Below are positions 1-64,000 of a DNA stretch of 64,000 nucleotides, in pieces (positions within the stretch are counted from its first letter, which is position 1; every line of letters begins with the position of its first letter). The position numbers and the translations under genes were made by a program. The notes below the pieces were generated by a model. It worked only from the letters and a program-made list of their open reading frames with translations, searched no databases and was not told the DNA's origin. This stretch comes from a virus, in IMG/VR virus record IMGVR_UViG_3300045988_171089. One strand, given 5' to 3'.

Positions 1-891
1 ATCAATTCATCAAACTCTTCTTCAGTAAGTAGGAAGAAACCTGTAGTTGCCAAGATGCCAGATAGGAGGAATAGACCTAGTGCTGTCCAGCCAGCAATCT
101 GATTACCAAATAGGAGCCAAATTGCAACAAAAAGAAAAGCGATAGGAGTGAAGACAAGTGTACTATTGATACCAAAAACACCAACAGCATACCTAATGGT
201 GTACTTTTCACTGTCGGACGTGTCGTAGGATAGTTCCACGCCTGACTCTCCGCTGTAGCGTTTAGGTGTTTCTGTATTTGCGGCTGTCGCAGGGTCGCCT
301 ACATATGTGATGGTGTGGTAGTCCCCGTACCCTTCGAGCATGGTTAGCACGTCGTCTAGGGTGGGAATGTCATTGCGTGTAGGCTGTGCCCCTGAGTGCT
401 TGTGTGACATGTACAGTAGGGTGATAGTATTATATGCTCGAAGGAACAAGGTTCCCTTATAGGCTTCGTTAAGCGCTTCCACATAATTAGGGACACATAG
501 GTTGGCGGGTATAACGTTGCCATTAGCGGTGTGTACGTTATTCTGCTGAGCGTTTGTGATTAGCCGCTCACCCTTTGGTACATGGCGCACACTAATCTGG
601 ATACTGTACCGCACATCACGACCTTGTTGCTGTAGGTAGGTGCCATTTGAGTTGGTGCTGGTGCCCCAGAGAAGAGGGATTTCGCTTGAGAGTAGCTTGA
701 GTAGGTTTACCTCATTGAGGGGCTTAGTTATGAACCCCATATAAGGTGCGGGGCTTCCTACGTTAGGCATAAACCTGAAGCTTGTATCACCTGTCCAGCG
801 GGCGGTTGTGATGTTTGCTAGTAGTGCTTCTAGGTATACGTATTGGTTACGGGTGAGCCCATGAAGGTCTAGGGCTTCGGTATTGTTCATG
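1..891 (-). CDS. hypothetical protein, 3'-truncated by the window edge (N-terminal ~297 aa visible; hydrophobic segment near window start)
   Basis: Open minus-strand frame from ATG (cat at 889-891) running off position 1; not in ORF track because its stop lies outside the window. Confidence 0.45.
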
Positions 892-899
892 CTGTCTGC

Positions 900-1736
900 C
901 TACTCTTTATTGTTGTGGGTATTGCGCAGTTCGGTAATTTCTTGCTCTAGGGTTAGGGAGTCGAAGATGCGGTCGTTATCTTCGACCTCGCTGTTATAGA
1001 TTCCTTCGAGCATACCTGCTACGTCTACGGTGTCGCCGGTGGGTGCTTCGTTTCCGATGCCTTTGAGGTATTCTTCGATTTCCTTGTTCTGCTTGTCTAC
1101 GGAAGCGATTTCACGGGCGCAGTGTTCGGCGTGGATTCGGTCACGGGTTACCTGTACGGCATTATTGAGTTTCTGGTGAGCGAGAATCAGCTTGTCGTAT
1201 AGGTTCTTGTTGGAGGCGATGATATTCTGGCATGACTTGTATTCACGCATGACTTGCTGAAGTTCAAAGTCCGATGCAGGTGCGGTGCTCTGGCGGATTC
1301 GCTCGCTCAATAGTTCCGCTTCTTCGGTCTTGCTTTCATTGAGCTTGCGGTATTCCTGTAGGCGCAGGGCGATTTCTGCTAGTTTAGCTTCGTTAGCTTC
1401 CTGCTTCTTTGCTAGTTCCGCTAGTTCAGGCTGGGTGGTTGCGTTGATGGTAGGCATCGGGTGTCCTTTCAGGATGAGCTGTGCTTCTTCTTCTGTGGTG
1501 TTGAGCGTGTCCGCGTATGCTAGGGTGGTTGCCCTGTCAATCTTTGCGATTTGGGCTCCGGTGTAGGTTCCATCCTCACTGGGGGTGATGTTGAGGTTCA
1601 CGATTCGGGGGTGAACTTCACCATTGAGGGCGCTGGTTAGCTGTGCCACGTTTTCTAGGTTGATGATAGCTTGGTTGCTTACTTGGGCAGGTACTGGGGT
1701 GTTCCAGTTTCGGACAACATGTGTCGGGTTTGTCAT
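900..1736 (-). CDS. coiled-coil hypothetical protein (278 aa)
   Basis: ORF track; heptad-like charged/Leu-rich segments (EEAELLSERIRQ, KQNKEIEEYLK). Confidence 0.6.
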   Translation of the reverse strand: MTNPTHVVRNWNTPVPAQVSNQAIINLENVAQLTSALNGEVHPRIVNLNITPSEDGTYTGAQIAKIDRATTLAYADTLNTTEEEAQLILKGHPMPTINATTQPELAELAKKQEANEAKLAEIALRLQEYRKLNESKTEEAELLSERIRQSTAPASDFELQQVMREYKSCQNIIASNKNLYDKLILAHQKLNNAVQVTRDRIHAEHCAREIASVDKQNKEIEEYLKGIGNEAPTGDTVDVAGMLEGIYNSEVEDNDRIFDSLTLEQEITELRNTHNNKE

Positions 1737-1851
1737 GCGGGGCTTCCTTTTCGTCTTTCAGGGGGTAGGGCTTTAGCCCCGGTAGTAGTAGCTATTTTAC
1801 CATATTTCAGGTGCCGCTAATACTGTTACCGGGGTGTTTTAGGTGTTGCGC

Positions 1852-2358
1852 CTAGTTGAAGATGAGGTCAAAACCGGACGCTACATTGTTCTTCGTAAGG
1901 TATACGGTGCCACCAACGCGGGACATGCCGCGTGCTACAGAGGTGTCGTACATGCGTGCGCCCTGGGTTACCTTTGCGTATTCGAGTACGCGGGTGCTGT
2001 CGCCTACGATTGCGTTACCTGCTACTACAGCGTGTCCGGTGACCCATGCGTTGCCGGTTACTAGCGCCTGGTTGGTGATGCACGCTTCACCGCTTACGCG
2101 GGCGTTACCGTTCACTACAGCATCTTCGAGTACGCGGGCTTCACCGGATACGATGGCGCTATCTGCTACCCATGAGCCGCCGCTGTGGGACAGGTTGCGT
2201 TCGTTTTCAATCCAGCCGCCTAGTTCACCGGCACGGGCGATGGTTACGCCTTCGCTGTTGATGATGTCTTGCAGGGCTTGGATTCGGCGGACGATAGTGC
2301 CGTTCGTGCTCTTAATGGCGATGTTGAGTAGTTCGTACTTCTTAGTGAACGGGCTCAT
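1852..2358 (-). CDS. hexapeptide-repeat (left-handed beta-helix) protein, paralog 1 of 3
   Basis: Clear 6-residue periodicity AxVxGx over ~60 aa (AIVSGE ARVLED AVVNGN ARVSGE ...); N-terminal KYEL...RIQALQD motif shared with 14349..14906. Confidence 0.65.
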   Translation of the reverse strand: MSPFTKKYELLNIAIKSTNGTIVRRIQALQDIINSEGVTIARAGELGGWIENERNLSHSGGSWVADSAIVSGEARVLEDAVVNGNARVSGEACITNQALVTGNAWVTGHAVVAGNAIVGDSTRVLEYAKVTQGARMYDTSVARGMSRVGGTVYLTKNNVASGFDLIFN

Positions 2359-2411
2359 AGTATTTCCTTCTTTCGTGTGTCTTAGGGGGTGTTGAGGGTT
2401 AAGGGTTTGGG

Positions 2412-2738
2412 TTAGTGTTCGAGGGTTACACTCAGCCCGCCGGTGGAGTCATGGAAGCTGTCAGTGATTTTTACCTGGGTGTTGTGGTGCATGTTCTTAG
2501 TGAACTCTTCGAGTGCTTGGATTTCTTCCCCCTCAGCAACGCCGCCAATGATAAAGGTTCCATCTACAGGTTGGTTACTAGGTACGACCTGCCAGCTAGT
2601 GTCGCCGGTGCGTTCAAAGTCGCCGCGCGTTACGGTAATGTTCTTGAATGACACGGGGATAGTAATTTCGCTTACTTCATTACCGTTTTCGTAGGTGTCG
2701 ATAATGACTGCGTATGCGCCGAGGGTAATTCGTGCCAT
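2412..2738 (-). CDS. hypothetical protein (108 aa)
   Basis: ORF track; promoter motif immediately upstream (2797-2825). Confidence 0.55.
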   Translation of the reverse strand: MARITLGAYAVIIDTYENGNEVSEITIPVSFKNITVTRGDFERTGDTSWQVVPSNQPVDGTFIIGGVAEGEEIQALEEFTKNMHHNTQVKITDSFHDSTGGLSVTLEH

Positions 2739-2796
2739 TTGAGTACTCCTTACATGGGGTATTGCCTTATAGGGGCTAACTAATTGTTATGCAACC

Positions 2797-2825
2797 ATTA
2801 TGACACACTATAGCGGGGTGTGCAA
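2797..2825 (-). promoter_or_regulatory. sigma70-like promoter TTGCAC-N17-CATAAT (member of conserved promoter family)
   Basis: Minus strand reads TTGCAC(2820-2825)-17 nt-CATAAT(2797-2802) preceded by TGTGT; directly upstream of gene 2412..2738. Confidence 0.6.
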
Positions 2826-2915
2826 CTCAAAATCATGTGAAATAGGTAACAAGGTATAAAAAATACCCCCCTGAGTCATACGACCCAGAGGGGTAACCGA
2901 AAGGTTAGGGGCTAA

Positions 2916-4517
2916 CTAGCCCTTGTTTTCCCACGGCCAGCCAGCCGAGGTGCCACGCTCAAGAAGCGGGATAAGCTCGAAACCCTTATCAGTCAGACCA
3001 CCAAGCGACCAACGGCGCTCCTTAGCCTCCATATGTGCCGCCTCATAGCCTGCAAGGTTCCAGGTGAAGACGTTCACGTGCGCCGGTACATAGCGGTCAA
3101 GAACATCATCGACAGTGTACTCAGAACCCCACCACTTACGGGCACCGAGGCTCTGCTCATCACTAATGATAAGGATACGGTCATGACCAGCATAAGACTC
3201 ACGCAGAGCCTTAGCGGTATCAGTACCACCACGAGCCTCCGGCATGTCATTATCAACAACACGCAACAGGTCATTAGAGGTAATCTTAACCTTCTCAACC
3301 TGAGTATCGAACGCCACAACATCAACGCGACCCTTATTCTTCAGAGCAAAGGCGGCGGCGAACATGTTAGCGGCATCCTGACGCGACAGAGAGCTACGCT
3401 CAGACAGGCGGCAACCCATAGAGCCGGAACGGTCAAGAAGAAGCAGGGTACGACCCGGCAACTCCGGCACATTATCCAGCACACTATTAGCACCCGCCTG
3501 TAGTGCGGCGGCAAAATCAAGCGGCGCGTTCTTGTATGCGGCAAGGAAGTTAATCGGCATAGTCTTCGCACGGACAATAGCTTCCTCATCACGCAACTTA
3601 CGGTTAATCTTCTCGATAGTATCGTAAGACACACCCGCGTTGCTGATACGGCTCAGGTTCATACGAAGCGCCTGGTAACCCATATGGTCAATAAGATTAT
3701 CCCAAACCTCAGCCGGGATAACACCAATAGTACCCGCAATTACCTCATGGGTAAGACGCGCATCCTTGATGATACGGTCTGCGGATTCCTTATCGGAAAG
3801 AACCTTAATCTTCTCGTCCTTGGTGAGGTTCAAGAAGTCACGGCGTGCCTTCATGACGGACAGCTCTTCAAGGTTCGGCTCACGACCGTAAGCAGAATCA
3901 ATGATAGTGCCGTACAGGTTCTCGCGGTACTTATCAGACGGCTTCGGGTGGACAAGGTTCACCACGTCAGCAAGAGTGAAAGCACCCTTAGCCATACGAC
4001 CCTGCCACTTCAAAACACTGTTCTCAGTAACAGACTTATTCAGGGCATCAGCAATACCACGCTTCACAGCAGACGGCACCTTACGACCAAAACGGGTAAA
4101 CCAGTAAGCAAGGAACTCGCTAGACTCATCCAGACGACCAATAGCGGCGGCAACAAGGGCACGGTTACCACCAGTCAAACCAGCCTCCAGGCGTGCATGA
4201 ACAGCTTCAGCGGCAATCATTGCCGGTACAGCACGAAGACCTGCCTCCTGACGAAGCCAACCAATCAGACCCTCAAGCCAAACATTATCGTCTGCAACCT
4301 TCTTCACAAGACCAGCGATACGGTCAGCACGCGCGTCAGCCTTCTCATAGAACGTATCCTCATTCAGCGAGGTAACGGCGGCTAGGAACAGCTCAGCCTT
4401 CGGGGTACGCTTCCAGCCGGTACCACCCTCAAAGGTACTGATACGCTCGCCGGTAGTGTCAATCTTATTAGTCGCCTTATTAGCGGTCACATGGTTCTTA
4501 GTGTTGAATCGTCCCAT
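2916..4517 (-). CDS. rsr: Ro60/TROVE-domain protein with C-terminal vWA domain (Rsr-like, 533 aa)
   Basis: N-terminal FEGGTGW (Ro60 EGGtyy-like) TROVE region; C-terminal vWA with MIDAS DRSGSMG ... GGTDT ... ILIISDEQS; size matches Ro60 (~530 aa). Confidence 0.85.
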   Translation of the reverse strand: MGRFNTKNHVTANKATNKIDTTGERISTFEGGTGWKRTPKAELFLAAVTSLNEDTFYEKADARADRIAGLVKKVADDNVWLEGLIGWLRQEAGLRAVPAMIAAEAVHARLEAGLTGGNRALVAAAIGRLDESSEFLAYWFTRFGRKVPSAVKRGIADALNKSVTENSVLKWQGRMAKGAFTLADVVNLVHPKPSDKYRENLYGTIIDSAYGREPNLEELSVMKARRDFLNLTKDEKIKVLSDKESADRIIKDARLTHEVIAGTIGVIPAEVWDNLIDHMGYQALRMNLSRISNAGVSYDTIEKINRKLRDEEAIVRAKTMPINFLAAYKNAPLDFAAALQAGANSVLDNVPELPGRTLLLLDRSGSMGCRLSERSSLSRQDAANMFAAAFALKNKGRVDVVAFDTQVEKVKITSNDLLRVVDNDMPEARGGTDTAKALRESYAGHDRILIISDEQSLGARKWWGSEYTVDDVLDRYVPAHVNVFTWNLAGYEAAHMEAKERRWSLGGLTDKGFELIPLLERGTSAGWPWENKG

Positions 4518-4626
4518 GATAGGGGTTCCTTCCTATAGTTACTGTTTAGGGTGGCTGGTTGGTGCCCCTGTTCTGTTGTGTTTGCTTGTTTTTGGGTAAA
4601 AGAAATGGGGGTGCGGAGAACCAGCC

Positions 4627-5470
4627 TTGTCGAGGGTAGTTACTAGCCGACAAAGGCGACCAGTTTCGTTGCAAATTTACAGATTTGTTTGAAGTAACTC
4701 GACAAATTCACATCCACACCCCCAAAGGGGAGCAAATATATCACACTATATTCGCTAGTGCCCGTAGCAGGTTCGACCCTGCGTGCCAGCCTTTCGGTGC
4801 AACACCCCCTATTGGGGTGCGGGCTTTGAAGTGTTGGAATTGTAGAGAATGGAGCTTATCGAGGGTGTTTGACTAGTCTAAAGGCGACCAGTTCATGATT
4901 CTAAGCAATTCCCAAAATTGTTGAAGTAACTCGATTGAATCGCTTCTATAGGTTTAAATGGCGTATCGAATTGTTGCAAGAACAACTATCCGTTGCATTT
5001 AATTCATAACAGGCACACCTGTTATAGGCACCCTACGACACCTCTAGCCCCTCGCGAAAACGCTTAGGGTTACATGTAACCAAACCGGATTAGCTAACCA
5101 TTACTTCCAGTTTTTGTTACCCCGCAAGAATGATGCCAGTCTGCATCTCGTCAAAAATAAGGGGGTGGTTACGGAAGCTTGTAACCGGACGGTGGATGCA
5201 TTAGTTCACCTTCTTGAGGGTGCTGACAGCAACGATTTTGCCTTAGCCTTGGTTCGATTATGACTCGTTCATTAGAACCTATACTCATAGTGTACCATAA
5301 GCTGTCGATTTTAGCAACAGCTAACGACAGAAACATACAAACTTGTACAGATTTGATTAACGGTTAATCATACTCTCAAGTTATTATAGCAAACCTTGTT
5401 TAGGCCTGCAAGTGCCTGTAGCAGGTTCGACTCTGCGTGTCGCTTACCACCCACCCTTATGGTGGTACAG
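4627..5470. ncRNA. candidate Y-RNA / tRNA-like non-coding region adjacent to Ro60 gene (strand not resolved)
   Basis: 1.1-kb ORF-free gap next to rsr containing two paralogous ~80-nt hairpins (4627-4705, 4858-4935) with a covarying closing stem (TTGTCGAG/CTCGACAA vs ATCGAG/CTCGAT) and shared loop motif AAAGGCGACCAGTT; two T-arm-like hairpins GCAGG-TTCGAC(C/T)-CTGC (4767-4782, 5421-5436). Confidence 0.4.
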
Positions 5471-5621
5471 GCTCCATTGGGCTCGCGCCACCCTTTGAAA
5501 TATCCATATTGTAAAGTCTTCAGGTTTCCCTGTCGCCCCTACATATATAACTATAACGTACCTGCGCGGGGTATGCAAGTCGAAAACCAACTATTTTCGC
5601 GGGGGCTTCATCACACCCGTT

Positions 5622-5972
5622 CTACTGAGTGATATATGCTTCGATTCGACCGTTGCCACAGTGGACAATATGAGTATCCTTAGCCTTGACGCGGGTGTTA
5701 GTGGTGTTGGTGTACATGTTGGTGGTTGCCGCGAGGTTGTATCGGAGCCAGTGGGTAGCGTTGCCGCCCTTTTCCATGTTTCGGATTACGGGCTTGAGGT
5801 TGCTTGAGTTGAGGCGTTCTAGTGTTGCGCGGCGGGTGATGGTGGTGGTGGGTCGCCCCTTTTTGTCGTTGAGTCGGAGGGCGGTGATGGTGCCGGTCTT
5901 CTTGTCGTATTCGATGGTGATGCGCTGGCGGGTTCGCTTGTTGCGGCGGCTAAAGAGCTTGAAGATGTCCAT
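5622..5972 (-). CDS. hypothetical basic protein (116 aa)
   Basis: ORF track; Lys/Arg-rich N-terminus. Confidence 0.5.
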   Translation of the reverse strand: MDIFKLFSRRNKRTRQRITIEYDKKTGTITALRLNDKKGRPTTTITRRATLERLNSSNLKPVIRNMEKGGNATHWLRYNLAATTNMYTNTTNTRVKAKDTHIVHCGNGRIEAYITQ

Positions 5973-6054
5973 GAGGGTTCCTTTCGGTGTGTCGTGGTTT
6001 GGGTTACCTACCCCCTATGGGTGGTTTGTGTACCCATAGGGGGGGTCTTTGGGG

Positions 6055-6414
6055 TTAGGGCTTCTCTACTACTTCTGCGACCAGGTAGAAGATGCCGATG
6101 TTATCTTCTTCAACCTTGACATTCTGGAAGCCGTATCGCTTACCGTCACCAAGCGGGTTATCTAGAGTGACTGCGAGAAGCTGGACAATAATGTTGGTTC
6201 GTGCGATTACTACCCAGGTTTCCATGTCACTATCAGTCATATTGTCGCTGTAGTATTCGACTACGGGGTTAGGGATAGGAAGAATGAACTCGCCGTATTC
6301 CTCCCAGGTGTCAGTGTCTAGGATGGTAGCGGTTGCAATGCGCGCACCGTTGCCGTTCTTTTCGTCAAACTCGTAGGTAATGTTTGCGATAGCGTCCATG
6401 ACGGTTCCTTTCAC
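6055..6414 (-). CDS. hypothetical protein (119 aa)
   Basis: ORF track; promoter-family motif upstream (6470-6560). Confidence 0.55.
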   Translation of the reverse strand: MKGTVMDAIANITYEFDEKNGNGARIATATILDTDTWEEYGEFILPIPNPVVEYYSDNMTDSDMETWVVIARTNIIVQLLAVTLDNPLGDGKRYGFQNVKVEEDNIGIFYLVAEVVEKP

Positions 6415-6605
6415 AGGTGGTGAATCCTATAGGGGTTCCTATAGGGGGGTTTCAGGGTTTCCCCCTTTGCTTATGTAACTATTATGCCACACTCTAGCGG
6501 GGTACGCAAGTCGAAACAATGTGAACCTGGTCACATTCTATTTGTGAGTACATAAAACCCCCTAGCGGAACTATTACTAGGGGGTTTCTAGGACTACCTA
6601 TAAGG

Positions 6606-7025
6606 TTAGGCGGTTAGCTCCAGCGGCTCCGGGTCAGCGTACCGCATAACAATGTTGCCACTGTAACGCTCAAGGTGGGTAATCTTGAACTCAAGCGGGA
6701 AAGTCTGAGCATCAACCATAAGAGCCGCAATGTCACGAAGGATAGGTGAGGTGAGCGGGAACTCTGCCTCAAACTCATAACCGCCGGTGCTAATCGTCAC
6801 AAACAGGGACTTCATGGAATTACCAACGCCGTCCGGGTCTTCGTCCTGTCGAATCTGGAAGCCGGTAGCGGTCAAGTCCTGGTCGTTGATAGTGGCAATA
6901 TCTTCAGGGTCGAACTTACCGTCAAAGAAGCCGAGGATAGTGAAACCGGAAACGAAAATACTGTTTTCGTACATGATAGGGGGGGTTCTCCTTGTGATTG
7001 GAAAGTCTGACATGTACCACCCCAT
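6606..7025 (-). CDS. hypothetical protein (139 aa)
   Basis: ORF track. Confidence 0.55.
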   Translation of the reverse strand: MGWYMSDFPITRRTPPIMYENSIFVSGFTILGFFDGKFDPEDIATINDQDLTATGFQIRQDEDPDGVGNSMKSLFVTISTGGYEFEAEFPLTSPILRDIAALMVDAQTFPLEFKITHLERYSGNIVMRYADPEPLELTA

Positions 7026-7189
7026 CAGGTTATATGCCTAGGCGTTCAAGGTAGCACACACCCAGTGTATCAGTAATTCCGAATGGGTGCCAACTTGCTT
7101 GCGTGCCCCGTATCTGGTTAGTAGGTGTAGAAAGTCGCATATCTTACGGCTCGTTATGGACACTCACGAGTTAGCACAACGTGATTCAT

Positions 7190-7225
7190 GGCACTTATTT
7201 TTTATTCTTCAAAAATCCACCCCTA
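7190..7225. other. AT-rich tract (possible DNA-unwinding element) adjacent to the iteron array
   Basis: gcacttattttttattcttcaaaaatcc, unusually AT-rich for this genome. Confidence 0.35.
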
Positions 7226-7712
7226 GAGCCCTTATAGTCCCCGTCAAGGTAACCACCCATTAGCTATCAACAATCACCCCCCCTACCTAATCTCATAGTG
7301 AACCTACATGACCATCTCACGCGCGCGTAATAATCTTTATCTCTATCTATAGTCATTATGCCCCAAATACCCCGTTCTGCCCCGGTATTTCAAGGAAGAA
7401 CCACCCCCAAGTCGGGACGGAAACTCCCAAATAGTCCCCGGTAGAGCCCTTATAGTCTCCCCCTAAAAGTCCCCGCAAACTCCCAAATAACCACCCCCAA
7501 AGAGCCCTAATAGTCCCCGGTGAATCCCCTATAGTCACCCAAGAGCCCTAATAGTCACCATAGGCGCTCTACTGGTTGCCTTTAGAACCCTTATAGTCCC
7601 CGTGGTACCCCCCCCGCATTGATTGAGTGCTTCCATGCCTTACTACTAGAGCCCTTATAGTCACCCCCATATTGGTTCACATGAATCCCCTATAGTCACC
7701 CTCCCTTGAAAG
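7226..7712. repeat. iteron-like array: ~8 direct copies of a 15-18-bp motif AGAGCCCTTATAGTC(C/A)CC in a ~490-bp ORF-free region
   Basis: Copies at ~7230, 7437, 7501, 7521, 7541, 7578, 7648, 7688 with core CCYTWATAGTC; no convincing ORF. Confidence 0.6.
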
Positions 7713-7763
7713 CTTCTTTAGGTGGACTAATTGAGTCATACTCTAAACTGCCCACAACGCAGA

Positions 7764-7810
7764 AATAAACCCCACAGAGAGCCATGCATGGCTTCCTATG
7801 GGGTTTATTT
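7764..7810. terminator. bidirectional intrinsic-terminator-like hairpin (15-bp stem) with T-runs on both sides
   Basis: AAATAAACCCCACAG ... CTATGGGGTTTATTT inverted repeat enclosing palindrome GCCATGCATGGC; TTTATTT follows on both strands. Confidence 0.55.
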
Positions 7811-7880
7811 GGGTATACTAATACCCCCGCAAGATTTAATAACCTTACGGGGGTATCGTTTACAGATTGGGCGCTAGGGG

Positions 7881-8678
7881 CTAGTTGCTCTTCTTGATGT
7901 ACTTCTGGGCTTCACCCTTGGGTACATGGAACGCAATTTTTGCGCGTCCAGCATCCCAAGCGTTCACAGTACAGCCGGTGTCTCGACCTTCTACACAGAG
8001 CGGCTGACCATCAAAAACAGTTAGCCGAGTGTGATACAAGGGCGTGTACTCTACATACGCCTTACCCGGCTCTTGGTCTTCAATAATAAAGTACTTATCA
8101 GGCGTGTAGGTGACTTCCTGCTTAGCCGGTGATTCACCTTCCTGCACCCAAGCATACAGGGGCTTTGTGGGCTTATTGGCACTCTTGGCACTATCAAGTA
8201 GAGTATCGCTAGGGGTGCCGCCTGTGTTTTGGATTTCATGAGCTACCTGCTGTTGCTCATTATTACTATCCAGCTCTCGTAGCGGATACTTAATGGTTAC
8301 GGTCTGGTGCGTGCCATTTTCAACCTTCGTATCAGGCATCAGCTCCAACGCCTTAACATTAGGGCTTACCACTGCAAGGACTACCAGAACAACGCTGACA
8401 ATAATCTTTAGGATTGAGCTGACCATAATCTTGCCGTATTCCTTGTAACCGTATCCCCATAGGGCGGTTGGGTTTTCATGAACCCACCAATCATAGGTGA
8501 GACGGTCGCACCCGAACAGCATTTCAAAACCTTCAAAACCTGGGTCTTCCGGTACACCTTCGGGAATATCCTTGTTGAAGAAGAACGCCGGTATGATTCC
8601 GGAAATAATTAGCCCACCAATAACGTAAGGGACAACCTGAGTATCTAGCTTTAGAGCCACCGCAACAGCAACAAGCAT
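7881..8678 (-). CDS. membrane protein (2 predicted TM helices); start moved to internal ATG at 8678
   Basis: ORF track lists 7881..9014 but the first ~110 codons read through the tRNA/repeat element (VGSNPTGA signature of tRNA T-arm); hydrophobic stretches MLVAVAVALKL and IMVSSILKIIVSVVLVVLAVV. Confidence 0.45.
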   Translation of the reverse strand: MLVAVAVALKLDTQVVPYVIGGLIISGIIPAFFFNKDIPEGVPEDPGFEGFEMLFGCDRLTYDWWVHENPTALWGYGYKEYGKIMVSSILKIIVSVVLVVLAVVSPNVKALELMPDTKVENGTHQTVTIKYPLRELDSNNEQQQVAHEIQNTGGTPSDTLLDSAKSANKPTKPLYAWVQEGESPAKQEVTYTPDKYFIIEDQEPGKAYVEYTPLYHTRLTVFDGQPLCVEGRDTGCTVNAWDAGRAKIAFHVPKGEAQKYIKKSN

Positions 8679-8754
8679 GAAGATGACACGGAAACGGTTC
8701 AATGCTGAAGGTACTGGGTCAAAAGGTGGTAGAGGCCCCTTGAAGTTTCGTTCT

Positions 8755-8926
8755 GAGTCATCCCCGTGTGCACGGTAGATGAGCCAGGGCTTCGCCCTGA
8801 CGGTAACCCTCAAATCAGTATTAGCCGATTCTCCTGGTCTTGACATGCAACCCCGAAAGGTTGTCTGTCCGTTTATACTCTCCCGTCTCTCACAGGCGAG
8901 GGCAATACACCCAAAAAGTGTGTTAC
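8755..8926 (-). repeat. tRNA-linked structured repeat element, copy A
   Basis: Conserved core (minus strand) CTCGCCTGTGAGAGACGGGAGAGTATAAACGGACA-[variable hairpin]-GTCAAGACCAGG...CTTGAGGGTCACCGTC-[variable hairpin]-GGCTCA.CTACCGT...ACGGGG.TGACTC shared with copies at 18158, 20115, 20776, 23130. Confidence 0.7.
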
Positions 8927-9000
8927 GTGCCCCCGTGGGATTTGAACCCACGACCTGCGGATTAAAAGTCCGTAGCTCTGACCTGACTGAGCTAAAGGGG
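8927..9000 (-). tRNA. tRNA-Lys(TTT)-like, probably chimeric/pseudo (acceptor 5' strand ACCCCTT does not pair with 3' strand GGGGGCA)
   Basis: D-arm GCTC/GAGC, anticodon loop CTTTTAA, T-arm GTGGG-TTCAAAT-CCCAC; the 3' end GGGGCAC is the sequence that precedes repeat copies C and E, suggesting replacement of the native 3' end. Confidence 0.5.
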
Positions 9001-9013
9001 TCTACAAGGAACA

Positions 9014-9042
9014 AGTATACAGTACTCGTTTCTGTTTTGCAA
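9014..9042 (-). promoter_or_regulatory. promoter TTGCAA-N17-TATACT driving tRNA-Lys copy at 8927
   Basis: Minus strand TTGCAA(9037-9042), 17-nt spacer, TATACT(9014-9019), ~12 nt before tRNA 5' end; near-identical copy at 23015-23043. Confidence 0.6.
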
Positions 9043-9224
9043 ATTCATTATTTCTAGGGGGTCTATATGTGGGGCAATATCTCATTACGCCTATAACCAT
9101 TAGGGCACACCCCTAATCCTAATGCAAGCCGAAATAGCATGAAATAGGTCATATAAAGAATTGGGCAAAGTGAAACCCCCTAGAGGAAATACCACTAGGG
9201 GGTTTTATTCAGTAGTTCAAACTA

Positions 9225-10010
9225 CTACTTCTTATTGTTCGCCTTCAGCTTTTCCAGCTCATCATCCAGAGCGGAATCAACAGCCAGAGAGTCCAGCTCA
9301 TCGAAGCCGTCCTTTACCGGGTCAGCCATAATCTCCTGACGACCCTGAAGACGTGCCTCCTCACGGGCGATACGCTCTTCCCACTCATTCATAGGCGAGC
9401 TCAGGTTAGTACCATTAACATTGATGCTCTCAGTAGCGTCAAGGATACGACCCATAGCCTCATTAGTCTTATGACGTGCCAGAAGCTCATCACGCTGGTG
9501 GTGAGCCGCCGCCAGCTTCTCACGTGCATCATTTAGCTGACCCTTCAGAGATTCAACACGCGGGGTAGCAACCTTAATCTGCTCCTCAAGCTTCTCAGTG
9601 GTCTTCTCAGCGTTAGTACGGTTCTTCAGGGCGATACGTGCCAGACCGTCAAACTTATCAGCCTTAGCCTCTGCTTCAGCCTTAGCCTTAGCCTGCTCCG
9701 GGTCTTCCGCGTCAAGCTTCTCAGCCTGCGCACGGAACTCATCAGCCTTATTAGAAGCCGCCTGAGCCTTAACCTGCCACTCCTGAATCTTAGCCTGTTC
9801 CTTCTTATGGTCGGACTCCATGATGCGCAGGTTGCCGATAACCTCAGCAACATTACCCTCCGCTACTCGAATTTCTTCCTTGTAGTCACGGATAAGCTGG
9901 TTCAGCATCTCCTGCGGGTCTTCCGCCTTGTCAATTGCGGTGTTAATCTTTGCGCGAATGAGGTTGTTGAAGCGTGCAAAAATGCTGTTCTTGTTCTGGT
10001 TCTTACCCAT
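9225..10010 (-). CDS. pspA: PspA/IM30/Vipp1-family protein (phage shock protein A-like, ~261 aa from ATG at 10010)
   Basis: N-terminal SIFARFNNLIRAKINTAIDKAEDPQEMLNQLIRDYKEEI matches PspA signature (S-IF-RF-DI-NINALLDKAEDPEKM-Q-IRDM); long coiled-coil; SD AAAGG upstream of 10010. Confidence 0.8.
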   Translation of the reverse strand: MGKNQNKNSIFARFNNLIRAKINTAIDKAEDPQEMLNQLIRDYKEEIRVAEGNVAEVIGNLRIMESDHKKEQAKIQEWQVKAQAASNKADEFRAQAEKLDAEDPEQAKAKAEAEAKADKFDGLARIALKNRTNAEKTTEKLEEQIKVATPRVESLKGQLNDAREKLAAAHHQRDELLARHKTNEAMGRILDATESINVNGTNLSSPMNEWEERIAREEARLQGRQEIMADPVKDGFDELDSLAVDSALDDELEKLKANNKK

Positions 10011-10183
10011 TGTGGGTTTACCTAACCTTTCGTTGGTTAATGTTGTGGAACATGATTCACGGTTGCCCATCCTGTAGGGCTTCCTGTCCTTTGCGTGACC
10101 TTTAATGGTCACACTCAGAATATCATGCTCCGGGGTTTAAATCTAGTGGGTTAGCGTTTTGTGGCTAACTGTTTACCTGCTAT

Positions 10184-10690
10184 TCACAGGCGGCGGGTTT
10201 CGATAACTGCTTCCGCCGGTTCGCCTTTGATAACGTTCAGGGTGTCGATAATAAGCTTAGCATATGCGGCAACATTGTCAATGTTGCGGGGACACGGGAC
10301 AAGTCGCCCTGTAACCTTACCTTGAGGGGCGGGGTCATCTACTAGGCGCGTTCGTGTTTCGCCGTCATTGGTGTACACCTCAGCTAGGAACATGAGGCGT
10401 TCCAGCTTCTCAGGGTACTCGGTCGCCCGGTCAGCAATCTGTTCAGGTCGCTGGTCGGTGAACCATGTGTAGTGGAAACATGGAAAGCCGGGGTGTTCCA
10501 GTACGCTTCGCTTCACCTCGAACGGGGGAATATAGATACCTTCGCCACCTGCGTCGGTTTCTGAGTATTTCCAGGCTACCCATTCTAGGTCTTCGATAAT
10601 CTGTTCGATAGTTCCTACGAGGGGGCGGATATTACCTGCCGGGTCGGTCAGTTGGTATAGCTCTTGGCTTGTGGGGGAATATTCTTTCAC
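10184..10690 (-). CDS. hypothetical protein (168 aa)
   Basis: ORF track. Confidence 0.55.
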   Translation of the reverse strand: MKEYSPTSQELYQLTDPAGNIRPLVGTIEQIIEDLEWVAWKYSETDAGGEGIYIPPFEVKRSVLEHPGFPCFHYTWFTDQRPEQIADRATEYPEKLERLMFLAEVYTNDGETRTRLVDDPAPQGKVTGRLVPCPRNIDNVAAYAKLIIDTLNVIKGEPAEAVIETRRL

Positions 10691-10803
10691 TTATACCCTT
10701 ATTGACAGTGGGTTCATGCGGGTGCTTGCACCTTTGTGTTGTACCGATTATAGCATATTTTCTGTCCGGTAGCACTTATTGGCGTTCTTACCTTTTTTCG
10801 GGT

Positions 10804-11154
10804 TTATGCACTGGGTGCCTTGGCGTATCGACCTGTGAGGCAGACGTGAAGCATCAAGTTCAGTAGGTGTGAAACCATGAGTACGGTACTGTCTGTAATG
10901 TTAGCACCTGCAAGAGCTTTGGACACAGCAAAGACGGATACGATAACACATGCCACCTCGAAGGCGATAGTGAAAACAAAAATTATTACCGCAGGGACAC
11001 GGTGATGCTTAAAAAGGTACGTCCGCCAAAGCTGGACAGAAAAGGTGTACCCTAAAGCACTACCGATAGACCTACAAGCGGTAGGGATGAAGATTGCCGA
11101 GGTTAGCACTAGGAGCCAGTGCATAATCTGCTCGGGGTGGCTCCACATTTCCAT
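10804..11154 (-). CDS. small membrane protein (116 aa, ~3 TM)
   Basis: Hydrophobic segments WLLVLTSAIFIP, AVIIFVFTIAFEVACVIVSVFAV. Confidence 0.5.
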   Translation of the reverse strand: MEMWSHPEQIMHWLLVLTSAIFIPTACRSIGSALGYTFSVQLWRTYLFKHHRVPAVIIFVFTIAFEVACVIVSVFAVSKALAGANITDSTVLMVSHLLNLMLHVCLTGRYAKAPSA

Positions 11155-11239
11155 ATATGCGTACTCCTGTCTAGTAGATAGGGGGTGGTAGCTTGGTTTA
11201 TGCCACCACCCCCCCTGTGCTGTTGGGCTGGTTGCCTGT

Positions 11240-11791
11240 TTAGTTGTTTACGTCTCGAACGTTCACCTTGAACTCACCCTTTACGTTTACGCCGTCCTTG
11301 GGTGCAACGATGGTGATTTCACCGTTCCGGTACTGTTCCTTGGTGCCGAGGGCGTAGGCGTAATCAATATCTTCAACAATGATACGCACCTTGGAGCGGG
11401 GTACGGTGTTGCTGTACAGTTCGCCTTCCTGGGTTCGCAGGGTGTAGTTTAGGTACACTTCGTAGCTGGTGTTCAGGGTAGCGTCCTGTGCTGAGGCTTG
11501 ATAGTCGGCTGTAAGCTTTCCCTTCAATTCGTGGTATCGCGTGTCGGTATCACTATTGACGTGGGGGTGCTCTTCACCCGTAATGTGCTGACGGGTCGTA
11601 AGGTTAGCGTTGATTACTACGGCTTCCTTAGCCTTCTCAGTAGGTTCAGGGCTAGGGGTAGTAGTACTAGTAGGGGTGCTAGTAGCGGTGGTAGTGGTTT
11701 CTTCTACCTTGTTTGCAGTATTTGTGCTGGAACAGCCGGTGAACGCGATAGCACCAATGAGGGCGGCGGCGGTCAGCTTGGAGAATTTCAT
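11240..11791 (-). CDS. lipoprotein (signal peptide + lipobox AFTGC, Thr/Ser/Pro-rich linker)
   Basis: MKFSKLTAAALIGAIAFTGCSS... followed by TTTTATSTPTSTTTPSPEP. Confidence 0.6.
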   Translation of the reverse strand: MKFSKLTAAALIGAIAFTGCSSTNTANKVEETTTTATSTPTSTTTPSPEPTEKAKEAVVINANLTTRQHITGEEHPHVNSDTDTRYHELKGKLTADYQASAQDATLNTSYEVYLNYTLRTQEGELYSNTVPRSKVRIIVEDIDYAYALGTKEQYRNGEITIVAPKDGVNVKGEFKVNVRDVNN

Positions 11792-11826
11792 TATTTAGGT
11801 TCCTTCCAAAGGGTTACGTTAGGGGG

Positions 11827-12078
11827 TTATCGGGTCTGAATGGAAATGCAGGGGGAATCTACGAAAGCTTCCAGGGCGCGCTTAGGGCTTCCCGCGTCAG
11901 CGGTACGGTCAAGGTAGATAGGATATTCCTTCACGCCGCGTGCATGGTATGCGAAAGTGCCAGGGCGCAACTTCCAGTCCTTATTATAGGTAATGATGCC
12001 TACTCGCTCATGGTTACCGTTCATGATTCGGTAAGTATCGTTTTGTACCTTCACTAAGTGAAGACCCTTGTATGCCAT
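11827..12078 (-). CDS. hypothetical protein (83 aa)
   Basis: ORF track. Confidence 0.5.
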   Translation of the reverse strand: MAYKGLHLVKVQNDTYRIMNGNHERVGIITYNKDWKLRPGTFAYHARGVKEYPIYLDRTADAGSPKRALEAFVDSPCISIQTR

Positions 12079-12177
12079 TATAACGCCTTCTTTCCGTTCT
12101 AATTAGTGGTTAGTGGTATTTGCCCCGCTAGGCGCTTAGGTGGTCACCTAGCGGGGTTTCATTGGGTGTTGCGGGGC

Positions 12178-12429
12178 TTAGTAGTCCTCTTCGTCTTCCT
12201 CGTCATCGAGTCCGAAACCACCATTGACACAGTAGGAGCACAGGGTTGCGAGCAGGTGGTCATAGTCGCCACTCATTGCTTCATTGATTACCTTATCAAT
12301 ATCCGCCTTATCCCAACCATCACGTCGCGCCTGCTGTGCAAAGCCACCCATAAGGTTAAAGGCGTTACCATCCTGGCCAACCATTACATAATTGACCTTG
12401 CAGACGGGAGTGAAGTTTTCAATAGCCAT
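12178..12429 (-). CDS. hypothetical acidic protein; start moved to ATG at 12429 (MAIENFTPV...) with SD GAAAGGAAG
   Basis: ORF track 12178..12534; internal ATG preceded by strong SD. Confidence 0.5.
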   Translation of the reverse strand: MAIENFTPVCKVNYVMVGQDGNAFNLMGGFAQQARRDGWDKADIDKVINEAMSGDYDHLLATLCSYCVNGGFGLDDEEDEEDY

Positions 12430-12663
12430 TTGGTGTACTTCCTTTCTAGAAGTGGTAGTGGATGCGGTGCCTAGTCTTGTCCGGCTAGTACCTTTGAGGT
12501 TCCCCCTCTTGCTTATGTAACCATTATGACACACCCCTAACCCTTATGCAAGTCAGATTCACGTGAATTAGGTCACATAGGGGATTACGGGGTGTAAAAA
12601 TAGAGTGTGCGAGAGGTTGCCAATTCATCTCCCGCACACCCTGGCTTATCACATGTTCGATTA

Positions 12664-13731
12664 CTAGCGGCGCTTACCGCGAGTCAAGAAGGCATTAGAA
12701 ACAACCTTGAAATGTGCGCGGTTAGCGAGTTCACGGCGCGGCTTACCATCTTTAAAGTACCATACGATACCTTCGGCGGTCTGACCGGGCGCTACCTGAG
12801 ACTCTACAGAGTCAGCCTGCTCAAGGGCGGCAAAGCCGTTACCCACCCATTCAATATCGAGGATAGGTACCCAGAGGTTCGCTTCCTTGAACAGGGATTC
12901 CACTTCGGCGTTAGATGCGTGGAAGGCACGGAAATCGGGCTGGTCGCCGGTGCTGAACTTGAAGTTACCCCCGATGCGGTTACAGAACAGTTCGCCCTGC
13001 ACCCATTCGCCTGGCTTGAGCTGGTCAAACACATAGGCGTGACGGCGGTAACCGTCAAGGTACTGCTTCCAGTTCTTACTATCCATTGCGTCTACCTTGA
13101 TGGAGCGGTCACGGTTAGCAATACGAATCTCTTCGGTGTCAATATCACGCCAAACGGTCATAGAGGTGCCGTCAATCTTCTCAGTAGCGTACACATCATT
13201 TGCAGTGACACTGCTCAGGAAGTCGATAGGGATATTCTGGACGCGCTCAGCGTCGGTCTTGGTAATGAAGTTGGGGAAAGCTTCTAGACCGTAGTCACCA
13301 CCGGTGAGAATCTTCTCCTCGACATGCTTAGTGACAATGCCATCGAAGTAAGTATCCACTTCTTCCTGAGTAGCATCTTCACTCAAACCTTCAAACTCAG
13401 AGACGGGCAAGATAAGACCCTGCGACAGGGTTTCACGCAGGTACATGGTGCGCAGTACTACGCCTTCAATATAGTGTCCATTGACAACGCGGGTTGCCTT
13501 CTTGCCACGGATAGGCTCAAACGCCGGGTGCTTGGTGTTGAGGATTGAGTCAATCTCAAAGTAAACACCCTTATCGCCTTCGGTCATGGTCTTGGGTGCT
13601 ACAACCCACCACAGGGTGCCTGCGGGTCGGACGGCGTGAATCTTATCTGCCGGGTTATTACATTCCTTCACTTCTTCAATGGTGGTAATGTGTGCGAGGT
13701 GTCGGATACCGTCTACAGCGGTAGAAGTCAT
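12664..13731 (-). CDS. ATP-dependent RNA ligase-like nucleotidyltransferase (355 aa)
   Basis: Covalent nucleotidyltransferase motifs in order: motif I KIDGTS (ATEKIDGTSMTVW), motif IV EGIVWYF, motif V FKVVS; KxDG(T/S) spacing typical of Rnl-type RNA ligases. Confidence 0.7.
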   Translation of the reverse strand: MTSTAVDGIRHLAHITTIEEVKECNNPADKIHAVRPAGTLWWVVAPKTMTEGDKGVYFEIDSILNTKHPAFEPIRGKKATRVVNGHYIEGVVLRTMYLRETLSQGLILPVSEFEGLSEDATQEEVDTYFDGIVTKHVEEKILTGGDYGLEAFPNFITKTDAERVQNIPIDFLSSVTANDVYATEKIDGTSMTVWRDIDTEEIRIANRDRSIKVDAMDSKNWKQYLDGYRRHAYVFDQLKPGEWVQGELFCNRIGGNFKFSTGDQPDFRAFHASNAEVESLFKEANLWVPILDIEWVGNGFAALEQADSVESQVAPGQTAEGIVWYFKDGKPRRELANRAHFKVVSNAFLTRGKRR

Positions 13732-13814
13732 AGTAGTGTTTTCCTTTTTGTTGGAGTTTGTATGGGTTTACCCCCCGGTGGTGTGGAACATCGGGGGGGG
13801 GTAAGAATTTTGGG

Positions 13815-14141
13815 TTAGTTCATTTCAATCCTATTGTCCTTGAGGGTCAGGATACCGTCTTCAAAGTCTACCTCGCCAATGTCATCGGCGTTTACGCGAA
13901 TAATCTTCAGGAGAGCAAAGAAGTCGGGGTCATAAGTCGTAAGGTCGATAGTAAATCGGGATTCCTCTACAGCCGCCACAATGTGCGCACCGAGGGTACC
14001 ATCTTCTTCCACGTGGGTATCAATGGCGATTGCCTCGGGGACAAAGCCTTCAAACATGAGGTCGGAAAGCTCATCGGGGGTTTCAAAAGAGAACGAGATA
14101 CCTTCCCAGGCGATAGTGGGGGTCTGAAGTTCAATAGTCAT
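13815..14141 (-). CDS. hypothetical acidic protein (108 aa)
   Basis: ORF track. Confidence 0.5.
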   Translation of the reverse strand: MTIELQTPTIAWEGISFSFETPDELSDLMFEGFVPEAIAIDTHVEEDGTLGAHIVAAVEESRFTIDLTTYDPDFFALLKIIRVNADDIGEVDFEDGILTLKDNRIEMN

Positions 14142-14348
14142 TGGGTGCTTCCTTTCGGTAGGTCTATTGTAGCGGGTTTAGCGCCTTACTGGAAGTCATC
14201 TATCACTTCCTCGCTACATTTCTATTATGACACACTCTAAGTAGGTGTGCAACCTGAAATCATGTGAAATAGGTCACACGCATAATAAAGGTACAGGAAA
14301 GCCCCTAGCGCACACAATCACACTAGGGGCTTCTTAGTTACATATGGT

Positions 14349-14906
14349 CTACCAGTTAGAAGCAAACGCAGGCAACTCACGGGCAACACTCTCAAAATCC
14401 GTACCAACGAAAGAGCCAGCACCATTCATCTTAGTATCGCCTTCCACCTTCTTATTCATAAGGCGAACAGAGCCATACACCCACGCCGTATCACACACAG
14501 TACAGGAACCATCTAGGCGGGATTCACCGAACACCTGCGCCTTATCGTAGACCCATGACGTGCCACTAACCCAGGTGCGCCCGTGTATCTTAGCTTCACC
14601 ATAGATGAGAGGTGAACCGTACACGAAAGCGTTACCGGAAACTTCCGCCTGCTGTGCCACCTGTGCATCATCTTTAACTACAGCTGAACCGTACACAGTA
14701 GCATCATCATGAACCCATGCACCGCCGTCCTGTGACAGGTTGCCGGTTCCTTGAACCCAGCCGCCTAACGCACCCTTCGGGGCGATAAGCTTACCGTCGC
14801 TAGTGTACACATCTTCCAACGCGCGGATACGGTAGACAGTCACCCCGTTATCGAGTTGCTTGCTAATATCCGTCAGCTCATATTTCCTACTTGTTTCATT
14901 AGTCAT
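14349..14906 (-). CDS. hexapeptide-repeat (left-handed beta-helix) protein, paralog 2 of 3
   Basis: N-terminal KYELTDISKQLDNGVTVYRIRALEDV and GALGGWVQG...GGAWVHDDATVYGSAVVKDDAQVAQQAEVSGNAFVYG hexapeptide periodicity; paralog of 1852..2358. Confidence 0.65.
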   Translation of the reverse strand: MTNETSRKYELTDISKQLDNGVTVYRIRALEDVYTSDGKLIAPKGALGGWVQGTGNLSQDGGAWVHDDATVYGSAVVKDDAQVAQQAEVSGNAFVYGSPLIYGEAKIHGRTWVSGTSWVYDKAQVFGESRLDGSCTVCDTAWVYGSVRLMNKKVEGDTKMNGAGSFVGTDFESVARELPAFASNW

Positions 14907-15179
14907 AGTAATTACTGTATTCCTTTCGTACCCCCCATGTGCTGAGCTTTCCTAGAGCCAGGTTCAACCTCGCGGTTTCGTGGTCTATCACTGAATCTGG
15001 GTGCAATGCAAACATGGTGACAGTAGCACGCCTTATCTCTGTGGGGCTGGCAATAGGGGTATAGTAGTGAATATTAAGAAAATCTGTAAAGTAGTACCAA
15101 TTTTGGATAATCCCCTGGGGTTTTACCTTACATTGGTACTACTTTTACCGTATTTCACCTTTAGTGGTCTAAAGTGGTA

Positions 15180-16469
15180 TTAGCCGCCGGAGGTGCCGCC
15201 GCCGGACCTGGAACCGCCACCAAAGCCACCCTTAGAGCCACCGCTAGAGGAACCACCAGACTTGGAACCACCACCACCCGATGAGCCAGAACCACTGTTG
15301 CTACCGCCACTCTTAGAGCCAGAGTTAGAGTTACCACCATTATTGGAGGAGCCACTGTTGCTACCGGACTTGCTATCACTCTTGGAGTTATTAGAAGAGC
15401 CGTTACTGTTGCCGTTGGAGCCGCCACCGTTATTGTTCTTGTTAGCGTTATTGTTGTCGTTGTTCGGCTTGTTGTTATTGGTATCCTTACCGGCGTTGTT
15501 GTTATTGCCGGTATTGCTGTTGTTGCCGGACTTGTTGGCGGCTACAGCACCTGCCGCCGCTCCAGCCGCCGCACCTGCACCCGCCGCCGCCGCCGCGTTA
15601 CCACCATTATTGTTAGTGGTGCCACTATTACCGCTAGAAGAGCTGTTGCTACCGTTAGAGGTACCGGAATTAGACTTAGTGCCGTTACTAGTGGTCGGCT
15701 TATAGTTGTAACGCTCAATGGTTGCAACCTTACCGTCCTTCATGCCAGCCTTAGCTTTAGCGGCGCGGTAAGAATCAGCGAAAGAACCACCACTAGAAGG
15801 CAAGCCCTGGTAGACAGTACCCTTATTAGGGGTACTAGTACTACCACCATGCAGGGGTGCACCTACGGCGGGCACATTACCATTATTACCATTATTGATG
15901 TAGGTGGTGCCACCGGAGCCGTTCTGACCCATCATGTACCCGATGTAGTACCAGATAAACATGCTGGTGCCACTATTACTACCGTGGGTATCACCACCGC
16001 CGCCGCCACTATTGCCACCATTGTTAATATTGATATTCGTGCCACCATTATTGGAGGGGCTACTAGTAGGCGAAGCCGAAGGGGTAGCACTAGAAGACGC
16101 GGACGGGGAAGCGCTCGCGGTTGCAGACTCAGACACGGAAGGCGACGGGGAAGGCGAAGCCGATTCGGTAGCTTCACAGCTAGTATCCTCAGCGCGGGTA
16201 CCATCTTCAACCTTCTGGCACACACGGACATACTCAATGCCCTGCGTACTGAACGGAGTCTCACTAGGGGTAGGCTGAGTATTAGTCTCAGGGACACTAC
16301 AGCCCGAAAGGATTAGAGCACCAGCACCAGCGGTAGCAATAGCCTTTAGAAGCCTATTAGGGCGCGGACTCTTACCAATAGTGGGTGCGTCTTCATTCCA
16401 GGCGTGCAGGGCGCTCTGTGCGACTTCCTGAACATCTGGAATATCATTACGGCATGAAGAGGTATTCAT
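15180..16469 (-). CDS. lipoprotein with long Gly/Ser/Asn-rich low-complexity C-terminal region; start moved to ATG 16469 (strong SD AAGGAG)
   Basis: Signal peptide with lipobox ALILSGCS; ~300 aa of G/S/N/T low complexity; ORF track 15180..16523. Confidence 0.55.
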   Translation of the reverse strand: MNTSSCRNDIPDVQEVAQSALHAWNEDAPTIGKSPRPNRLLKAIATAGAGALILSGCSVPETNTQPTPSETPFSTQGIEYVRVCQKVEDGTRAEDTSCEATESASPSPSPSVSESATASASPSASSSATPSASPTSSPSNNGGTNININNGGNSGGGGGDTHGSNSGTSMFIWYYIGYMMGQNGSGGTTYINNGNNGNVPAVGAPLHGGSTSTPNKGTVYQGLPSSGGSFADSYRAAKAKAGMKDGKVATIERYNYKPTTSNGTKSNSGTSNGSNSSSSGNSGTTNNNGGNAAAAAGAGAAAGAAAGAVAANKSGNNSNTGNNNNAGKDTNNNKPNNDNNNANKNNNGGGSNGNSNGSSNNSKSDSKSGSNSGSSNNGGNSNSGSKSGGSNSGSGSSGGGGSKSGGSSSGGSKGGFGGGSRSGGGTSGG

Positions 16470-16659
16470 ATGTATATGGCTCCTTAGATAGAAGATAGGG
16501 GGTGTCTTGGTTGTATAACACAACCACTTTGCAAAACATTATAACACACCCCCCTTACCTGCCGCTAATCACGACAAATAAGGGGGGTGTACCAGAACTT
16601 CCATTCCTCAGTATATCACTACTACAGGTGAAATGCATAATTGCCTACACGGTAGCACT

Positions 16660-17463
16660 TCACACTGATTCGCTACCCGCTTCATGGTCAAGCTGTTTAG
16701 CAGGCAACGAGTTTAGATACCTGAATGTCTCAATAATGGCTTCAAGTTCCCTGAAATTCTCAGCTGTAATAGGTGCCTTACCAGCGTGCAGACCAGCACC
16801 CATATACACATAGAAGTCACCACGCCTAATCTTATAACAACTCACAGTGAACCTTGTTCCAGACGCACCCGTGAAGCTAATGAGCGTGTCATCCCATCCC
16901 CAATAGCCGTTTTCGTCATCAATGAAAACATCATGAAAAAGACCGGGGTTAGTAGCTTCGAGTGCTTCAGTAAACTCTGCCTTCTCGAAACGGTTAGCCG
17001 GGTCACAGTGAACCCAAACCGAAACAGTATCTTCCGCACCCTTATCGCCTCGATGGTTAAGGTCATACACTAGGTGGTCACCCTTAGCCCAACGTGATTT
17101 GAGGTAAGTATCAATATCTTCCCGCGTGATAGGGATACCCGACAGCTTAGCCGACTCCTCATGAAGGCGCGCCTTTTCCAGCTTCTCAGCCTCAATCTTT
17201 GCGCGTTCCTCAGCGGTAATAGGCGGCAATTTCATGCACGCCTCCTGCGGTAGGGTTTTACCCCTGCCGGTAGGCATCATCAAAGCCATAAGTCCCTTGA
17301 ATTTCTGTGGGGGTTGCGGCGCTTGAGGCTTATGCGTATAAACGACCTCAACTAGCCCATCATGCTCCCCAAGAACCGTGATACTCACTATATCACCATT
17401 ATGGCAATGTTCCTCGTTTGCGTCGTTTGCGTCTTCGCTATTTTCCCAAAACGGTAGCTTCAT
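16660..17463 (-). CDS. hypothetical protein, paralog pair member (267 aa)
   Basis: Shares NPG(L/M)FHDV and VSCYKI(R/H)RG motifs with 17482..18030. Confidence 0.55.
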   Translation of the reverse strand: MKLPFWENSEDANDANEEHCHNGDIVSITVLGEHDGLVEVVYTHKPQAPQPPQKFKGLMALMMPTGRGKTLPQEACMKLPPITAEERAKIEAEKLEKARLHEESAKLSGIPITREDIDTYLKSRWAKGDHLVYDLNHRGDKGAEDTVSVWVHCDPANRFEKAEFTEALEATNPGLFHDVFIDDENGYWGWDDTLISFTGASGTRFTVSCYKIRRGDFYVYMGAGLHAGKAPITAENFRELEAIIETFRYLNSLPAKQLDHEAGSESV

Positions 17464-17481
17464 CAGTATTACCTTCCTTAA

Positions 17482-18030
17482 TTAGCTATCCGAAACGCCC
17501 TGTGTGGGGGTCAAAGAATCAACGTACATAAACGCATCAAAGACAGCTTCCAACTCCTTGAGGCTCTGCTCCGTAACAAACAATGCACCACCATGCTTGC
17601 CGGTGGACATGCGTATATCAAACCCACGGTGAATCTTATAACAGGACACATGGAAACCGGCACCAGACTCGCCCCTGAAATCAACCCACGTTTCTTCCCA
17701 GTAGTCATACTGCTCCAAGCCCCAACCGCCAAGAGTTACATCATGGAACATTCCAGGGTTGCGGTCAATGAGCGCCCTCATGAAACCTCGCGGGTTAGGG
17801 TGGTTCTCCAAATTGCGGCAATGAACCATAACAGTAACAATGTCACCCTTATCCTCATGCTCATCATACTCAAAATCTCGCACAGTACCATCAGGGTAAC
17901 GTTCAGTCAGATACGCCTCAACCTGCTCCCCTGTAAAACGAACAGGCGACACAGCAACCGGCGCATCCTCATACACCTTCTTACTCTTAGAGGTTAGCGA
18001 CTCCAAAGCACGCTTGATTAGGCTCTTCAC
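17482..18030 (-). CDS. hypothetical protein, paralog pair member (182 aa)
   Basis: Paralog of C-terminal half of 16660..17463. Confidence 0.55.
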   Translation of the reverse strand: MKSLIKRALESLTSKSKKVYEDAPVAVSPVRFTGEQVEAYLTERYPDGTVRDFEYDEHEDKGDIVTVMVHCRNLENHPNPRGFMRALIDRNPGMFHDVTLGGWGLEQYDYWEETWVDFRGESGAGFHVSCYKIHRGFDIRMSTGKHGGALFVTEQSLKELEAVFDAFMYVDSLTPTQGVSDS

Positions 18031-18157
18031 TTGACTAATTTCCTATCAGTAAATGTAAATGAAACGTAAACACTCAATGTCTAGCACACCTGCAAAAGGT
18101 ACAGCTACACACCACTAGTATACAAGAAAAGCCCTCCCCAAGTCCAGCAAGGCAATA

Positions 18158-18356
18158 GAGTCACCCCACATGTACGGGGAGTACTTTGGCACTTTCAAGC
18201 ACGCAGGAGACGATATGTGAGCCAAACCCCCATATGGGGTGGGTCTGACATTTTATCAGACGGTGACCCTCAAGCAAGTTCTAACTATCCTGGTCTTGAC
18301 ATGTAACCCCGAAAGGTCACCTGTCCGTTTATACTCTCCCATCTCTCATAGGCGAG
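18158..18356 (-). repeat. structured repeat element copy B, abutting the 3' end of tnpB (candidate IS right end / omega-RNA scaffold)
   Basis: Same conserved core as copies A, C, D, E, but instead of a tRNA the 5' side joins tnpB stop codon within ~25 nt. Confidence 0.65.
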
Positions 18357-18380
18357 TTTCCCCTTATTGCTAAGGTGGTT

Positions 18381-19946
18381 TTATGCTTCCGCGTGTAGGC
18401 GTTCTGCTTCACACTGGATGTTGATTGCCGCGTTGAGGTCGCGGTCAATCACAGCGTGGCAGTGCCCACACTTATATACACGGTCGCTTAGAGTAAGCTT
18501 AGTGTCAGGTCGCTTACCACAGTTGCTACATGTCTGCGAGGACGGGTAATAGCGGTCGATAACCTGAATAACTGAACCATACCAGGCGGCTTTGTATTCA
18601 AGCTGAGTTCGGAATATACCGAAGGATACGTCGAGTACAGCTCGGTTGAGCCTGGCTTTCTGTGCAACGTTCTTACCAGGCTTTTTGATAGTACCTGATG
18701 CGGATGCGGTCATTCCAGTAACGTTAAGGTCTTCAATACCGATAAGTGTGTATCGGGTGGTTAGGTTTTTAGTGAGCTGATGCAGTCCAGTTTCACGGCG
18801 TAGCGCTGTGAGGTGGTGGGTTTTTGCCAGCTTACGGGCGGTCACCTTGCGGCGATTGGAACCCTTAACCTGTCGTGCAATTTTCTGCTGAAGCTTAGCG
18901 ATACGCTTCTCAGTGTGCTTGAGCCAGCGGGGGTTTTCGACGGTAGGGTTGGTTCCGTTGGTGAAGTTCACGCCACTATCGGGGTTGAAACGCTTAGGTG
19001 CCTTCGTGTCAGAGAGTGCCGCCATATACTTAACACCAAGGTCTACACCTACCGCACCCGCGTTCTTCTGCTTACGAGTAGGCTTAGGGGCGGGTACAGT
19101 TACTTCGACAAGGAAGGATACATACCAGCGGTCAGCTACCTGGGACACGGTGAAAGACTTGATTACACCACCCTTGCGGATAATACTCATCATGTGGCAG
19201 GTATTGCCGTGAATACGGAAAGTTCCAAGGTGCGCGAGGCGGACGTGACGGTAATCACTGATAGTAGGGGTGCTCTTGTCGCCGCGACGCTTCATGTTTT
19301 CTTTGACGCGCTTATATGCCGGTTCACCACGCAGGTACGCGGTTCCGTAACCACCCATAACTTCGGGTGCGTAAATAGTGAAAGAGTCACTATTAGATGC
19401 GCGACTTTTAAACTTAGGGGTACCCATCTTACCACCCGCACGCTTACCAGTACGCGAATCAAAAAAGTTCTTGAGTGCCTTATCAGCAGACTGTAGACCA
19501 GACATGAGGACACGACGCTTCGCAGTATGAAGCCACGGCTCCCTAGAACGCTCCTCGTCGCCCCACACTTCCTCCACAGGTGCACCTTCTTCGATAGCCT
19601 TAGCACAGGCGCGATGACGGGCAACCTCAGCAGTCAGCATCTTACTACTAAACGCCATATAACCCAGTGTCTTGAACTTAGGGTCTTCCTTGGTGAGAGT
19701 CTTAAGCTCAGCCTTAATCTCGTCATCAGACGCGCCCTCTTCGCGGCGCTTAGCCCAATACTTGTTGCGGGTGTGCATAACCTCAGTGTTATAACCAACA
19801 AGCATATTATAGGCATAACGAGAAGCACCACCATCACGCGCCAAAGCAACCAACTGCTCCTGAGTAGGGTCAAGGCAAAACTTAAACGCAACATGACGCT
19901 CAACGGTATCCGGCGACGTGCCGGTAGATTCAACAGTAGTGGGCAT
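18381..19946 (-). CDS. tnpB: TnpB (IS200/IS605-family OrfB, RuvC-like RNA-guided nuclease), ~521 aa from ATG 19946
   Basis: N-terminal AFKFCLDPTQEQ...ASRYAYN (OrfB_IS605 HTH); RuvC-I GVDLGV, RuvC-II IGIEDLNV, C-terminal zinc finger CSNCG...CGHC and RuvC-III RDLNAAINI; ORF track start 20045 includes a 33-codon upstream artefact. Confidence 0.85.
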   Translation of the reverse strand: MPTTVESTGTSPDTVERHVAFKFCLDPTQEQLVALARDGGASRYAYNMLVGYNTEVMHTRNKYWAKRREEGASDDEIKAELKTLTKEDPKFKTLGYMAFSSKMLTAEVARHRACAKAIEEGAPVEEVWGDEERSREPWLHTAKRRVLMSGLQSADKALKNFFDSRTGKRAGGKMGTPKFKSRASNSDSFTIYAPEVMGGYGTAYLRGEPAYKRVKENMKRRGDKSTPTISDYRHVRLAHLGTFRIHGNTCHMMSIIRKGGVIKSFTVSQVADRWYVSFLVEVTVPAPKPTRKQKNAGAVGVDLGVKYMAALSDTKAPKRFNPDSGVNFTNGTNPTVENPRWLKHTEKRIAKLQQKIARQVKGSNRRKVTARKLAKTHHLTALRRETGLHQLTKNLTTRYTLIGIEDLNVTGMTASASGTIKKPGKNVAQKARLNRAVLDVSFGIFRTQLEYKAAWYGSVIQVIDRYYPSSQTCSNCGKRPDTKLTLSDRVYKCGHCHAVIDRDLNAAINIQCEAERLHAEA

Positions 19947-20067
19947 AATAAAAAACTTCCTAAAATGGATGTGGACAATAAAAGCCCACCCCAAACCTAA
20001 CACTGGAAAACCAGCACCAGACCCAGGGAGGGCTTCAAAAAACAATAGTCACAATAAGGTGTAAAAG

Positions 20068-20114
20068 TAACCCCGGCGGGAATCAAACCCGCACAATCTG
20101 TGTAGGAGACAGAC
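20068..20114 (-). pseudogene. 3' fragment of a tRNA-Arg(CCT)-like gene (anticodon arm + T-arm + acceptor 3' strand; no D-arm/5' acceptor)
   Basis: TCTGT-CTCCTAC-ACAGA, GCGGG-TTTGATT-CCCGC then CGGGGTTA; closely resembles the 3' half of intact tRNA-Arg(CCT) at 20302-20373. Confidence 0.55.
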
Positions 20115-20301
20115 GCTCTAGAGTCACCCCCGCGTGCAAGTCATACAAGCCTTACAGTTTTGCGGATAGGCGAGCCAAAGCTTTACTTTGACGGTGACCC
20201 TCAAGCCGGTTACCCAGCTATCCTGGCCTTAACACGTTAATGTCCGTTTAACCTCTCCCGTCTCTCACAGGCGAGGGTGACACACCCTAGAGTGTGCTAC
20301 G
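20115..20301 (-). repeat. tRNA-linked structured repeat element, copy C
   Basis: Full-length copy between intact tRNA-Arg(CCT) and its displaced 3' fragment. Confidence 0.7.
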
Positions 20302-20373
20302 TGCCCCTGGCGGGAATCGAACCCGCACGACTTGTGTAGGAGACAAGTGCTCTATCCGTTAAGCTACAGGGGT
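20302..20373 (-). tRNA. tRNA-Arg(CCT)
   Basis: Acceptor ACCCCTG/CAGGGGC (A1-C72 mismatch), D-arm GCTT/GAGC, anticodon stem CTTGT/ACAAG loop CTCCTAC, T-arm GCGGG-TTCGATT-CCCGC. Confidence 0.7.
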
Positions 20374-20548
20374 GAAAGACGGGTGAAGGTATCAACACAC
20401 CAAAAGGTGCCGTCTGCATCAACCTCCACCCAACCGAGGTATAAAAACTAGCCGTATCACCGCTAGTGCTCAAACCCGAAAGAATGGACACAAACAGCCC
20501 TACTGACCTGTCAAATAAAGTTGAACCACCACTTTAGCAGTCCAACCG

Positions 20549-20623
20549 CACCCCCAACGGGATTTGAACCCGCGACCTCCGCCGTGAGAAGACGGTATCC
20601 TAGACCAACTAGACCATAGGGGC
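20549..20623 (-). tRNA. tRNA-Glu(CTC)
   Basis: Acceptor GCCCCTA/TGGGGGT, anticodon stem CCGTC/GGCGG loop TTCTCAC, T-arm GCGGG-TTCAAAT-CCCGT. Confidence 0.7.
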
Positions 20624-20662
20624 AAAACATAGGCAATAACCCATAATAGGTTATTACCCCAG

Positions 20663-20737
20663 TACCCCTCGCAGGATTTGAACCTGCAACCTGGCGGTTC
20701 GTAGCCGCCTGCTCTATCCACGTTGAGCTAGAGGGGT
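20663..20737 (-). tRNA. tRNA-Arg(ACG)
   Basis: Acceptor ACCCCTC/GAGGGGT, D-arm GCTC/GAGC, anticodon stem GGCGG/CCGCC loop CTACGAA, T-arm GCAGG-TTCAAAT-CCTGC. Confidence 0.75.
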
Positions 20738-20741
20738 TTAT

Positions 20742-20775
20742 GAAGCTCTCCAGGAAGGAGTCGAACCTGGAACCA
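20742..20775 (-). pseudogene. 3' fragment of a tRNA-Asn-like gene
   Basis: gaagctctccaggaaggagtcgaacctgg closely matches the 3' end of tRNA-Asn (gaagctctcccggaaggactcgaacc) at 20950. Confidence 0.5.
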
Positions 20776-20911
20776 GAGCCTACCTCATGAGTATGAGGAG
20801 GGCCTAACATTTTGTTAGACGGTGACCCTCAAGCCGGTAACCCAGCTATCCTGGTCTTGACACCACCCGAAAGCAATGTCCGTTTATACTCTCCCGTCTC
20901 TCACAGGCGAG
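20776..20911 (-). repeat. tRNA-linked structured repeat element, copy D
   Basis: Conserved core between tRNA-Asn(GTT) and the displaced tRNA-Asn 3' fragment. Confidence 0.65.
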
Positions 20912-20949
20912 ATATATAACACGCCACCAAAAAATGGTGAAGAGTGAAG

Positions 20950-21021
20950 CTCTCCCGGAAGGACTCGAACCTTCAACCAATCGCTTAACAGGCGACCGCT
21001 CTGCCATTGAGCTACGAGAGA
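20950..21021 (-). tRNA. tRNA-Asn(GTT)
   Basis: Acceptor TCTCTCG/CGGGAGA, D-arm GCTC/GAGC, anticodon stem GTCGC/GCGAT loop CTGTTAA, T-arm GAAGG-TTCGAGT-CCTTC. Confidence 0.75.
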
Positions 21022-21112
21022 ATATAGAGAAACAACCACTAGTCAGGTACACGCACACGGAAAGAAAGATTAAGAAACGTGGAGTGTAACCAAAACAAGG
21101 GGTATATTTCCC

Positions 21113-21150
21113 TTAGAAGCCTGGGGCGGAATCGAACCACCCTCTCCCGG
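21113..21150 (-). pseudogene. isolated tRNA 3' fragment (T-arm GGTGG-TTCGATT-CCGCC + CCAGGCT) with no matching 5' acceptor strand
   Basis: No complementary AGCCTGG found within 150 nt upstream on the minus strand. Confidence 0.4.
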
Positions 21151-21359
21151 CGACGAAGTAACAAGTACTGTAACACCAACTTTGGAAAGGTAACCAGTCA
21201 TGTATACTAAGTCGTTCAGGCGCATCACCAGATGCTACCAAGCCAAACGTGGAAACGTGCAGGTACCGAGCCTGCACCCACCGCAAAGGGTCGCTCTTCC
21301 TTGGAGACGTAACGCTTCCACTTATAAACACTAGAACAAAATCAACTAGTATTATCCGT

Positions 21360-21432
21360 TCTAGTGAAGAGCCTCCTACCGGACTTGAACCGGTAACCTC
21401 CTGTTTACAAGACAGGTGCTCTACCAATTGAG
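21360..21432 (-). tRNA. tRNA-Thr(TGT)
   Basis: Acceptor GCCTTCT/AGGAGGC, D-arm GCTC/GAGC, anticodon stem CCTGT/ACAGG loop CTTGTAA, T-arm ACCGG-TTCAAGT-CCGGT. Confidence 0.8.
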
Positions 21433-21434
21433 CT

Positions 21435-21506
21435 AAGAAGGCGGGGTGTGTGACGGGACTCGAACCCGCTACTACTTGCGCCACAAGCAAGCGCCTCGCT
21501 ATTCGG
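21435..21506 (-). tRNA. tRNA-His(GTG)
   Basis: Acceptor GTGTGTG/CACACAC, discriminator C, anticodon stem CTTGC/GCAAG loop TTGTGGC, T-arm GCGGG-TTCGAGT-CCCGT; no encoded G-1 (base -1 is T). Confidence 0.7.
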
Positions 21507-21508
21507 CT

Positions 21509-21582
21509 TCACACACAGTGCCCCCTACTGGACTCGAACCAGTGACCCACGCCGTGTAAAGGCGGCACTCTAACCAACTGAG
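21509..21582 (-). tRNA. tRNA-Val(TAC)
   Basis: Acceptor GCCCCTT/AGGGGGC, D-arm GCTC/GAGT, anticodon loop TTTACAC, T-arm ACTGG-TTCGAGT-CCAGT; only 2 nt from tRNA-His. Confidence 0.7.
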
Positions 21583-21682
21583 CTAAAGGGGCGAAACGCA
21601 TACTATGTCCACTATCTTCCATCAACCAGTGAAGGAAACCGCGCCCATTACCCGTATGCGAGAGGCAAAGAACCCGGTACAG

Positions 21683-21756
21683 TAGTCCCTGCTGGACTTG
21701 AACCAGCGACACCCACCGTATCAGAGTGGTGCTCTAACCTGCTGAGCTAACAGACC
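21683..21756 (-). tRNA. tRNA-Ile(GAT)
   Basis: Acceptor GGTCTGT/AGGGACT (one G.G mismatch), D-arm GCTC/GAGC, anticodon stem CCACT/GGTGG loop CTGATAC, T-arm GCTGG-TTCAAGT-CCAGC. Confidence 0.65.
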
Positions 21757-21849
21757 AGGGTACGCCACTATGAGTGGCATATATACTATCCACTTAGGAT
21801 AGTAGCTCACGTTCGAGGGTGGTACACCCTAGAAGAACGTGTTACGCAC

Positions 21850-21912
21850 AGCCCGCCGGATTTGAACCGACACCTCCGTCACCCAGCGCACTACCCGATT
21901 ATACTAAGGCTG
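21850..21912 (-). ncRNA. non-canonical tRNA-like element (good 7-bp acceptor ACAGCCT/GGGCTGT and T-arm GTCGG-TTCAAAT-CCGGC, but only 35 nt between them and no recognisable D/anticodon arms)
   Basis: Acceptor/T-arm complementarity unlikely by chance; middle region cannot be folded into a standard cloverleaf. Confidence 0.35.
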
Positions 21913-22038
21913 TTGCCGCACCCCTACAAGCCGTTCACGTGATTAACTCGTATGATGCCCCTCAAGGCTCATGACAACCTCAAGGCACGACATGCTTTAA
22001 AGAAAAATGTACAGCCAACATGCCAAAACTGCACATAG

Positions 22039-22113
22039 TGCACCCTGTGGGGCTCGAACCCACGACCCGGCGGTTAAGAGCCGCCTGCTCTACCTGCTGA
22101 GCTAAAGGTGCGC
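22039..22113 (-). tRNA. tRNA-Lys(CTT)
   Basis: Acceptor GCACCTT/AGGGTGC, D-arm GCTC/GAGC, anticodon stem GGCGG/CCGCC loop CTCTTAA, T-arm GTGGG-TTCGAGC-CCCAC. Confidence 0.8.
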
Positions 22114-22227
22114 GGCGTACTGGCTGAAAGGGCTCGAAAGCACCAGTACGCCTTAATCAGTATTATTCGACTTTTGTCTTTAGTAAGCTTCCTGAAAGGA
22201 GTTAAGTAAAAAAGGAAGCTTACCGAG

Positions 22228-22297
22228 CATCTTACAGGGCTCGAACCTGTGACCTCCACACCAAAGTGCGGCGCTCTACCAACTGAGCTCAAGATGC
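22228..22297 (-). tRNA. tRNA, anticodon uncertain (possibly TTG/Gln); anticodon stem poorly paired
   Basis: Perfect acceptor GCATCTT/AAGATGC, D-arm GCTC-AGTTGGTA-GAGC, T-arm ACAGG-TTCGAGC-CCTGT; candidate loop CTTTGGT. Confidence 0.45.
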
Positions 22298-22439
22298 CGT
22301 CACAGCACAAATCAACTATGTGCACAGGTTTCACTGTACTATGACACCCCAGAGAGGATTCGCGAGTTCCACTCAAGAGGTCAGGGACTTTCGCGTTTAC
22401 ACCCCTGAATAATTGTAACGCACCATATAGCGCGTTCAG

Positions 22440-22517
22440 TACGCCCTACGGGACTCGAACCCGTGCCACTTGTCCCAGTCGGTGACTCCAGGGCTCTACC
22501 ATCTGAGCTAAGGACGT
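22440..22517 (-). tRNA. tRNA, anticodon undetermined (78 nt; extra nucleotides between D-arm and T-arm)
   Basis: Acceptor ACGTCCT/AGGGCGT, D-arm GCTC-AGATGGTA-GAGC, T-arm ACGGG-TTCGAGT-CCCGT; middle region CCTGGAGTCACCGACTGGGACAAGTGGC does not give a standard 17-nt anticodon arm. Confidence 0.4.
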
Positions 22518-22679
22518 TACCGCACCCTAAGTAACCACCAAAGGGTACACCTAAAGGCTCGCGACTTCCTCTAGGTTACTCAAAGAAGGTGAATAGGTAA
22601 AAGCCCTCCTTTGAGAAGTATTGACACATACGTTACAGCAATGTTTAAAAGTGTAGTTGATGTGTCTAAACTACACTAG

Positions 22680-22761
22680 TACGCCCGGAGGGACTTGAAC
22701 CCTCACGTCCGAAGACACAGGAACCTAAATCCTGCGTGTCTGCCAATTTCACCACGGGCGC
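22680..22761 (-). tRNA. tRNA-Leu(TAG) (type II, long variable arm)
   Basis: Acceptor GCGCCCG/CGGGCGT, 3-bp D-stem, anticodon stem CAGGA/TCCTG loop TTTAGGT, variable arm GTC-TTCG-GAC, T-arm GAGGG-TTCAAGT-CCCTC. Confidence 0.8.
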
Positions 22762-22790
22762 TTATACAAGATAGTGATTATCTTGCAGAG

Positions 22791-22863
22791 TGGACCGTAT
22801 GGGAATCGAACCCATGACCTCCTGCTTGCAAAGCAGGCGCTCTACCAATTGAGCTAACAGCCC
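22791..22863 (-). tRNA. tRNA-Ala(TGC)
   Basis: Acceptor GGGCTGT/ACGGTCC (G3.T70 wobble, Ala identity-like), D-arm GCTC/GAGC, anticodon stem CCTGC/GCAGG loop TTTGCAA, T-arm ATGGG-TTCGATT-CCCAT. Confidence 0.8.
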
Positions 22864-22929
22864 TCACCCTTCAGTGTTATATATGACTGAAGGGGTGTTT
22901 GTTAAGAAGTGTTTTAGGCTTCTTGTTTG

Positions 22930-23002
22930 TGCGCCCTACGGGGCTCGAACCCGTGACCCGAAGATTAAAAGTCTACTGCTCTACCAACTGAGCTAAAGGC
23001 GC
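22930..23002 (-). tRNA. tRNA-Lys(TTT)
   Basis: Acceptor GCGCCTT/AGGGCGC, D-arm GCTC/GAGC, anticodon loop CTTTTAA, T-arm ACGGG-TTCGAGC-CCCGT; preceded by promoter 23015-23043. Confidence 0.8.
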
Positions 23003-23014
23003 TTACAAGGAACA

Positions 23015-23043
23015 AGTATATCATGTTCCTTTGTGTTTTGCAA
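23015..23043 (-). promoter_or_regulatory. promoter TTGCAA-N17-TATACT immediately upstream of tRNA-Lys(TTT)
   Basis: Near-identical to the element at 9014-9042. Confidence 0.6.
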
Positions 23044-23113
23044 AATTCACTATTTAGTGTTGTCAATTATCTAGTGTCTAAGTAAACAGTGTTTTGCTGT
23101 CTTCTTGACTTGC

Positions 23114-23131
23114 GTACTCCCAACGGGATGA
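23114..23131 (-). pseudogene. short tRNA-Glu-like 3' fragment (ATCCCGTTGGGAGTAC) flanking repeat copy E
   Basis: Resembles T-stem 3' half + acceptor 3' strand of tRNA-Glu. Confidence 0.35.
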
Positions 23132-23297
23132 GTCACCCCCGTATATACGGTAGGTGAGCCAAAGCTTTACTTCGACGGTGACCCTCAAGCCAGCCTAAGC
23201 TGACCCTGGTCTTGACACGTGAATGTCCGTTTAGATTAGCCACCTCTCCCAGTCTCTCACAGGCGAGGTGAGTGAACACACCCTAGAGTATGTTACG
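23130..23297 (-). repeat. tRNA-linked structured repeat element, copy E
   Basis: Full-length copy directly 3' of tRNA-Glu(TTC). Confidence 0.7.
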
Positions 23298-23370
23298 TGC
23301 CCCTAACGGGATTTGAACCCGTGTTACCGCCGTGAAAGGGCAGTGTCCTTGGCCGCTAGACGATAGGGGC
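23298..23370 (-). tRNA. tRNA-Glu(TTC)
   Basis: Perfect acceptor GCCCCTA/TAGGGGC, 3-bp D-stem, anticodon stem CTGCC/GGCGG loop CTTTCAC, T-arm ACGGG-TTCAAAT-CCCGT. Confidence 0.8.
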
Positions 23371-23409
23371 TTGTGTTGCATACCAGCTTCTCAGCTGAGT
23401 ACATGTTTT

Positions 23410-23438
23410 ATTATAGCACTCCCTCTCGGGGTATGCAA
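23410..23438 (-). promoter_or_regulatory. promoter TTGCAT-N17-TATAAT at head of tRNA array
   Basis: Minus strand consensus hexamers with 17-nt spacer. Confidence 0.55.
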
Positions 23439-23537
23439 CTCGACTTTCTGTGTTTCGTGCCACATTTAGTCGTTTGCTAATATTCCTCATTATATAAGCT
23501 GTCGGGGCTCTCGATAACCCCGGCGGCTTATATAACT

Positions 23538-23566
23538 ATTATGGCACAGTATTTTCTGTGTTGCAA
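23538..23566 (-). promoter_or_regulatory. promoter TTGCAA-N17-CATAAT (conserved family) at head of tRNA array
   Basis: Includes family flanks TATATAACTATTATGGCACA. Confidence 0.6.
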
Positions 23567-23655
23567 GTCGATTTCATGTGATGTGCATCACTTTTTGGCA
23601 TACATGCATGATAGGCTATTGCCCCAATGAGTATCGCTCAAGGGAATAGTGTCAC

Positions 23656-23943
23656 CTACCATGCGTATACAGCCCAGCAAGAGTCACAGCCTTTGTACCT
23701 ACAGCCTTCGGGGTGGGGTCGGTAGTGGCGGCGTGTTGCGCGGTCTTCGTAGTTCTCATCAACTTCACCCGTGGCATTGTATGCCTGGGCGATAATTGCA
23801 AGGTCTTCACCATTACGCCAGGGATAGTATACCCTCCGCTTCTCTGCCTCTTCTAGGACGAGGCGCTTACCACCTTTCCAGTGCCAATGGCTGTAGCGCC
23901 CATCGCGTGCCTTATGCTTTTTGGTTACTGACTTGCGCTTCAA
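23656..23943 (-). CDS. hypothetical basic protein (95 aa)
   Basis: ORF track. Confidence 0.45.
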   Translation of the reverse strand: MKRKSVTKKHKARDGRYSHWHWKGGKRLVLEEAEKRRVYYPWRNGEDLAIIAQAYNATGEVDENYEDRATRRHYRPHPEGCRYKGCDSCWAVYAW

Positions 23944-24091
23944 GGTAGTTGAACCTTTCTATCTAATAGGTTAGTGGCATACTGTCTTCGTATGCTGTTG
24001 CTACAGGTGACGACCTGTGTATCTCAATTATATCAAATATACCCCCGGTTAGGTGCTGTTTGACCTGCGCGGGGGTATATTTCCTGTTGTG

Positions 24092-24670
24092 TTACGAGGT
24101 GGTTAGCTTTCCGGTGATGAAGTCTACAGTCAGGTTGCCGGTGTGCACCTGGGTTGTTCCGTCTTCGTTGCGGGTGTCGTAGGTGCACAGCGCATGGTAT
24201 ACACCATCTTCTACGTATTCCTTGTATGCTTTGAGGTTGCTACAGGGCTTGCCGATAACCTTGGTGGCTTCTTTGAGTACACGTTCTTCTACGGCGTGCA
24301 CGTTGAAGTGGATGGGTACCTGCGGGTTATCAATCTCGAAGAACTTTCCCTTGAAGTTGAAAGCGACTGCGGGGGTTTTGCGCTCCGGGTGGTTCCAGAG
24401 TTCGCCGGGGTTGTTCTTTACGCCGGTGCTGTGGAACGGTAGCGCATAGAGGAAGTCGAAATTCTTTTCTACATAGTGGATAGCGTCGCCACATGCGAGG
24501 GCAACACCAATGTCGCACGCGCCTTCACTATTGAGGTATCCGAGGCGGGTGATGCGGAAGCCGCTACGGTAGAGCATACTGATGGGCTTACCTGCTTCGG
24601 CTTCCTTAATGAAATCGGGGTTATTCTCGATGGGGAAAGCAATGTATTCGACTACGGTTTTAAACAGCAT
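24092..24670 (-). CDS. hypothetical protein (192 aa)
   Basis: ORF track. Confidence 0.55.
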   Translation of the reverse strand: MLFKTVVEYIAFPIENNPDFIKEAEAGKPISMLYRSGFRITRLGYLNSEGACDIGVALACGDAIHYVEKNFDFLYALPFHSTGVKNNPGELWNHPERKTPAVAFNFKGKFFEIDNPQVPIHFNVHAVEERVLKEATKVIGKPCSNLKAYKEYVEDGVYHALCTYDTRNEDGTTQVHTGNLTVDFITGKLTTS

Positions 24671-24846
24671 GTATGGACTCCTTTACGGCGTATTAGTACC
24701 CGTTATAGGGTTACCAGGAAAGTGGATACTTCAATTATGGCACACTCTAGTATGGATTGCAAACCAAGACACTATGGAATAGGTCACACGATACGGATAT
24801 ACCCCCTAACCGTAAGTAAAGCACCTACAGATAGGGGGTATACACC

Positions 24847-25248
24847 TTAGAGAGTTGCCGTCAAAGAAGCCAGAATAGCGCATACGATAATAGATGCACC
24901 CAAACCGGCAAACATTAGCGTTGCCGTCTTACCGACAGCAACCGGCGGTTCGCAGTGCCTCGACAAGAAGCTCAGGGTAAACATCATAATAACCAAAGAT
25001 GTAGCACCCATAAAAAGCCCCTTAGTGAAACTAGGCTGAGTACCCAGAATGATAACAGCAACACCAATAGCAATACTAGGGGCGACATTATAGATAATGC
25101 CCAGCTTATCAATCGTCTTGCCCCTCTTCACGAGCCATATGATACCCGTATAGGCGGCAAGCACCAAGAACAAGGCACCAAAAAATATCAGTATCACTAG
25201 AATCGTCATAGGGTCTTTCGTATCCGCATTAGCGGCGGCAAGAACCAT
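24847..25248 (-). CDS. membrane protein (133 aa, ~4 TM)
   Basis: Hydrophobic helices throughout. Confidence 0.5.
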   Translation of the reverse strand: MVLAAANADTKDPMTILVILIFFGALFLVLAAYTGIIWLVKRGKTIDKLGIIYNVAPSIAIGVAVIILGTQPSFTKGLFMGATSLVIMMFTLSFLSRHCEPPVAVGKTATLMFAGLGASIIVCAILASLTATL

Positions 25249-25317
25249 AACGTATCACCTTTCGTTAGCGGATTTCTTTACTGTAGCGTATTCACCTTCT
25301 AGAGCACATATCACACT

Positions 25318-26073
25318 TTATCGCGTGAAGAAGAGTAGGAATAGTAGAGCCATGACGAGTGCAATCACTACCCATGTTATCGCAACGCTTTTCGGGTCAA
25401 TACGCTCCTGTGTTCCCCATTCAGGTTTCCCCGAGGTGCTGATTAGTTTCTTGGAGCCCCTTGGGGGTTTTAGTGCCTTTACATCTTTCTGGTAGTCGCT
25501 AAAGCGTGCACATTCAATAAGATGCTGGTCAGTGAACTTCCAGTCGCTCGCGGGTAGCACGCCAGCATCAAACATTGCGCTTAGCACAATTTTTTGGGCT
25601 TGCTTGCGGGTAATATTTCCACCCTTGGTGGTCGCGACATATTCGGTGATTCGCTTGAGTACCCTATCGCCGTCGTCTTCTACACAGAAGTACTTGGGGC
25701 GCTCTGACTTCTGTTTACTGTAGAACTTACTCAGAGCGTCGCTGATGGTTTCCGGCATAGGGTCGTACATCATTCCGCGAATATTGTATGATGCTAGGTG
25801 CCTCAAGTAGTCACGGGGCTCGGCGGGTTTGAGGGGTAGGTTGATTTCCTTGTAGATACCATCTTGTGAAGAACTGACGGTAATATCGCATTTGTATTCA
25901 TCCATACTGAGCCGCATTTTTTCGCCGCCCTCATCTACGAACTGAGGGTAAATATCCTTGAAGGTTCGCCGGAACTCTGGAACCTGGTTTGCGATTCCAG
26001 TCATGAGCATTAGCGCCTGGGTGTAGTATGCGTAAAACTCAATCTTAGAGTCGTTCAGGGTTGCCCTACGCAT
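25318..26073 (-). CDS. hypothetical protein with C-terminal TM anchor (251 aa)
   Basis: ORF track; C-terminal WVVIALVMALLFLLFF. Confidence 0.55.
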   Translation of the reverse strand: MRRATLNDSKIEFYAYYTQALMLMTGIANQVPEFRRTFKDIYPQFVDEGGEKMRLSMDEYKCDITVSSSQDGIYKEINLPLKPAEPRDYLRHLASYNIRGMMYDPMPETISDALSKFYSKQKSERPKYFCVEDDGDRVLKRITEYVATTKGGNITRKQAQKIVLSAMFDAGVLPASDWKFTDQHLIECARFSDYQKDVKALKPPRGSKKLISTSGKPEWGTQERIDPKSVAITWVVIALVMALLFLLFFTR

Positions 26074-26932
26074 TGTGTGCCGCCTTAATTTTCTTAACCT
26101 TTTCCACTAGCATAAGGTTAGTTAGCGCCTTCTCATCAAGCGTTTCCCCGGCAAGCTCAGCGGCGGCTTCTAGCCGCGCCTGGAGGGTCTTAATGTTTCG
26201 GCTAACATCACCATTATCAAGGTTGCTTGAAATACTTGACACGATAGCGGCACTATTAGCGATTCCGCCCAGGGCTTCTAGCTGATTGAGGTTAATCTCG
26301 ATGGTGTTGATGTTCGCATCAAGTGACTGTACGTGCTTTTGAATCTCAAGGATGGAGCTTTCCGCGTGCTTGATGTCGTCTTCTACACGGGTGAGGCGTG
26401 CCGCAAGCTCTAGAACTTCCGCATCTTCAGGGCTACCTGAATATTTGTGGATTTGGTAGTTCAGGTTGTTCTTTTCGGCGTTGTAGTTTGCCAGTAGAGC
26501 ACGTAGGTTATTGAGTGGTTCTGCTACTTCTCCTAGTTCCTGTCGTGCTTTGGCGTGCTGGTGCTTTAGGTGCTTGGTGTCCGGGTGGGTTTCTCGCATG
26601 TCGTATACGTGCTTTCCTTTGAAAAATTTGTACTGGTCGATGATGTCTAGGCTTCGGGCTGTTCGTCCCCTATATGCTTGAAATGCGGGGCGGAGTAGCT
26701 TCTCTAGGTCTTCCTCTGTGATTCCCTGTGCATTGGTCTTGAGCTTCGCGTAGTAGTCCCGCATGGACTTTTTGAGGACTGCTCGCTGGTTTGGGTCTGT
26801 GGTGTGTAGCAAGGTGCGTTCTGTGTCACCTTGTGCGAAGCGCCTTACTTGAATGTTTACACTCATTATATTTTTCCTGTCTTCTAGGGGGTATTGTCGT
26901 ATTGTGGATACCCTGCTTTTGGGGGCAACCAA
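26066..26932 (-). CDS. coiled-coil hypothetical protein (288 aa)
   Basis: ORF track. Confidence 0.55.
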   Translation of the reverse strand: MVAPKSRVSTIRQYPLEDRKNIMSVNIQVRRFAQGDTERTLLHTTDPNQRAVLKKSMRDYYAKLKTNAQGITEEDLEKLLRPAFQAYRGRTARSLDIIDQYKFFKGKHVYDMRETHPDTKHLKHQHAKARQELGEVAEPLNNLRALLANYNAEKNNLNYQIHKYSGSPEDAEVLELAARLTRVEDDIKHAESSILEIQKHVQSLDANINTIEINLNQLEALGGIANSAAIVSSISSNLDNGDVSRNIKTLQARLEAAAELAGETLDEKALTNLMLVEKVKKIKAAHNA

Positions 26933-27093
26933 TTGTTAGTTGCTATTATACCACACTCAAGCCTGGTTTTATGACATGAGGATAGCCCCTAATAGTATTT
27001 CATTAGGGGCTATCCATATTATACAGTTTTCCACCCGCACCCTTGGGGGGTGGCTATCGGCTCTTACTATCCGGGCTCCACACTGTAAACGAA

Positions 27094-28371
27094 TTACTTA
27101 CCAGAGACACCATGAAACTCATACACGGGCTTATTTCCCTTATCGTCTAGTTTGCCCTCTAGCGAGTCGTACAGTTCGTACCCGCCGGTAGAGTTTACGG
27201 TCATTGAACCGGTTAGGCTAATGTTGTTGGCGATAGTCAGGTCACCGTTAATTTCAATGTCGCCGCTAATGGTTGCTTGTGCAATGCATTTAACATTGTC
27301 ATCAATGGTTACCTTACCGTCTACTGTCGCATAGTAGAGTGTCAGCTCTTCACTGCTTAGGGTGGGCTTGGTGCCGATAGTGACTTCACCCGTGATATTG
27401 GAGCCTGCAACCTTTGTTTTCCTATTGATTCGCACGTCACCTGAGATGATGGAGCGGGCTAGGACGGTAGTGTATTCGCCAATATAGGCGTTACCTGCTA
27501 CTAGTGAACCATCACTGACTTTACCTTTTACGTGTGCGGTGCCTGCTACCCAGCTGTAAGGTTCGAGGTTGTCGTATTCTTTGACGTATCCGCCTTGTTC
27601 ACCGGCGCGAACTTTCCAATCGTCTTTACCGTATGGTTGCGTGAAGTCGTGGATAGCTTCTACGGGGTAGTATTTTTCCCCTTCGTAGGTTTCCGGCTTG
27701 TCCCACACAACCCTGTGTGTCCTTGCGGAGGTGCGAGGGTATGCTAGTAGGTGCTTGTGCGCTTCGCGGTATTTACGTCCGAACCGTAGTGTCTTGCCTG
27801 TGTAGCGGCTAAACACGGTTCCGGGTAGAACTTGGTAGCTTTTACTGATTCCTGGGTCTAGGTCGTAGCGGGGCGGCTTCTTGTAGTCGTAGTATTTTTT
27901 GATGACTACCCCGGCAACTTCCAGGTATCGGCATGATTCGTTGATGCGGGCGTACTCTGCTAGGGATACCCACCCGAGGTCGGGGCGGGGCATCATTATT
28001 TCCGTATAGTCGAGGTCACGGAATGTCTCGTGCGCATATTTTTCCAAGGCTTCAACTATTGGCTCAAGAGGTGGAAGGCACCTTACCCGTGCTTGCATAG
28101 GTAGGTAGCCGTCTATGAAGTTAGGGTGGTTCTTGATTCGGTTCCAGCGTTTAGCTAGAACGTCTTCGGGTACTTCTAGGATTTCAGCTAGTGCCCTTGT
28201 TCCACCTTCGACCCATAGGTTCATGAGGCGCTGTTCTTGCCCGATGAGAGCTACCACTGTTTTTGGGTCTGGAACGTTTTTAGCTGTTACACTGCCTTGA
28301 GGCTCGGGGGTAAGGCGCACGGGGACTAGCGGCTTCTTGCTGGAGCCGGTGGTGGTTTTATGTTTGGTCAT
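27094..28371 (-). CDS. hypothetical protein with C-terminal hexapeptide/beta-helix repeat domain, paralog 3 of 3
   Basis: C-terminal ~150 aa (WVAGTAHVKGKVSDGSLVAGNAYIGEYTTV...) homologous to 1852..2358 and 14349..14906. Confidence 0.6.
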   Translation of the reverse strand: MTKHKTTTGSSKKPLVPVRLTPEPQGSVTAKNVPDPKTVVALIGQEQRLMNLWVEGGTRALAEILEVPEDVLAKRWNRIKNHPNFIDGYLPMQARVRCLPPLEPIVEALEKYAHETFRDLDYTEIMMPRPDLGWVSLAEYARINESCRYLEVAGVVIKKYYDYKKPPRYDLDPGISKSYQVLPGTVFSRYTGKTLRFGRKYREAHKHLLAYPRTSARTHRVVWDKPETYEGEKYYPVEAIHDFTQPYGKDDWKVRAGEQGGYVKEYDNLEPYSWVAGTAHVKGKVSDGSLVAGNAYIGEYTTVLARSIISGDVRINRKTKVAGSNITGEVTIGTKPTLSSEELTLYYATVDGKVTIDDNVKCIAQATISGDIEINGDLTIANNISLTGSMTVNSTGGYELYDSLEGKLDDKGNKPVYEFHGVSGK

Positions 28372-28412
28372 GGTTATAGGGGTTCACCTTTCTGTGGGCT
28401 TACGGCTGGCTT

Positions 28413-28775
28413 TTAGTTGTATCGTTCCTTGTACTTTGTAACAGCCCAGGGTACTAGGTTGGAAATTAGCATCATTGCGCCCCAGCCGAAGGTGCCGGAA
28501 ATGATTAGGGGGTTCCCTTCAATGACTCCATGTGCAGTGAACGCGGGTGTAACAACGATACCCCAATAGACAGTGGCGACAGCCTGGATTACCCCAATAA
28601 TGATTGAGGTGCCGCCCTTGAATGTGGCTTCCCACACGGGACACCCTAGCCGCCACCACACTAGAGCCACAGGCACGGCTGTGATAACCCCTGGTATCAC
28701 GAAGGCTAACCATAGGGGTGCGGTACTAAAGAACCCAGTCGGGTCTGAGAACATGTTTACAAAATCAACGAACAT
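28413..28775 (-). CDS. membrane protein (120 aa)
   Basis: Hydrophobic helices. Confidence 0.5.
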   Translation of the reverse strand: MFVDFVNMFSDPTGFFSTAPLWLAFVIPGVITAVPVALVWWRLGCPVWEATFKGGTSIIIGVIQAVATVYWGIVVTPAFTAHGVIEGNPLIISGTFGWGAMMLISNLVPWAVTKYKERYN

Positions 28776-28953
28776 GGCGGGCTACTTCTTTCGTTTGTAT
28801 AGTATTCATTCTTTTATTCTACCAGTGGTGCTATTGCTGGGTCTAGTAAGCTGGGTTACTGCATCTTGCGGGTTCCCCTATGTGCATACTGAAGCGCCGT
28901 AAGAGCACTCTTTAGTGGTTATGCTCTTACGGCGCTTCGATATTCCTATATGG

Positions 28954-29658
28954 TTATTGCTGTTCGTTGTGTAGTTCTGCCTGTCGTAGGCTTCCAGTAT
29001 CCACAGGAACGGTAATACCGGACGAGGTGATGGGCGGCGGCTCTGTGGTACGCATACGTTGCCATACGCTTAGTGCTACACCGACGAGGACTAGCATGTT
29101 ACCGATGATGTTGGTGTAGCTACCTACTAGGAGGTAGTAGCTGACCCAGCACGCTACGTTGAGGACTGTTACGGTTTTGAGTGCTACAAAGTTTTCTAGT
29201 AGCGCCATAATGAGTCCTGTTAGTCCACCTAGTAGTGCTAGGGTGCCGGGTGACCATAAGCCCCAGCCTAGTACGCCGTACTGTGTGACGGCGGCGGTAC
29301 CGACTGCTACACTCATTGATGCGGCACGGTAGATGGGTGATTGAACGAACGTTAGCCGGTTCTCGAATAGTAGCATGATGTAGTATGCGAGGTTTACTAG
29401 GTTCATGGCTAGAACGCCTGTTTGTCCTAGTAGGAATGATTGGGCGGCGGTTAGTGCGCACATTCCGAGACTAATGTTTCTGACCCAGGTGCGGTTTGCG
29501 TACCCGATAAAGAACAGTCCGGCGCTCACGCCTAGACCAAGTATCTGCACAGTGATGTTTGCTGGTGCTGTTAGCATCTTCGCCTGTGTCCTTTCTGTTT
29601 GTTTGGTGGGTGCGTTTTCCGTGTTGTGGGCAAAAATGCACCCTCCCCCGGCGAACAA
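28954..29658 (-). CDS. polytopic membrane protein (~7 TM; possibly PnuC-like transporter, low confidence)
   Basis: 234 aa, multiple TM helices; functional call is by size/topology only. Confidence 0.45.
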   Translation of the reverse strand: MFAGGGCIFAHNTENAPTKQTERTQAKMLTAPANITVQILGLGVSAGLFFIGYANRTWVRNISLGMCALTAAQSFLLGQTGVLAMNLVNLAYYIMLLFENRLTFVQSPIYRAASMSVAVGTAAVTQYGVLGWGLWSPGTLALLGGLTGLIMALLENFVALKTVTVLNVACWVSYYLLVGSYTNIIGNMLVLVGVALSVWQRMRTTEPPPITSSGITVPVDTGSLRQAELHNEQQ

Positions 29659-29712
29659 AACATTACTGTTTATTGCCCGCTAATGGAGGGGTGCTTTAGT
29701 TGGTTGTTTTAG

Positions 29713-30501
29713 TTACTTGAGAGTAATCTTAGCCTTCTTGGAGCGGCGCTCATCAACCTCTACCGATTCAATAATGAAGGTGTGCCCTGCAAGACCTGAA
29801 GCGATAGACTCAGGTGCAGTGAGGATAATTAGCGGCTCGCGCCTGTTGTACTTGCTGGGGATACAAACGGCAATGTTGTCACTAATGAAGACGACTTCAC
29901 GCTCTGTGATGTGCTTATTGGCAAGGTACTCTGCGGGGTTCTTATCCTTGAAGCTGTAGAGCGGGGAATAGTCGTAGAGGAACTCTTCAAATTCCCAGTT
30001 GTCACCCTTGCTGAAGTTTACGGTCACCTCAATGGGGTGTTCCGGGGTGAAGCTGGTTGCCAGATGTCGCTTCTCCTTGGCGTACCACGTGATAGCTTGC
30101 TTAGCTTCTTCGCTCTTGTCGTGGTTTCGTGGCTTGTGAGGGCGGCTGGAGCCATCGAGTACGACCGCCTCACCTTTCTTTGTCCAGCCGTAGAGGGTGC
30201 TGTGGTCCCAGTAACCCATGAGGCTGTTCTCCCGCTTCTTCACGTCATAGTCGCGGTTCAGCAAGATAGTAAGTGAAGCCGCGCCATAGGTTTCAGGGAA
30301 GTGGATACCTACGGGGTCTTCTATGTAGAGGTAACAGTCATCAAGGAAGGAGGGGTTCTCATCCTTCAGATAGGGGTGCTTCTTGAGGTCGGCGGGGGTC
30401 ATGCGTCGAACCTGTCCCGTGTCAATAGTGTTCTGTACTAGGTGCTTGTTGTAGTTCCAGACGATTTCCCAGATGAGGTGTCCTGCGTCGGTGATGCTCA
30501 T
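29713..30501 (-). CDS. hypothetical protein (262 aa)
   Basis: ORF track. Confidence 0.55.
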   Translation of the reverse strand: MSITDAGHLIWEIVWNYNKHLVQNTIDTGQVRRMTPADLKKHPYLKDENPSFLDDCYLYIEDPVGIHFPETYGAASLTILLNRDYDVKKRENSLMGYWDHSTLYGWTKKGEAVVLDGSSRPHKPRNHDKSEEAKQAITWYAKEKRHLATSFTPEHPIEVTVNFSKGDNWEFEEFLYDYSPLYSFKDKNPAEYLANKHITEREVVFISDNIAVCIPSKYNRREPLIILTAPESIASGLAGHTFIIESVEVDERRSKKAKITLK

Positions 30502-30523
30502 GATGTGTCCTTTCTTAGGGGGG

Positions 30524-30991
30524 TTAGTTTACGGCTTTGGTTGCTTCTTTGAGCTTGTTGCGTCCGTAGTTGTATAGGGTGATTGAGCGGTCGAGGAAGT
30601 TTTTAGCTTCCTGGAGTCGTTTCATTTGAATATCGTAGGTGGTTAGCTCTTCGATTCCTTCGTAGGGGATTGCTGTGAAGTCTTCGTTGAGGGTTTGGGC
30701 TACGTCGTTTGTGAAGGCGAACCTGTGGGTGTCGATGTCGTTTGAGAGCTTAACCAGGTCAGCGTATAGTGACTGATTGGTTTTGGCTAGGGTGCCGTCA
30801 TTGATTTTCTCTTCAATGTTGATGGTGTTGAAGTTCGTGTATGCCTCTGTTACGGCTTCTACACGCTTCGTGTCAAGCTCTTCTTGCTTGAGGGCGACTA
30901 GGGTACGGTCTGCTTCAAGCTGTAGCTCATATAGGGCTTCAAGCTTTACACCAATGTTCGCTAGTACTTCGTCCATTTCAGGGGTATTCAT
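30524..30991 (-). CDS. coiled-coil hypothetical protein; start moved to ATG 30991 (SD GGAAAGGAAAAGG)
   Basis: ORF track 30524..31147; internal ATG with strong SD. Confidence 0.5.
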   Translation of the reverse strand: MNTPEMDEVLANIGVKLEALYELQLEADRTLVALKQEELDTKRVEAVTEAYTNFNTINIEEKINDGTLAKTNQSLYADLVKLSNDIDTHRFAFTNDVAQTLNEDFTAIPYEGIEELTTYDIQMKRLQEAKNFLDRSITLYNYGRNKLKEATKAVN

Positions 30992-31196
30992 TGTGCGCCT
31001 TTTCCTTTCCTGTAGTGGCTTGGGTGTCTTGTAATAACTTCTATAACTATTATGCCACACCCTATAGGTGTGTGCAAGCCTGAAACCGTGATTTATGCCA
31101 CACCCTAAATTTGACATAAAGGAAACCCCTAACCTAAGAGAGTTCATGCTCTATAGGTTAGGGGCTTATGTGTGCCGTGCTCTACGCCATTACATG

Positions 31197-32732
31197 CTAG
31201 AGGTAGTTTTCCTCAGCATCTAGAGGCTCTAGGGTAGGCTCAGCTTCCTTCTTAGTATCCTTAGCGGCGTTATTGATTCCGCTACCAATAGCTCGACCGG
31301 TTACGGTTGCCTGAATCAGGTCACGAACGTCAAGTCCTAGACCGGCGGTTACCTTGTCCATGCTGGTCATGATGTCTCCAACCATCTGCCCGGCATTACC
31401 TTCACCGTACATGGTGATGCTATCAACATTGTTCAGTGGCTCAGATACGGCGCGTGCAACTTCAGGTAGGACATTGACAAGCATCTCGATAACAGCGGCA
31501 TCCTTCATCTTGAGCATTGCCTCTGCCTTCTTGTCTAGACCGTCTGCTTCTGCTTCAAGCTTGAGGCGCACTGCTTCTGCTTCAGCTTCACCACGTAGGC
31601 GGATTGCGTCTGCTTCTGCTTCTGCCGTCATCTTGAGAGCTTCCGCTTCCTGCTGGCGGCGGTAAGCCTCAGCTTCAGCGGTCATCTTCAGCACTTCTGC
31701 TTCCTGCTGGCGGCGGTACGCTTCAGCTTCGGACTTCTTCATGCTCTCGAACAGTTCAGCCTGTGCGCGCTGTTCACGTGCTCGACGTTCAGTGTTCGCG
31801 GTTTCTTCAACCTCAGCGACTAGGGTCTGCTTTCGGACTTCGACTTCCTTAGCCTTGACCTGTGCTTCCTTTTCCTGCCGGACAATGTTAGCGTTAGCGC
31901 GGGCGGCTTCGGTTCGGCTTCGCTGGTTCTCGTACTCAGTCTCGAACGCGGCTTCAGCGATTGCTCGTTCCTTCTCAGCTTCAGCCTTGAGCTGACTCTT
32001 AGAAATTTCGAGCTCGTTCTGCCTCTTAGCGATTTCCTTATCAGCGGCGACACGTGCGTCGTTTGCCAGCTTTTCAGAGCTTGCCTGCTGTTCCTCAATC
32101 TTCTGGGTTGCGATAGCCTTAGCGGTTGCCGCTTCCTGTCGAATCTTCTCGGTATTGTCAGCACCAAGGTTGTCGATAACACCCTTATCGTCACGGACGG
32201 TCTGGATGTTGAACGCTACGATTTCTAGACCCATTTCCTCTAGGTCGTTCGTTGCGTTTTCCTGAACCTTGTTAGCGAGCTGTTGCCTATCTTGGACGAT
32301 AGCCTTCAGCTCCATTTCACCAATGATGGAACGCAGGTGACCTTCAAGGGTTTCACGTACCGAGTCAGCGATTTCAATATCAGTCCTGCCGAGGAAGTTT
32401 CGGGCGGCAACCTCGAACAGTTCCTTACGGTCTAGACCAATACGTACCTTCACTTCAGCTTCAGCCTGCACATTGATAAAGTCGTTAGTAGGGGTGCTAC
32501 CGTTCGTCTTCACATCAATAGATACCATGCTTGCGGTCATGGAGTCTACACGCTCAATGAACGGGACACGCCAACCAGTCTTACCCTGTAGTACACGGAT
32601 ACCACGGCGACCTGAGATGACCTTCACCTCACCGGGGCTTGCCGATACGATACCTGCCATGAAGATTGCCACACCGATACCAATGATGATGAGTGCGGCT
32701 ACGGCGATAATTAGTAGGTTCGCTACTTGCAT
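31197..32732 (-). CDS. SPFH/band-7 (flotillin-like) membrane protein with long coiled-coil tail
   Basis: N-terminal TM (LLIIAVAALIIIGIGVAIFMAGIV) then SPFH-like core (EVKVISGRRGIRVLQGKTGWRVPFIE...) and EA-repeat coiled coil; start moved to ATG 32732 (SD GGAAAG). Confidence 0.75.
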   Translation of the reverse strand: MQVANLLIIAVAALIIIGIGVAIFMAGIVSASPGEVKVISGRRGIRVLQGKTGWRVPFIERVDSMTASMVSIDVKTNGSTPTNDFINVQAEAEVKVRIGLDRKELFEVAARNFLGRTDIEIADSVRETLEGHLRSIIGEMELKAIVQDRQQLANKVQENATNDLEEMGLEIVAFNIQTVRDDKGVIDNLGADNTEKIRQEAATAKAIATQKIEEQQASSEKLANDARVAADKEIAKRQNELEISKSQLKAEAEKERAIAEAAFETEYENQRSRTEAARANANIVRQEKEAQVKAKEVEVRKQTLVAEVEETANTERRAREQRAQAELFESMKKSEAEAYRRQQEAEVLKMTAEAEAYRRQQEAEALKMTAEAEADAIRLRGEAEAEAVRLKLEAEADGLDKKAEAMLKMKDAAVIEMLVNVLPEVARAVSEPLNNVDSITMYGEGNAGQMVGDIMTSMDKVTAGLGLDVRDLIQATVTGRAIGSGINNAAKDTKKEAEPTLEPLDAEENYL

Positions 32733-32982
32733 TATGTAGTTATTCTTTCCGTCGTGGGACATTGCAGATTCACAGACCACTACCCCCGGCGGGTTCGTGT
32801 CTTAAACCTTTAGGGGCGTGTTCATGGTGCCCTGTGAATCTTTGATGTTTCCCAGTGTACACGTGAAGCCGTAGGTTTATCAACTCAGCGGGCGTGTTTC
32901 ATGACTTGATAATAAAAAGAAAGGGGCACCTACCTGCTACTGTTAGCGAGTAGGTGCCCCTCACGCGGGTGCATATGTGCAG

Positions 32983-33429
32983 TTAGATGAAGAAATATTC
33001 TTCCACAACATGCTTGGTGATTTTACCGTTCACACCTGCGTGCTGTTCGCGGCTATCACATACCTGCTGGTCATAATGAGTGAACCTGTGGTACGGGTGG
33101 CTGTTATTCTTACCCGTGGGCTTACCCTCATGCTTAGCCCACGCCTGTGTACCTTCGTAACGCCATTCAAAGCTTTCGGCACGGTGGGTAGGCATCATCT
33201 TCATGCACGGCTTATAGGTGCCGTCTTCAGTACAGAACGTATGCTGTAGCGTTTCGCTGTTAAATTCTTCTACATAGTTTTGCACCTGAATAGGGGTGTC
33301 GTCATTATGCTCATTGACACGGCATGTATGCGGTGTAATGTAATCCACCCCGGCAATGATTCCAATGAGGGCGGCTAGAAAGCCGGTGGTCAGGAAGAAG
33401 AGCTTAGCGCGCCGGATTAGATTTTCCAT
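32983..33429 (-). CDS. exported Cys-containing protein, family member 1 of 3
   Basis: N-terminal TM/signal; conserved W..Y...G.(T/A)..W...G and CD(G/S)RE..(D/N)G..(K/A)H(N/V)V motifs shared with 39168..39641 and 46031..46462. Confidence 0.55.
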   Translation of the reverse strand: MENLIRRAKLFFLTTGFLAALIGIIAGVDYITPHTCRVNEHNDDTPIQVQNYVEEFNSETLQHTFCTEDGTYKPCMKMMPTHRAESFEWRYEGTQAWAKHEGKPTGKNNSHPYHRFTHYDQQVCDSREQHAGVNGKITKHVVEEYFFI

Positions 33430-33447
33430 TTCAGCTTATTCTTACGT

Positions 33448-33954
33448 CTAGTAGGAGCCGCGGGATGCCATGTACCCCATTGCGCCCGGAAGCTCCTTAG
33501 AGCGCTTCGCCTCACGTTCAGCTTCCTTAGCTTCACGTTGTGCGCGGTGTTCGGGCATTTCTGCATCTAGCCAGAAACCGGAACCGTAGTAGTCCTCGTA
33601 CTCTTCGTATGCGTCCGTGCCTTCAATGTTGATAACTTCATTCTTCATGTAGACAAAGATTCGGAAACCGGTATGGTGACGCTCGTCGTAGTCCTCAATC
33701 TCCTCATATTTGACGTTCATAACGGCGGCATCTAGCGGCTTATCGACGTAATCCGCTTCGATTTCGGCGCTACCGTTACCACAGTCGCAACCCCAGTTGG
33801 GGCGAATCTTAACGGTGTACCCGTTATCAAGCTCAATGTAGGTAGAGCTGAACTTAATGATGCGGCGACCAATGAGGGCACTCTTGAGGAACCTATAGAA
33901 CTCGCCTGAATCAAAATTATCTCCCCCGAGTAGAGGGTACTTCTCGTCTGACAT
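33448..33954 (-). CDS. hypothetical acidic protein (168 aa)
   Basis: ORF track. Confidence 0.5.
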   Translation of the reverse strand: MSDEKYPLLGGDNFDSGEFYRFLKSALIGRRIIKFSSTYIELDNGYTVKIRPNWGCDCGNGSAEIEADYVDKPLDAAVMNVKYEEIEDYDERHHTGFRIFVYMKNEVINIEGTDAYEEYEDYYGSGFWLDAEMPEHRAQREAKEAEREAKRSKELPGAMGYMASRGSY

Positions 33955-34071
33955 GTGGTTTAGTGTCCTTTCTTTACCTAATGACTGTTGGTTATGTCAG
34001 TTAGGGGGTATTTGTAGCCCACAGCCCCTAACCTTACCTACATAGGGGTTAGGGGTTTGGTGGGGTGTGTT

Positions 34072-34485
34072 TTAGAATCGGTGGATATTGCGGTCGATAA
34101 CAGAGTTGATAGTGACCCACACCCAGCCGTCTTCCTCTACGGTGAACTCAAGGTCAGTACCTAGATATTCACCTTCCTTGAGTGCTTCGTGACCTTCTCG
34201 CTGTCGTGCGTCAATGTCGTTAATGTAGGCGGTAACGTCCTGGGTGAGCTCTAGTGGGTCTTCGGGGTCGATAACACCTACGGAGTAGCCGTCTTCGTCG
34301 CAGAAGTCCACCATAGGAAGACCGTCGTCTTCGCCGTCTTCTTTCACGGCATCAATGTAAATCACATCCTTGTCCATTGCACGCTCTGCAAGTTCTTCAT
34401 AGGGAATGTTACGGACGTGCTTAAAGCTGAGCGAGAAGGTGATAGGTTCGATAGCACGCTTTTCAATCGGGGGCAGTTCAGTCAT
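34072..34485 (-). CDS. hypothetical protein (137 aa)
   Basis: ORF track. Confidence 0.5.
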   Translation of the reverse strand: MTELPPIEKRAIEPITFSLSFKHVRNIPYEELAERAMDKDVIYIDAVKEDGEDDGLPMVDFCDEDGYSVGVIDPEDPLELTQDVTAYINDIDARQREGHEALKEGEYLGTDLEFTVEEDGWVWVTINSVIDRNIHRF

Positions 34486-34566
34486 GGGTGATTCCTTTCA
34501 GTTGATGGGCGGCAACCCCCGCCCACCTCATTTGGGTGCGGGGGGGTGCACGGGTGGGTTAGAAGT

Positions 34567-34773
34567 TTAGTTCCGGGGTGATAAAGTCAATGCGGGTATC
34601 TTGGGTGGTGAAGGTAGAGTCAGTATGCACATAGTAGCGGTCATCTCATAATTGGTTTCCAGGGAGGCGTTATGGACATCCCTATTGGTACTACCTTCGG
34701 GACGCATCTTACCGGTGGTGTACTTACGGGTGTGCAGGCGGGCGTATAGCAGGTCATAAACAGTGTTGCTCAT
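34567..34773 (-). CDS. small hypothetical protein (68 aa)
   Basis: ORF track; promoter motif upstream at 34850-34930. Confidence 0.35.
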   Translation of the reverse strand: MSNTVYDLLYARLHTRKYTTGKMRPEGSTNRDVHNASLETNYEMTATMCILTLPSPPKIPALTLSPRN

Positions 34774-35006
34774 TGGTGGCTACTTATCCTTTCGGTCTTT
34801 GTGATAAGGGCTAGATAGTGAACTTGTTGCTAGGGGCTAACCCCTCGGTACACTTCTATTATGACACACCTATAACCCCTATGCAAGCTGAAAATGTGTG
34901 AAATAGCTCACATAGGGGTTTAGTGTCATGCTGGGCTGTCCATCTAATCAGATAACCCCCTGGTGTAATACACCCCCTAACTACTAGCAGTGGGGCGTAT
35001 TGCGCT

Positions 35007-35465
35007 TTACAGGTAGTGCTCCCGCCAAGCTTGACGAGACATAATATAGGCTTCAACGCCCGACCCGTAACCAGCCTTAAATGCCCGGAGCGGCTTCTTG
35101 AGGTTGCGAACGTCCCAGCTGTAATCGTCTAGCTGTCTACCTTCATACCCTTCAACTATTACAAAGTCGTCATGGTCTTCGGTTTCCATGATGTCGCGTT
35201 GAGCTCGGTCGCGTGCCCGCTCAACACGGGGAATAAGATTGCTAATATCGCGGGCAATAAACTGTGCTGTCTGAATGGGCGTAAGGCTCTGGTTAGCATC
35301 ACCGCACTCAATGGCGACGTATCCCTTATAATCCCCCTGAAGGTCGCGTTCTAGCTTGTGTGCCCTGTTGAGCATCTTGTTTAGCTTGGTGATGCGCTTG
35401 TTGTAACGCCCGGTAATCTTTTCAACAGCCTGGAGCTTGAGGGTTTCAAGGTCGGTGTTTTCCAT
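35007..35465 (-). CDS. hypothetical protein (152 aa)
   Basis: ORF track. Confidence 0.5.
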   Translation of the reverse strand: MENTDLETLKLQAVEKITGRYNKRITKLNKMLNRAHKLERDLQGDYKGYVAIECGDANQSLTPIQTAQFIARDISNLIPRVERARDRAQRDIMETEDHDDFVIVEGYEGRQLDDYSWDVRNLKKPLRAFKAGYGSGVEAYIMSRQAWREHYL

Positions 35466-35554
35466 AGTTATCTTCCTTTTTTATTGGGTGTATATTGGCT
35501 AGGTGAAGCCCCACACCCTGCATGTTTAGCAAGGCGCGGGGTAGTATTGAGGGG

Positions 35555-35884
35555 TTAGCGGTAATTCTCAAACTTCTTGAGAAGTGCCCTGTTCAGGTCG
35601 CTAAAGTCCATCTCCGTGGCATAGTGCACGTTACCTTCTTCGTCAATTACGCCTTCACTCGAAACTTCGAGCGTGCGGTGGCTGTAGGGGAACCCGCCGC
35701 TAAGCCTGATACCAAGAATCTGCTTACGCCTGAATCGGGAAACCTGAATATAGTCACCATACATGACCGTTTCCTTACCAATACAGAGCTTCTTCTTGTT
35801 CGCGGTCAGGAACCCCATTACGTCTTGAATCTTGAGAGCGTCAGAAACGGTCATCTCGACAACATAATCTTCCACCAGGTACAT
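35555..35884 (-). CDS. hypothetical protein, tandem paralog 1 of 3
   Basis: Shares MTVSDAL...EDFSDL(T/N)(D/N/R)ALL(E/K)(K/E)FE with next two genes. Confidence 0.55.
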   Translation of the reverse strand: MYLVEDYVVEMTVSDALKIQDVMGFLTANKKKLCIGKETVMYGDYIQVSRFRRKQILGIRLSGGFPYSHRTLEVSSEGVIDEEGNVHYATEMDFSDLNRALLKKFENYR

Positions 35885-35932
35885 GATTAAATCCTTTCGA
35901 GTAGGTAGGTGTAGTGGGGTGGCTTGAAGGGG

Positions 35933-36298
35933 TTATGGGGTAATCTCAAACTTTTCGAGAAGAGCGTTGGTTAGGTCGCTAAAGTCTTCGCTAGGGATGT
36001 AGTACTCGTTGTACTCTTCATCAATCATTGCCAAACTTGCAATTTCGAGTACCTTACCACCCCATGAGTAGCGGTCATGGAACCTAATATTAAGTCCCTG
36101 TTCACCCTTGAGTCGGTGAACGTCGATAGACTCGTTGCCGGACGTGTACATGTATAAGCCACTATCAATGTTGTACTTACCGTTTGCGGGGAAAATATTA
36201 AGCTTCTCCCTATTCGCGGCAAGGAAGTCCTTTACTTCCTGAAGGGTAAGAGACTCGGGAACGGTCATGTATGCGTCAAATTCATCAATTCGGTGCAT
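35933..36298 (-). CDS. hypothetical protein, tandem paralog 2 of 3
   Basis: Paralog of 35555..35884 and 36344..36697. Confidence 0.55.
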   Translation of the reverse strand: MHRIDEFDAYMTVPESLTLQEVKDFLAANREKLNIFPANGKYNIDSGLYMYTSGNESIDVHRLKGEQGLNIRFHDRYSWGGKVLEIASLAMIDEEYNEYYIPSEDFSDLTNALLEKFEITP

Positions 36299-36343
36299 GG
36301 TTACAGTCCTTCCAATAAGGGGTGGTAGAGTGTTGCTTGAGGG

Positions 36344-36697
36344 CTAGTGAATGTCAGTCTCAAACTCTTCAAGAAGAGCGTCGGTCAGGTCGCTAAAGTC
36401 TTCGCAGGGAATAAGATACCCATAACCGTCTTCGTTGTACATGTCTTCACTCGAAAGTTCGAGCACCTTGTACTTTCCGCTGGGTGCGTTATTGGGTGCG
36501 AGGTATCGCGCTTTAAAGGTGATACCAAGCATCTGCTCACCATTGAAGCGGGGAACCTGGAGGTAGTTATCCGACAGGTGCAACTCGTCATCAATACCGA
36601 GCTCATCCTTGTTTTCGGTAAGAAACTCGATTACGTCCTGAAACTCAAGAGCATCGGAGACAGTCATACGGGCATCATAGTTATCAATCAGGTACAT
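36344..36697 (-). CDS. hypothetical protein, tandem paralog 3 of 3
   Basis: Paralog of 35555..35884 and 35933..36298. Confidence 0.55.
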   Translation of the reverse strand: MYLIDNYDARMTVSDALEFQDVIEFLTENKDELGIDDELHLSDNYLQVPRFNGEQMLGITFKARYLAPNNAPSGKYKVLELSSEDMYNEDGYGYLIPCEDFSDLTDALLEEFETDIH

Positions 36698-36774
36698 AAT
36701 TAAAACCTTTCGAGTAGGTAGGTATAGGGTGTAGGTAGTACCCCTTAGCGGGATACCCCCTTGCTTACATTTCT

Positions 36775-36803
36775 ATTATGGCACACCCATAACCCCTATG
36801 CAA
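36775..36803 (-). promoter_or_regulatory. representative of the conserved promoter family (TTGCAT-N17-CATAAT) with flanking dyad AACCCCTATG / CATAGGGGTT
   Basis: Dyad arms at 36791-36800 and 36828-36837 bracket the -35; downstream transcribed motif TATATAAGCAAGGGG. Confidence 0.55.
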
Positions 36804-36860
36804 GCCAGAATCACGTGAAATAGCTCACATAGGGGTTACGGGTTCTACTTATAATCTGGT

Positions 36861-37217
36861 TTAGTAATCGTCGTCGTCATGCTCTGTAAACATGACCAAA
36901 CTAAAGTTGTCATCATCATCGTAAGAGCCTCGCCGCCCAAATTCGGTCACACTATAGGAACCATCATCAGCGTCATATTCTTCGTGATAATATTCCCCAG
37001 CGGGGTCATATTCCTCATAATCATCATCGTGATACCCGTCATGTGGTTCACGGCTCCATGATTTATCCTCGTGATACTCTTCGCCGTAATCATCATGCCC
37101 CTCAGAATCAGGGGCGGGCTTTTCACCCTTATTACCAAGGGCGCTACCCCAGAGGGGAATACTATTCTTGATGCTGTCGATAATCTTGGTAATTGTGTCG
37201 ATTCCAAAAAGTGCCAT
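36861..37217 (-). CDS. hypothetical highly acidic protein (118 aa)
   Basis: ORF track; D/E/Y-rich. Confidence 0.45.
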   Translation of the reverse strand: MALFGIDTITKIIDSIKNSIPLWGSALGNKGEKPAPDSEGHDDYGEEYHEDKSWSREPHDGYHDDDYEEYDPAGEYYHEEYDADDGSYSVTEFGRRGSYDDDDNFSLVMFTEHDDDDY

Positions 37218-37248
37218 AGGTAAGTAACCTTTCGTTAGTGGGTGCTTT

Positions 37249-37641
37249 TTATCCTTCGTGGATAGCTAGGAACACGTCTCCAAGCCGGGTTACTCGAACA
37301 GCCGCGATTTTTCCTACACGCGCCCCGTCCTTACTTGTAATAGTCTTATTGACAAGGTACCGCTGGTTCATCATTGACTGCTCATTGATTGAAGCAATAA
37401 GCTCTGCATCACTATACAAGAACACCTTACCATTGACAGGTGCCCCGAATTGTGCGCGTCCAAATACGTAACCCGCTGTTGTTAGCAGGTGTTCTTTATC
37501 CATATTTTCAAGAACTTCTAGAATATCCTCTAGGGCGTACTTATCTCCAGTGACAGGTTTGCATGTTGCCTCAAGTACCCGTGCGACTTTCTTGCTCTTA
37601 ATCTTACTTACTGAAATTCCATGACAAGTGAAATATGCCAT
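37249..37641 (-). CDS. hypothetical protein, cassette gene A (130 aa)
   Basis: Paralog of 38209..38601 (same length). Confidence 0.55.
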   Translation of the reverse strand: MAYFTCHGISVSKIKSKKVARVLEATCKPVTGDKYALEDILEVLENMDKEHLLTTAGYVFGRAQFGAPVNGKVFLYSDAELIASINEQSMMNQRYLVNKTITSKDGARVGKIAAVRVTRLGDVFLAIHEG

Positions 37642-37666
37642 TAGCTTATCTTCCTATCTTCTAGCT

Positions 37667-38104
37667 TTAGGCACCACTAGCATCATACATAACGTACATG
37701 CTTCCAGTGTCCGATACGTAAACGTCACCAATCCTGAAAGTTGGGTTACGTGGCTCACCCCAATTGAACCGCTTGCCCACTAGTAAGCGAGGGTTCTTCA
37801 CGACTTCCAACGGTACATCAAGAATCTTCTCACCAAGCATGATGAGCGGCGCGGTCATCTTGATAGGGTCTACCACACCAAAGCTTACGTGAGCAAAAAT
37901 ATCGGCGTCAATGAAAGGTTCTACCCCATAACGACGATAGGCGCTTGATTCTTCCAGTAGGGCAAGACCCTTCATGATATTTTGTGGTGTGGCATACGGC
38001 TTATTGTCGTGATAGATAACATCTTTACCGATACAGCCCTTCAGCTCTTGGTTGCTCTTACTGTCAAGGGTGACCTTCGTGATGGGGATTTGGTTAAAGC
38101 CCAT
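37667..38104 (-). CDS. hypothetical protein, cassette gene B (145 aa)
   Basis: Paralog of 38617..39042. Confidence 0.55.
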   Translation of the reverse strand: MGFNQIPITKVTLDSKSNQELKGCIGKDVIYHDNKPYATPQNIMKGLALLEESSAYRRYGVEPFIDADIFAHVSFGVVDPIKMTAPLIMLGEKILDVPLEVVKNPRLLVGKRFNWGEPRNPTFRIGDVYVSDTGSMYVMYDASGA

Positions 38105-38208
38105 GATTTTCTACTTCTCTTTCTCTCAGTATATAGGTGTGTTGGTTACCTTCAAATGGAGACCGTGCGGTGTGCCCTGTCAAGCACCCCGCTACATGGC
38201 GTAACCTG

Positions 38209-38601
38209 TTATTCTTCGCGGATAGCTAAGAGTAGCCCTCCGTACTGGGTGACACGAATACTTTCAATGGTTCCTTTTCCACCGGCTTTTAGGGTCACCT
38301 CTTCGCCTAGTAGCTTGTTGGGGTCAAGCATTGCTCCTGCATCAAAAGTGCCTAAAACGTGCAAGTCGTCATTTAGGGTCACCTTTCCGCGATTCACTAC
38401 ACCGAATAGTGCGCCCTTGAAGGTGTAGCGGTACTTACTACCTCCATCATTGGAGGAGAACGCTTGAGTTTTCTCAAGTTTTTCAATGGCTGATAGGACA
38501 TCTTCTAGAGTGTACCCGCCATTGACCGGCTTGTACATTACTTGCAGTAGCTCTCCAACCTCAGTGGAGATGGTGAACGCTTTTGAGGGAATGGTTTCCA
38601 A
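38209..38601 (-). CDS. hypothetical protein, cassette gene A' (130 aa)
   Basis: Paralog of 37249..37641. Confidence 0.55.
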   Translation of the reverse strand: METIPSKAFTISTEVGELLQVMYKPVNGGYTLEDVLSAIEKLEKTQAFSSNDGGSKYRYTFKGALFGVVNRGKVTLNDDLHVLGTFDAGAMLDPNKLLGEEVTLKAGGKGTIESIRVTQYGGLLLAIREE

Positions 38602-38616
38602 GGTGTTTCCTTTCTA

Positions 38617-39042
38617 TCATCTAGCTATTCCGTATGCAATATATAGGGCACTCTGCCCTGTTGTATATACGCTGGTAATCTCGCATGTGTAGGTGGCACC
38701 TTCATACTTGAATTTCTTACCGACTAGGAGGGTGGGTTCTTTCAGAGCTTCTAGGGGTGCGTTTAGTAGCTTACGCCCGTCCGCAATAAGCGGCACGGTT
38801 TTCGATTCAGTATTTACTACACCAAATCCTGCAACCCTGAATGAGGGTACTGATGGTTCGTTCCAGTAATCGACGTATGCGTTATCTTCTCCAATGGCGG
38901 CGAGTCCGCGTAGAATGTCCTTCACAGCGCAGTATTCTCTGCCGTCCTTACGGATAATATTGTCGCTCAGGTATGCCTTGAGTACCCTGTTCGACTTCGT
39001 AGCTAAATGTACCTTCATGATGGGAATGAGGGGTGCACTCAT
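38617..39042 (-). CDS. hypothetical protein, cassette gene B' (141 aa)
   Basis: Paralog of 37667..38104. Confidence 0.55.
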   Translation of the reverse strand: MSAPLIPIMKVHLATKSNRVLKAYLSDNIIRKDGREYCAVKDILRGLAAIGEDNAYVDYWNEPSVPSFRVAGFGVVNTESKTVPLIADGRKLLNAPLEALKEPTLLVGKKFKYEGATYTCEITSVYTTGQSALYIAYGIAR

Positions 39043-39167
39043 GGTTTACGTTCCTTTACTCTTATAGGGGCGGGTAGGGGGTTGTTCCGTAACGGCACCC
39101 CTGGGGTGTTGGTGGCGTACCCCTAGTGCCTTTCTGGTTAGCTCTAGGGGTATGCCTGCGGGGTGGG

Positions 39168-39641
39168 TTATGCCATATAGAACGTGTCACTCACGTTGTG
39201 CTTGATGACCTGTCCGTCTTTGTCCTTGAACTCTTCACGCCCATCACAGACTGCTGTGTCGCTTTCTTTGTGGAGGAAGTACGAATATCCGGTGCTGGAC
39301 TTTTCAGGGTCACCGCTCCAGTTCGTCCAACCTTCCTCGGGGTCTGTGTACTTGTCAGCGTATCGCCACTGGTAGCTACCGCTGTGCCATTCTGAGCCGT
39401 CATAGGGGCATGAGCCCATAGAGCCGTCAGCGTTTAGGCACGGGCGCATTTCGTGGACGCTTTCATAATATCCGGGGCTGTAGTTTCGGATTTCTACACG
39501 GACTTCCTGGCTGGTTTCGTTCCTAATGCACGTATTAGGTTTTTCGGTGGCACTCATAACCCCGACTACGCCTAGACTAACCACCATTGCGGTTACCGCT
39601 TTACCGATTATACTACCAATGGTTTCTTCTTCGTCACTCAT
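39168..39641 (-). CDS. exported Cys-containing protein, family member 2 of 3
   Basis: See 32983..33429. Confidence 0.55.
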   Translation of the reverse strand: MSDEEETIGSIIGKAVTAMVVSLGVVGVMSATEKPNTCIRNETSQEVRVEIRNYSPGYYESVHEMRPCLNADGSMGSCPYDGSEWHSGSYQWRYADKYTDPEEGWTNWSGDPEKSSTGYSYFLHKESDTAVCDGREEFKDKDGQVIKHNVSDTFYMA

Positions 39642-39677
39642 TAGCTTTTCTTTTCGTAGTAGGTGTATTGGCGACGA

Positions 39678-40043
39678 CTACCGTTCTAGTTCCTTGAGGC
39701 AATTAACTACCGACTCGAAGGTGTCTACGCTTGCATCTGACCATTCAAAGTAATCTTCATGAATGGCTTCACCGTCTACCACGAGGGAGTTCTTAGAGTC
39801 CACACCCTCATAGATATACACTTCCATCTGCTGTTCTTGGTCGCCAAACTCAAGGTTGATGATACCAATCTGCTTACCCATAGGCTTACCAATCCAGCCG
39901 CCGGTGTACTCTCGAACGTTTTCGTTCTTCATGCTCTTCATAGTGTGCTCAATATGTGCGAAAATATCCTCGACGGTGTAAGTATTGGGGATGAAGATAT
40001 GGCGCTCGCGGCTAAACTCTTCGTTCATGAAGTCCCAGGACAT
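39678..40043 (-). CDS. hypothetical protein, paralog pair (121 aa)
   Basis: FSRERHI(F/Y)(I/L)P(N/D)TYTVEDIF(A/N)HIE shared with 40241..40561. Confidence 0.5.
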   Translation of the reverse strand: MSWDFMNEEFSRERHIFIPNTYTVEDIFAHIEHTMKSMKNENVREYTGGWIGKPMGKQIGIINLEFGDQEQQMEVYIYEGVDSKNSLVVDGEAIHEDYFEWSDASVDTFESVVNCLKELER

Positions 40044-40240
40044 GGTATCTATTCCTTTCAGGGGATAGTGGATAGTGGGTAGGTATCGGGGCGTTTCCCC
40101 GCTTACTTAATATACTTCCATTATGGCACACTCTAGTATGAGGTGCAACCTAAAACACTGTGATTTAAGCAACACTGCAATAAGAAACAGTAAACCCCTA
40201 GGCGCTCATTCACCTAGAGGTTTAATGTTACGTGCAACGC

Positions 40241-40561
40241 CTAGTCATTGAGTTTACCAAGGCACTCGATTACACTTTCAAAGGCGTTCACGCTTGCAGA
40301 CGACCAGTCTTCATAATCTTCACCGACGGTTTCACCGTCTACTACGAGGTGGTTGGATTCATAGATGCACACCTCAATTTCCTGTTCATTGTCGCCAAAC
40401 ACGAAGTGGATAATTCCAATCTGTTCACCGGCGGGTTCACCAAGGTTGCAGGAGGTGTATTCTATGGTGTCTTCGCTGGCTTCGATGTGGTTGAAAATAT
40501 CTTCAACGGTGTAGGTGTCAGGGAGGTAGATGTGGCGCTCGCGGCTAAAGAACTCGGTCAT
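40241..40561 (-). CDS. hypothetical protein, paralog pair (106 aa)
   Basis: Paralog of 39678..40043. Confidence 0.5.
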   Translation of the reverse strand: MTEFFSRERHIYLPDTYTVEDIFNHIEASEDTIEYTSCNLGEPAGEQIGIIHFVFGDNEQEIEVCIYESNHLVVDGETVGEDYEDWSSASVNAFESVIECLGKLND

Positions 40562-40886
40562 GATGTCATTCCTTTACAGTAGTGGGTAATAATGTTCGCG
40601 TGCGGGGTATATTCCCGCCCTATTGGTATATAACTATTATGGCACACTATATAGTTACTTGTAAGCTAAAGTCATGTGATTTACGGCACTTTTAGCAATA
40701 TGAAACCCTTAGAAGCATAAAAGCCACAGAAACCCCTGTGTTGCCCATTATTTTTACAGGGGTATAATTATGCCGCCTATACCCCCGAGTGCTTCTAGAG
40801 CCCCCTAGAGGGCTTCCAGGGGGTGTTTAGAGGCAATAGTGAAGCCCCTTAGCTTTATCTGTAGCTAAGGGGCTTCAATATTAGCC

Positions 40887-41345
40887 TTAGTGCTCTTCGT
40901 ATTCGCCTTCAATGTCCATGATTTCGTAGGAAGAGGAGGGGGACTCTTCAAGCTCAATGTCACCGAACAGGTATTCAGTCCATGCGGCTACCATGTCTTC
41001 AATCTTTGCGTCTACTTCATCCTGCACTTCCTTGAGATTGGCACCGGCGGGAATTTCCTGGGTGTGCTCAAAGTAGAGCTTTCCGTCCTTAATGGCTTCA
41101 CTGAACGCTTCAAGCTCTTCACCTGCAAGGTAGTAGATAGCCTCATCAAAACCGATAATGATACCGTCTTCGAGCTCCCACTCAACAGTTACGTAGTTGC
41201 TGATGTTAGTGAAGTCCTTGCTGTATGCGCCACATTCAAGCTCGGTACGGTTCAGGGTTTCAAAGCGTGCTACGAGCGGGGTTGCATGACCCTCGTCCTG
41301 AAGGGTTGCAAAAGCATTGCGGAGGTTAGCAATAGATACGGTCAT
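40887..41345 (-). CDS. hypothetical acidic protein; start moved to ATG 41345
   Basis: ORF track 40887..41474; conserved leader CTATCTACCGAAAGGG precedes 41345. Confidence 0.5.
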   Translation of the reverse strand: MTVSIANLRNAFATLQDEGHATPLVARFETLNRTELECGAYSKDFTNISNYVTVEWELEDGIIIGFDEAIYYLAGEELEAFSEAIKDGKLYFEHTQEIPAGANLKEVQDEVDAKIEDMVAAWTEYLFGDIELEESPSSSYEIMDIEGEYEEH

Positions 41346-41485
41346 GATGGTTACCCTTTCGGTAGATAGATAGATAGTGGAACTGGCATCAGGGGTAGCA
41401 CCCCTTTGCTTTATATAACTATTATAACACACTCTAGTAGAGTATGCAAGCTGAAACCATGTGAAATGAGCCATGTGACTAACGG

Positions 41486-41884
41486 CTAGTAGTCACAAAT
41501 ACCGCAATCGTTAGCATATTTAACAATCAGCTCACGGATAGCTGTACCGTCTTCATCAAATGCACAGCCGTAGCGGTGGAAGTCGTTCTCGCACATACAC
41601 TTATCTACTGGATGGTCTTTTGCGTCTTCGGGGTTCACGTATTCCAGTTCGTCGCAAATCTGCTCGTCGTCAAATCCAAAAAAGACAAACTTACCGTTTG
41701 TGTTAGGTGTATATTCTAGGCAGAACCAATGACCATTATTGAGCTCAAACTCAATGCGTTCACCATTGCGCTCTATAGTAGCTTGCTTGATAGAGTGGGT
41801 ACCCATGCCCTTGATATACTCAAAGATGCTACTGAACTTCACGTCGCCGTGTAGCTGATACTCCCAAACGGGATTGATAAACAT
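41486..41884 (-). CDS. hypothetical Cys-rich protein; start moved to ATG 41884 (SD AGAAGGGG)
   Basis: ORF track 41486..41959. Confidence 0.5.
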   Translation of the reverse strand: MFINPVWEYQLHGDVKFSSIFEYIKGMGTHSIKQATIERNGERIEFELNNGHWFCLEYTPNTNGKFVFFGFDDEQICDELEYVNPEDAKDHPVDKCMCENDFHRYGCAFDEDGTAIRELIVKYANDCGICDY

Positions 41885-42072
41885 TGGATTCCCCTTCTTG
41901 CTAGGTAGATACTGAATACTTGAGGGAATACCCCTCGGCGTATTCCTATTATGACACACCTACACCCCCCATGCAAGCTGAAACTATGTGAATTAGCTTA
42001 CATAGGGGGTGTTTTGGGGATATTCTCAGTATTGCCACCTAATCCGGGTCGCTCAAACATTTCATTCCATGT

Positions 42073-42459
42073 TTACTTATCCGCATTACCCCGCTCTTTG
42101 CTTTTAGCGATTTCCTGAATAAGTTTCTCGACACTAGCTTCCCCTTCTTGAATCATGCGGTTAGCTTCACCAAGGGTTACCTGACCATCACACACAATTA
42201 CTTCTAAGGACTTAACGCCCGTCTTTCCGGTCGGTGACTGTAGGGCATGTTCGAGTTCGTCGGTCATACCCCTAAGTGTGAGTCCTAGATTTTCGAGCTT
42301 ATAGGTAATGGTATCCATTTCACTAAAGATGGGATTATCTTTAGGTAGTTCGTCGGTAAGGTTGCATATGCGGACGTTACGCCTCATTTCCCGAATGGTC
42401 GCCCAAACCTTATCGCCGGTTTCACGCAACATTTCGGGGGTTACATTGACTTCTTCCAT
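42073..42459 (-). CDS. hypothetical protein (128 aa)
   Basis: ORF track. Confidence 0.5.
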   Translation of the reverse strand: MEEVNVTPEMLRETGDKVWATIREMRRNVRICNLTDELPKDNPIFSEMDTITYKLENLGLTLRGMTDELEHALQSPTGKTGVKSLEVIVCDGQVTLGEANRMIQEGEASVEKLIQEIAKSKERGNADK

Positions 42460-42673
42460 TATCTAGTCTTTCTGTGTGATTGGTTATAGGGTTACATTCA
42501 CAGCCTACCATACGCCTAGTGGCGCGGGGCATGACATGGCGATGATTACTAGGAGCATGTTCTACTGTTCCTGTTGATTTAAGGTGTAAGGGGTGTGTCT
42601 ATTCCCCGCCTGATAAGCTAGACAAGCGGGGAATAGGTGGGTTTACAAAGCTCAGCCGCTACATGTTCCCGCA

Positions 42674-43057
42674 CTAGCTCTTGGAGCTTAGGTGCGCTTG
42701 GATAAACCCGTGGGCGGCAAATACGGTGCGGGCAATAATGGCTACTACAAGAATGTTTGAAATTACGCCAACAATGACCGCTAGAACTAGCGGATAACCT
42801 TCATTAACCCCGGCGTGTTTAAATACTTCCGTGAGAGTTGCCAGCTCCCAAATCCCGCCAAACACGACTAGTACAGCACTCACAGCCATAGTGAATCCTA
42901 TCCTCGCCTCTTTATCACGAATAATTAGTGCAATTACAGCAGTAGAAAGCCCGAGGCATATAACGAACATAATACCATGTGCAATGAAAGAAACCCATAG
43001 TGGGGAGTCAATCAAAAACTGGGTGGGGTTGAAAGAGTTGAAAATATTTACAAGCAT
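42674..43057 (-). CDS. membrane protein (127 aa, 4 TM)
   Basis: Hydrophobic helices. Confidence 0.5.
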   Translation of the reverse strand: MLVNIFNSFNPTQFLIDSPLWVSFIAHGIMFVICLGLSTAVIALIIRDKEARIGFTMAVSAVLVVFGGIWELATLTEVFKHAGVNEGYPLVLAVIVGVISNILVVAIIARTVFAAHGFIQAHLSSKS

Positions 43058-43111
43058 TTCGAGGGTTTCCTTTCATTGAAAGTGCCTGTTTGATTGTTGC
43101 GCATGTGACTG

Positions 43112-43504
43112 TTATACGATTTCGCGAAACGTCAAGTATCCAGAATCACTGGTTCCGTCAGCTTCGATGGTGTATTTCTTGATGGTTCGTTTCATCATGC
43201 CTGCGCCTGCCAACAAGTAGCTCAAGCCTTCGTTATATTCAGTGTTGATGCGGGTGATAATTTTGGTGCCGTCTTCATAGGTGAAGGTGCCTCCAGGGGT
43301 GGTTTCGATAACCTTTTCAGCCGTCTGGATTTCCTCAAAGCCGTCGTAGTCGTAATACTCTTCTTCTTCGATTTCAACCTTGCCCCACAAGTGGATAGTT
43401 CCCTTGTTCTGGGCGATGTATTTGACCGCTTCCTTATTGGTCATTTTGGCGTTGTTGTAGATGACCGTGAAAGCTACGGTTACATCTTCGTTAGAGGTAA
43501 ACAT
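43112..43504 (-). CDS. hypothetical protein (130 aa)
   Basis: ORF track. Confidence 0.5.
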   Translation of the reverse strand: MFTSNEDVTVAFTVIYNNAKMTNKEAVKYIAQNKGTIHLWGKVEIEEEEYYDYDGFEEIQTAEKVIETTPGGTFTYEDGTKIITRINTEYNEGLSYLLAGAGMMKRTIKKYTIEADGTSDSGYLTFREIV

Positions 43505-43664
43505 GTGGGTTATAGACCTTTCATAGAGGGGTATAGGGTAGTTGTTTAATGGGGTGCCCCTAGTGCAGGTCGGCTACTAGGGGCATGTTTGGGTGTTTTA
43601 GGCGGTTACGGTCAGGTGACATGTCGCCCAGTATACACTCTGGAGAGCGTGGGTGCCAGGTGGC

Positions 43665-44030
43665 TTAGTAGATGAACTTATGGAACGTTACGGTTGCCGT
43701 ATTGTCATCCTTGACCTTGATTTCAAACTCTTCAATGCGCGCTTCATTGTACCCAGCACTCAAAAGAAAGTATTCAACACTCATAGGGGTATCTACATCT
43801 AGACGCGGGCGAAAAACAGTATTGCCTTCATGGTCTTCAAAGTACATAGTAATATCAACCGTTGCACCGTAATGACCGTAAGACGATTCGGCATAGATGC
43901 AACCATCAAGGCTAATAATGAGATTATCATCCTTGATTCGTTTCACTACTTCTTCACAGGGCAAACCGAAGCCAATATCAAAAGAAATAGGCTCAGAAAA
44001 AGTGCAAGTAGAGTTAGACATTTGGGGCAA
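43665..44030 (-). CDS. hypothetical protein (121 aa)
   Basis: ORF track. Confidence 0.5.
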   Translation of the reverse strand: MPQMSNSTCTFSEPISFDIGFGLPCEEVVKRIKDDNLIISLDGCIYAESSYGHYGATVDITMYFEDHEGNTVFRPRLDVDTPMSVEYFLLSAGYNEARIEEFEIKVKDDNTATVTFHKFIY

Positions 44031-44105
44031 CCTTTCGGTAGGTAGGTGTTAGTGTAGTTCTAGGCACCCCCAATGGGAGGGGTGCTGATAGGGGTTAGAG
44101 TAGGG

Positions 44106-44531
44106 CTATTCGGCTACTTCTTCGAGGATGAGGGTCATGCCGTCGCAGTAGTATGCACCTTCATCGCCGCCGGTACGCACCCATTCCTCGTCTTCGGACT
44201 TGATGACCTTGTAGTGACCAGGCTTAGGGGTTTCGTATCCACGGTTAGACCAGGACTCAGCGACTTGGTTGCGGGTGCTAGGGTCGTATTCCCACTCATC
44301 ACCCGACTTCATGAGGCGGGTAACAGGGTACTCGATTAGTACGGCATCTTCGCCGTAGCGCTGATTTGCCTTCTTGACCGTGATAATGCTACCGGGGCGG
44401 GTTGCAAGGAAGAAAGAGTTTGCCATCTTCATAATGGCTTCATTATGTTCTTCCTGGGTTTCCCATTCGCTCTTTGCAATGCTCTTAGACATAAAGAGCG
44501 GGGAAACCTTGTAGGTCTTCTTTGCGGTCAT
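44106..44531 (-). CDS. hypothetical protein (141 aa)
   Basis: ORF track. Confidence 0.5.
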   Translation of the reverse strand: MTAKKTYKVSPLFMSKSIAKSEWETQEEHNEAIMKMANSFFLATRPGSIITVKKANQRYGEDAVLIEYPVTRLMKSGDEWEYDPSTRNQVAESWSNRGYETPKPGHYKVIKSEDEEWVRTGGDEGAYYCDGMTLILEEVAE

Positions 44532-44675
44532 AGTGTCCAGCCTTTCGGTAGGTAGTTAGTGGATTACGTGTTAGGGGTGATTCCCTAACGGCTTATATAA
44601 CTATTATGGCACACCCCTAACCCTTACGCAAGCTAAAATCATATGAAATAGCTCACATAAGGGTTATTTAAGGGG

Positions 44676-45905
44676 CTACTTATTAAATTCGGCAATGACT
44701 TGCAGGTTACCCCACAGCTCTAGTCGATTCGCCCCGGCTTCCTTCATATGGTATTCACGTTCGCGTTTCACCAGCTTGTGTACGTATTCCTTGAGGTTCT
44801 GAATACGGAAGATGTTTCCGTCTTCATACGATAGCTTACGGACTTCAGCGCCAATGCTAGACGTAAGCGCATGGAGCCAACCTGTATCCTTACTAGGGTC
44901 ACGGAAGTTTAGAAGCTCTTCAAACATCGTTTCACGCTGTCCCATAATGAGCTTATGGTAATCATCAACTAGTGCAGTGTCAGAGCTAGGCAAGATAGCA
45001 TAATCAAACACAGGAATAACGGTACCATCTTCCCAGATGAGCTGTAGAGACACGTTATAGTGGAACTCATGGTCACAGCCTGGCTGACAGTACGTGCCAT
45101 ACTCATCGTCATGCACAGAGACGACGGCTAGAGTGCTCGTTTCGCCGGTACTGAGGTCATTTAGTGTTACCTTTTGGCTAGTGCCGCCGGTGACCTGCAT
45201 GTATTGGGTTGCTACCCTTAGAATGTCACCAACCATAACACCAAGGTCTTGGGTTCCTACGATTCCGTCCTGTAGGTAGATGAACTCATTGCTCGGTTCA
45301 ACCTTGCTTGCTCGCACCTTATCCATGTAGGCGTTTACTCGCTTCTCGTCCTGCTGGGTGATGCGGTTAATAATGTGGGTTACTTCTTGGGTTGCCTTGT
45401 CATACTCAGCGGCAAGGTTACTAGTTTCTTCACTGAGGCAACGCATAATGTCATCTATAGTGTGTTCACTGTTCACTACATGCGGGTTGTTGTGGTACTG
45501 ATTCAAGGGTGCGGCGGGGTTACTGTGCTTAATCATTCGTCCACCGTCGGTCAGAATGTCATGCGCCTCATGTAGTGCGGCGTAGTACTTGTGGATATTA
45601 CGCTTAGTGGCTTCTTCCTTGCTGAAGTGCCCAATAATGTTTACCGGAGTGGACTTTGACGGCTTCGGGTCACGCTTCATCCACTTAGGGGAACTGTGAA
45701 TGATGTGCGTATAGTCGAAACCTTCAGCAGTAGTTCCGGGCTTGTATTCGATTGCGGTGCGGGTATCCCAGTAGGGGCTATCCTTCGTAGTGGAAATATT
45801 GCCGCTAGTGCCCGTGATAGTGTGCATACTGTAGGTGCCCCTCTTAGCATCACTAGCAATGATGGTATCACCAGGCTTCAGGGTGGGGTTATTGAGGTTG
45901 GTCAT
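44676..45905 (-). CDS. hypothetical protein (409 aa)
   Basis: ORF track; largest gene of the small-gene block. Confidence 0.55.
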   Translation of the reverse strand: MTNLNNPTLKPGDTIIASDAKRGTYSMHTITGTSGNISTTKDSPYWDTRTAIEYKPGTTAEGFDYTHIIHSSPKWMKRDPKPSKSTPVNIIGHFSKEEATKRNIHKYYAALHEAHDILTDGGRMIKHSNPAAPLNQYHNNPHVVNSEHTIDDIMRCLSEETSNLAAEYDKATQEVTHIINRITQQDEKRVNAYMDKVRASKVEPSNEFIYLQDGIVGTQDLGVMVGDILRVATQYMQVTGGTSQKVTLNDLSTGETSTLAVVSVHDDEYGTYCQPGCDHEFHYNVSLQLIWEDGTVIPVFDYAILPSSDTALVDDYHKLIMGQRETMFEELLNFRDPSKDTGWLHALTSSIGAEVRKLSYEDGNIFRIQNLKEYVHKLVKREREYHMKEAGANRLELWGNLQVIAEFNK

Positions 45906-46030
45906 AGTAGTTTAGGTTCCTTATCTTAGTGGGTGGGGCAGGGGTGTGGTACCCCTCTAAAGGTAGAAGCTTTCAGTGGTTGTGTAATCTTCATTCCCTT
46001 AGAGGGGTTACTGTGTGGCGCTGGTGACTG

Positions 46031-46462
46031 TTAGTTACGTACATAGAACTTGGAGTACGTGTTGTGGGCTACGATTTCGCCGTCGCGCGCCTTATGGTTC
46101 TCGCGACCGTCACAAATCATGTCGTCACTCTCAACGTCCAGCTTATATGCTTGGTCTAGGTTATCTACCCGTTTAGCGTCGCCTACCCAGTGAGTCCACC
46201 CCTCGTCGGGGTTGTCGTACTTACCGGCTTCACGCCAATCTAGACCGCCGTCCTCCCAGTGTGGGTCTTGACGACTACATACGCCTTTACCGTCGGGGCA
46301 GGTGTAGTACTCGGTACTGTACCATGTGTAGCTAGATGAGACGTTACGAACCTCAACATTGACTCGCGTCTCGTTGATGTTCACTTCACACAGGTTAGGG
46401 GTATCACACCCGGTCAGTAGTACTATGGGTAGTGCTACTAAGGTGGCTAGTTTCTTACGCAT
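46031..46462 (-). CDS. exported Cys-containing lipoprotein, family member 3 of 3
   Basis: Signal peptide with lipobox LLTGC; see 32983..33429. Confidence 0.55.
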   Translation of the reverse strand: MRKKLATLVALPIVLLTGCDTPNLCEVNINETRVNVEVRNVSSSYTWYSTEYYTCPDGKGVCSRQDPHWEDGGLDWREAGKYDNPDEGWTHWVGDAKRVDNLDQAYKLDVESDDMICDGRENHKARDGEIVAHNTYSKFYVRN

Positions 46463-46503
46463 ATAGTGTTACTCCATGCTCTTCTATGGGGTCTGGGTTA
46501 TAG

Positions 46504-47028
46504 TTACGATTGCTCTAGGGTTTTAAGGTGTGCGAGTGATACTAGGGCATTAACGCTTTCTGCAAGAATAACCCATGCTAGACCAATAAGGTTTAGGAGC
46601 AAGGAGATACCCCAAAAACCCAAGGTTCCGCCATTTGCGGAAGATATTACACCAAAGGCTCCAGTTACAATAACATTCATAATAAACCCTAGTCCTACAA
46701 CTGCCCACATACCATCTTCGTTTTTAAATACGCAGATAGTAGACTTATTGTTTCGGCAACCTATAAAGTTCACAACACCCCAATCAAGAAGCACCCAAAC
46801 AAAAATCATTAGCGGGGCAAAGATAAGCAATAAGGCGGACGTTATAGCCTGAAACACTGGGAGGTCTTCTCTATTCATATACTCTCCGTAGTCCACAATA
46901 TAACCTGGACGCTCAAACCCAGCCTTACCTTCATTCCACAGTAGGGCTGTGTACTGGTTTACGGGCTGGTCTTTATTCTGTTGAATAATGATGTTTTCTA
47001 GGTGCTCTTGTGGGGTAAGTTTCCGCAT
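46504..47028 (-). CDS. membrane protein (174 aa)
   Basis: Several TM helices. Confidence 0.5.
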   Translation of the reverse strand: MRKLTPQEHLENIIIQQNKDQPVNQYTALLWNEGKAGFERPGYIVDYGEYMNREDLPVFQAITSALLLIFAPLMIFVWVLLDWGVVNFIGCRNNKSTICVFKNEDGMWAVVGLGFIMNVIVTGAFGVISSANGGTLGFWGISLLLNLIGLAWVILAESVNALVSLAHLKTLEQS

Positions 47029-47054
47029 TGTGGGGTTCCTTTTTAGGTGAGTGG

Positions 47055-47618
47055 TTACCGTGCTAGTAGTTCCTTGATGTATGCTTCGTCGTCTAGCTTG
47101 TCTAGTTCTTTGTATTCGCCCTGAATTTCATTGTATGCCTTGAGGGTTTCGTGGCTGAGGTTCAGGTCGGTGTCGTCTACATTGGGTAGCGCGTTGATGC
47201 GTTGTACGTTGCTAATTAGGGATTTGGTGGCGGCGGTGAGGCGCTTGTTGCGTAGGGCTTCGTTGAGTTTGGTTGCGGCTTCTTGTCCGGCGCGTACCAT
47301 TTCGGTTGGCTGTTCAACGGTTTTTTCCTGTGCGGGGATGATTTGCTTGTCTAGTACCTTTGCGGTGCGGATTAGGTCGCTCTTGTAGGGATTGGTGCTT
47401 TCGTTGCCGCCTATGGCGCGCAGGGCTTCGATAATTTCTTCGAGGTCTTGACGGGTTGCCGTTAGGGTTGCTTTCGCCTGATACTGTAGGGCAATGTTGA
47501 TACCGTTTGCTTTGTTGATTTTTTTGAGCTCACGGTTTATCTTGCGGTCGCTGAGCATGAGGCGGATTCCTTTACGGGCGGGCTTTGAGGTGTTGAACAT
47601 TGGGCGTGTTCCTTCCAT
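47055..47618 (-). CDS. hypothetical protein (187 aa)
   Basis: ORF track. Confidence 0.5.
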   Translation of the reverse strand: MEGTRPMFNTSKPARKGIRLMLSDRKINRELKKINKANGINIALQYQAKATLTATRQDLEEIIEALRAIGGNESTNPYKSDLIRTAKVLDKQIIPAQEKTVEQPTEMVRAGQEAATKLNEALRNKRLTAATKSLISNVQRINALPNVDDTDLNLSHETLKAYNEIQGEYKELDKLDDEAYIKELLAR

Positions 47619-47634
47619 TAGGGGGGTCTGTTGT

Positions 47635-47985
47635 TTAGGGAATGTAGATAGTGTAGGTGTCGCTTTTTCCTAGATTTTCGAGGCGTAGGGCATGTTTGGC
47701 TAGTGCCTTGTAGTAGGCTGTTCGTCCGCGCTTATTCCAGCGGCGGGCGGCTCGACCTTCCTGTGTGATGGTTTTGATAGCGCCCAGCATAATATTTTGT
47801 GCATTTTGGCGTACCTGTGGGTATTCGGTGGTCATGATTACGGTTGAGGCACGCTTTTCCATGCAGGACAGTAGCCAGCCTACCTCTGGGGTAATGAGGC
47901 GGTTTAGGTTGTGTCCGCTTAGGGCGGGCTTACCGTAGTCTTTACTGTTGATTTTGGCGATAAGTTCTTGAATGTCCTTGTTCAT
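47635..47985 (-). CDS. hypothetical protein (116 aa)
   Basis: ORF track. Confidence 0.5.
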   Translation of the reverse strand: MNKDIQELIAKINSKDYGKPALSGHNLNRLITPEVGWLLSCMEKRASTVIMTTEYPQVRQNAQNIMLGAIKTITQEGRAARRWNKRGRTAYYKALAKHALRLENLGKSDTYTIYIP

Positions 47986-48341
47986 TGCTAGGTCTTTCCT
48001 TTCCTGTTGTGTGGCACTCTTCTTCTATATGGGTGCGTACTGATTATACCACCTTCGGGTGGTTTTACCCGCCTATTTGGGGTGATGTTATATGGGTGTG
48101 GGTTTGCCCCGCGTGTACCTTACGGATTGCACGCGGGGCGGGTGACTAATTGGGGCTAGTCTTCCTTGTATGCGCCGTCAATGAAGATAATGCCTTCGTC
48201 AATGCTTTCAATAGCCCAAAGCTACAGGTTGCCCCTATTGCGCCCAGGGTTCTAGGCACTCAACCACCCGAAATTAGCACCACCCAAAGCCCCTAGCGGC
48301 TAATTCCTTTAGCTACTAGGGGCTTTTTAGATAAATGCTTA

Positions 48342-48797
48342 CTAAGAGCCGTGCGCCTCATGTGCCTTATGGTATTCTTCAATGTCAGCAATGACTCCAA
48401 GACCTGAAACCATTGCCAGGATTCGCCCCAGCACCTGTGTAACAGTCTGGTCAATCACAATAGCACCATCAGAAGTAGACTCAGTGTTCTTAGGGCTAAC
48501 AAGGCACGCAATAGCACCCTCGGAATGATAACCCCATGAGGTGTCCTCGTCGTAGGTGTCGTACCCGTCGGTATCCCAAGTAATTTCTATAGGAGTGTCT
48601 TCAACCTCAAAGCAGATGCGGTTAATCTTATCAAGGCGCGGTAGGGTTACCTTGGTCTTGCTACTGTCTAGCTCAGATGCCCTGTGGAGTAGAATGATTT
48701 CATTAATGATGATGCCTGCGGGTCGCGGACTCGACAGATAGGTAACGAAACCTACCTTCTTGTTTCCGTATTCCATGATTCCCAGAGTCATGACCAT
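48342..48797 (-). CDS. hypothetical protein; start moved to ATG 48797
   Basis: ORF track 48342..48911; SD AAGAAAGGGG before 48797. Confidence 0.45.
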   Translation of the reverse strand: MVMTLGIMEYGNKKVGFVTYLSSPRPAGIIINEIILLHRASELDSSKTKVTLPRLDKINRICFEVEDTPIEITWDTDGYDTYDEDTSWGYHSEGAIACLVSPKNTESTSDGAIVIDQTVTQVLGRILAMVSGLGVIADIEEYHKAHEAHGS

Positions 48798-48841
48798 ACC
48801 CCTTTCTTGTGGGTGCTTGATGTTGTGGTTACTATGTAACG

Positions 48842-49306
48842 CTAGATGGATTCGCCAGAGATAGGCGTTAGGTGCTCTAGAAGGTTCGACCATTCCATAT
48901 TGCCCGCCCATTCCATAATGTGCCTGCGGGTATCCTCAAGGGTCTTACCGCGCCCCTGAAGCCTCTTAGCCAGGTAGGTGTCGTAAATGATGCACCACCA
49001 ATCCCACGACCCCTCTACGGGCGATTCCGTAAGTGCTTCTGCAAGTTCACCCGTAGTACAGTCGGTAAGCGCCTTATGAATCAAGGCGAACTGTGCCTCT
49101 CGAACATCCTTAGCGGTAGAGTCGCTAGGTAGTTCAGTGTCGATAAGTTGCCACGCCCCATGTAGGTTGCGGTCAGCCGTTATGCCGCGCGGCGTGATAG
49201 CCATTAGCTTATAGGTATCGCCCTTGGTTTCTACGGGTGCTAGGGCGTTCAGGAATACATCTAGGGCTTCCTGACTAGGTGCCCCGTTGCTAGTGAAGAT
49301 GGGCAT
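48842..49306 (-). CDS. hypothetical protein; start moved to ATG 49306
   Basis: ORF track 48842..49387; SD AAGAGGAAACC before 49306. Confidence 0.45.
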   Translation of the reverse strand: MPIFTSNGAPSQEALDVFLNALAPVETKGDTYKLMAITPRGITADRNLHGAWQLIDTELPSDSTAKDVREAQFALIHKALTDCTTGELAEALTESPVEGSWDWWCIIYDTYLAKRLQGRGKTLEDTRRHIMEWAGNMEWSNLLEHLTPISGESI

Positions 49307-49414
49307 AATGGTTTCCTCTTTCTGTGTTGCTAGAGTTGAAAATGGGTGCCCATATAGGGGGTGGTGCATAGTGAAAGTATGTACCATCCCCTATATGCTT
49401 GCATAGTTTAGGTA

Positions 49415-49798
49415 CTAGTGTGCTCGCCAATCCATGCGCTCACGTGTCGCCTTATCAACATTCTTTACAAGCTTATCAATCTTCTTGCCCCAGATGGTAG
49501 TTATCATGCCGCGCTTGTTCGGGTGAAGAGCCATATGACGGATAGGGTTAGGGTCAGTGAGAGCCTTGTTTAGCTCGATAATAAGGTTAGTCGCTTTCTT
49601 AATGAGGTTAAGGTGCTTATTGGCAATCTTATTTGCTTCACGCTCACCCTCCACGGTCAGCGTGTCATCACCCTTAGCGTCATTAATGTAAACAGCCAGG
49701 AGGAAGTTACCTTCCTTGAGGACGTTGAGGGCGCTCATAACGCGGTCAATATCTGAGAGAAGCAGGTCAGCAAGCTTATTCTTAGTAATAACGGACAT
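49415..49798 (-). CDS. hypothetical protein (127 aa)
   Basis: ORF track. Confidence 0.5.
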   Translation of the reverse strand: MSVITKNKLADLLLSDIDRVMSALNVLKEGNFLLAVYINDAKGDDTLTVEGEREANKIANKHLNLIKKATNLIIELNKALTDPNPIRHMALHPNKRGMITTIWGKKIDKLVKNVDKATRERMDWRAH

Positions 49799-49901
49799 GA
49801 TATAGTTTTCCTTTTCTTGTTTAGTAGTTGTTTGGTCTGTTAGCCCCGCCCCTGTGGTTAGGGGCGGGGTGCTAAGGGGGGCGGACTAGTTGAGCGGCTT
49901 A

Positions 49902-50219
49902 CTACTCTTCATCTTCATCTTCATCATCCCAGTATTCGTCTTCGTCTTCCTCAATTTCAGCGGTCAGATAACCTTCTTCCCAGTTGATTTCAAGGTCGTA
50001 ATAACCGTTCTTAATGAGGGCGCGCTCTTCGTCATAGGAACCGTTCACCTCAACCTCGACCGACTCAACGGATTCACCGTCTTCACTCCAGCGTGCGAGG
50101 ATATTGAGCCAATGGTTGCTGTTTTCGTAAATCTGGCTGGTACGGATTTCGTAACCCGCTTCGATTGCCTCGATAACTTCCTCGTGGTTCTTGAGTTCAA
50201 AGTATGCCATGATGGTCAC
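49902..50219 (-). CDS. hypothetical acidic protein (105 aa)
   Basis: ORF track. Confidence 0.5.
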   Translation of the reverse strand: MTIMAYFELKNHEEVIEAIEAGYEIRTSQIYENSNHWLNILARWSEDGESVESVEVEVNGSYDEERALIKNGYYDLEINWEEGYLTAEIEEDEDEYWDDEDEDEE

Positions 50220-50396
50220 CCTTCCGGTAGATAGGTAGTGGACTAGCTCTAGGGTGGTTTCCCCGTCGCCTTATATAACTATCATACCACACCCTAGCGG
50301 GTATGCAAGTCAGAATCATGTGAACCTAGTCACATTAGACCCTCTATAGGGAAAGACCCCCTATAAGCATTTCCTTATAGAGGGTCTTTCTTGCTC

Positions 50397-50684
50397 TTAG
50401 CTTTCCGCTTCTTCTGATAGCGAGTTTACAGCCCGCCCCTTCTCCCTAAGCTCATCATAGTACCGCATGGCATAACCAACGTAGGCGACGAATACAAAGA
50501 AGTAAACCTTGGTTACATAGATGATAACATTATTGACCACCGATAGGGCAGGGTCAGTTACCCAAGTTATAAAGATTGAGCTGATAACCATCAATGCAAG
50601 TAGTGTCGTGAATGTGTGGAGCATCTTACCGACCGGCGCGTTCTTACTGAATTTCCAACGCACACCACAACGGTGCGCGAACAA
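50397..50684 (-). CDS. small membrane protein (95 aa)
   Basis: ORF track; TM helices. Confidence 0.45.
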   Translation of the reverse strand: MFAHRCGVRWKFSKNAPVGKMLHTFTTLLALMVISSIFITWVTDPALSVVNNVIIYVTKVYFFVFVAYVGYAMRYYDELREKGRAVNSLSEEAES

Positions 50685-50756
50685 GAATACACCTACGGTA
50701 ATTAGTGCAAGGATAGCTACGCTAATAATGTTCGGAATGTCTATTTGGTGTGATTC

Positions 50757-51128
50757 CTACTCTTCCTCTGCTAGTTCTGCGAGATGCTTATCTAGCTCTT
50801 TCTCCATCTCTTCCGTAGTGTACTTTATACCAGAGGCATACCCGAGCATAAAACCAATAACCACGCCATAGGCAAGCATGGCAAGCAAGTTAATAGCTTC
50901 ACCTACGCCACCAAGCCCGTTAGCCTCGAGCCAATGGCGGAAAATAATCCTGGCGATAAGAATAAGGTTGATAAAGGGTACGACATAGAGGCATTTATCT
51001 AGTGTTGAGTTTTCACTGAACTTTAGGGAAACATTATTCTTAACGCATCCCACAAGCGATACTATAAGCCCTAGTGCAACAAAGGTAATGCTGAATACAT
51101 CACCTGATGTTAGGTGTAGTTCATTCAT
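50757..51128 (-). CDS. membrane protein (123 aa)
   Basis: ORF track; TM helices. Confidence 0.5.
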   Translation of the reverse strand: MNELHLTSGDVFSITFVALGLIVSLVGCVKNNVSLKFSENSTLDKCLYVVPFINLILIARIIFRHWLEANGLGGVGEAINLLAMLAYGVVIGFMLGYASGIKYTTEEMEKELDKHLAELAEEE

Positions 51129-51151
51129 GGTTCAGGTTTCCTTACTGTTTC

Positions 51152-51418
51152 TTAGCGGTCTTCGTCTAGACACCAACACTCATTATTGATGCAGTCTTCT
51201 TCGTCTTCTTCGAGCTTGCAGGTGTTGCCGGTGACAGTGGCGTAGAACGTGCGGTGGTATTCGTATTCCCCGAGGGTGTTTTCGTAGGTGACGAAGACCT
51301 TAATGGGGCTTCCTTCACCGTCGATAGGCTTACCGATTTCAATTTCGATAATGCGGTTATCCTTGTTTGAGTATTCGCTCTTGATTGCTTCTTCAATAAG
51401 GGTTGTAGTGGTGCTCAT
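51152..51418 (-). CDS. hypothetical protein (88 aa)
   Basis: ORF track. Confidence 0.45.
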   Translation of the reverse strand: MSTTTTLIEEAIKSEYSNKDNRIIEIEIGKPIDGEGSPIKVFVTYENTLGEYEYHRTFYATVTGNTCKLEEDEEDCINNECWCLDEDR

Positions 51419-51518
51419 TGGGCTCAGGTTCCTCTCTAAGGGACTTTCTATGGATTAACTAGTACTTGTTCCCCCTATACGGTTATTGCGCCTTATAGGG
51501 GGTACTAGGGGCTTTGGG

Positions 51519-51845
51519 TTAGATTTCCCATTCGCCGCTACTAATAGATACGGTGCCGGTCACCCAGTCGATTGACTCGAAGGCGGCGTTATAGTCACCA
51601 CCGAAACCGCTAAGGATATTATATGCATCGAAGCTGTCGCCGCGTAGTTTAATCTTGAACTTTTCGCCGCCTGCAAGAACGGTCATGCGCGCCTTGGAGG
51701 TCTTAGCGTCGGGCTTGAAGCTGGGGAGGTGTAGCTTAACCTTGAGCTTGCTAACTAGCGGCTTATTACCTTGTGCAATGAGCTGGGTGAGTCGCTTAGG
51801 GGTGTTGAAATAGAACTCTAGCCCGTAAAATTCCATGATGCCCAT
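51519..51845 (-). CDS. hypothetical protein (108 aa)
   Basis: ORF track. Confidence 0.5.
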   Translation of the reverse strand: MGIMEFYGLEFYFNTPKRLTQLIAQGNKPLVSKLKVKLHLPSFKPDAKTSKARMTVLAGGEKFKIKLRGDSFDAYNILSGFGGDYNAAFESIDWVTGTVSISSGEWEI

Positions 51846-51941
51846 GATGGTTACATTCCTTTCAATGTGTGTTGTAAAAAGGGGTTCCGGTTTCCCCTGT
51901 AGTGCTTGTTTACTACAGGAGAAACCGCTTAGGGGTTTGGT

Positions 51942-52337
51942 TTAGAACCAGCCGGTATCCTGCGGGAAATTCTCGATATTGATGTACAGGTAGAATCCGG
52001 CGGTGTCAAACTCTGCATTGTAGCCAACAAGGTTATGAACGTCCATTAGGTCGTAGATTGCGGCTTCACCACGGTCGGGGTACTGCAAGTAAGCGGATAC
52101 CTCATACGACTCACCCTTATACTCGATTTCCAACGGTACACCATTGCCGTCGTGGAAGGTGAAGCGCCGCTTCTTATCGTCCGGCGTGTAGGTGGTGGTT
52201 ACATGCTTTGCGTTCTCAACAATGAAGTCACGCACATCCTTTTCAGCCATGCCGGGCACAATATCAACGAGGGCGTGGAACTCAACGCCGCCGGGAAAGT
52301 TGATTACGGATTCGCGGATGGTGTTCATGATTAGCAC
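51942..52337 (-). CDS. hypothetical protein (131 aa)
   Basis: ORF track; conserved leader and promoter upstream. Confidence 0.5.
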   Translation of the reverse strand: MLIMNTIRESVINFPGGVEFHALVDIVPGMAEKDVRDFIVENAKHVTTTYTPDDKKRRFTFHDGNGVPLEIEYKGESYEVSAYLQYPDRGEAAIYDLMDVHNLVGYNAEFDTAGFYLYINIENFPQDTGWF

Positions 52338-52506
52338 CTTTCAGTAGATAGATAGTGAAAGTAGTAGTAGAGGTTTCCCTCTTGCTTATATAACTATTAT
52401 GACACAACCGTTAGGGGTATGCAAGTTAGAATAATGTGAATTACCTCACATAGGGGCTAGGGGTGAGACAGGGTTAGGGGGATTACTCGCCCTATTTGCA
52501 AAATAC

Positions 52507-52968
52507 CTAAATGAATGTAATGCTCATGCGTTCCTTATCGAACTTAACGGGTTGCTCAGTCTGATTTTCCATCATCTCACGGAAACGTTCTGCCTGTTCG
52601 CCTTCCTTGACATGGATAAGTGCTGAAATATCATAATTATATGCATAGTAATAATCATGAACCTCGGCGGCAATGAAGCAATGGTCATCAGGGTTGTTCG
52701 GGTTGCTACTATCAAGTAGTGCAATTTCAAATACCTCAAAACCCTCGGGGATTTCATGGCTTTCCGTAAGGCTGTGGAAGCCAAGGTATTTATAGACATT
52801 CTGGTTGCCAAATTCTTCCATAACGCCAATATGGGTGATATTGTCTGCAATGAGGTCTGCGAGGTATTCAGTGGGAAGCGAGTCATACAGGGGGTCGCCC
52901 CATTCGCGCATAGGATTGTAAAAGAGTGAGCAAGTTCCGTGATAGCCCTGCATCTTATAGGTTTCCAT
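52507..52968 (-). CDS. hypothetical protein (153 aa)
   Basis: ORF track. Confidence 0.5.
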   Translation of the reverse strand: METYKMQGYHGTCSLFYNPMREWGDPLYDSLPTEYLADLIADNITHIGVMEEFGNQNVYKYLGFHSLTESHEIPEGFEVFEIALLDSSNPNNPDDHCFIAAEVHDYYYAYNYDISALIHVKEGEQAERFREMMENQTEQPVKFDKERMSITFI

Positions 52969-53062
52969 GAATGTCTTTCCTTTCTGAAAGTAACGGGGTT
53001 AGGGGATTCCCTAACCCCTATCTTCCATTCAGATAAACGTTAGGGGTGTTATGGGTTGCTGT

Positions 53063-53467
53063 TTAGCGGTATTCTACGCGCTCATTTTCCCAATATAGGG
53101 CGACGGTACAGAAGATAATACTCTGTGCTTCCTCGTCAATGTCTCGCACCAGAACGGTTCCTCCTGATACGTTACGGGTTGCCATGTACTCAATAAGCTT
53201 CGGGTCTTCACTAAGTACCGCAATTTCGCCGGTAATCCGCTCATATGTTTCATCATTGCTTACAGACAGGCGGAAGTCGTCTTCGTTGAGTAGGATTCCG
53301 TCGTAGCGTTCCTTCTCTTCGTTCCAGCGGACAATGAAACAGGCAATATAGGTGCCCTTGAATACCTGGGCGACTTCCTCGAAAGTGAACCCGTCGATTG
53401 AGTCTGGAGTGAACCGGAAGAAAATGCCGTTTGTTTCGTACTTTTCGGTGTAGTTAATATTGTTCAT
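53063..53467 (-). CDS. hypothetical protein (134 aa)
   Basis: ORF track. Confidence 0.5.
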   Translation of the reverse strand: MNNINYTEKYETNGIFFRFTPDSIDGFTFEEVAQVFKGTYIACFIVRWNEEKERYDGILLNEDDFRLSVSNDETYERITGEIAVLSEDPKLIEYMATRNVSGGTVLVRDIDEEAQSIIFCTVALYWENERVEYR

Positions 53468-53548
53468 TGTTGGTGTCCTTTGTTGCGTATAGGGTTACCC
53501 CCCTATGGTGGGTAGAAACCATAGGGGGGGTGGTACTGGGGGTTTGGG

Positions 53549-54067
53549 TTACTCAGTACCCAGCACTTCGTTGCCCTGTCGCTTGGTGTCTTCGTAGCGG
53601 TGCATGAGGGTGACGAACTCACGCTCGAAGATGCGTGCCTTCTTCTTGTGTGCGTTCAGGGCGGCGGTGAGGCGTGCTACCTTCATTTCTTCGAGGTTGG
53701 TCATACCCTTCTCTTCGTAAGGTTCGGTAGCGAAGTCGCCGCTACGGATTTCCTTAATGTCGTCGGTTGCAACCACGCGGTAGAGGTTTACACGGTTTGC
53801 GAACTTGTGGAGGTCGGTTACAAGCTGGCTGGATTCGATAGAGTGCCCCAGCTTGTCATCACTGAAAATGTCGCCGTCGATAGTGTCTGCAAAGCCCTTG
53901 CCGTAAGAGCGAATCATCACGTCCAACTGCATACGGTTAGGCTGGCGCTGGAATACGTTAGCGTGTGCGCGGCTCATGATTTCCCAGTCAGCCATACGCT
54001 TCAGGGCTTCAGCACCAATACGGTCGGTGAGGGTGTTGATGGTGTCGTTCAGGTTTGCGGTGGTCAT
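53549..54067 (-). CDS. hypothetical protein (172 aa)
   Basis: ORF track. Confidence 0.5.
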   Translation of the reverse strand: MTTANLNDTINTLTDRIGAEALKRMADWEIMSRAHANVFQRQPNRMQLDVMIRSYGKGFADTIDGDIFSDDKLGHSIESSQLVTDLHKFANRVNLYRVVATDDIKEIRSGDFATEPYEEKGMTNLEEMKVARLTAALNAHKKKARIFEREFVTLMHRYEDTKRQGNEVLGTE

Positions 54068-54217
54068 GATGTCCAGCCTTCCAGTTGGTAGATAGTGAAC
54101 TGTGCTCTAGGGGTTATCCCCTTGCTTATGTAATTATTATGACACACCCCTAACCCCTACGCAAGCTGAAACTGTGTGAAATAGCTCACATGGGGGTTAG
54201 GGTGGTGAGTCATAGGG

Positions 54218-54655
54218 CTAAAGCAATTCCCTGGCGGCAGGCACAAACTTAGCCGTGAACGCTAGAATCAAACTGTAACCGATAGCAAAGTTTGTAACAT
54301 AAGAAGCAATTACAAGAGGAGGTGCAATGAGTATATTACCCAGCCCAACGCAACCCAGCGCCCCAAGAGTTATCGGGGTAAGGGTAACAAATGAAAGAAT
54401 GGCAACCAAAAAAGCTAGGAATAGTGAAGTAAACCCAAGAAGTTTAAACTTACCCCCCCCCGCCTTATCATCAACCAAAAAAGCTAGGCACCCAAATAGG
54501 GCGACGACTAGACCGGGAATTACAAAAACAAGCCATGCAAGAAAATTCATGGGGAAACTTGCAGGGTGTACAGTAGTTACAGCATCTATCAATATGTTCA
54601 TACGGTATATGATGCCCGAAAAGCACTTATGGGCGCTAGGTATAGTACCTAACAC
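54218..54655 (-). CDS. membrane protein (145 aa)
   Basis: ORF track; TM helices. Confidence 0.5.
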   Translation of the reverse strand: MLGTIPSAHKCFSGIIYRMNILIDAVTTVHPASFPMNFLAWLVFVIPGLVVALFGCLAFLVDDKAGGGKFKLLGFTSLFLAFLVAILSFVTLTPITLGALGCVGLGNILIAPPLVIASYVTNFAIGYSLILAFTAKFVPAARELL

Positions 54656-54679
54656 CCATAAGGGGGGGATGGGGGGGTA

Positions 54680-54979
54680 TTAGCCCTGAAGCTTTTCCAG
54701 GTGCTTAATGAACGCCCGCGCTACTCCATTCGCCTGCATGTCGATAAGTTCGCCACCCTTACCCCAGCCGTATGCGGCGAGCTTGCAGTTTTCGTTATCG
54801 CCCTTGATTACCTCTACTTCCAGGGTAATATCTGCAAAATCGGTGCGGACATGGCACTCGCCAATGGACTCTGCGGGGTTGAACTTTGATACGTGCTCTT
54901 CCAGCTTGTCAATGCCACGGATTGCGCGGTTAGGAACCATGATAATAACTTCGTGGTTTGCGTTGGTCATGATTAGCAC
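54680..54979 (-). CDS. hypothetical protein (99 aa)
   Basis: ORF track. Confidence 0.5.
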   Translation of the reverse strand: MLIMTNANHEVIIMVPNRAIRGIDKLEEHVSKFNPAESIGECHVRTDFADITLEVEVIKGDNENCKLAAYGWGKGGELIDMQANGVARAFIKHLEKLQG

Positions 54980-55152
54980 CTTTCGGTAGATAGTGGACTG
55001 TTTGAGGGGCTAAGCCCTCGGTACACTTCTATTATGGCACACCTATAACCCTTGTGCAAATCTAAATCACGTGAAATAGGTCACATAGGGGTTAGTCGTA
55101 GGGGGTTACCCATAATAAGGGTGAAACACAGCGGAATATATATGTTTAGCGC

Positions 55153-55890
55153 CTAAAAGAACAGGTCATCATCATAATCACCCTCAAAGGCACCCAGCAA
55201 CACCTGATACACACGAAGCGTTTCCTTACATGCTTCCAGGTGCTCATCACTCAAGGCGGCGTAGGATACCGGGCTAACATACCCCAGAATCATTTGGGGT
55301 ATGAACACATCACCGTAGAAACTTTCTTCTTCTGAGTAATATTCTACAGCTTCTTGAATGTACTTACCTTTACGTTCGTTGAGTGTCCCGTCTGGGTTGA
55401 ATTGCTCTGAGTAGAAACGCGGCGGTTCGTCGCTGTCAAAATCTTCCTCCGCCGGGTCTGTAATGAACCGCGAATAGCACGAGTCCGCTTGACGTATTAG
55501 CTCATCTTCCGGGATTCCAGTATTTCGGGAAACCTCACCAACCGTAAGCAAAGTACCGCTAAAGAACGCAGGGATATTACCCGATAGGTGGTCCACACGC
55601 CCAGCCTGCATCTCATGCTTACAGTAGTTGATGCGTGCTTCAAGAATCTCACGGCTAGGTAGCGCCTTCAGCAACTCCAGGGCATCATATGGTGCCTTAC
55701 GATAGTCGGGGTATGTTCCCCAGTCTAGGGCTTCCTCGATAGCCTTCAATCGCGGGTCTTTAGTGGGTTCATATGCCCTCATAGTGTTATACACAAGGTT
55801 AGCCACTCGCAATAGGTCTGCGGGCGGGGTGACCGTTTCAGGTGTGACTTCTACCCAGGTAGGCTCTTCTTTGTCGCTCTTCTTGGGCAT
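55153..55890 (-). CDS. hypothetical protein (245 aa)
   Basis: ORF track. Confidence 0.55.
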   Translation of the reverse strand: MPKKSDKEEPTWVEVTPETVTPPADLLRVANLVYNTMRAYEPTKDPRLKAIEEALDWGTYPDYRKAPYDALELLKALPSREILEARINYCKHEMQAGRVDHLSGNIPAFFSGTLLTVGEVSRNTGIPEDELIRQADSCYSRFITDPAEEDFDSDEPPRFYSEQFNPDGTLNERKGKYIQEAVEYYSEEESFYGDVFIPQMILGYVSPVSYAALSDEHLEACKETLRVYQVLLGAFEGDYDDDLFF

Positions 55891-56115
55891 AGTGTTATTT
55901 CCTTCCAGGTGGGAAATGGTGGATTATGTGGCTAGATGGGTTTTCTAGCGCCTATGTAAGCCATTATGTCAGGCTTAACCGGGGGCGTGCAACTCTCAAA
56001 GCCAAACACGCCTAATTATACAGGTGCCCCGGTCTATAGGGGTACAGTAGCACCCCGCCCTGCATGTCTCACGCTAGGGCGGGGTGTTTGTCATAGGGTT
56101 ACCCCTATGGGGTGG

Positions 56116-56451
56116 TTACATGAAGGTCACACAGGGGACTTCGTTCACACCCAGGGTTACAGCCTGTGAATCAAAAGCAGGACTTGCAGGCTCTTCGATA
56201 AGAACATCAAGCCCAATGTACTTGGTGCACGCCTTATCGGTGAAAAGCTCAAGGGTTACACTGCTTACGCCATACTTATTAATCTTGTAGTAAAGAACCG
56301 TGTCGGGGGTAATACCCAGACCCATCATAACACGCTTGAAGATGTAGCTAAAGTTTTCGCGTCCATCGTAGTTTACATCTTCGAGTGCGTTCAGCATGTA
56401 AGACTTAGCGTTGCTCTCGGTGAAGATGTCCTGAATTGCGTAGGTGCTCAT
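56116..56451 (-). CDS. hypothetical protein (111 aa)
   Basis: ORF track. Confidence 0.5.
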   Translation of the reverse strand: MSTYAIQDIFTESNAKSYMLNALEDVNYDGRENFSYIFKRVMMGLGITPDTVLYYKINKYGVSSVTLELFTDKACTKYIGLDVLIEEPASPAFDSQAVTLGVNEVPCVTFM

Positions 56452-56675
56452 GGTCGGTAACCTTTCGGTAGATAGATAGTGGATTCATTGCTAGGGGCTT
56501 TCCCCCTTGCTATACTTCTATTATGACACACCCATAACCCCTATGCAAGTTAAAAACGTGTGAATTAGGTCACATAGGGGTTATGGGGCGTGTTCTACTA
56601 TCTTCTACCTACAGGCCTTAGTGTCTCTAGGGGTCTATCAATCTATCGAGCGGTTCGCAGTCTAGGTAAGACTCC

Positions 56676-57092
56676 CTAGTAGACGGCAACCTCAATCTTC
56701 CTGATAATCATTTGCGCTGACTCTTCAGATTCACCGCCCTGCACTTGGTAGGAAGTAATATAGGCATCTGCAACCCCAAAGCCAGCCAATAGGTACATTA
56801 CCCGCCAATTTTCCACCTCCAAGGTTCCACGGATGAGGGTGCCATCTTCACGCCTGAAGTAAACTTCAAGGCTCGGGGTAAGCTCACATTCCATATCCGA
56901 GTCATACGCTTGCACTAAGGCGATAGGGTAGACACTCTTCCTTACTTCTTCTACCGTGATGTATCCGTCTAGGCTGGCGGGTGGCTGTTCCAAGGAAAGA
57001 TACTCTACGACTTCCTTACGCTTATCGGGGGCGACACTAAGGGTTAGGTGCGCCTTAATTTCTTCATCTAATTCAATGATGGTGGCTGACAT
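56676..57092 (-). CDS. hypothetical protein (138 aa); last gene before the compositional island
   Basis: ORF track. Confidence 0.5.
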   Translation of the reverse strand: MSATIIELDEEIKAHLTLSVAPDKRKEVVEYLSLEQPPASLDGYITVEEVRKSVYPIALVQAYDSDMECELTPSLEVYFRREDGTLIRGTLEVENWRVMYLLAGFGVADAYITSYQVQGGESEESAQMIIRKIEVAVY

Positions 57093-57121
57093 GTTGATTC
57101 TTTCTAGGGGTCATGTATTGC

Positions 57122-57141
57122 GGGGGGGGCACTCCCCCCCC
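57122..57141. other. G8-CACT-C8 perfect hairpin / homopolymer pair
   Basis: gggggggg cact cccccccc directly upstream of gene 56676..57092. Confidence 0.5.
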
Positions 57142-57299
57142 TGTTCGCTCCAAAGAGGTGGGGGCCTTATGGGTCTTACGGTGCGACTGAGATGGTATAG
57201 TTCTGGTACATTGCCGCAAGGCGCTCGCAAACCACCCAAAAACAACCCCTACAGGTTGATTATAGACCCCAAAAATGAAGAAAATGCACCCCAGTGCAT

Positions 57300-58440
57300 A
57301 ACGCACTGACAAGGGAAAAGGCTACTTTCCACACAGGGCCAGATACCCAAAAAACCACCCAAAACCATTATACCAAAAAACAACCCCAAAAACAGGCAAA
57401 AACCACCCCCAAAAACCCAAAAAAAACACCCAAAACAGACCACACCCCACCAACAACACCCCCAAAACACCCACCACAAAAACACAAAACCCCCCGACAA
57501 GGCAAAAGACACAAAAACATACACACAGACACAACACCAAAAAACAAAAAAGAACAACAGAACACCAGGGCACCTAACCACCCGGCACCCACCACACTAC
57601 CCCGCCCTACCTTACCCTACCGCCCTCCTTTAACCTCCTCTACCCCTCCACCCTTTCTAGCCCTTACCCCTACCTTACCCTTTATTACCCTGCCCCCTGT
57701 CTAGCCTTCCTTTACCCTTGTTCCCTTACTGTGTGTGTCTGTGTGTTCTCTCTATGTATGTGTTCTGTCTAGCTGTTCTTTTGTTCTGTATGTGTGTTCT
57801 CTTTCTGTCTAGCTTTTGTGTTGTTCTGTCTAGCCTGTTGTTCCCCCCTGTGTGTGTTCGTCTGTTATGTATCTGTGTCTATTGGGTCTGTGTTCTGTGT
57901 CTGCTGTGTGTCTGCTTATTGTGCCCCCTTGTGTGTTCTCTTATGTGTGTCTACTGTATGTGTCTTATATATGTGTGGCGTGTATCTGTTATTGGTCTGT
58001 GTGTCTGTGCTTGTGTCTTGCTTACTGTGTCTGTGTGTACTGTGTACTGTGTACTGTGTATCTGTGTCTCTTATATGTATGTGTGTGTTATTCCTGTGTG
58101 TACTGTGTCTGTGTTCTATGTGTGTTATGTATCCTCTCTATTCTGTATGTGTATCTGTGTGTCTGTGTTCCTTATTTCTTGTGTATGTTCTCTGTTCTTG
58201 TTCTGTGTTTGTGTTGTTGGTTACCCTGTTGGTGTGGCGTTTATCATGGTGGTGTGATGGGCGCTTGTTTTTTGGGTTTGGTGGTTTTGGTTTTTTGGGG
58301 GGTGTGGCGTGTGTGGAATTTTTTTATTTTTTTATTCACGGTTCCTGGTGGGTGGTCGTCTTTTGCTAGGTTTTTGTTATCGCACATTTTTTTGCGGGCT
58401 CCCCTGGGGTTTGTGTCGCGCCCGAAATTTTTTTAAAGAT
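57300..58440. repeat. extreme low-complexity, strand-asymmetric non-coding island: top strand A/C-only (57300-57590), C/T-only (57590-57720), then G/T-only with TG/TCTG microrepeats (57720-58440)
   Basis: Near-total absence of G/T then of A/C on the top strand; all six frames open (no stop codons possible), so ORF-track entries here are compositional artefacts. Confidence 0.7.
58395..58435 (+). terminator. plus-strand intrinsic terminator candidate (hairpin CGGGC...GCCCG + TTTTTTT)
   Basis: gcgggctcccctggggtttgtgtcgcgcccg followed by aaattttttt. Confidence 0.4.
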
Positions 58441-58846
58441 ATAACACACTCATACTGTGGTTATGTGATACTTGTGATGAGCTTATATATGCCTCTGTTG
58501 GCGTACTTATACCACACCCTGCATTGTTCTGATATTGCACCCGTTTATACTTGTGCCCGTGTCTGCCTTTGCCTGTGTTCGTATCTGCTTGCGTCTATGT
58601 CACCCCCGTGTTTCATTCCATGTTGCCCCGGTATTGTGTCTACTCTTATACCTTGTCTTGTGTCTACTTGTGCTTGTAGTATGTTTTAGTATGCCGTGGG
58701 TTACACCCTGTGTTGTGTGCCTACCTCTAGTGTTTAGTGGGTGTGCCGTATAGGGTGTGTTACTTGTTGTGGTGTGTTTCACTTGCTGGTTTTATACCCC
58801 TTTTTTCTTATGTCTGTTTGTTCTTTTGGAAGGATTGTGTTTACTG

Positions 58847-60430
58847 ATGTCTACCCGCCTTATTGATGCTGATACCCCTAGTGTTGGTGGTTCTGTTATT
58901 GAGTCTACTGGTGTTGGTGCTGATGCTACTTTTGTTAATGCTTGGTGCCCTGGTAGTGTTGCTTCTGCCCCTGATGGTGTTCTTTCTGGCGGTGGTGTTC
59001 TTTACACCCCTTCTACCCCTGCTGGGTCTGGTGATGGTGTTTCTGGGGGTGTTCTTTCTGTGCCTGGTTTTGTTCAGGTGGGGTGGGGTTCTTCTGGGTG
59101 GGGTGTGTCTTCTAGTGGTAGTATTTTGTCTCATGTGGAGGAGGCTTGGGGGTATGGTTACTCGTTTGTACCCCCTGTAGACCCTGTAGAGTCTTCTGTG
59201 GGGTCTTTTATGTCTGGGGTGGGTGATTGTGCCTCTGGTGTGTTTGAGCGCCACCGTGAGCCGTCTGTGGGTTCTGGGTCTGTTTTGGGTGTTGAGGTGC
59301 CTGTTTCTAGTGTTTGGGATGGGTTTTTGGTGTCTGTTGGTGGTGTGTCTTCGGGTGGTGGTGTTGTGTCTACTAGTGGTGGTGTGCCTTTGTCTTTTGT
59401 GGAGGGGGCTTCGGGTGTTTTGGGTTGTGTTTCTGGTGGTGGTTTGTCTGTTGTTGGTGGTGTTGGTGTGCCTTTGTGGGAGGGTTTTGTTGCTGATTTT
59501 TCGGGTTTGAGTGTTACGTCTGCTGGGTTTGGTGCGTTGCCTTTTGGTGGTGGTTCCACTTCTGGTGGGTCTGCTAGTGGTGATGCTTTGGTGGGTTGTT
59601 TTCCTTTGAGTGTTGATGTGTGCCCTAGTGTTGGGGCTGGTGTTGTTGGTGTTTCTGGTGGTTCTGTGGGTGTGTCTTTGGCGGGTGTTCCTGTGGTGTA
59701 TGGTGTGTCTGGTTTTGGTGGTTTTTCTGTGTCGTGGGGTTTGTCTTCGGCTTCTTTGGGTGTTTTGTCTGTTGGTGGTGGGGGTTCTGGTTGGCGTGGT
59801 GTTTTGGGTGTTTCGGGTTTGGGTGCTGGTGGTTTTGTGCCTGGTGTTGTTGGTGTTTCTGGTGGTGTTGGGGTTGGTTCTGAGGTTGTTGTTGATGGTG
59901 TGACTCATAGGGGTTTGGTGTTTGGTTCGCGTTTGGCTCCTGGGGGTTTTGTTGATGTGGCGGGTTCTGTTGGGGTTGGTGCGTCCGGGTCTGTTGATGG
60001 TGTTGCATTGGTTGATGTGTCTGATGTTGAGTTTGGTTCTGTTGGTGGTTTGGGTGGTGTTTCGCCTGTTGGTGGTAGGGTTGCTGGTTTGGGCCGTTTC
60101 GCCGGTTGGTGGCTTGTTCGTAATTGGGTTGGGTCTGTTGTTGGTGGTGTGGGTCGTGCCGCTTGGGGTGATGTTGTAGGGTCTGTTGGTGTGGGTTCTG
60201 TGCCTGGTTCTACTGGTTTGGGTTTGGGGTTTGTTGCTGGTAGTGAGGGTTATGGTTCGCCGGTTGGTGTTGTGAATGGTGGTGGTGGTTCTGCTGGCTT
60301 GTTTGGTGGGTCTGTTGGGGTTGGTGCCGGGTTTGTTGGTGGTGTTGTTGATGTTCCGGTTGGTTCGCCAGTGGTGGGTTTGGGTGTTGATTTGGTGGAT
60401 GTTGCCGGGTTTGTGTCTGACCTATTGTAG
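58847..60430 (+). CDS. Gly/Val/Ser-rich low-complexity protein (528 aa) on the opposite strand to all other genes; codons almost exclusively NNT/NNG
   Basis: ATG 58847 preceded by SD GGAAGGA; strong 3-nt periodicity with T at third positions (ggt gtt tct gct gat ...); terminator hairpin 60486-60530 directly downstream; ORF track extends upstream to a GTG at 58757. Confidence 0.5.
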   Translation: MSTRLIDADTPSVGGSVIESTGVGADATFVNAWCPGSVASAPDGVLSGGGVLYTPSTPAGSGDGVSGGVLSVPGFVQVGWGSSGWGVSSSGSILSHVEEAWGYGYSFVPPVDPVESSVGSFMSGVGDCASGVFERHREPSVGSGSVLGVEVPVSSVWDGFLVSVGGVSSGGGVVSTSGGVPLSFVEGASGVLGCVSGGGLSVVGGVGVPLWEGFVADFSGLSVTSAGFGALPFGGGSTSGGSASGDALVGCFPLSVDVCPSVGAGVVGVSGGSVGVSLAGVPVVYGVSGFGGFSVSWGLSSASLGVLSVGGGGSGWRGVLGVSGLGAGGFVPGVVGVSGGVGVGSEVVVDGVTHRGLVFGSRLAPGGFVDVAGSVGVGASGSVDGVALVDVSDVEFGSVGGLGGVSPVGGRVAGLGRFAGWWLVRNWVGSVVGGVGRAAWGDVVGSVGVGSVPGSTGLGLGFVAGSEGYGSPVGVVNGGGGSAGLFGGSVGVGAGFVGGVVDVPVGSPVVGLGVDLVDVAGFVSDLL

Positions 60431-60485
60431 GGTTCGTGTCCGGTTTTGGGTTGGTGTTTTATTTGGTGTTTTGGGTGTTAGTAAA

Positions 60486-60530
60486 CCCCCGGTGCCTGTG
60501 TTGTTCAGGTTGCCGGGGGTTACTTTGTAC
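60486..60530. terminator. hairpin (CCCCCGGTGCC...GGTTGCCGGGGG) + T-rich tail; terminator for plus-strand gene and probably for minus-strand gene 60559..61152
   Basis: 36-nt core identical to the hairpin at 61269-61301. Confidence 0.5.
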
Positions 60531-60558
60531 CTAGAGGGGGTAATGGTTAGTGTATTGC

Positions 60559-61152
60559 CTAGTGTAAGGCGGTGCTGATGTCTAGGTATAGTAGTAGGTT
60601 GTTGATTTCTTCGTCTAGTTTTTCGGGGTATTCGTTGAGGTATTCCATGATGCTGTACCCGCCATGTTGTAGGCTTTGGCGTGTGAGGCGTATTGCTACT
60701 TCCCAGGGGTAGCAGTAGATTTTTCCGGGGCTGGGGTAGTCTAGGTGGGTTTTGATGATTTTCTGGATTGCGTGGTCGATAGTTCCGTCTTTGAACTGGA
60801 AGGCGGGGTAACCTTTGGGTTTATTGTGGTCGTCAAGTTTGAGGATGAGGTGGTCATTTACTAGCTGATTCAGCTCTTCTTTGGTGATGTTGAGGTATTT
60901 ACAGGTAGTGGTTGTATTGTAGAGTTTGCCTACGGTGTTGAGGATTTGTTCTTTAGGGGTTTGTTGGGGTTGGTGCTGGTATTCGAGGACGTATTTTGCA
61001 ACGGTGGCTTTTAGTTTGAAGGCTAGGTCGTTGCAGTTTTCTGTGGTGATATTGAGGTTGCCGTGGGTGGTTAGGCAGTCGATGTATTCGGTGATTTCTT
61101 TCTTTACGATTTCGGTGGGTGCGGGGTTGTTGTTTGCTTCCGCGTGGGTCAT
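60559..61152 (-). CDS. hypothetical protein (197 aa)
   Basis: ORF track. Confidence 0.5.
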   Translation of the reverse strand: MTHAEANNNPAPTEIVKKEITEYIDCLTTHGNLNITTENCNDLAFKLKATVAKYVLEYQHQPQQTPKEQILNTVGKLYNTTTTCKYLNITKEELNQLVNDHLILKLDDHNKPKGYPAFQFKDGTIDHAIQKIIKTHLDYPSPGKIYCYPWEVAIRLTRQSLQHGGYSIMEYLNEYPEKLDEEINNLLLYLDISTALH

Positions 61153-61268
61153 TAGGGTTCCTTTCAGGTAAGTTTAGGGGTGTCGGTGTGACACTTATAG
61201 GTGTAGATTACCACACTGGATAGGTGTGTACAACTTTCTTGTTCTTGGTGTGGCTGGGTGCCGTGAAT

Positions 61269-61311
61269 CCCCGGTGCCTGTGTTGTTCAGGTTGCCGGGG
61301 GTTTCTTTTTG
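61269..61311 (+). terminator. hairpin + TTTCTTTTT (plus-strand intrinsic terminator form); second copy of the repeated hairpin
   Basis: ccccggtgcctgtgttgttcaggttgccgggggtttcttttt. Confidence 0.45.
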
Positions 61312-61341
61312 CGTATGTGGCGTGGTGTTGATTGCGCCTGC

Positions 61342-61566
61342 TTATTTGCTGTTTTCGAGTGCCACAGAGACACTTTCGTATGGTGTGTTGGGGTGGTTTT
61401 CGTACTCGTATTCTGGGGGTTCTGACATTGCGATGTTGTTTACCCAAGCCCTCCAGTCGTATTCCTCTTCGTTGGTTTGCCAGCCTGGTTCCCCTGGGTA
61501 TTGTTCTGGTTCGTTGCCTATGGTATCGGTGGGCTCGTAGCTACAGTTGATGTGGTAGAAGCTCAT
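61342..61566 (-). CDS. small hypothetical acidic protein (74 aa)
   Basis: ORF track. Confidence 0.4.
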   Translation of the reverse strand: MSFYHINCSYEPTDTIGNEPEQYPGEPGWQTNEEEYDWRAWVNNIAMSEPPEYEYENHPNTPYESVSVALENSK

Positions 61567-61627
61567 GGTGGGTGTTCCTTTTCTGGGTGTGGGATACGTG
61601 GTTTCTGTGTTGAAAAGGTAGTATGAA

Positions 61628-61675
61628 GCCCCGGTAACCTGTGTTTTGTTTGGGTTGCCGGGGCTTATTGTATTT
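61628..61675. terminator. third copy of hairpin family (11-bp stem CCCCGGTAACC/GGTTGCCGGGG) with T-rich tail
   Basis: Variant of the 60486 and 61269 hairpins. Confidence 0.4.
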
Positions 61676-61678
61676 GGG

Positions 61679-62239
61679 TTACTTTCCCTGTTTGGGGTCG
61701 ATGAGGATTTCGATTCGGTTGCCCCAGTCAGTCCAGATGAGGTTTCCTACGGGGTAGGTCTTACTGTCTAGGTTAAGCCATTCTTTCATGGTTAGCCCTC
61801 CCCATCCACCCTCTAGGTAGGTTGTCATTGACGCACCTACAGGGTTTTTGCCTTCGGGGTCGTTGGTGAAGATTGCGTCAATTCCGATTTCACCAATGCC
61901 GTTTTCGATTTCGTCTTCATCACCGGAGTTTACCCATACGTTGAGGTGGGCGTACATCTTGTAGGGGGTGTTGTTCACCTTTTGGTGTTTGCTTGCATGG
62001 AACGCCATGAGGAGTGCTAGGTGCCTGGCGGCCTCGGAGTATGGTTCGGCTTTGACGAATTTTCGTTGGGGTTCGTCTAGGTTAAAGTGTCCGGGTAGAT
62101 TGACCCAGCCTGCTTTGTGGAGCTCGATGTCTCGCTTGATGATGTTGTTGAAGCTGGGGTTGTCGGTGGCATTTTCGTTGCCTCCCCAGAAAATGTAGCT
62201 GGCGAGGGTGTCTTCGTAGGTGATGGGTTTCTGTGCCAT
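61679..62239 (-). CDS. hypothetical protein, paralog of 63329..63892 (186 aa from ATG 62239)
   Basis: Both end ...I(E/T)ILIDPKQGK and share PYKMYAHL(N/D)VW; ORF track start 62722 adds a 160-aa His/Arg/Pro/Gln low-complexity artefact from the C/A-rich strand. Confidence 0.55.
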   Translation of the reverse strand: MAQKPITYEDTLASYIFWGGNENATDNPSFNNIIKRDIELHKAGWVNLPGHFNLDEPQRKFVKAEPYSEAARHLALLMAFHASKHQKVNNTPYKMYAHLNVWVNSGDEDEIENGIGEIGIDAIFTNDPEGKNPVGASMTTYLEGGWGGLTMKEWLNLDSKTYPVGNLIWTDWGNRIEILIDPKQGK

Positions 62240-62322
62240 TTTGTCTTTCTTTGTTGGGTGTTTTGGGGTACCGGTGTGGCACCTGTAGGTATAGGTTACC
62301 ACACCGGCTAGGGGTATGCAAA

Positions 62323-63219
62323 CTATTCGGTGTAGGGTATGGTGTAGTCTTCGGGGTCGGGTTCGTACCATTCGGATTGTTCGAGTTTTTTGATGACGTT
62401 GTTTAGCATTGTGGTGAGTTGTTTTTGTTGTTTGGGTGTTAGGTTTTTGCTGTTTGGGGTTTGGGGGTCGGTGCTGTTGGTGAGGTGTTTTAGCTCTTCT
62501 GCGTAGTCGATGGTGTAGTCGATGATGAGGTCGTAGGAGACTCCCCATGCGTAGCCGTCGCTGTAGTCGGTGCTGATTTGTTCCCAGTATGTGTCGGTTA
62601 GGTAGTCGGTGGTTAGGGTGGTTTCCCAGTCTTCGCCTTTGACGGCTTTTTGTTTTAGGGTGTTCCAGTGGGGGTGGTTGATGATGGTTTTTAGGGCTTT
62701 TGCCGCGTCGTGGGGTACACATTCTGTGTTGTTGTTGTTTAGGTAGAATGTGTGGATGGGGGTTAGGCTGTTGGTGTTCGTGTTGATTTCTTTTTGTAGT
62801 TGGGGTGTTAGGTGTACTCGTTTTTGGGTGGGGCTGGTTTGTGATTGTACTAGGGTTACGTCTGGGTTGATGGTTTCTATGGTCTTCCAGATGTTGATGT
62901 CTTCGTCGTTGTTTTTGGTGATGATGGTGTATTCGGGTTTGTTGGTGGTGGCTTTTATGGTGTTGTTGTTGTGGGAGTTGAGGTCGATGATTTGGGGTGT
63001 TCGGGTGTTGTGTACTGGTGTGGTGGTGGTTAGGGTTCCGTTGTGTAGGGTTGCGGTGATGGTTTGGGGTGCGGTTGCGCTGTTGGTGGTGTGCTTGCGT
63101 TCGGCGGTGATGGTGTCACCGTCAATGTGGGTTACTTTGTATAGACTTTTTTCGTTGTTGTTTTGCAGGATGAACGCTTCGCTTACGGTTAGGGTGTGGG
63201 GTGCTAGGGGGATTCGCAT
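62323..63219 (-). CDS. Thr/Asn-rich hypothetical protein (298 aa)
   Basis: ORF track; composition mirrors the local G/T enrichment of the top strand. Confidence 0.5.
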   Translation of the reverse strand: MRIPLAPHTLTVSEAFILQNNNEKSLYKVTHIDGDTITAERKHTTNSATAPQTITATLHNGTLTTTTPVHNTRTPQIIDLNSHNNNTIKATTNKPEYTIITKNNDEDINIWKTIETINPDVTLVQSQTSPTQKRVHLTPQLQKEINTNTNSLTPIHTFYLNNNNTECVPHDAAKALKTIINHPHWNTLKQKAVKGEDWETTLTTDYLTDTYWEQISTDYSDGYAWGVSYDLIIDYTIDYAEELKHLTNSTDPQTPNSKNLTPKQQKQLTTMLNNVIKKLEQSEWYEPDPEDYTIPYTE

Positions 63220-63328
63220 AGTGTTTTACTCTCCTTGGGTTTGGTGTTGGTGGTTTAGTGGTGGGTACTGTTTAGGGCACCCCCTACTTGTTAGTTTAAG
63301 GGGGTGCCCTTTGTTGGTTTACAGGGGG

Positions 63329-63892
63329 TTACTTGCCCTGTTTGGGGTCAATAAGAATTGTGATTTCCTTACCCCAGTCAGTCCAGATAGGGGTTCCGAT
63401 GGGGAAGGTTTTACCGTCCAACTTGACCCATTCTTCGGCGGTGAGTCCGGCGTAAGTGTCGTCCCATTCAAAGCCCAGGTAGGTAAACATTGCTACACCA
63501 ATCTTGCGCTTACCTTCAGGGTCACTAGTGAAGGTAACATCAACCCCAAGTTCACCAATACCATCCTCATCTTCGGAGTTCGCCCATACGTCAAGGTGGG
63601 CGTACATCTTGTAAGGGGTGCCAGTTTCCTTCTGATGCTTACTCGCAAGGAACTTGATAAGGTGTGCAAGGTGCTTACCGGTTTCGGTGCCCTGTTCAGC
63701 CTTCACGATTTCTCGTTGGGGTGCATCTAGTTCAAAGGTGCCAGGGATTGATACCCAACCTTCCTCGCGGAGCTCGTTCTCGCGCTCAGCAATGTTCTTG
63801 CCGGTCTGGTCTTCCTTATTAGGGTTGTCGGGTGAGGTGTAGAAGACGTAGTACTTGCTAATGTTTTCGTAGGACAGATGGTTCTTTGCCAT
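63329..63892 (-). CDS. hypothetical protein, paralog of 61679..62239 (187 aa)
   Basis: See 61679..62239. Confidence 0.55.
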   Translation of the reverse strand: MAKNHLSYENISKYYVFYTSPDNPNKEDQTGKNIAERENELREEGWVSIPGTFELDAPQREIVKAEQGTETGKHLAHLIKFLASKHQKETGTPYKMYAHLDVWANSEDEDGIGELGVDVTFTSDPEGKRKIGVAMFTYLGFEWDDTYAGLTAEEWVKLDGKTFPIGTPIWTDWGKEITILIDPKQGK

Positions 63893-64000
63893 GTTTTACT
63901 CCTTGATAGTGGATTTTTGCAGTCCCGTTCTTGGAACCTCTACACATAGAGTAACATACAAGGTATCCCGCGTGCAACAGCAAAGGGTACCCCCTACTAG

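Follow-up and report, generated by a model that had tools for sequence, protein, structure and literature searches.

A possible selection-maintained compositional element, conserved in a clade of uncultivated jumbo phages of the human mouth

The right end of a 64,000-nt stretch of viral DNA (IMG/VR record IMGVR_UViG_3300045988_171089; hereafter, the window) raises the question of what could hold one strand of a phage genome close to a two-letter alphabet over several kilobases, with an abrupt exchange of alphabets at a single place. An earlier note on the same DNA had attributed the pattern to strand-specific deamination near saturation at a bidirectional replication origin, and had mentioned a transcription-coupled cause and a functional low-complexity element as alternatives.

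The composition described in that note stands for its first two segments. On the top strand, positions 57300–57590 are nearly all A and C (A 0.50, C 0.37, A+C 0.87, reaching 0.91 in the core at 57340–57585), and positions 57590–57720 are mostly C and T (C 0.51, T 0.29, A 0.145, G 0.05; 80% C+T). The third, 57720–58440, had been called almost exclusively G and T and free of stop codons in all six frames, and neither description survives: T 0.50 and G 0.27 give a G+T content of 77%, with C at 0.15 and A at 0.08, and there are 1–3 stops per plus frame and 7–12 per minus frame. The TG microrepeats noted there are present, in 15 runs of at least three units, but they are short and broken by TCT and CTG; long uninterrupted alternating purine-pyrimidine runs of the kind found in a Z-DNA-type (TG)n microsatellite are absent from 57720–58440. 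Farther right the top strand stays 65–86% G+T as far as ~63.3 kb (G 0.40, T 0.42, C 0.13 and A 0.05 at 58847–60430; G+T 0.72 at 60431–63328). The keto content of positions 1–57000 is 0.527 ± 0.060 in 500-nt windows, against 0.65–0.86 (z 2.1 to 5.6) in the eleven such windows from 58001 to 63500. Cumulative keto skew reaches a local minimum at 57697, with the T-A turn at 57596 and the G-C turn at 57729, and on both sides of ~57.65 kb the keto-rich strands run 5' to 3' outward, as had been claimed. The reversed (A+C) arm occupies only ~290 bp in this window, where composition is ordinary left of 57213 and genes of ordinary composition adjoin the switch region in place of a left arm.

The enrichment cuts across genuine genes of both orientations. 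On the plus strand, positions 58847–60430 encode a 527-aa Gly/Val/Ser-rich protein (G 26%, V 21%, S 15%), with 68% NNT and 26% NNG codons; it was said to be built almost entirely from GGT, GTT, TCT, GCT, GAT and TTG, and the 94% NNT/NNG coding bears this out in kind, but the six named codons amount to 57%. A+C content by codon position is 0.15/0.33/0.08, a period of three, and a codon model fitted to the window's ordinary genes scores this frame highest of the six. Under the same model every other plus-strand open reading frame in 1–57 kb scores below some minus-strand frame, and 58847–60430 is plausibly the window's only plus-strand gene. Among nine orthologues 11 of 11 indels are multiples of three and pN/pS is 0.61–0.76; by these sequence measures it is a real gene under weak constraint, in agreement with the earlier coding claim. 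Homologues of the protein form ~45 clusters at a minimum identity of about 70%, mostly on contigs of 250–300 kb, and structure prediction gave it no fold (pLDDT 25). Immediately right of the window lies a 542-aa plus-strand gene with an omega of 0.13–0.15 and third positions that are 92% G/T. Assignment of its product to the MobC / replication-relaxation family was rejected, as the NF041423 match (E 6e-5) scores 22 bits where the family's cut-off is 200, and spans residues 426–509 only; from this alignment it is best regarded as a lead, not as family membership.

The minus-strand genes that adjoin 58847–60430 are 77–93% NNA/NNC, and T/N/Q/H/P/K make up 0.33–0.49 of their proteins versus a baseline of 0.28, consistent with the Thr/Asn/Gln/His/Pro-rich products described before. 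The first encodes a 197-aa helical protein (60559–61152, third positions 0.87 A+C) with 92 homologue clusters, a confidently predicted C-terminal domain (pLDDT up to 92) and no fold match. Next come an A+C-coded 74-aa gene (61342–61566, third-position top-strand keto 0.79), whose position is kept in relatives; the 186-aa gene 187b (61679–62239); and a 298-aa Thr/Asn/Gln-rich gene (62323–63219), with third positions 0.93 A+C, pN/pS of 0.5–0.65 and pS of only 0.08–0.10. The skew is patchy in that the 187-aa gene 187a (63329–63892, minus strand), a paralogue 53% identical to 187b, lies inside the island with ordinary composition (third-position keto 0.55 versus 0.77 in 187b). It is the locus's most divergent gene (64–88% amino acid identity, pS 0.24–0.52) and is unskewed across close relatives, the distant relatives L014 and L015 having no such patch. 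No island protein matched Pfam, PHROG or NCBIfam. A promoter-like motif, GTGTGGTAAYCTNNACCTA, has two exact matches on the minus strand, at 61198–61216 and 62286–62304, each just upstream of a gene start and each within a sigma-70-type layout of hexamers read by eye (TTGTAC-17-TAATCT and TTGCAT-17-TAACCT, respectively). Between the convergent genes, at 60484–60521, a G+C hairpin of repeat family D13 can form on either strand (z -4.4 to -4.7), with related copies at 61266–61303 and ~61630–61665; elsewhere in the island there are few sites at which the top strand retains A and C.

Because the plus-strand frame is NNT/NNG-coded and the adjoining minus-strand genes are NNA/NNC-coded, the bias tracks the DNA strand and not gene direction. 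Third-position top-strand keto exceeds 0.5 in six plus-strand genes (0.94, 0.92, 0.77, 0.67, 0.55, 0.55) and nine minus-strand genes (0.87, 0.79, 0.77, 0.93, 0.73, 0.61, 0.71, 0.65, 0.55) out to ~71 kb, compared with a baseline of 0.52 ± 0.13. The claim that G+T enrichment persists from 60.5 to 63.9 kb whichever way the genes point is right as to gene direction and overstated at 63329–63892, where composition is ordinary.

The centre of the region is a non-coding hub of ~1.2 kb, made up of divergent promoter blocks, A+C, pyrimidine and G+T tracts and four direct repeats, together with a right-hand hairpin that favours the outward-running strand and small hairpins in the left promoter block. 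Homology to relatives starts at 57213, close to a leftward promoter block, promL (57232–57340), with a minus-strand TATAAT at 57259–57264 and small hairpins either side. It is 93–98% identical in all close relatives and is repeated two to three times in their left arm, before each leftward G+T-coded gene. The A+C tract (top strand 57340–57590, A+C 0.91 beyond promL), here the sole remnant of the reversed-polarity arm, keeps its composition in all relatives and its sequence over the first ~60 nt only. The pyrimidine-rich bridge (57590–57720) carries short direct repeats of the CCCTACCTTACCCT type (repeat family D18); its sequence is divergent in the related loci L009, L011 and L014, with C+T composition and strand retained. 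Four exact direct copies of CTGTCTAGC, candidate protein-binding repeats on the plus strand, start at 57697, 57765, 57805 and 57826 (138 nt, 57697–57834), with a degenerate copy at 57653 and one further exact copy in the 64 kb. Four TGTCTARC copies stand in the same order in L007, L009 and L011 and three in L002; L013–L015 have none, and L014 retains only a TCTAG core. The G+T(+C) low-complexity tract that follows (57720–58230) consists of degenerate TG, TCTG and CTGTGT microrepeats, alignable to close relatives with large indels and kept in composition, not in sequence, by distant ones. A hairpin at 58237–58275, with a T run after it, folds on the top strand (12 pairs, z -5.5) and more weakly on the bottom strand (z -3.8), where three G.T pairs of the stem, as paired by hand, become A.C mismatches; the hairpin is invariant in relatives, including L009 and L011, and is called terminator-like by the scan. 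The rightward block promR (58200–58480, plus strand), with TATAAC at 58440–58445 after an A/T run, has an identity of 92–95% among close relatives and of 79% in the L009–L012 clade, and its position and conservation make it a putative promoter.

This arrangement is not peculiar to one genome. The comparison set comprised 14 related loci on contigs of 28–383 kb, assembled independently from metagenomes, with one of the 14 in GenBank. Their source is the human mouth, and the phages are 200–380 kb in size. All 14 share the order leftward promoter block, A+C tract, pyrimidine tract, G+T tract, rightward promoter block, and in all 14 the switch is abrupt, within 250 nt. The conserved zone extends over ~15–20 kb in which one strand is nearly all G+T either side of the central control region, the other arm having the opposite polarity for 4–6 kb, and the first gene after each divergent promoter block is G+T-coded. 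In members whose 197-aa protein is ~50% identical the hub sequence has diverged and the A+C / C+T / G+T order is kept.

Substitutions among these relatives are not those of a strand under present-day deamination. Per-site rates are similar in both directions (C to T 0.058 versus T to C 0.055; A to G 0.069 versus G to A 0.048), and the net flux is from keto to amino in seven of seven lineages, singletons numbering 204 keto to amino versus 83 amino to keto. The young third-position changes number 61 keto to amino versus 4 amino to keto, a ratio compatible with equal rates in both directions (p=0.8) and incompatible with an equilibrium driven by mutation (p=4e-14). In sequence as biased as this, polarisation by parsimony counts too many common-to-rare changes, an effect that we estimate to be too small to account for 61:4. 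Among older, shared third-position changes the ratio is 37:14 (Fisher p=0.0035 versus the young class), and on longer branches the per-site advantage of amino-to-keto changes grows to 1.8–2.1 fold. Older changes are thus filtered towards keto, and since even these classes erode the skew on net (37:14), an equilibrium of the system is not demonstrable. The most skewed genes have pS of 0.09–0.22 against 0.46–0.52 in unskewed neighbours of the same genome pair, 2–5 fold lower, which could come in part from recent recombination or the reduced alphabet.

The substitution pattern suggests that the element is actively kept and is not a residue of origin-linked mutation. With a confidence that falls just short of even, we read the region as a selection-maintained, DNA-level compositional element conserved in a clade of uncultivated human oral jumbo phages; the data favour the option that the earlier note kept in reserve, a low-complexity element with a function or under selection. 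The outward 5' to 3' strand would be held G+T-rich for several kilobases on both sides of the hub, and resident genes would be recoded to suit, outward genes with G/T-ending codons and inward genes with A/C-ending codons. A bias in fixation, of which selection on nucleotide composition is the simplest form, would keep the skew, and present-day strand-specific mutation would not. Some polar process may start at the hub and proceed outward along both arms; DNA synthesis that begins there and displaces the outward strands is the leading candidate. Near the hub we recognised no replication gene, no initiator and no DnaA-type box, and for that reason it is the geometry that points to an initiation site there. 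Neither hairpins nor palindromes can form in a G/T-only or A/C-only alphabet, and selection may keep the outward strands and their complements without Watson-Crick self-complementarity and most recognition sites. The islands of "forbidden" bases are G+C hairpins, promoter hexamers and CTGTCTAGC repeats, and these are the surviving functional elements. The geometry, the conservation, the reality of the genes, the independence from gene direction, the local extent and the substitution pattern are observed; an initiating role of the hub, and the benefit for which the composition is selected, are inferred. More tentatively, the selected trait may be base composition itself, in a two-letter-per-strand zone with a hub for bidirectional initiation or for control at its middle. 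Against a selection-maintained element, purely positional selection would be expected to act on the left-flank genes and on 187a, yet both are unskewed.

Relic or episodic hypermutation seems to us unlikely. Here the outward strands, exposed single-stranded at the hub once in the past or from time to time, would have been deaminated (C to U, A to hypoxanthine), either without an enzyme or through a deaminase of the host that acts on single-stranded DNA, with slow erosion between bursts. The polarity is that predicted for deamination of a displaced strand, skew declines with distance from the hub, and present flux erodes it in all lineages (204 versus 83). However, none of the ~14 terminal branches shows a substitution burst, though episodic re-skewing may occur. 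Furthermore, the skew is equal or stronger in deeply diverged members, and 197-aa alleles only 51% identical keep it (the three allele types are 51–67% identical, with third-position A+C of 0.82–0.87 in all), where a decaying relic should have lost it; older changes are enriched for amino to keto, and the central pyrimidine tract cannot arise by deamination of either strand.

A more doubtful proposal is that a first-expressed or first-entering segment is cleared of nearly all restriction and other recognition sites, palindromes being absent and asymmetric sites confined to a single orientation, which would shield early genes until the phage has made its anti-restriction functions. Precedents exist in T7, all of whose EcoP15I sites lie in one orientation, and in T5, whose first-step-transfer DNA has no EcoRI sites. 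The island surrounds strong, repeated, divergent promoters, and the whole window is poor in 6-bp palindromes, with 39–48 per 6 kb in control stretches against a uniform expectation of 94, and 13 in the island. The island's deficit, however, follows automatically from the skew and is not independent evidence, and such shielding requires neither a single polarity per arm nor a mirror switch at the hub.

It is improbable that the hub is the place where the two ends of a linear genome meet, in a phage whose replication proceeds by strand displacement starting at the termini and whose assemblies close through a terminal repeat or concatemer. End-initiated displacement would yield exactly this polarity at the junction, the A+C and G+T tracts are inverted-terminal-repeat-like in composition and pair weakly together when folded as single strands, and several scaffolds begin 7–13 kb from the switch. 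Yet contig ends fall elsewhere than at the hub, and in each of the 14 related loci, as in Logan contig L017, the sequence continues across it with the same bridge; the skew decays over 5–15 kb and not towards mid-genome, and the substitution spectrum opposes a mutational cause.

The replication origin of the earlier note, with ongoing strand-specific deamination holding the skew at mutational equilibrium, we consider very improbable. In its favour, the keto-rich strands lead outward on either side of the switch, the genes across the 57 kb to the left all point away from it too, and direct repeats and a pyrimidine tract mark the centre. The switch at 57.65 kb is not a global one, however: the window's cumulative keto skew climbs both before and after a dip of ~250 units at 57.3–57.7 kb, and in L013 the reversed arm ends after ~5 kb and composition regains the sign of the other side. 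Homologous regions carry the same element with no young excess of C to T or A to G, the per-site rates and the rejection of balanced flux (p=4e-14) speak against it, and the unskewed 187a persists in the island. With neither a genome-scale switch nor a substitution asymmetry, the origin-deamination reading is unsupported. Equally hard to credit is a transcription-level cause, whether non-template-strand mutation or selection for unstructured A/C-only or G/U-only early mRNAs, for although such RNAs are incapable of Watson-Crick helices and G+T coding marks the first gene after either divergent promoter block, the coding strand is the A+C-rich one in nine minus-strand genes that have promoters of their own, the opposite of transcription-associated asymmetry, a uniform polarity of ~15 genes is unexpected if each mRNA picked its own alphabet, and the most extreme skew lies in spacers and the untranslated hub between divergent promoters.

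If base composition itself is the selected trait, ~15 resident genes have been forced into G/T-only or A/C-only codon sets, in DNA whose duplex, single strands and transcripts are unable to self-pair and nearly free of recognition sites. Functional genomic elements of this class would be new to the literature; we found no described precedent.

Several known systems share parts of the pattern. As in origin-type GC or keto skew, the G+T strand leads outward from a switch, at synonymous and non-coding sites and regardless of gene direction; unlike it, the skew here is local (~5 kb on one side and 10–15 kb on the other, in a ~300 kb genome), approaches saturation (92–94% at third positions) and involves no genome-scale sign change, and the mutational asymmetry that defines origin skew is absent. 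Phages in general avoid palindromes, and the likeness to restriction-site avoidance lies in selection on DNA statistics rather than on proteins, in a window that is palindrome-poor and an island nearly devoid of them. The cases known to us remove particular sites, and none recodes to two letters per strand or has a mirror switch. The iteron-type oriV of RSF1010, which replicates by strand displacement and has the initiation hairpins ssiA and ssiB, one on each strand, resembles the hub in its central direct repeats and in the right hairpin favouring the outward strand, with small hairpins in the left block; in contrast to oriV, no initiator, helicase or primase gene has been linked to the hub, and its repeats are not kept in distant members. 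We know of no iteron-type origin flanked by a compositional island. Human oral jumbo phages described previously (10.1101/2020.07.06.186817; PMC7782811) match in source and size class, and the word "skew" does not occur in the main text of either paper, nor "strand" in that of PMC7782811. In vertebrate mitochondrial DNA the H strand is GT-rich and the L strand AC-rich, with strongly AC-biased third codon positions (PMC1794132). The silent-site magnitude is comparable, the alphabets are the same and amino acid usage is dragged along in both; unlike the mitochondrial bias, which is genome-wide with a mutation spectrum tied to time spent single-stranded, the phage island is local and bipolar, and its young spectrum is symmetric.

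Between about 57.2 and 63.3 kb, and on beyond the right end of the window, the top strand forms an island skewed in its content of keto (G+T) and amino (A+C) bases. The baseline G+T content of the window is 0.527 +/- 0.060 (500-nt windows, 1-57000); in the island, A+C reaches 0.87 at 57300-57590 (0.91 in the core), C and T account for 0.51 and 0.29 of 57590-57720, and G+T then amounts to 0.77 at 57720-58440 (with C at 0.15), 0.82 at 58847-60430 and 0.72 at 60431-63328. The T-A skew changes sign at 57596 and the G-C skew at 57729. These segment compositions bear out the description in the earlier note in outline, but three of its points were overstated: the G+T tract, which it took to be stop-free in all frames, has 1-3 stops in each plus frame and 7-12 in each minus frame; the TG runs that it presented as (TG)n tracts are short; and the G+T enrichment, said to persist to the right, is patchy, the minus-strand gene at 63329-63892 being ordinary in composition. 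Out to ~71 kb, six plus-strand and nine minus-strand genes have a top-strand keto content above 0.5 at third codon positions, and in 13 of these 15 genes it is clearly above the window baseline of 0.52 +/- 0.13. Spacers carry the same bias as genes; the compositional bias belongs to the DNA strand.

The centre of the island is a non-coding hub, the order of which was resolved by alignment with related loci. A leftward promoter block on the minus strand (57232-57340, with TATAAT at 57259-57264) is followed by an A+C tract, a pyrimidine-rich bridge, four exact CTGTCTAGC repeats (57697-57834, with one other exact copy in the 64 kb), a G+T tract, an invariant hairpin with a T run that folds better on the top strand (58237-58275), and a rightward promoter block on the plus strand, with TATAAC at 58440-58445. 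Both conserved promoter blocks were missed by a consensus promoter scan and were instead read by eye and from conservation. The hub sequence is 87-95% identical in close relatives, its low-complexity tracts differing by large indels; in a more distant clade (L009-L012), and further in two other loci (L014 and L015), the tract sequences diverge while the order A+C, C+T, G+T and its strand are retained. The conserved character of the hub is its composition, not its sequence. Since deamination of neither strand can yield the pyrimidine bridge, this element is presumably functional. A giant hairpin or cruciform at the hub was considered and, as a defined palindrome, rejected: the single-strand fold pairs only the A+C arm with the G+T arm, weakly (-94 kcal/mol over 1031 nt). 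Elsewhere, a perfect G8-CACT-C8 hairpin lies at 57122-57143, just upstream of the first leftward gene and left of 57213, with no counterpart in the relatives. Three related hairpins with G+C stems and top-strand loops of G and T only (60484-60521, 61266-61303 and 61630-61665) lie at gene 3' ends; either strand folds equally well, which makes them likely bidirectional terminators.

All relatives switch polarity within one 250-nt step, the A+C content of the locus top strand falling from 0.7-0.9 to 0.12-0.3. They also have a left arm that is absent in the window, consisting of 4-6 kb of outward-pointing, G+T-coded genes (one of 433 aa and others), along which copies of the leftward promoter block recur, including one ahead of the 433-aa gene. 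The homology of the window with its relatives stops at 57213, with ordinary genes beyond, and this junction is reproduced in a Logan contig (run ERR589685); on the strength of this second assembly across the junction and of 14 loci from independent assemblies, we reject an assembly artefact. In the relatives, two promoter-block copies of ~107 bp flank the 433-aa gene (observed directly in L002, 16725-18516, with equivalents elsewhere), and such copies could mediate left-arm deletions. A global skew switch at the hub, for which the earlier note proposed a check, is seen neither in the window nor in one relative (L013): the 57 kb of the window left of the hub have a top-strand keto content of 0.53 and, in L013, the reversed arm ends after ~5 kb, beyond which the composition again has the mild sign found on the far side.

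The plus-strand gene that had been proposed at 58847-60430 is real. Its 527-aa ORF has a period-3 composition (A+C of 0.15, 0.33 and 0.08 by codon position) and scores best of the six frames in a codon model built from ordinary genes; none of the 11 indels among nine orthologues shifts its frame, and pN/pS is 0.61-0.76. The protein has ~45 homologue clusters at identities of at least ~70%, mostly on large phage contigs; AlphaFold predicted no fold for it (pLDDT 25), and the Gly/Val/Ser-rich product is best seen as weakly constrained and probably disordered. Just right of the window, a plus-strand gene of 542 aa (~65.07-66.70 kb in window coordinates, read from the relative L001) is under strong purifying selection (omega 0.13-0.15) and has G or T at 92% of its third positions; its protein gives a sub-threshold match to the MobC / replication-relaxation family. 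Promoter class was rejected as the divider of G+T-coded and A+C-coded genes, as the extended -10 of the 542-aa gene is an ordinary one. The minus-strand genes of 197 (60559-61152), 74, 186 (61679-62239) and 298 aa (62323-63219) have A or C at 77-93% of third positions. The skewed 186-aa gene is a paralogue, at 53% identity, of the unskewed 187-aa gene at 63329-63892, a pair which argues that pre-existing genes were pulled into the two-letter alphabet. A helical C-terminal domain is confidently predicted by AlphaFold in the 197-aa protein, within a model that is partly confident overall and has no fold match in the PDB, and no island protein could be credibly assigned to a Pfam, PHROG or NCBIfam family. 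At one and the same locus, in genomes that are otherwise ~90% identical, the 197-aa gene takes at least three sharply different allelic forms (51-67% identical), and all three have third-position A+C of 0.82-0.87. The unskewed 187-aa gene is likewise unusually divergent, and the two may be arms-race loci.

Seven close sequences were aligned over 57.2-71.2 kb, and singletons were polarised by the majority state. The excess of C->T and A->G changes that the earlier note expected in related phages is not found: the part with strong skew has symmetric per-site rates (C->T 0.058 vs T->C 0.055; A->G 0.069 vs G->A 0.048). Singletons comprise 204 keto->amino vs 83 amino->keto changes, with the excess present in 7/7 lineages, and the keto equilibrium implied by their rates is 0.56, compared with an observed content of 0.76. 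At third positions of the 527-, 298- and 542-aa genes, with the L009-L012 clade as outgroup, young (unshared) changes are distributed 61:4 between keto->amino and amino->keto, whereas older, shared changes, at 37:14, differ from the young class (Fisher p=0.0035), counts to be read with the caveat that parsimony overcounts common-to-rare changes in biased sequence and that recombination blurs the trees. The young class is compatible with symmetric rates acting on sequence of 94% keto (p=0.8), and the balanced flux expected at a mutational equilibrium is rejected (p=4e-14). In two other subclades, the advantage of amino->keto changes per site rises to 1.8-2.1 fold on the longer branches. The most skewed genes have diverged 2-5 fold less at synonymous sites than their unskewed neighbours. 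Taken with the A+C retained by the 197-aa alleles, the substitution ratios and the low synonymous divergence bear the mark of a fixation bias, the simplest form of which is selection on composition; the pattern is neither that of strand-specific mutation still under way nor that of one event in decay.

We tentatively favour, at slightly less than an even chance, the reading of the island as a selected element. The mirror geometry about a non-coding hub suggests a polar process that would start at the hub and run outward along both arms regardless of gene direction, the best candidate being an initiation of DNA synthesis that displaces the outward strands. The outward geometry assumed in the earlier origin model may thus be right, while passive deamination as the cause of the composition fails the substitution test. 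The best-supported mechanism is selection that would keep each strand in a non-self-complementary alphabet; its target may be displaced strands free of structure, stealth of an early segment towards restriction, priming or translocase polarity. Watson-Crick hairpins or palindromes are impossible in strands of G+T or A+C only, and ~3% of 6-mers are possible in DNA with two letters per strand; the island has 13 6-bp palindromes per 6 kb vs 39-48 in control segments that are already depleted. Outside the island (e.g. 10000-16000, 40000-46000 and 48000-54000), those 39-48 palindromes are about half of the uniform expectation of 94 per 6 kb, a depletion which suggests genome-wide restriction avoidance.

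The skew could also have been made by episodic or relic hypermutation and, because even the older change classes are unbalanced, slow erosion or rare re-skewing bursts are possible; we nevertheless consider this origin unlikely, as a single decaying event ill fits the age-filtered substitution pattern and deamination could not have produced the bridge. Restriction stealth with no role in initiation seems less likely again, and it is improbable that the hub represents joined genome termini. Marginally less probable still is the ongoing mutational process at an origin, against which stand the symmetric per-site rates, the rejected balanced flux and the lack of a genome-scale switch. Transcription-level causes are equally improbable, since a bias that extends over both gene directions and the spacers contradicts transcription-associated asymmetry as well as per-mRNA rules.

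All credible genes in 1-57 kb of the window are on the minus strand. They include an array of 15-16 tRNA genes (20068-23370), in which a tRNA-like gene at 22225-22297 has an odd anticodon loop, and an isolated tRNA-Lys(ttt) (8927-9002) overlapping the 5' end of the ORF 7881-9014; an Rfam gathering scan of the window returned tRNAs only. Six window tRNAs serve codons for Lys, Asn, Thr or His, the amino acids favoured by A/C-only codons. Also encoded are a TROVE/Ro60-like protein with a vWA domain (2916-4517), a PspA/IM30 protein (9225-10112), an RNA ligase (12664-13731), a 554-aa TnpB / IS605 OrfB-like protein with a Cas12f-like TNB domain, adjoining the tRNA array (18381-20045), and an SPFH/flotillin protein (31197-32780), while family searches assigned no family to most other ORFs. 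Moderately A+C-coded minus-strand genes also occur far from the hub (47055-47985, 900-1736, 26066-26932 and 30524-31147; third positions 0.63-0.80), and the two at 47055-47985 are not paralogous to the island genes compared. Right of the island, a conserved cluster (L001 1-6162, ~65.1-71.2 kb in window coordinates; further out in L002 and L004) encodes the weakly MobC-like 542-aa protein, a T2SSE/VirB11-type ATPase, an AAA_31 (ParA/CpaE-like) protein and an AAA_10/HerA-like ATPase, and looks like a DNA-transfer or partition module, unusual for a phage. Nucleotide and protein searches of cultured-phage records gave no match for the island and nothing similar to the window, exact or near-exact protein matches came from human oral metagenomes (ERR589685, and ERR589668 of PRJEB6997, 'human.oral.metagenome'), and contigs bearing relatives reach 383 kb, with one member in IMG/VR and one in a GenBank assembly; the window is therefore part of an uncultivated human-oral jumbo-phage lineage. 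IMG/VR scans with two ordinary window proteins gave no match, nor did the 542-aa protein in species-representative bacterial genomes, which thus provided no host lead. Oral jumbo phages have been described as a group (10.1101/2020.07.06.186817; PMC7782811), with no mention of any skew in those papers.

Full-text literature searches returned no description of such a compositional island in phages, and there is a substantial chance that it is a new kind of functional element. If selection on composition holds, the nucleotide alphabet itself can be under selection, with enough force to alter the proteins of a dozen genes, as in the 542-aa gene, which is so skewed at third positions yet under tight purifying selection. 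The island would offer a natural test bed for two-letter DNA and RNA in cells (structure-free single strands, restriction invisibility, priming), for where abundant uncultivated human-oral jumbo phages begin replication or early expression, and for whether genes can be born from nearly stop-codon-free sequence. Strand compositional asymmetry is usually read as a passive mutational footprint and serves to locate origins; unlike that footprint, the asymmetry of the island is local, bipolar and near saturation, with a substitution pattern that points to selection. Of the two nearest phenomena, replication skew is genome-wide and mutational, whereas the island is local and the mutational asymmetry sought in it was not seen. 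The other, the mitochondrial pair of GT-rich and AC-rich strands, is likewise genome-wide and mutational (PMC1794132), and its defining mutational asymmetry is absent from the island. The hub resembles iteron origins that have strand-specific hairpins, although no initiator was found for it. Phages T7 and T5 have sequence biases that avoid restriction and so share with the island a selection on DNA statistics, to which the island adds two-letter recoding and a mirror switch.

Follow-up and report, generated by a model that had tools for sequence, protein, structure and literature searches.

The question raised by this locus is whether a long plus-strand open reading frame (ORF) of bizarre composition, lying in DNA that is otherwise read from the opposite strand, is a gene at all, and if so how it came by that composition. 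In the window analysed here (the whole stretch of 64,000 nucleotides), coding is on the minus strand nearly throughout, with more than 70 co-oriented genes. We regard the ORF at 58847..60430 on the plus strand (stop codon included) with good confidence as a real gene, the composition of which is imposed by a bias of the DNA strand. The first-pass annotation of this DNA had called it the only plus-strand gene, which is plausible: other long plus-strand ORFs of the window overlap better minus-strand genes or sit in A-poor DNA. The identification draws on an open frame, indels, dN/dS, a homologue of ordinary composition and shared motifs.

The gene encodes a 527-aa Gly/Val/Ser-rich protein (GVS). 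Gly accounts for 26.4% of the product, Val for 20.9% and Ser for 14.8% (62% for the three), and G, V, S, L, A, P and F make up 81%; Lys is absent, and K, R, D and E together amount to 8%. SWGLSSASLGVL is a stretch of this product. The base frequencies of the gene are A 0.054, C 0.127, G 0.396 and T 0.423. Its codon usage had been described as near-pure NNT: a strong T bias does exist, but the description is overstated, as third codon positions (T 0.676, G 0.261, C 0.049, A 0.013; 94% keto) make the pattern NNT/NNG. The idea of a repeat or fibrous protein with a peculiar codon usage of its own is not supported: Tandem Repeats Finder (TRF) yields only weak 2–3-copy matches, and the bias belongs to the strand of DNA (discussed below). 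Searches of the GVS protein, its normal-composition homologue and a family profile against Pfam, PHROGs, NCBIfam and PDB sequences gave no match, and the window protein reaches no Pfam family at E≤0.1.

The enclosing ORF (58757..60430, plus strand) would give 557 aa if read from a GTG; the ATG ORF inside it has 527 codons. We place the start at ATG 58847, as first annotated. A Shine-Dalgarno-like GGAAGGA (58828..58834, plus strand) precedes this codon with a spacing of 12 nt and looks functional, as had been claimed: the same motif lies at similar spacing before the bona fide minus-strand 245-aa, 533-aa and 197-aa genes of the window, and it is kept in six GVS orthologues even though it is A-rich in A-poor DNA. 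The signal-like extension from the upstream GTG, in contrast, is not conserved, and in eight orthologues it is cut off by an in-frame stop that lies two codons ahead of the ATG. A sigma-70 promoter scan found none upstream of the gene, and the regional count was not above that of shuffles.

Downstream, a stable, terminator-like hairpin (60480..60524 on the plus strand, bounds approximate) lies between GVS and the convergent 197-aa gene, with folding energies of −27.8 kcal/mol on the plus and −24.3 kcal/mol on the minus strand (z about −4.5). The strong hairpin of the proposed hairpin-plus-T-tail terminator is thus real, but its tail (UUACUUUG) is weak. Its absence from the consensus terminator scan is due to a loop of more than 8 nt. 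A second copy is found at 61262..61312 (plus strand), followed by UUUCUUUUU on the plus strand. The 28-nt core has an exact repeat there, at 61271-61298, which makes the hairpin a repeated element and not a terminator peculiar to GVS.

Related loci were found using the 197-aa gene (60559..61152, minus strand) as an anchor. This gene has an A+C-rich sense strand (88% A+C at four-fold sites) and 92 homologues, on contigs of 250–380 kb; an exact-sequence look-up of its protein returned no record, and the GTDB representative genomes contain no relative of it. GVS itself has tblastn matches in 29 loci. In all 28 related loci, at identities down to 41%, the GVS frame (+0) is free of stops, and the other plus frames of the same loci contain 5–42. 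Among close orthologues, all 15 distinct gap events are multiples of three. Measured by the Nei-Gojobori method, which is unreliable under such bias, dN/dS at 17% divergence is 0.65–0.68 in +0, 0.85–0.87 in −0 and 0.96–1.1 in the remaining frames, and +0 values in shallow pairs are 0.63–1.03. The preference for pyrimidines at four-fold sites is 78% in GVS, similar to the 62–74% of genes far from it in the window.

Stops are scarce on both strands of DNA with 5% A, and a long ORF could therefore be a compositional artefact that does not code. The locus offers some grounds for such suspicion: the other five frames hold ORFs of 85–355 aa, frame −0 has just 0–8 stops in relatives, and in the low-complexity DNA next to it gene callers report Cys/Val-rich ORFs that are clearly spurious. 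The frame was left open by none of 20,000 plain shuffles, and by 350 of 20,000 shuffles (1.75%; mean 3.9 stops) that preserved the composition of each codon position. The artefact reading is nevertheless highly improbable and largely refuted already by the conserved frame, the in-frame indels, the conserved ribosome-binding site, the dN/dS values (lowest in +0) and homologues in DNA of normal composition, where every other frame has 13–29 stops (P0093, L022 and L024).

That the true gene lies on the minus strand, encoding the Pro/Thr-rich or Gln/His-rich peptides of its frames, would suit a window in which the minus strand codes almost everywhere, and frame −2 (with NNA third positions) does yield a plausible-looking PT-rich linker. 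We consider this more improbable still. Minus frames −0, −1 and −2 of the window contain 1, 6 and 17 stops, with counts that differ among close (95%-identical) relatives; their dN/dS is 0.85–1.1; they have no Pfam match; and it is to the window's plus frame that the reading frame of the normal-composition homologue corresponds. The antisense ORFs are accordingly a mirror of the bias and not genes, as first annotated, and a check for constraint on the minus-strand frames instead found none, an outcome that favours the plus frame.

P0093, a GVS homologue of ordinary composition (composition-adjusted BLASTP E=7e-30), indicates what the protein was formerly like. C, V, F, G and W make up 28% of P0093 vs 55% of the GVS protein, and the replacements that lead from one to the other (A>V, E>G, I>V, K>G, S>G, N>S) match what C>T and A>G changes on the sense strand would produce. 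The family forms a compositional series, from P0093 (ordinary) through P0096 (intermediate) to the window and L017/L023 (extreme; 2–3% A in L017/L023). Motifs are kept (SWGxSxASxG, GLGAGGFVPGV, VVDxDG, GLGLGFxAGxEG, SAGLFG and GSPxxGLGV), as are scattered W, P, D, E and R residues; GVS residues whose codons need A or C are conserved at 10–18 times the compositional expectation. The family thus shows which residues are retained under mutation pressure towards a six-letter alphabet. It comprises 55 clusters in a set of 5.8 billion proteins, and an exhaustive HMMER search of P0093 against 1.84 billion representatives gave seven matches, all to its own family, with no tie to a known one. GVS is a small orphan family restricted to one family of giant (250–380 kb) plasmid-like elements from human-associated metagenomes; samples with such contigs include ERZ28637059, ERZ21659585 and SRR14571078.

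Purifying selection on the gene is weak: substitutions between close orthologues are nearly even across codon positions (e.g. 22/14/23). This raises the alternative that GVS is a decaying former gene with a functionless protein, its frame staying open chiefly because A-poor DNA does not readily give rise to stops. The dN/dS of the shallow pairs and the near-total loss of charged residues are in its favour, and AlphaFold2 predicts no confident fold for either P0093 or the window protein (pLDDT 38 and 30, from alignments of 25 and 30 sequences, respectively; too low for a fold search). Substitution counts also lead us to expect only about two G>A events that create a stop across the shallow tree. 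Decay is unlikely, however, given the in-frame indels and zero stops across deep lineages, the conserved start and A-containing ribosome-binding site, the conservation of P, D, W and E far beyond compositional expectation, and the retention of the gene's place beside the low-complexity region and a MobC-like gene in all arrangements.

If GVS is a working gene, its composition has to be accounted for, and the bias is not confined to it. A skew zone of at least 5.5 kb has one strand of approximately 80% G+T irrespective of gene direction; the arm that is G+T-rich on the plus strand and carries GVS spans 57751..63250 (keto skew about +0.5). Four-fold sites are 93% G+T in GVS and 88–96% A+C on the sense strand of four minus-strand neighbours. 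This mirror image in oppositely oriented neighbours indicates that the bias belongs to the DNA strand and not to the GVS gene. Because GVS is read from the G+T-rich strand, the codons GGT, GTT, TCT, GTG, TTG and GGG dominate (together a majority; codons of G and T only make up 58% of the gene), resulting in a protein of which 55% is C, V, F, G or W. These residues make up 8–11% of the products of the adjacent minus-strand 197-aa and 298-aa genes and 15–20% of the other gene products compared. Q, T, P, H, N and K account for 8% of GVS and 41–49% of those two neighbours.

The skew changes sign at a low-complexity region (57200..58440), which consists of an A/C-only block (57200-57560), a C/T-rich block (57560-57720), a TG-repeat block (57720-58220) and a G/T block (58220-58440). 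The same architecture is present in the distant relatives L017 and L038. It has a large imperfect inverted symmetry, which may simply be A/C-only DNA facing G/T-only DNA. The window contains a single skew arm, with a breakpoint at 57225/57234 and the second arm reduced to about 350 bp. A two-armed skew, reversed in sign at the low-complexity region, is seen in L001, L002, L015, L017, L018, L021, L023, L025, L031, L035 and L038; in these relatives, the G+T-rich strand runs 5' to 3' away from the low-complexity centre on both sides and the skew fades outward across 5–12 kb per side. In the other arm of L001, too, genes on the G+T strand are G/V-enriched, as is the product of the MobC-like gene. 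An inversion moving the gene to the other strand was considered for L022 and dropped, since L037 and L038 indicate that the gene always adjoins the low-complexity region, pointing away from it.

From the sign reversal and outward decay in relatives we infer an origin-centred mutational process. A strand-specific process centred on the adjacent low-complexity region would generate the skew, and the polarity would be that of a bidirectional origin at which displaced strands remain single-stranded for long periods and deaminate, by the mechanism proposed for vertebrate mitochondrial DNA and ND6. We consider an origin/deamination mechanism about as probable as its absence. No origin hallmarks (initiator gene, DnaA boxes or iterons) were demonstrated at the low-complexity region, in which only degenerate low-complexity repeats and three copies of TCTGTCTAGC were seen; TCTGTCTAGC was rejected as an iteron, as three copies are not significant window-wide. 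A conjugative transfer origin alone is an unlikely cause of the skew, since a single transferred strand would give no sign reversal.

Two observations complicate an ongoing mutational process. The L037 homologue is a neutral island within a skewed arm, which is not expected if mutation depends on position alone, unless there was recent recombination. Polarised substitutions in the window lineage comprise 88 T>C and 78 G>A vs 33 C>T and 29 A>G (parsimony inflates common-to-rare changes), with a per-base rate ratio of just 1.4–1.7, suggesting that the strong bias may no longer act. A current spectrum without strong directional bias is also what might be seen if the skew were kept by selection on DNA or RNA and not by mutation, and the extreme, sharply bounded skew, its conserved architecture in distant relatives and the small single-gene skew islands elsewhere in the window fit such selection too. 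Candidate targets would be avoidance of palindromic restriction sites (palindromes are impossible in a strand of G and T alone), a lack of structure in A+C-rich mRNAs, or the priming of replication by G-rich non-template DNA prone to R-loops. The reversal of sign and outward decay are, on the other hand, as expected from replication-linked single-strand exposure, and the bias is strongest at four-fold sites in both gene orientations; we hold selection to be an unlikely source of the skew.

The element that carries this locus looks plasmid-like rather than phage. Its framing as a phage is doubtful: related contigs of 250–380 kb carry, outside the region corresponding to the window, T2SSE, AAA_31, AAA_10/TraG-like, weak TcpE and MobC-like genes, and no phage hallmark (capsid, portal, terminase or tail) was found among the approximately 20 window proteins scanned. 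A megablast search with 56000-62000 found no match in 50,697 phage records; one 56-kb relative does appear in IMG/VR. The syntenic order comprises the low-complexity region, GVS, and the MobC-like, T2SSE, AAA_31, AAA_10 and TcpE genes, with variable insertions between GVS and the MobC-like gene. The MobC-like protein of relatives (548 aa) has a weak NCBIfam MobC match (E=3e-5, below cutoff) and no Pfam match, PF13814 not being reached.

Given this setting, we tentatively suggest that the GVS protein, glycine-rich, largely disordered and under low constraint, could partner the MobC-like replication-relaxation protein and act with it in replication or transfer at the low-complexity region. More speculatively still, the 'rainbow' of A/C, C/T, T/G and G/T blocks might be an undescribed type of origin (of replication or transfer) in undescribed giant plasmids of the human microbiome, with long-lived single-stranded DNA or R-loops that hypermutate 5–12 kb per side. 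If that were so, proteins encoded there would be undergoing rewriting into reduced amino-acid alphabets, with GVS still working although seven residue types account for 81% of it, and GVS would be a natural experiment on the tolerance of proteins to compositional recoding. In these giant elements, which form a widespread family that is largely uncharacterised, the two-armed skew zone marks a probable origin and suggests that replication, or the exposure of single strands, proceeds in an unusual way. For annotation, strongly skewed DNA carries long ORFs on both strands, and public gene calls nearby include artefacts: Cys/Val-rich 'proteins' are called within the low-complexity region, and family members are given long N-terminal extensions that are false. 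Despite these, the bizarre-looking GVS ORF is the real gene.

Among known systems, mycobacterial PE-PGRS proteins share with GVS a glycine-rich, low-complexity sequence, and JGI gave the name PE-PGRS to one family member, P0125. GVS differs in having no PE domain, no Pfam match and no GGAGGX repeats, and its glycine richness is largely imposed by base composition. A second comparison is with bacteria such as Borrelia burgdorferi, in which enrichment of G+T on the strand leaving the origin shifts codon and amino-acid usage according to gene orientation; differences between its leading- and lagging-strand proteomes were reportedly described by McInerney in 1998 and by Lafay et al. and Rocha et al. 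in 1999. Both cases have orientation-dependent usage and a change in the sign of skew (there at the origin, here at the low-complexity region), but the Borrelia effect is a few per cent over whole replichores, whereas four-fold sites in GVS are almost wholly G+T and the skew fades within about 10 kb.

The element as a whole resembles in part the Inocles, giant extrachromosomal elements of oral Streptococcus with 24–32% GC, the genes of which change direction at the origin and at the terminus (PMC12340149). Like Inocles, the elements described here are hundreds of kilobases in size, come from the human microbiome and have mostly unknown genes; both kinds of element also carry tRNAs, ATPases of the conjugation type and a conserved gene whose product is akin to replication-relaxation (MobC) proteins. 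Unlike Inocles, the window has more than 70 co-oriented genes, and the Inocle marker InoC carries PF13814, a family that the MobC-like protein here does not reach. Inocle identity was rejected on GC content, which is about 50% here.

The closest precedent for the gene itself is vertebrate mitochondrial ND6, the amino-acid composition of which is driven by strand asymmetry (Min & Hickey 2007, PMC2779903). Its product is rich in C, V, F, G and W, and the other mitochondrial proteins are rich in Q, T, P, H, N and K; the skew has been attributed to deamination of the strand kept single-stranded in replication (PMC2779903). Like ND6, GVS is a lone gene opposite nearly all others in DNA with a strong amino/keto strand skew, the same residues are raised in it and in the opposite-strand proteins, respectively, and the effect is greatest at four-fold sites and smaller under functional constraint. 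The GVS case is far more extreme (with more than half its residues C, V, F, G or W) and, unlike the genome-wide ND6 skew, local, being limited to arms of 5–12 kb round one low-complexity region of a 250–380 kb element. That element is bacterial and plasmid-like, and the replication mechanism proposed for it is putative.

The stop-bounded ORF at 58757..60430 (+) is 557 codons in length, and a 527-codon ATG ORF (the GVS gene, named for its Gly/Val/Ser-rich product) begins within it at 58847. The ORF is composed of 5.4% A, 12.7% C, 39.6% G, and 42.3% T, with third codon positions that are 67.6% T, 26.1% G, 4.9% C, and 1.3% A. G/T-only codons make up 58% of the gene and the product contains 26% Gly, 21% Val, 15% Ser, and no Lys. 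Recomputed coordinates, composition, and codon bias confirm the Gly/Val/Ser-rich plus-strand ORF described in a first-pass annotation made by a model from the sequence alone; the near-pure NNT codon usage claimed there holds as a strong bias, but is better described as NNT/NNG. None of 20000 plain shuffles of this ORF remained open; when per-codon-position composition was preserved, 1.75% of 20000 remained open (mean of 3.9 stops). Given this period-3 pattern, openness by itself is only moderately surprising. The scarcity of A on one strand and of T on the other leaves ORFs of 85-355 aa in the remaining five frames as well.

Related loci (n = 38) were retrieved using as an anchor the convergent 197-aa gene at 60559-61152 (-), which has 92 homologues, nearly all on metagenomic contigs of 250-380 kb. 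The GVS protein was matched by tblastn in 29 of these 38 loci, with identities of 88-94% in 14 loci, 73% in two, 41-43% in nine, and ~30% in L022 and L024. The homologous frame has no stops in 28/28 loci examined, the other plus frames have 5-42, and the minus frames have 0-28, with numbers that differ even between near-identical relatives. When 16 close GVS sequences were aligned at the nucleotide level, all 15 distinct indel events were multiples of three. Nei-Gojobori dN/dS (at ~17% divergence) is 0.65-0.68 in the GVS plus frame, 0.85-0.87 in the in-register minus frame, and 0.96-1.1 in the remaining frames. Constraint is weak: substitutions between close pairs are spread near-evenly across codon positions (e.g. 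22/14/23). Pyrimidine preference at four-fold degenerate sites (78%, vs 62-74% in distant window genes) is a small further argument for translation of the GVS frame, as it resembles that of the distant genes.

We consider the decisive evidence for the predicted coding frame to be P0093, a 605-aa GVS homologue of ordinary composition encoded in L022, L024, and L037. The bases of its gene are 26% A, 29% C, 26% G, and 19% T, and every other frame contains 13-29 stops. P0093 matches the window protein with E=7e-30 (composition-adjusted BLASTP) and has in common with it the motifs SWG[LV]S[SA]AS[LI]G, GLGAGGFVPGV, VVD[VG]DG, GLGLGF.AG.EG, SAGLFG, and GSP..GLGV. Together with the open frame, the in-frame indels, and the lowest dN/dS, this homologue bears out the proposal that the GVS gene is a genuine plus-strand gene; the variable minus-frame stop counts likewise uphold the earlier dismissal of the antisense ORFs as artefacts.

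A third GVS type (P0096/P0150) is intermediate in composition, and L017 and L023 surpass the window in bias (A 2.3-2.6%). Residue changes from P0093 to the window protein are mainly A>V, E>G, I>V, K>G, S>G, N>S, and T>V, the replacements that sense-strand C>T and A>G produce. In a comparison with the L017 and L021 proteins (49% identical to the window protein), window residues with A- or C-requiring codons (P, D, E, R, and others) are conserved 10-11x more than composition predicts, which suggests selective retention. As judged from sequence comparisons, the GVS family is small and isolated, with 55 clusters in 5.8 billion proteins and seven representatives in 1.84 billion; no relatives were found in Pfam, PHROG, NCBIfam, or PDB. 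P0093 and the window protein had AlphaFold2 pLDDT values of 38 and 30, respectively, too low to justify a fold search.

The motif GGAAGGA is located 12 nt 5' of the GVS ATG and is found at similar spacing before clear minus-strand genes (encoding 245-aa, 533-aa, and 197-aa products). It is kept in six GVS orthologues, though it is A-rich within A-poor DNA. In eight orthologues, an in-frame stop lies two codons 5' of the ATG, so the suggested upstream extension to the GTG at 58757 falls outside the gene and 58847 is the correct start. The hairpin proposed 3' of the gene was confirmed (60480-60524, -27.8 kcal/mol, z = -4.5). Its 28-nt core (CCGGTGCCTGTGTTGTTCAGGTTGCCGG) is present in identical form at 60489-60516 and 61271-61298 in direct orientation, and two hairpin copies thus flank the 197-aa gene. 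U-tracts are stronger on the plus strand, most so after the second copy, in agreement with the plus-strand hairpin/T-tail terminator proposed previously. In L031, the 197-aa protein is just 49% identical, with 86% identity in the surrounding 6.8 kb and 92% in the GVS protein. The 197-aa gene is thus mosaic, suggesting that the hairpins mark a cassette boundary or site of exchange.

The GVS protein owes its composition to a strand-specific bias that is both extreme and local and has a conserved low-complexity region at its centre. Four-fold sites are 93% G+T in the GVS gene. In four minus-strand genes lying to the right of it, they are 88-96% A+C when read in the sense direction of those genes, so the G+T-rich strand is physically the same one throughout. 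The bias belongs to the DNA strand. Genes left of 57.1 kb or past ~63.3 kb have ordinary four-fold composition. C/V/F/G/W and Q/T/P/H/N/K constitute 55% and 8% of the GVS protein, respectively, and 8-11% and 41-49% of the adjacent minus-strand 197-aa and 298-aa gene products. The first-pass annotation was partly right (the gene, its start, and the antisense artefacts) but overlooked the central feature, the local strand bias behind this composition. A 347-aa ORF at 61679-62722 (-) is also enlarged by skew: its N-terminal extension is low-complexity, and relatives call just the C-terminal 187 aa. The skew-enlarged 326-aa ORF at 62750-63730 (+) is probably spurious; two better genes on the minus strand overlap it.

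The window's G+T-rich (+) zone extends from 57751 to ~63250. Directly to its left is the 1.2-kb low-complexity 'rainbow' region, made up of A/C only (57200-57560), C/T-rich (57560-57720), TG-repeat (57720-58220), and G/T (58220-58440) segments. This architecture is also present in the distant relatives L017 (~12300-14700) and L038 (3838-4757). Public annotation of this region contains spurious Cys/Val-rich ORFs, and a G8...C9 hairpin (GCGGGGGGGGCACTCCCCCCCC) is found at its edge (57118-57142), just 5' of the start of a 138-aa minus-strand gene. In most related loci, keto skew jumps abruptly across the region from strongly negative to strongly positive, decaying over 5-12 kb either side; in both arms the G+T-rich strand is oriented 5'>3' outward. 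Sense strands are G+T-rich, and products enriched in G/V, for the genes that point outward (the GVS gene, a MobC-like gene discussed below, and the right-arm genes of L001); genes aimed at the centre are A+C-rich. The window is without a second arm: its alignment to L001, L002, and L015 breaks at 57225/57234, where these loci carry an extra 4.6-6.4 kb containing an oppositely skewed arm with G+T-rich sense genes. This arm appears to have been lost from the window.

The skew polarity matches that predicted for a bidirectional origin at the low-complexity region, from which displaced strands would stay single-stranded and deaminate (C>U, A>Hx). Based on this polarity, the conserved region is probably an origin. 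Caution is warranted by the polarised substitutions in the window lineage (58500-61300, compared with 13 relatives), which mostly lead away from G+T (88 T>C and 78 G>A, against 33 C>T and 29 A>G), with per-base rate ratios toward keto of only 1.4-1.7 under a parsimony biased against keto; this could mean that the skew is weakening in this lineage, or that parsimony gives a false picture. Caution is also advised by L037 2000-5500, where a skew-neutral island in an otherwise strongly G+T-rich arm covers the P0093 gene and the greater part of the gene after it; recent recombination or stronger selection could account for this island. Elsewhere in the window, small isolated keto-skew islands (+0.3 to +0.44) at 47001-47750, 30501-30750, 5751-6000, 1251-1750, 2251-2500, and 26501-26750 are unexplained by a single skew centre. 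At 47055-47618, a 187-aa gene reaches 87% A+C across its four-fold sites.

In every arrangement, a GVS-family member is the first or near-first gene beside the low-complexity region and points outward. In L037 and L038 it is directly followed by a gene for a 548-550-aa protein, 58% identical to a 540-aa opposite-strand protein of L001, with a weak, below-cutoff NCBIfam match to MobC-family replication-relaxation proteins (E=3e-5). T2SSE, AAA_31, AAA_10/TraG-like, and (weakly) TcpE genes come next. In window-type loci, a minus-strand block including the 197-aa gene separates the GVS and MobC-like genes. This module looks like one for plasmid replication/transfer rather than a phage module; no near match was found in phage records, and no phage hallmark proteins were found among ~20 proteins scanned. 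Counter to a plasmid-only picture, one 56-kb relative is in IMG/VR. By association, the GVS protein might act with the MobC-like protein at the low-complexity region as a largely disordered, glycine-rich partner under low constraint, a guess that we consider rather unlikely to be correct.

The window also encodes an array of 16-17 tRNAs, all on the minus strand (20068-23370 and 8927-9002). Many decode A/C-rich codon families (three Lys, Asn, Thr, His, and two Glu), and that at 22225-22297 has an odd anticodon loop. Minus-strand cargo regions at 2916-4517, 12664-13731, 18381-20045, 9225-10112, and 31197-32780 include a PHROG 'RNA-binding protein' (phrog_850), an RNA ligase, a PHROG 'transposase' (phrog_506), a PspA/IM30 protein, and a relative of phage-annotated flotillin-family proteins.

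The GVS family is an orphan family in a giant plasmid-like element. Four related contigs have accession prefixes among the 29 genome assemblies of a human pregnancy microbiome study (PMC6169887). The element is similar to Inocles, the giant extrachromosomal elements of oral Streptococcus (PMC12340149), in size, habitat, and a conserved MobC-like gene, but its identity as an Inocle is ruled out by a GC content of ~50% (vs 24-32%). Min & Hickey have described a strand-linked C/V/F/G/W vs Q/T/P/H/N/K pattern in mitochondrial proteins, notably ND6 (PMC2779903). The GVS protein and its neighbours fit this pattern, although the bias here is far more extreme and is local: an unusually extreme new form of a known strand asymmetry that shapes protein composition.
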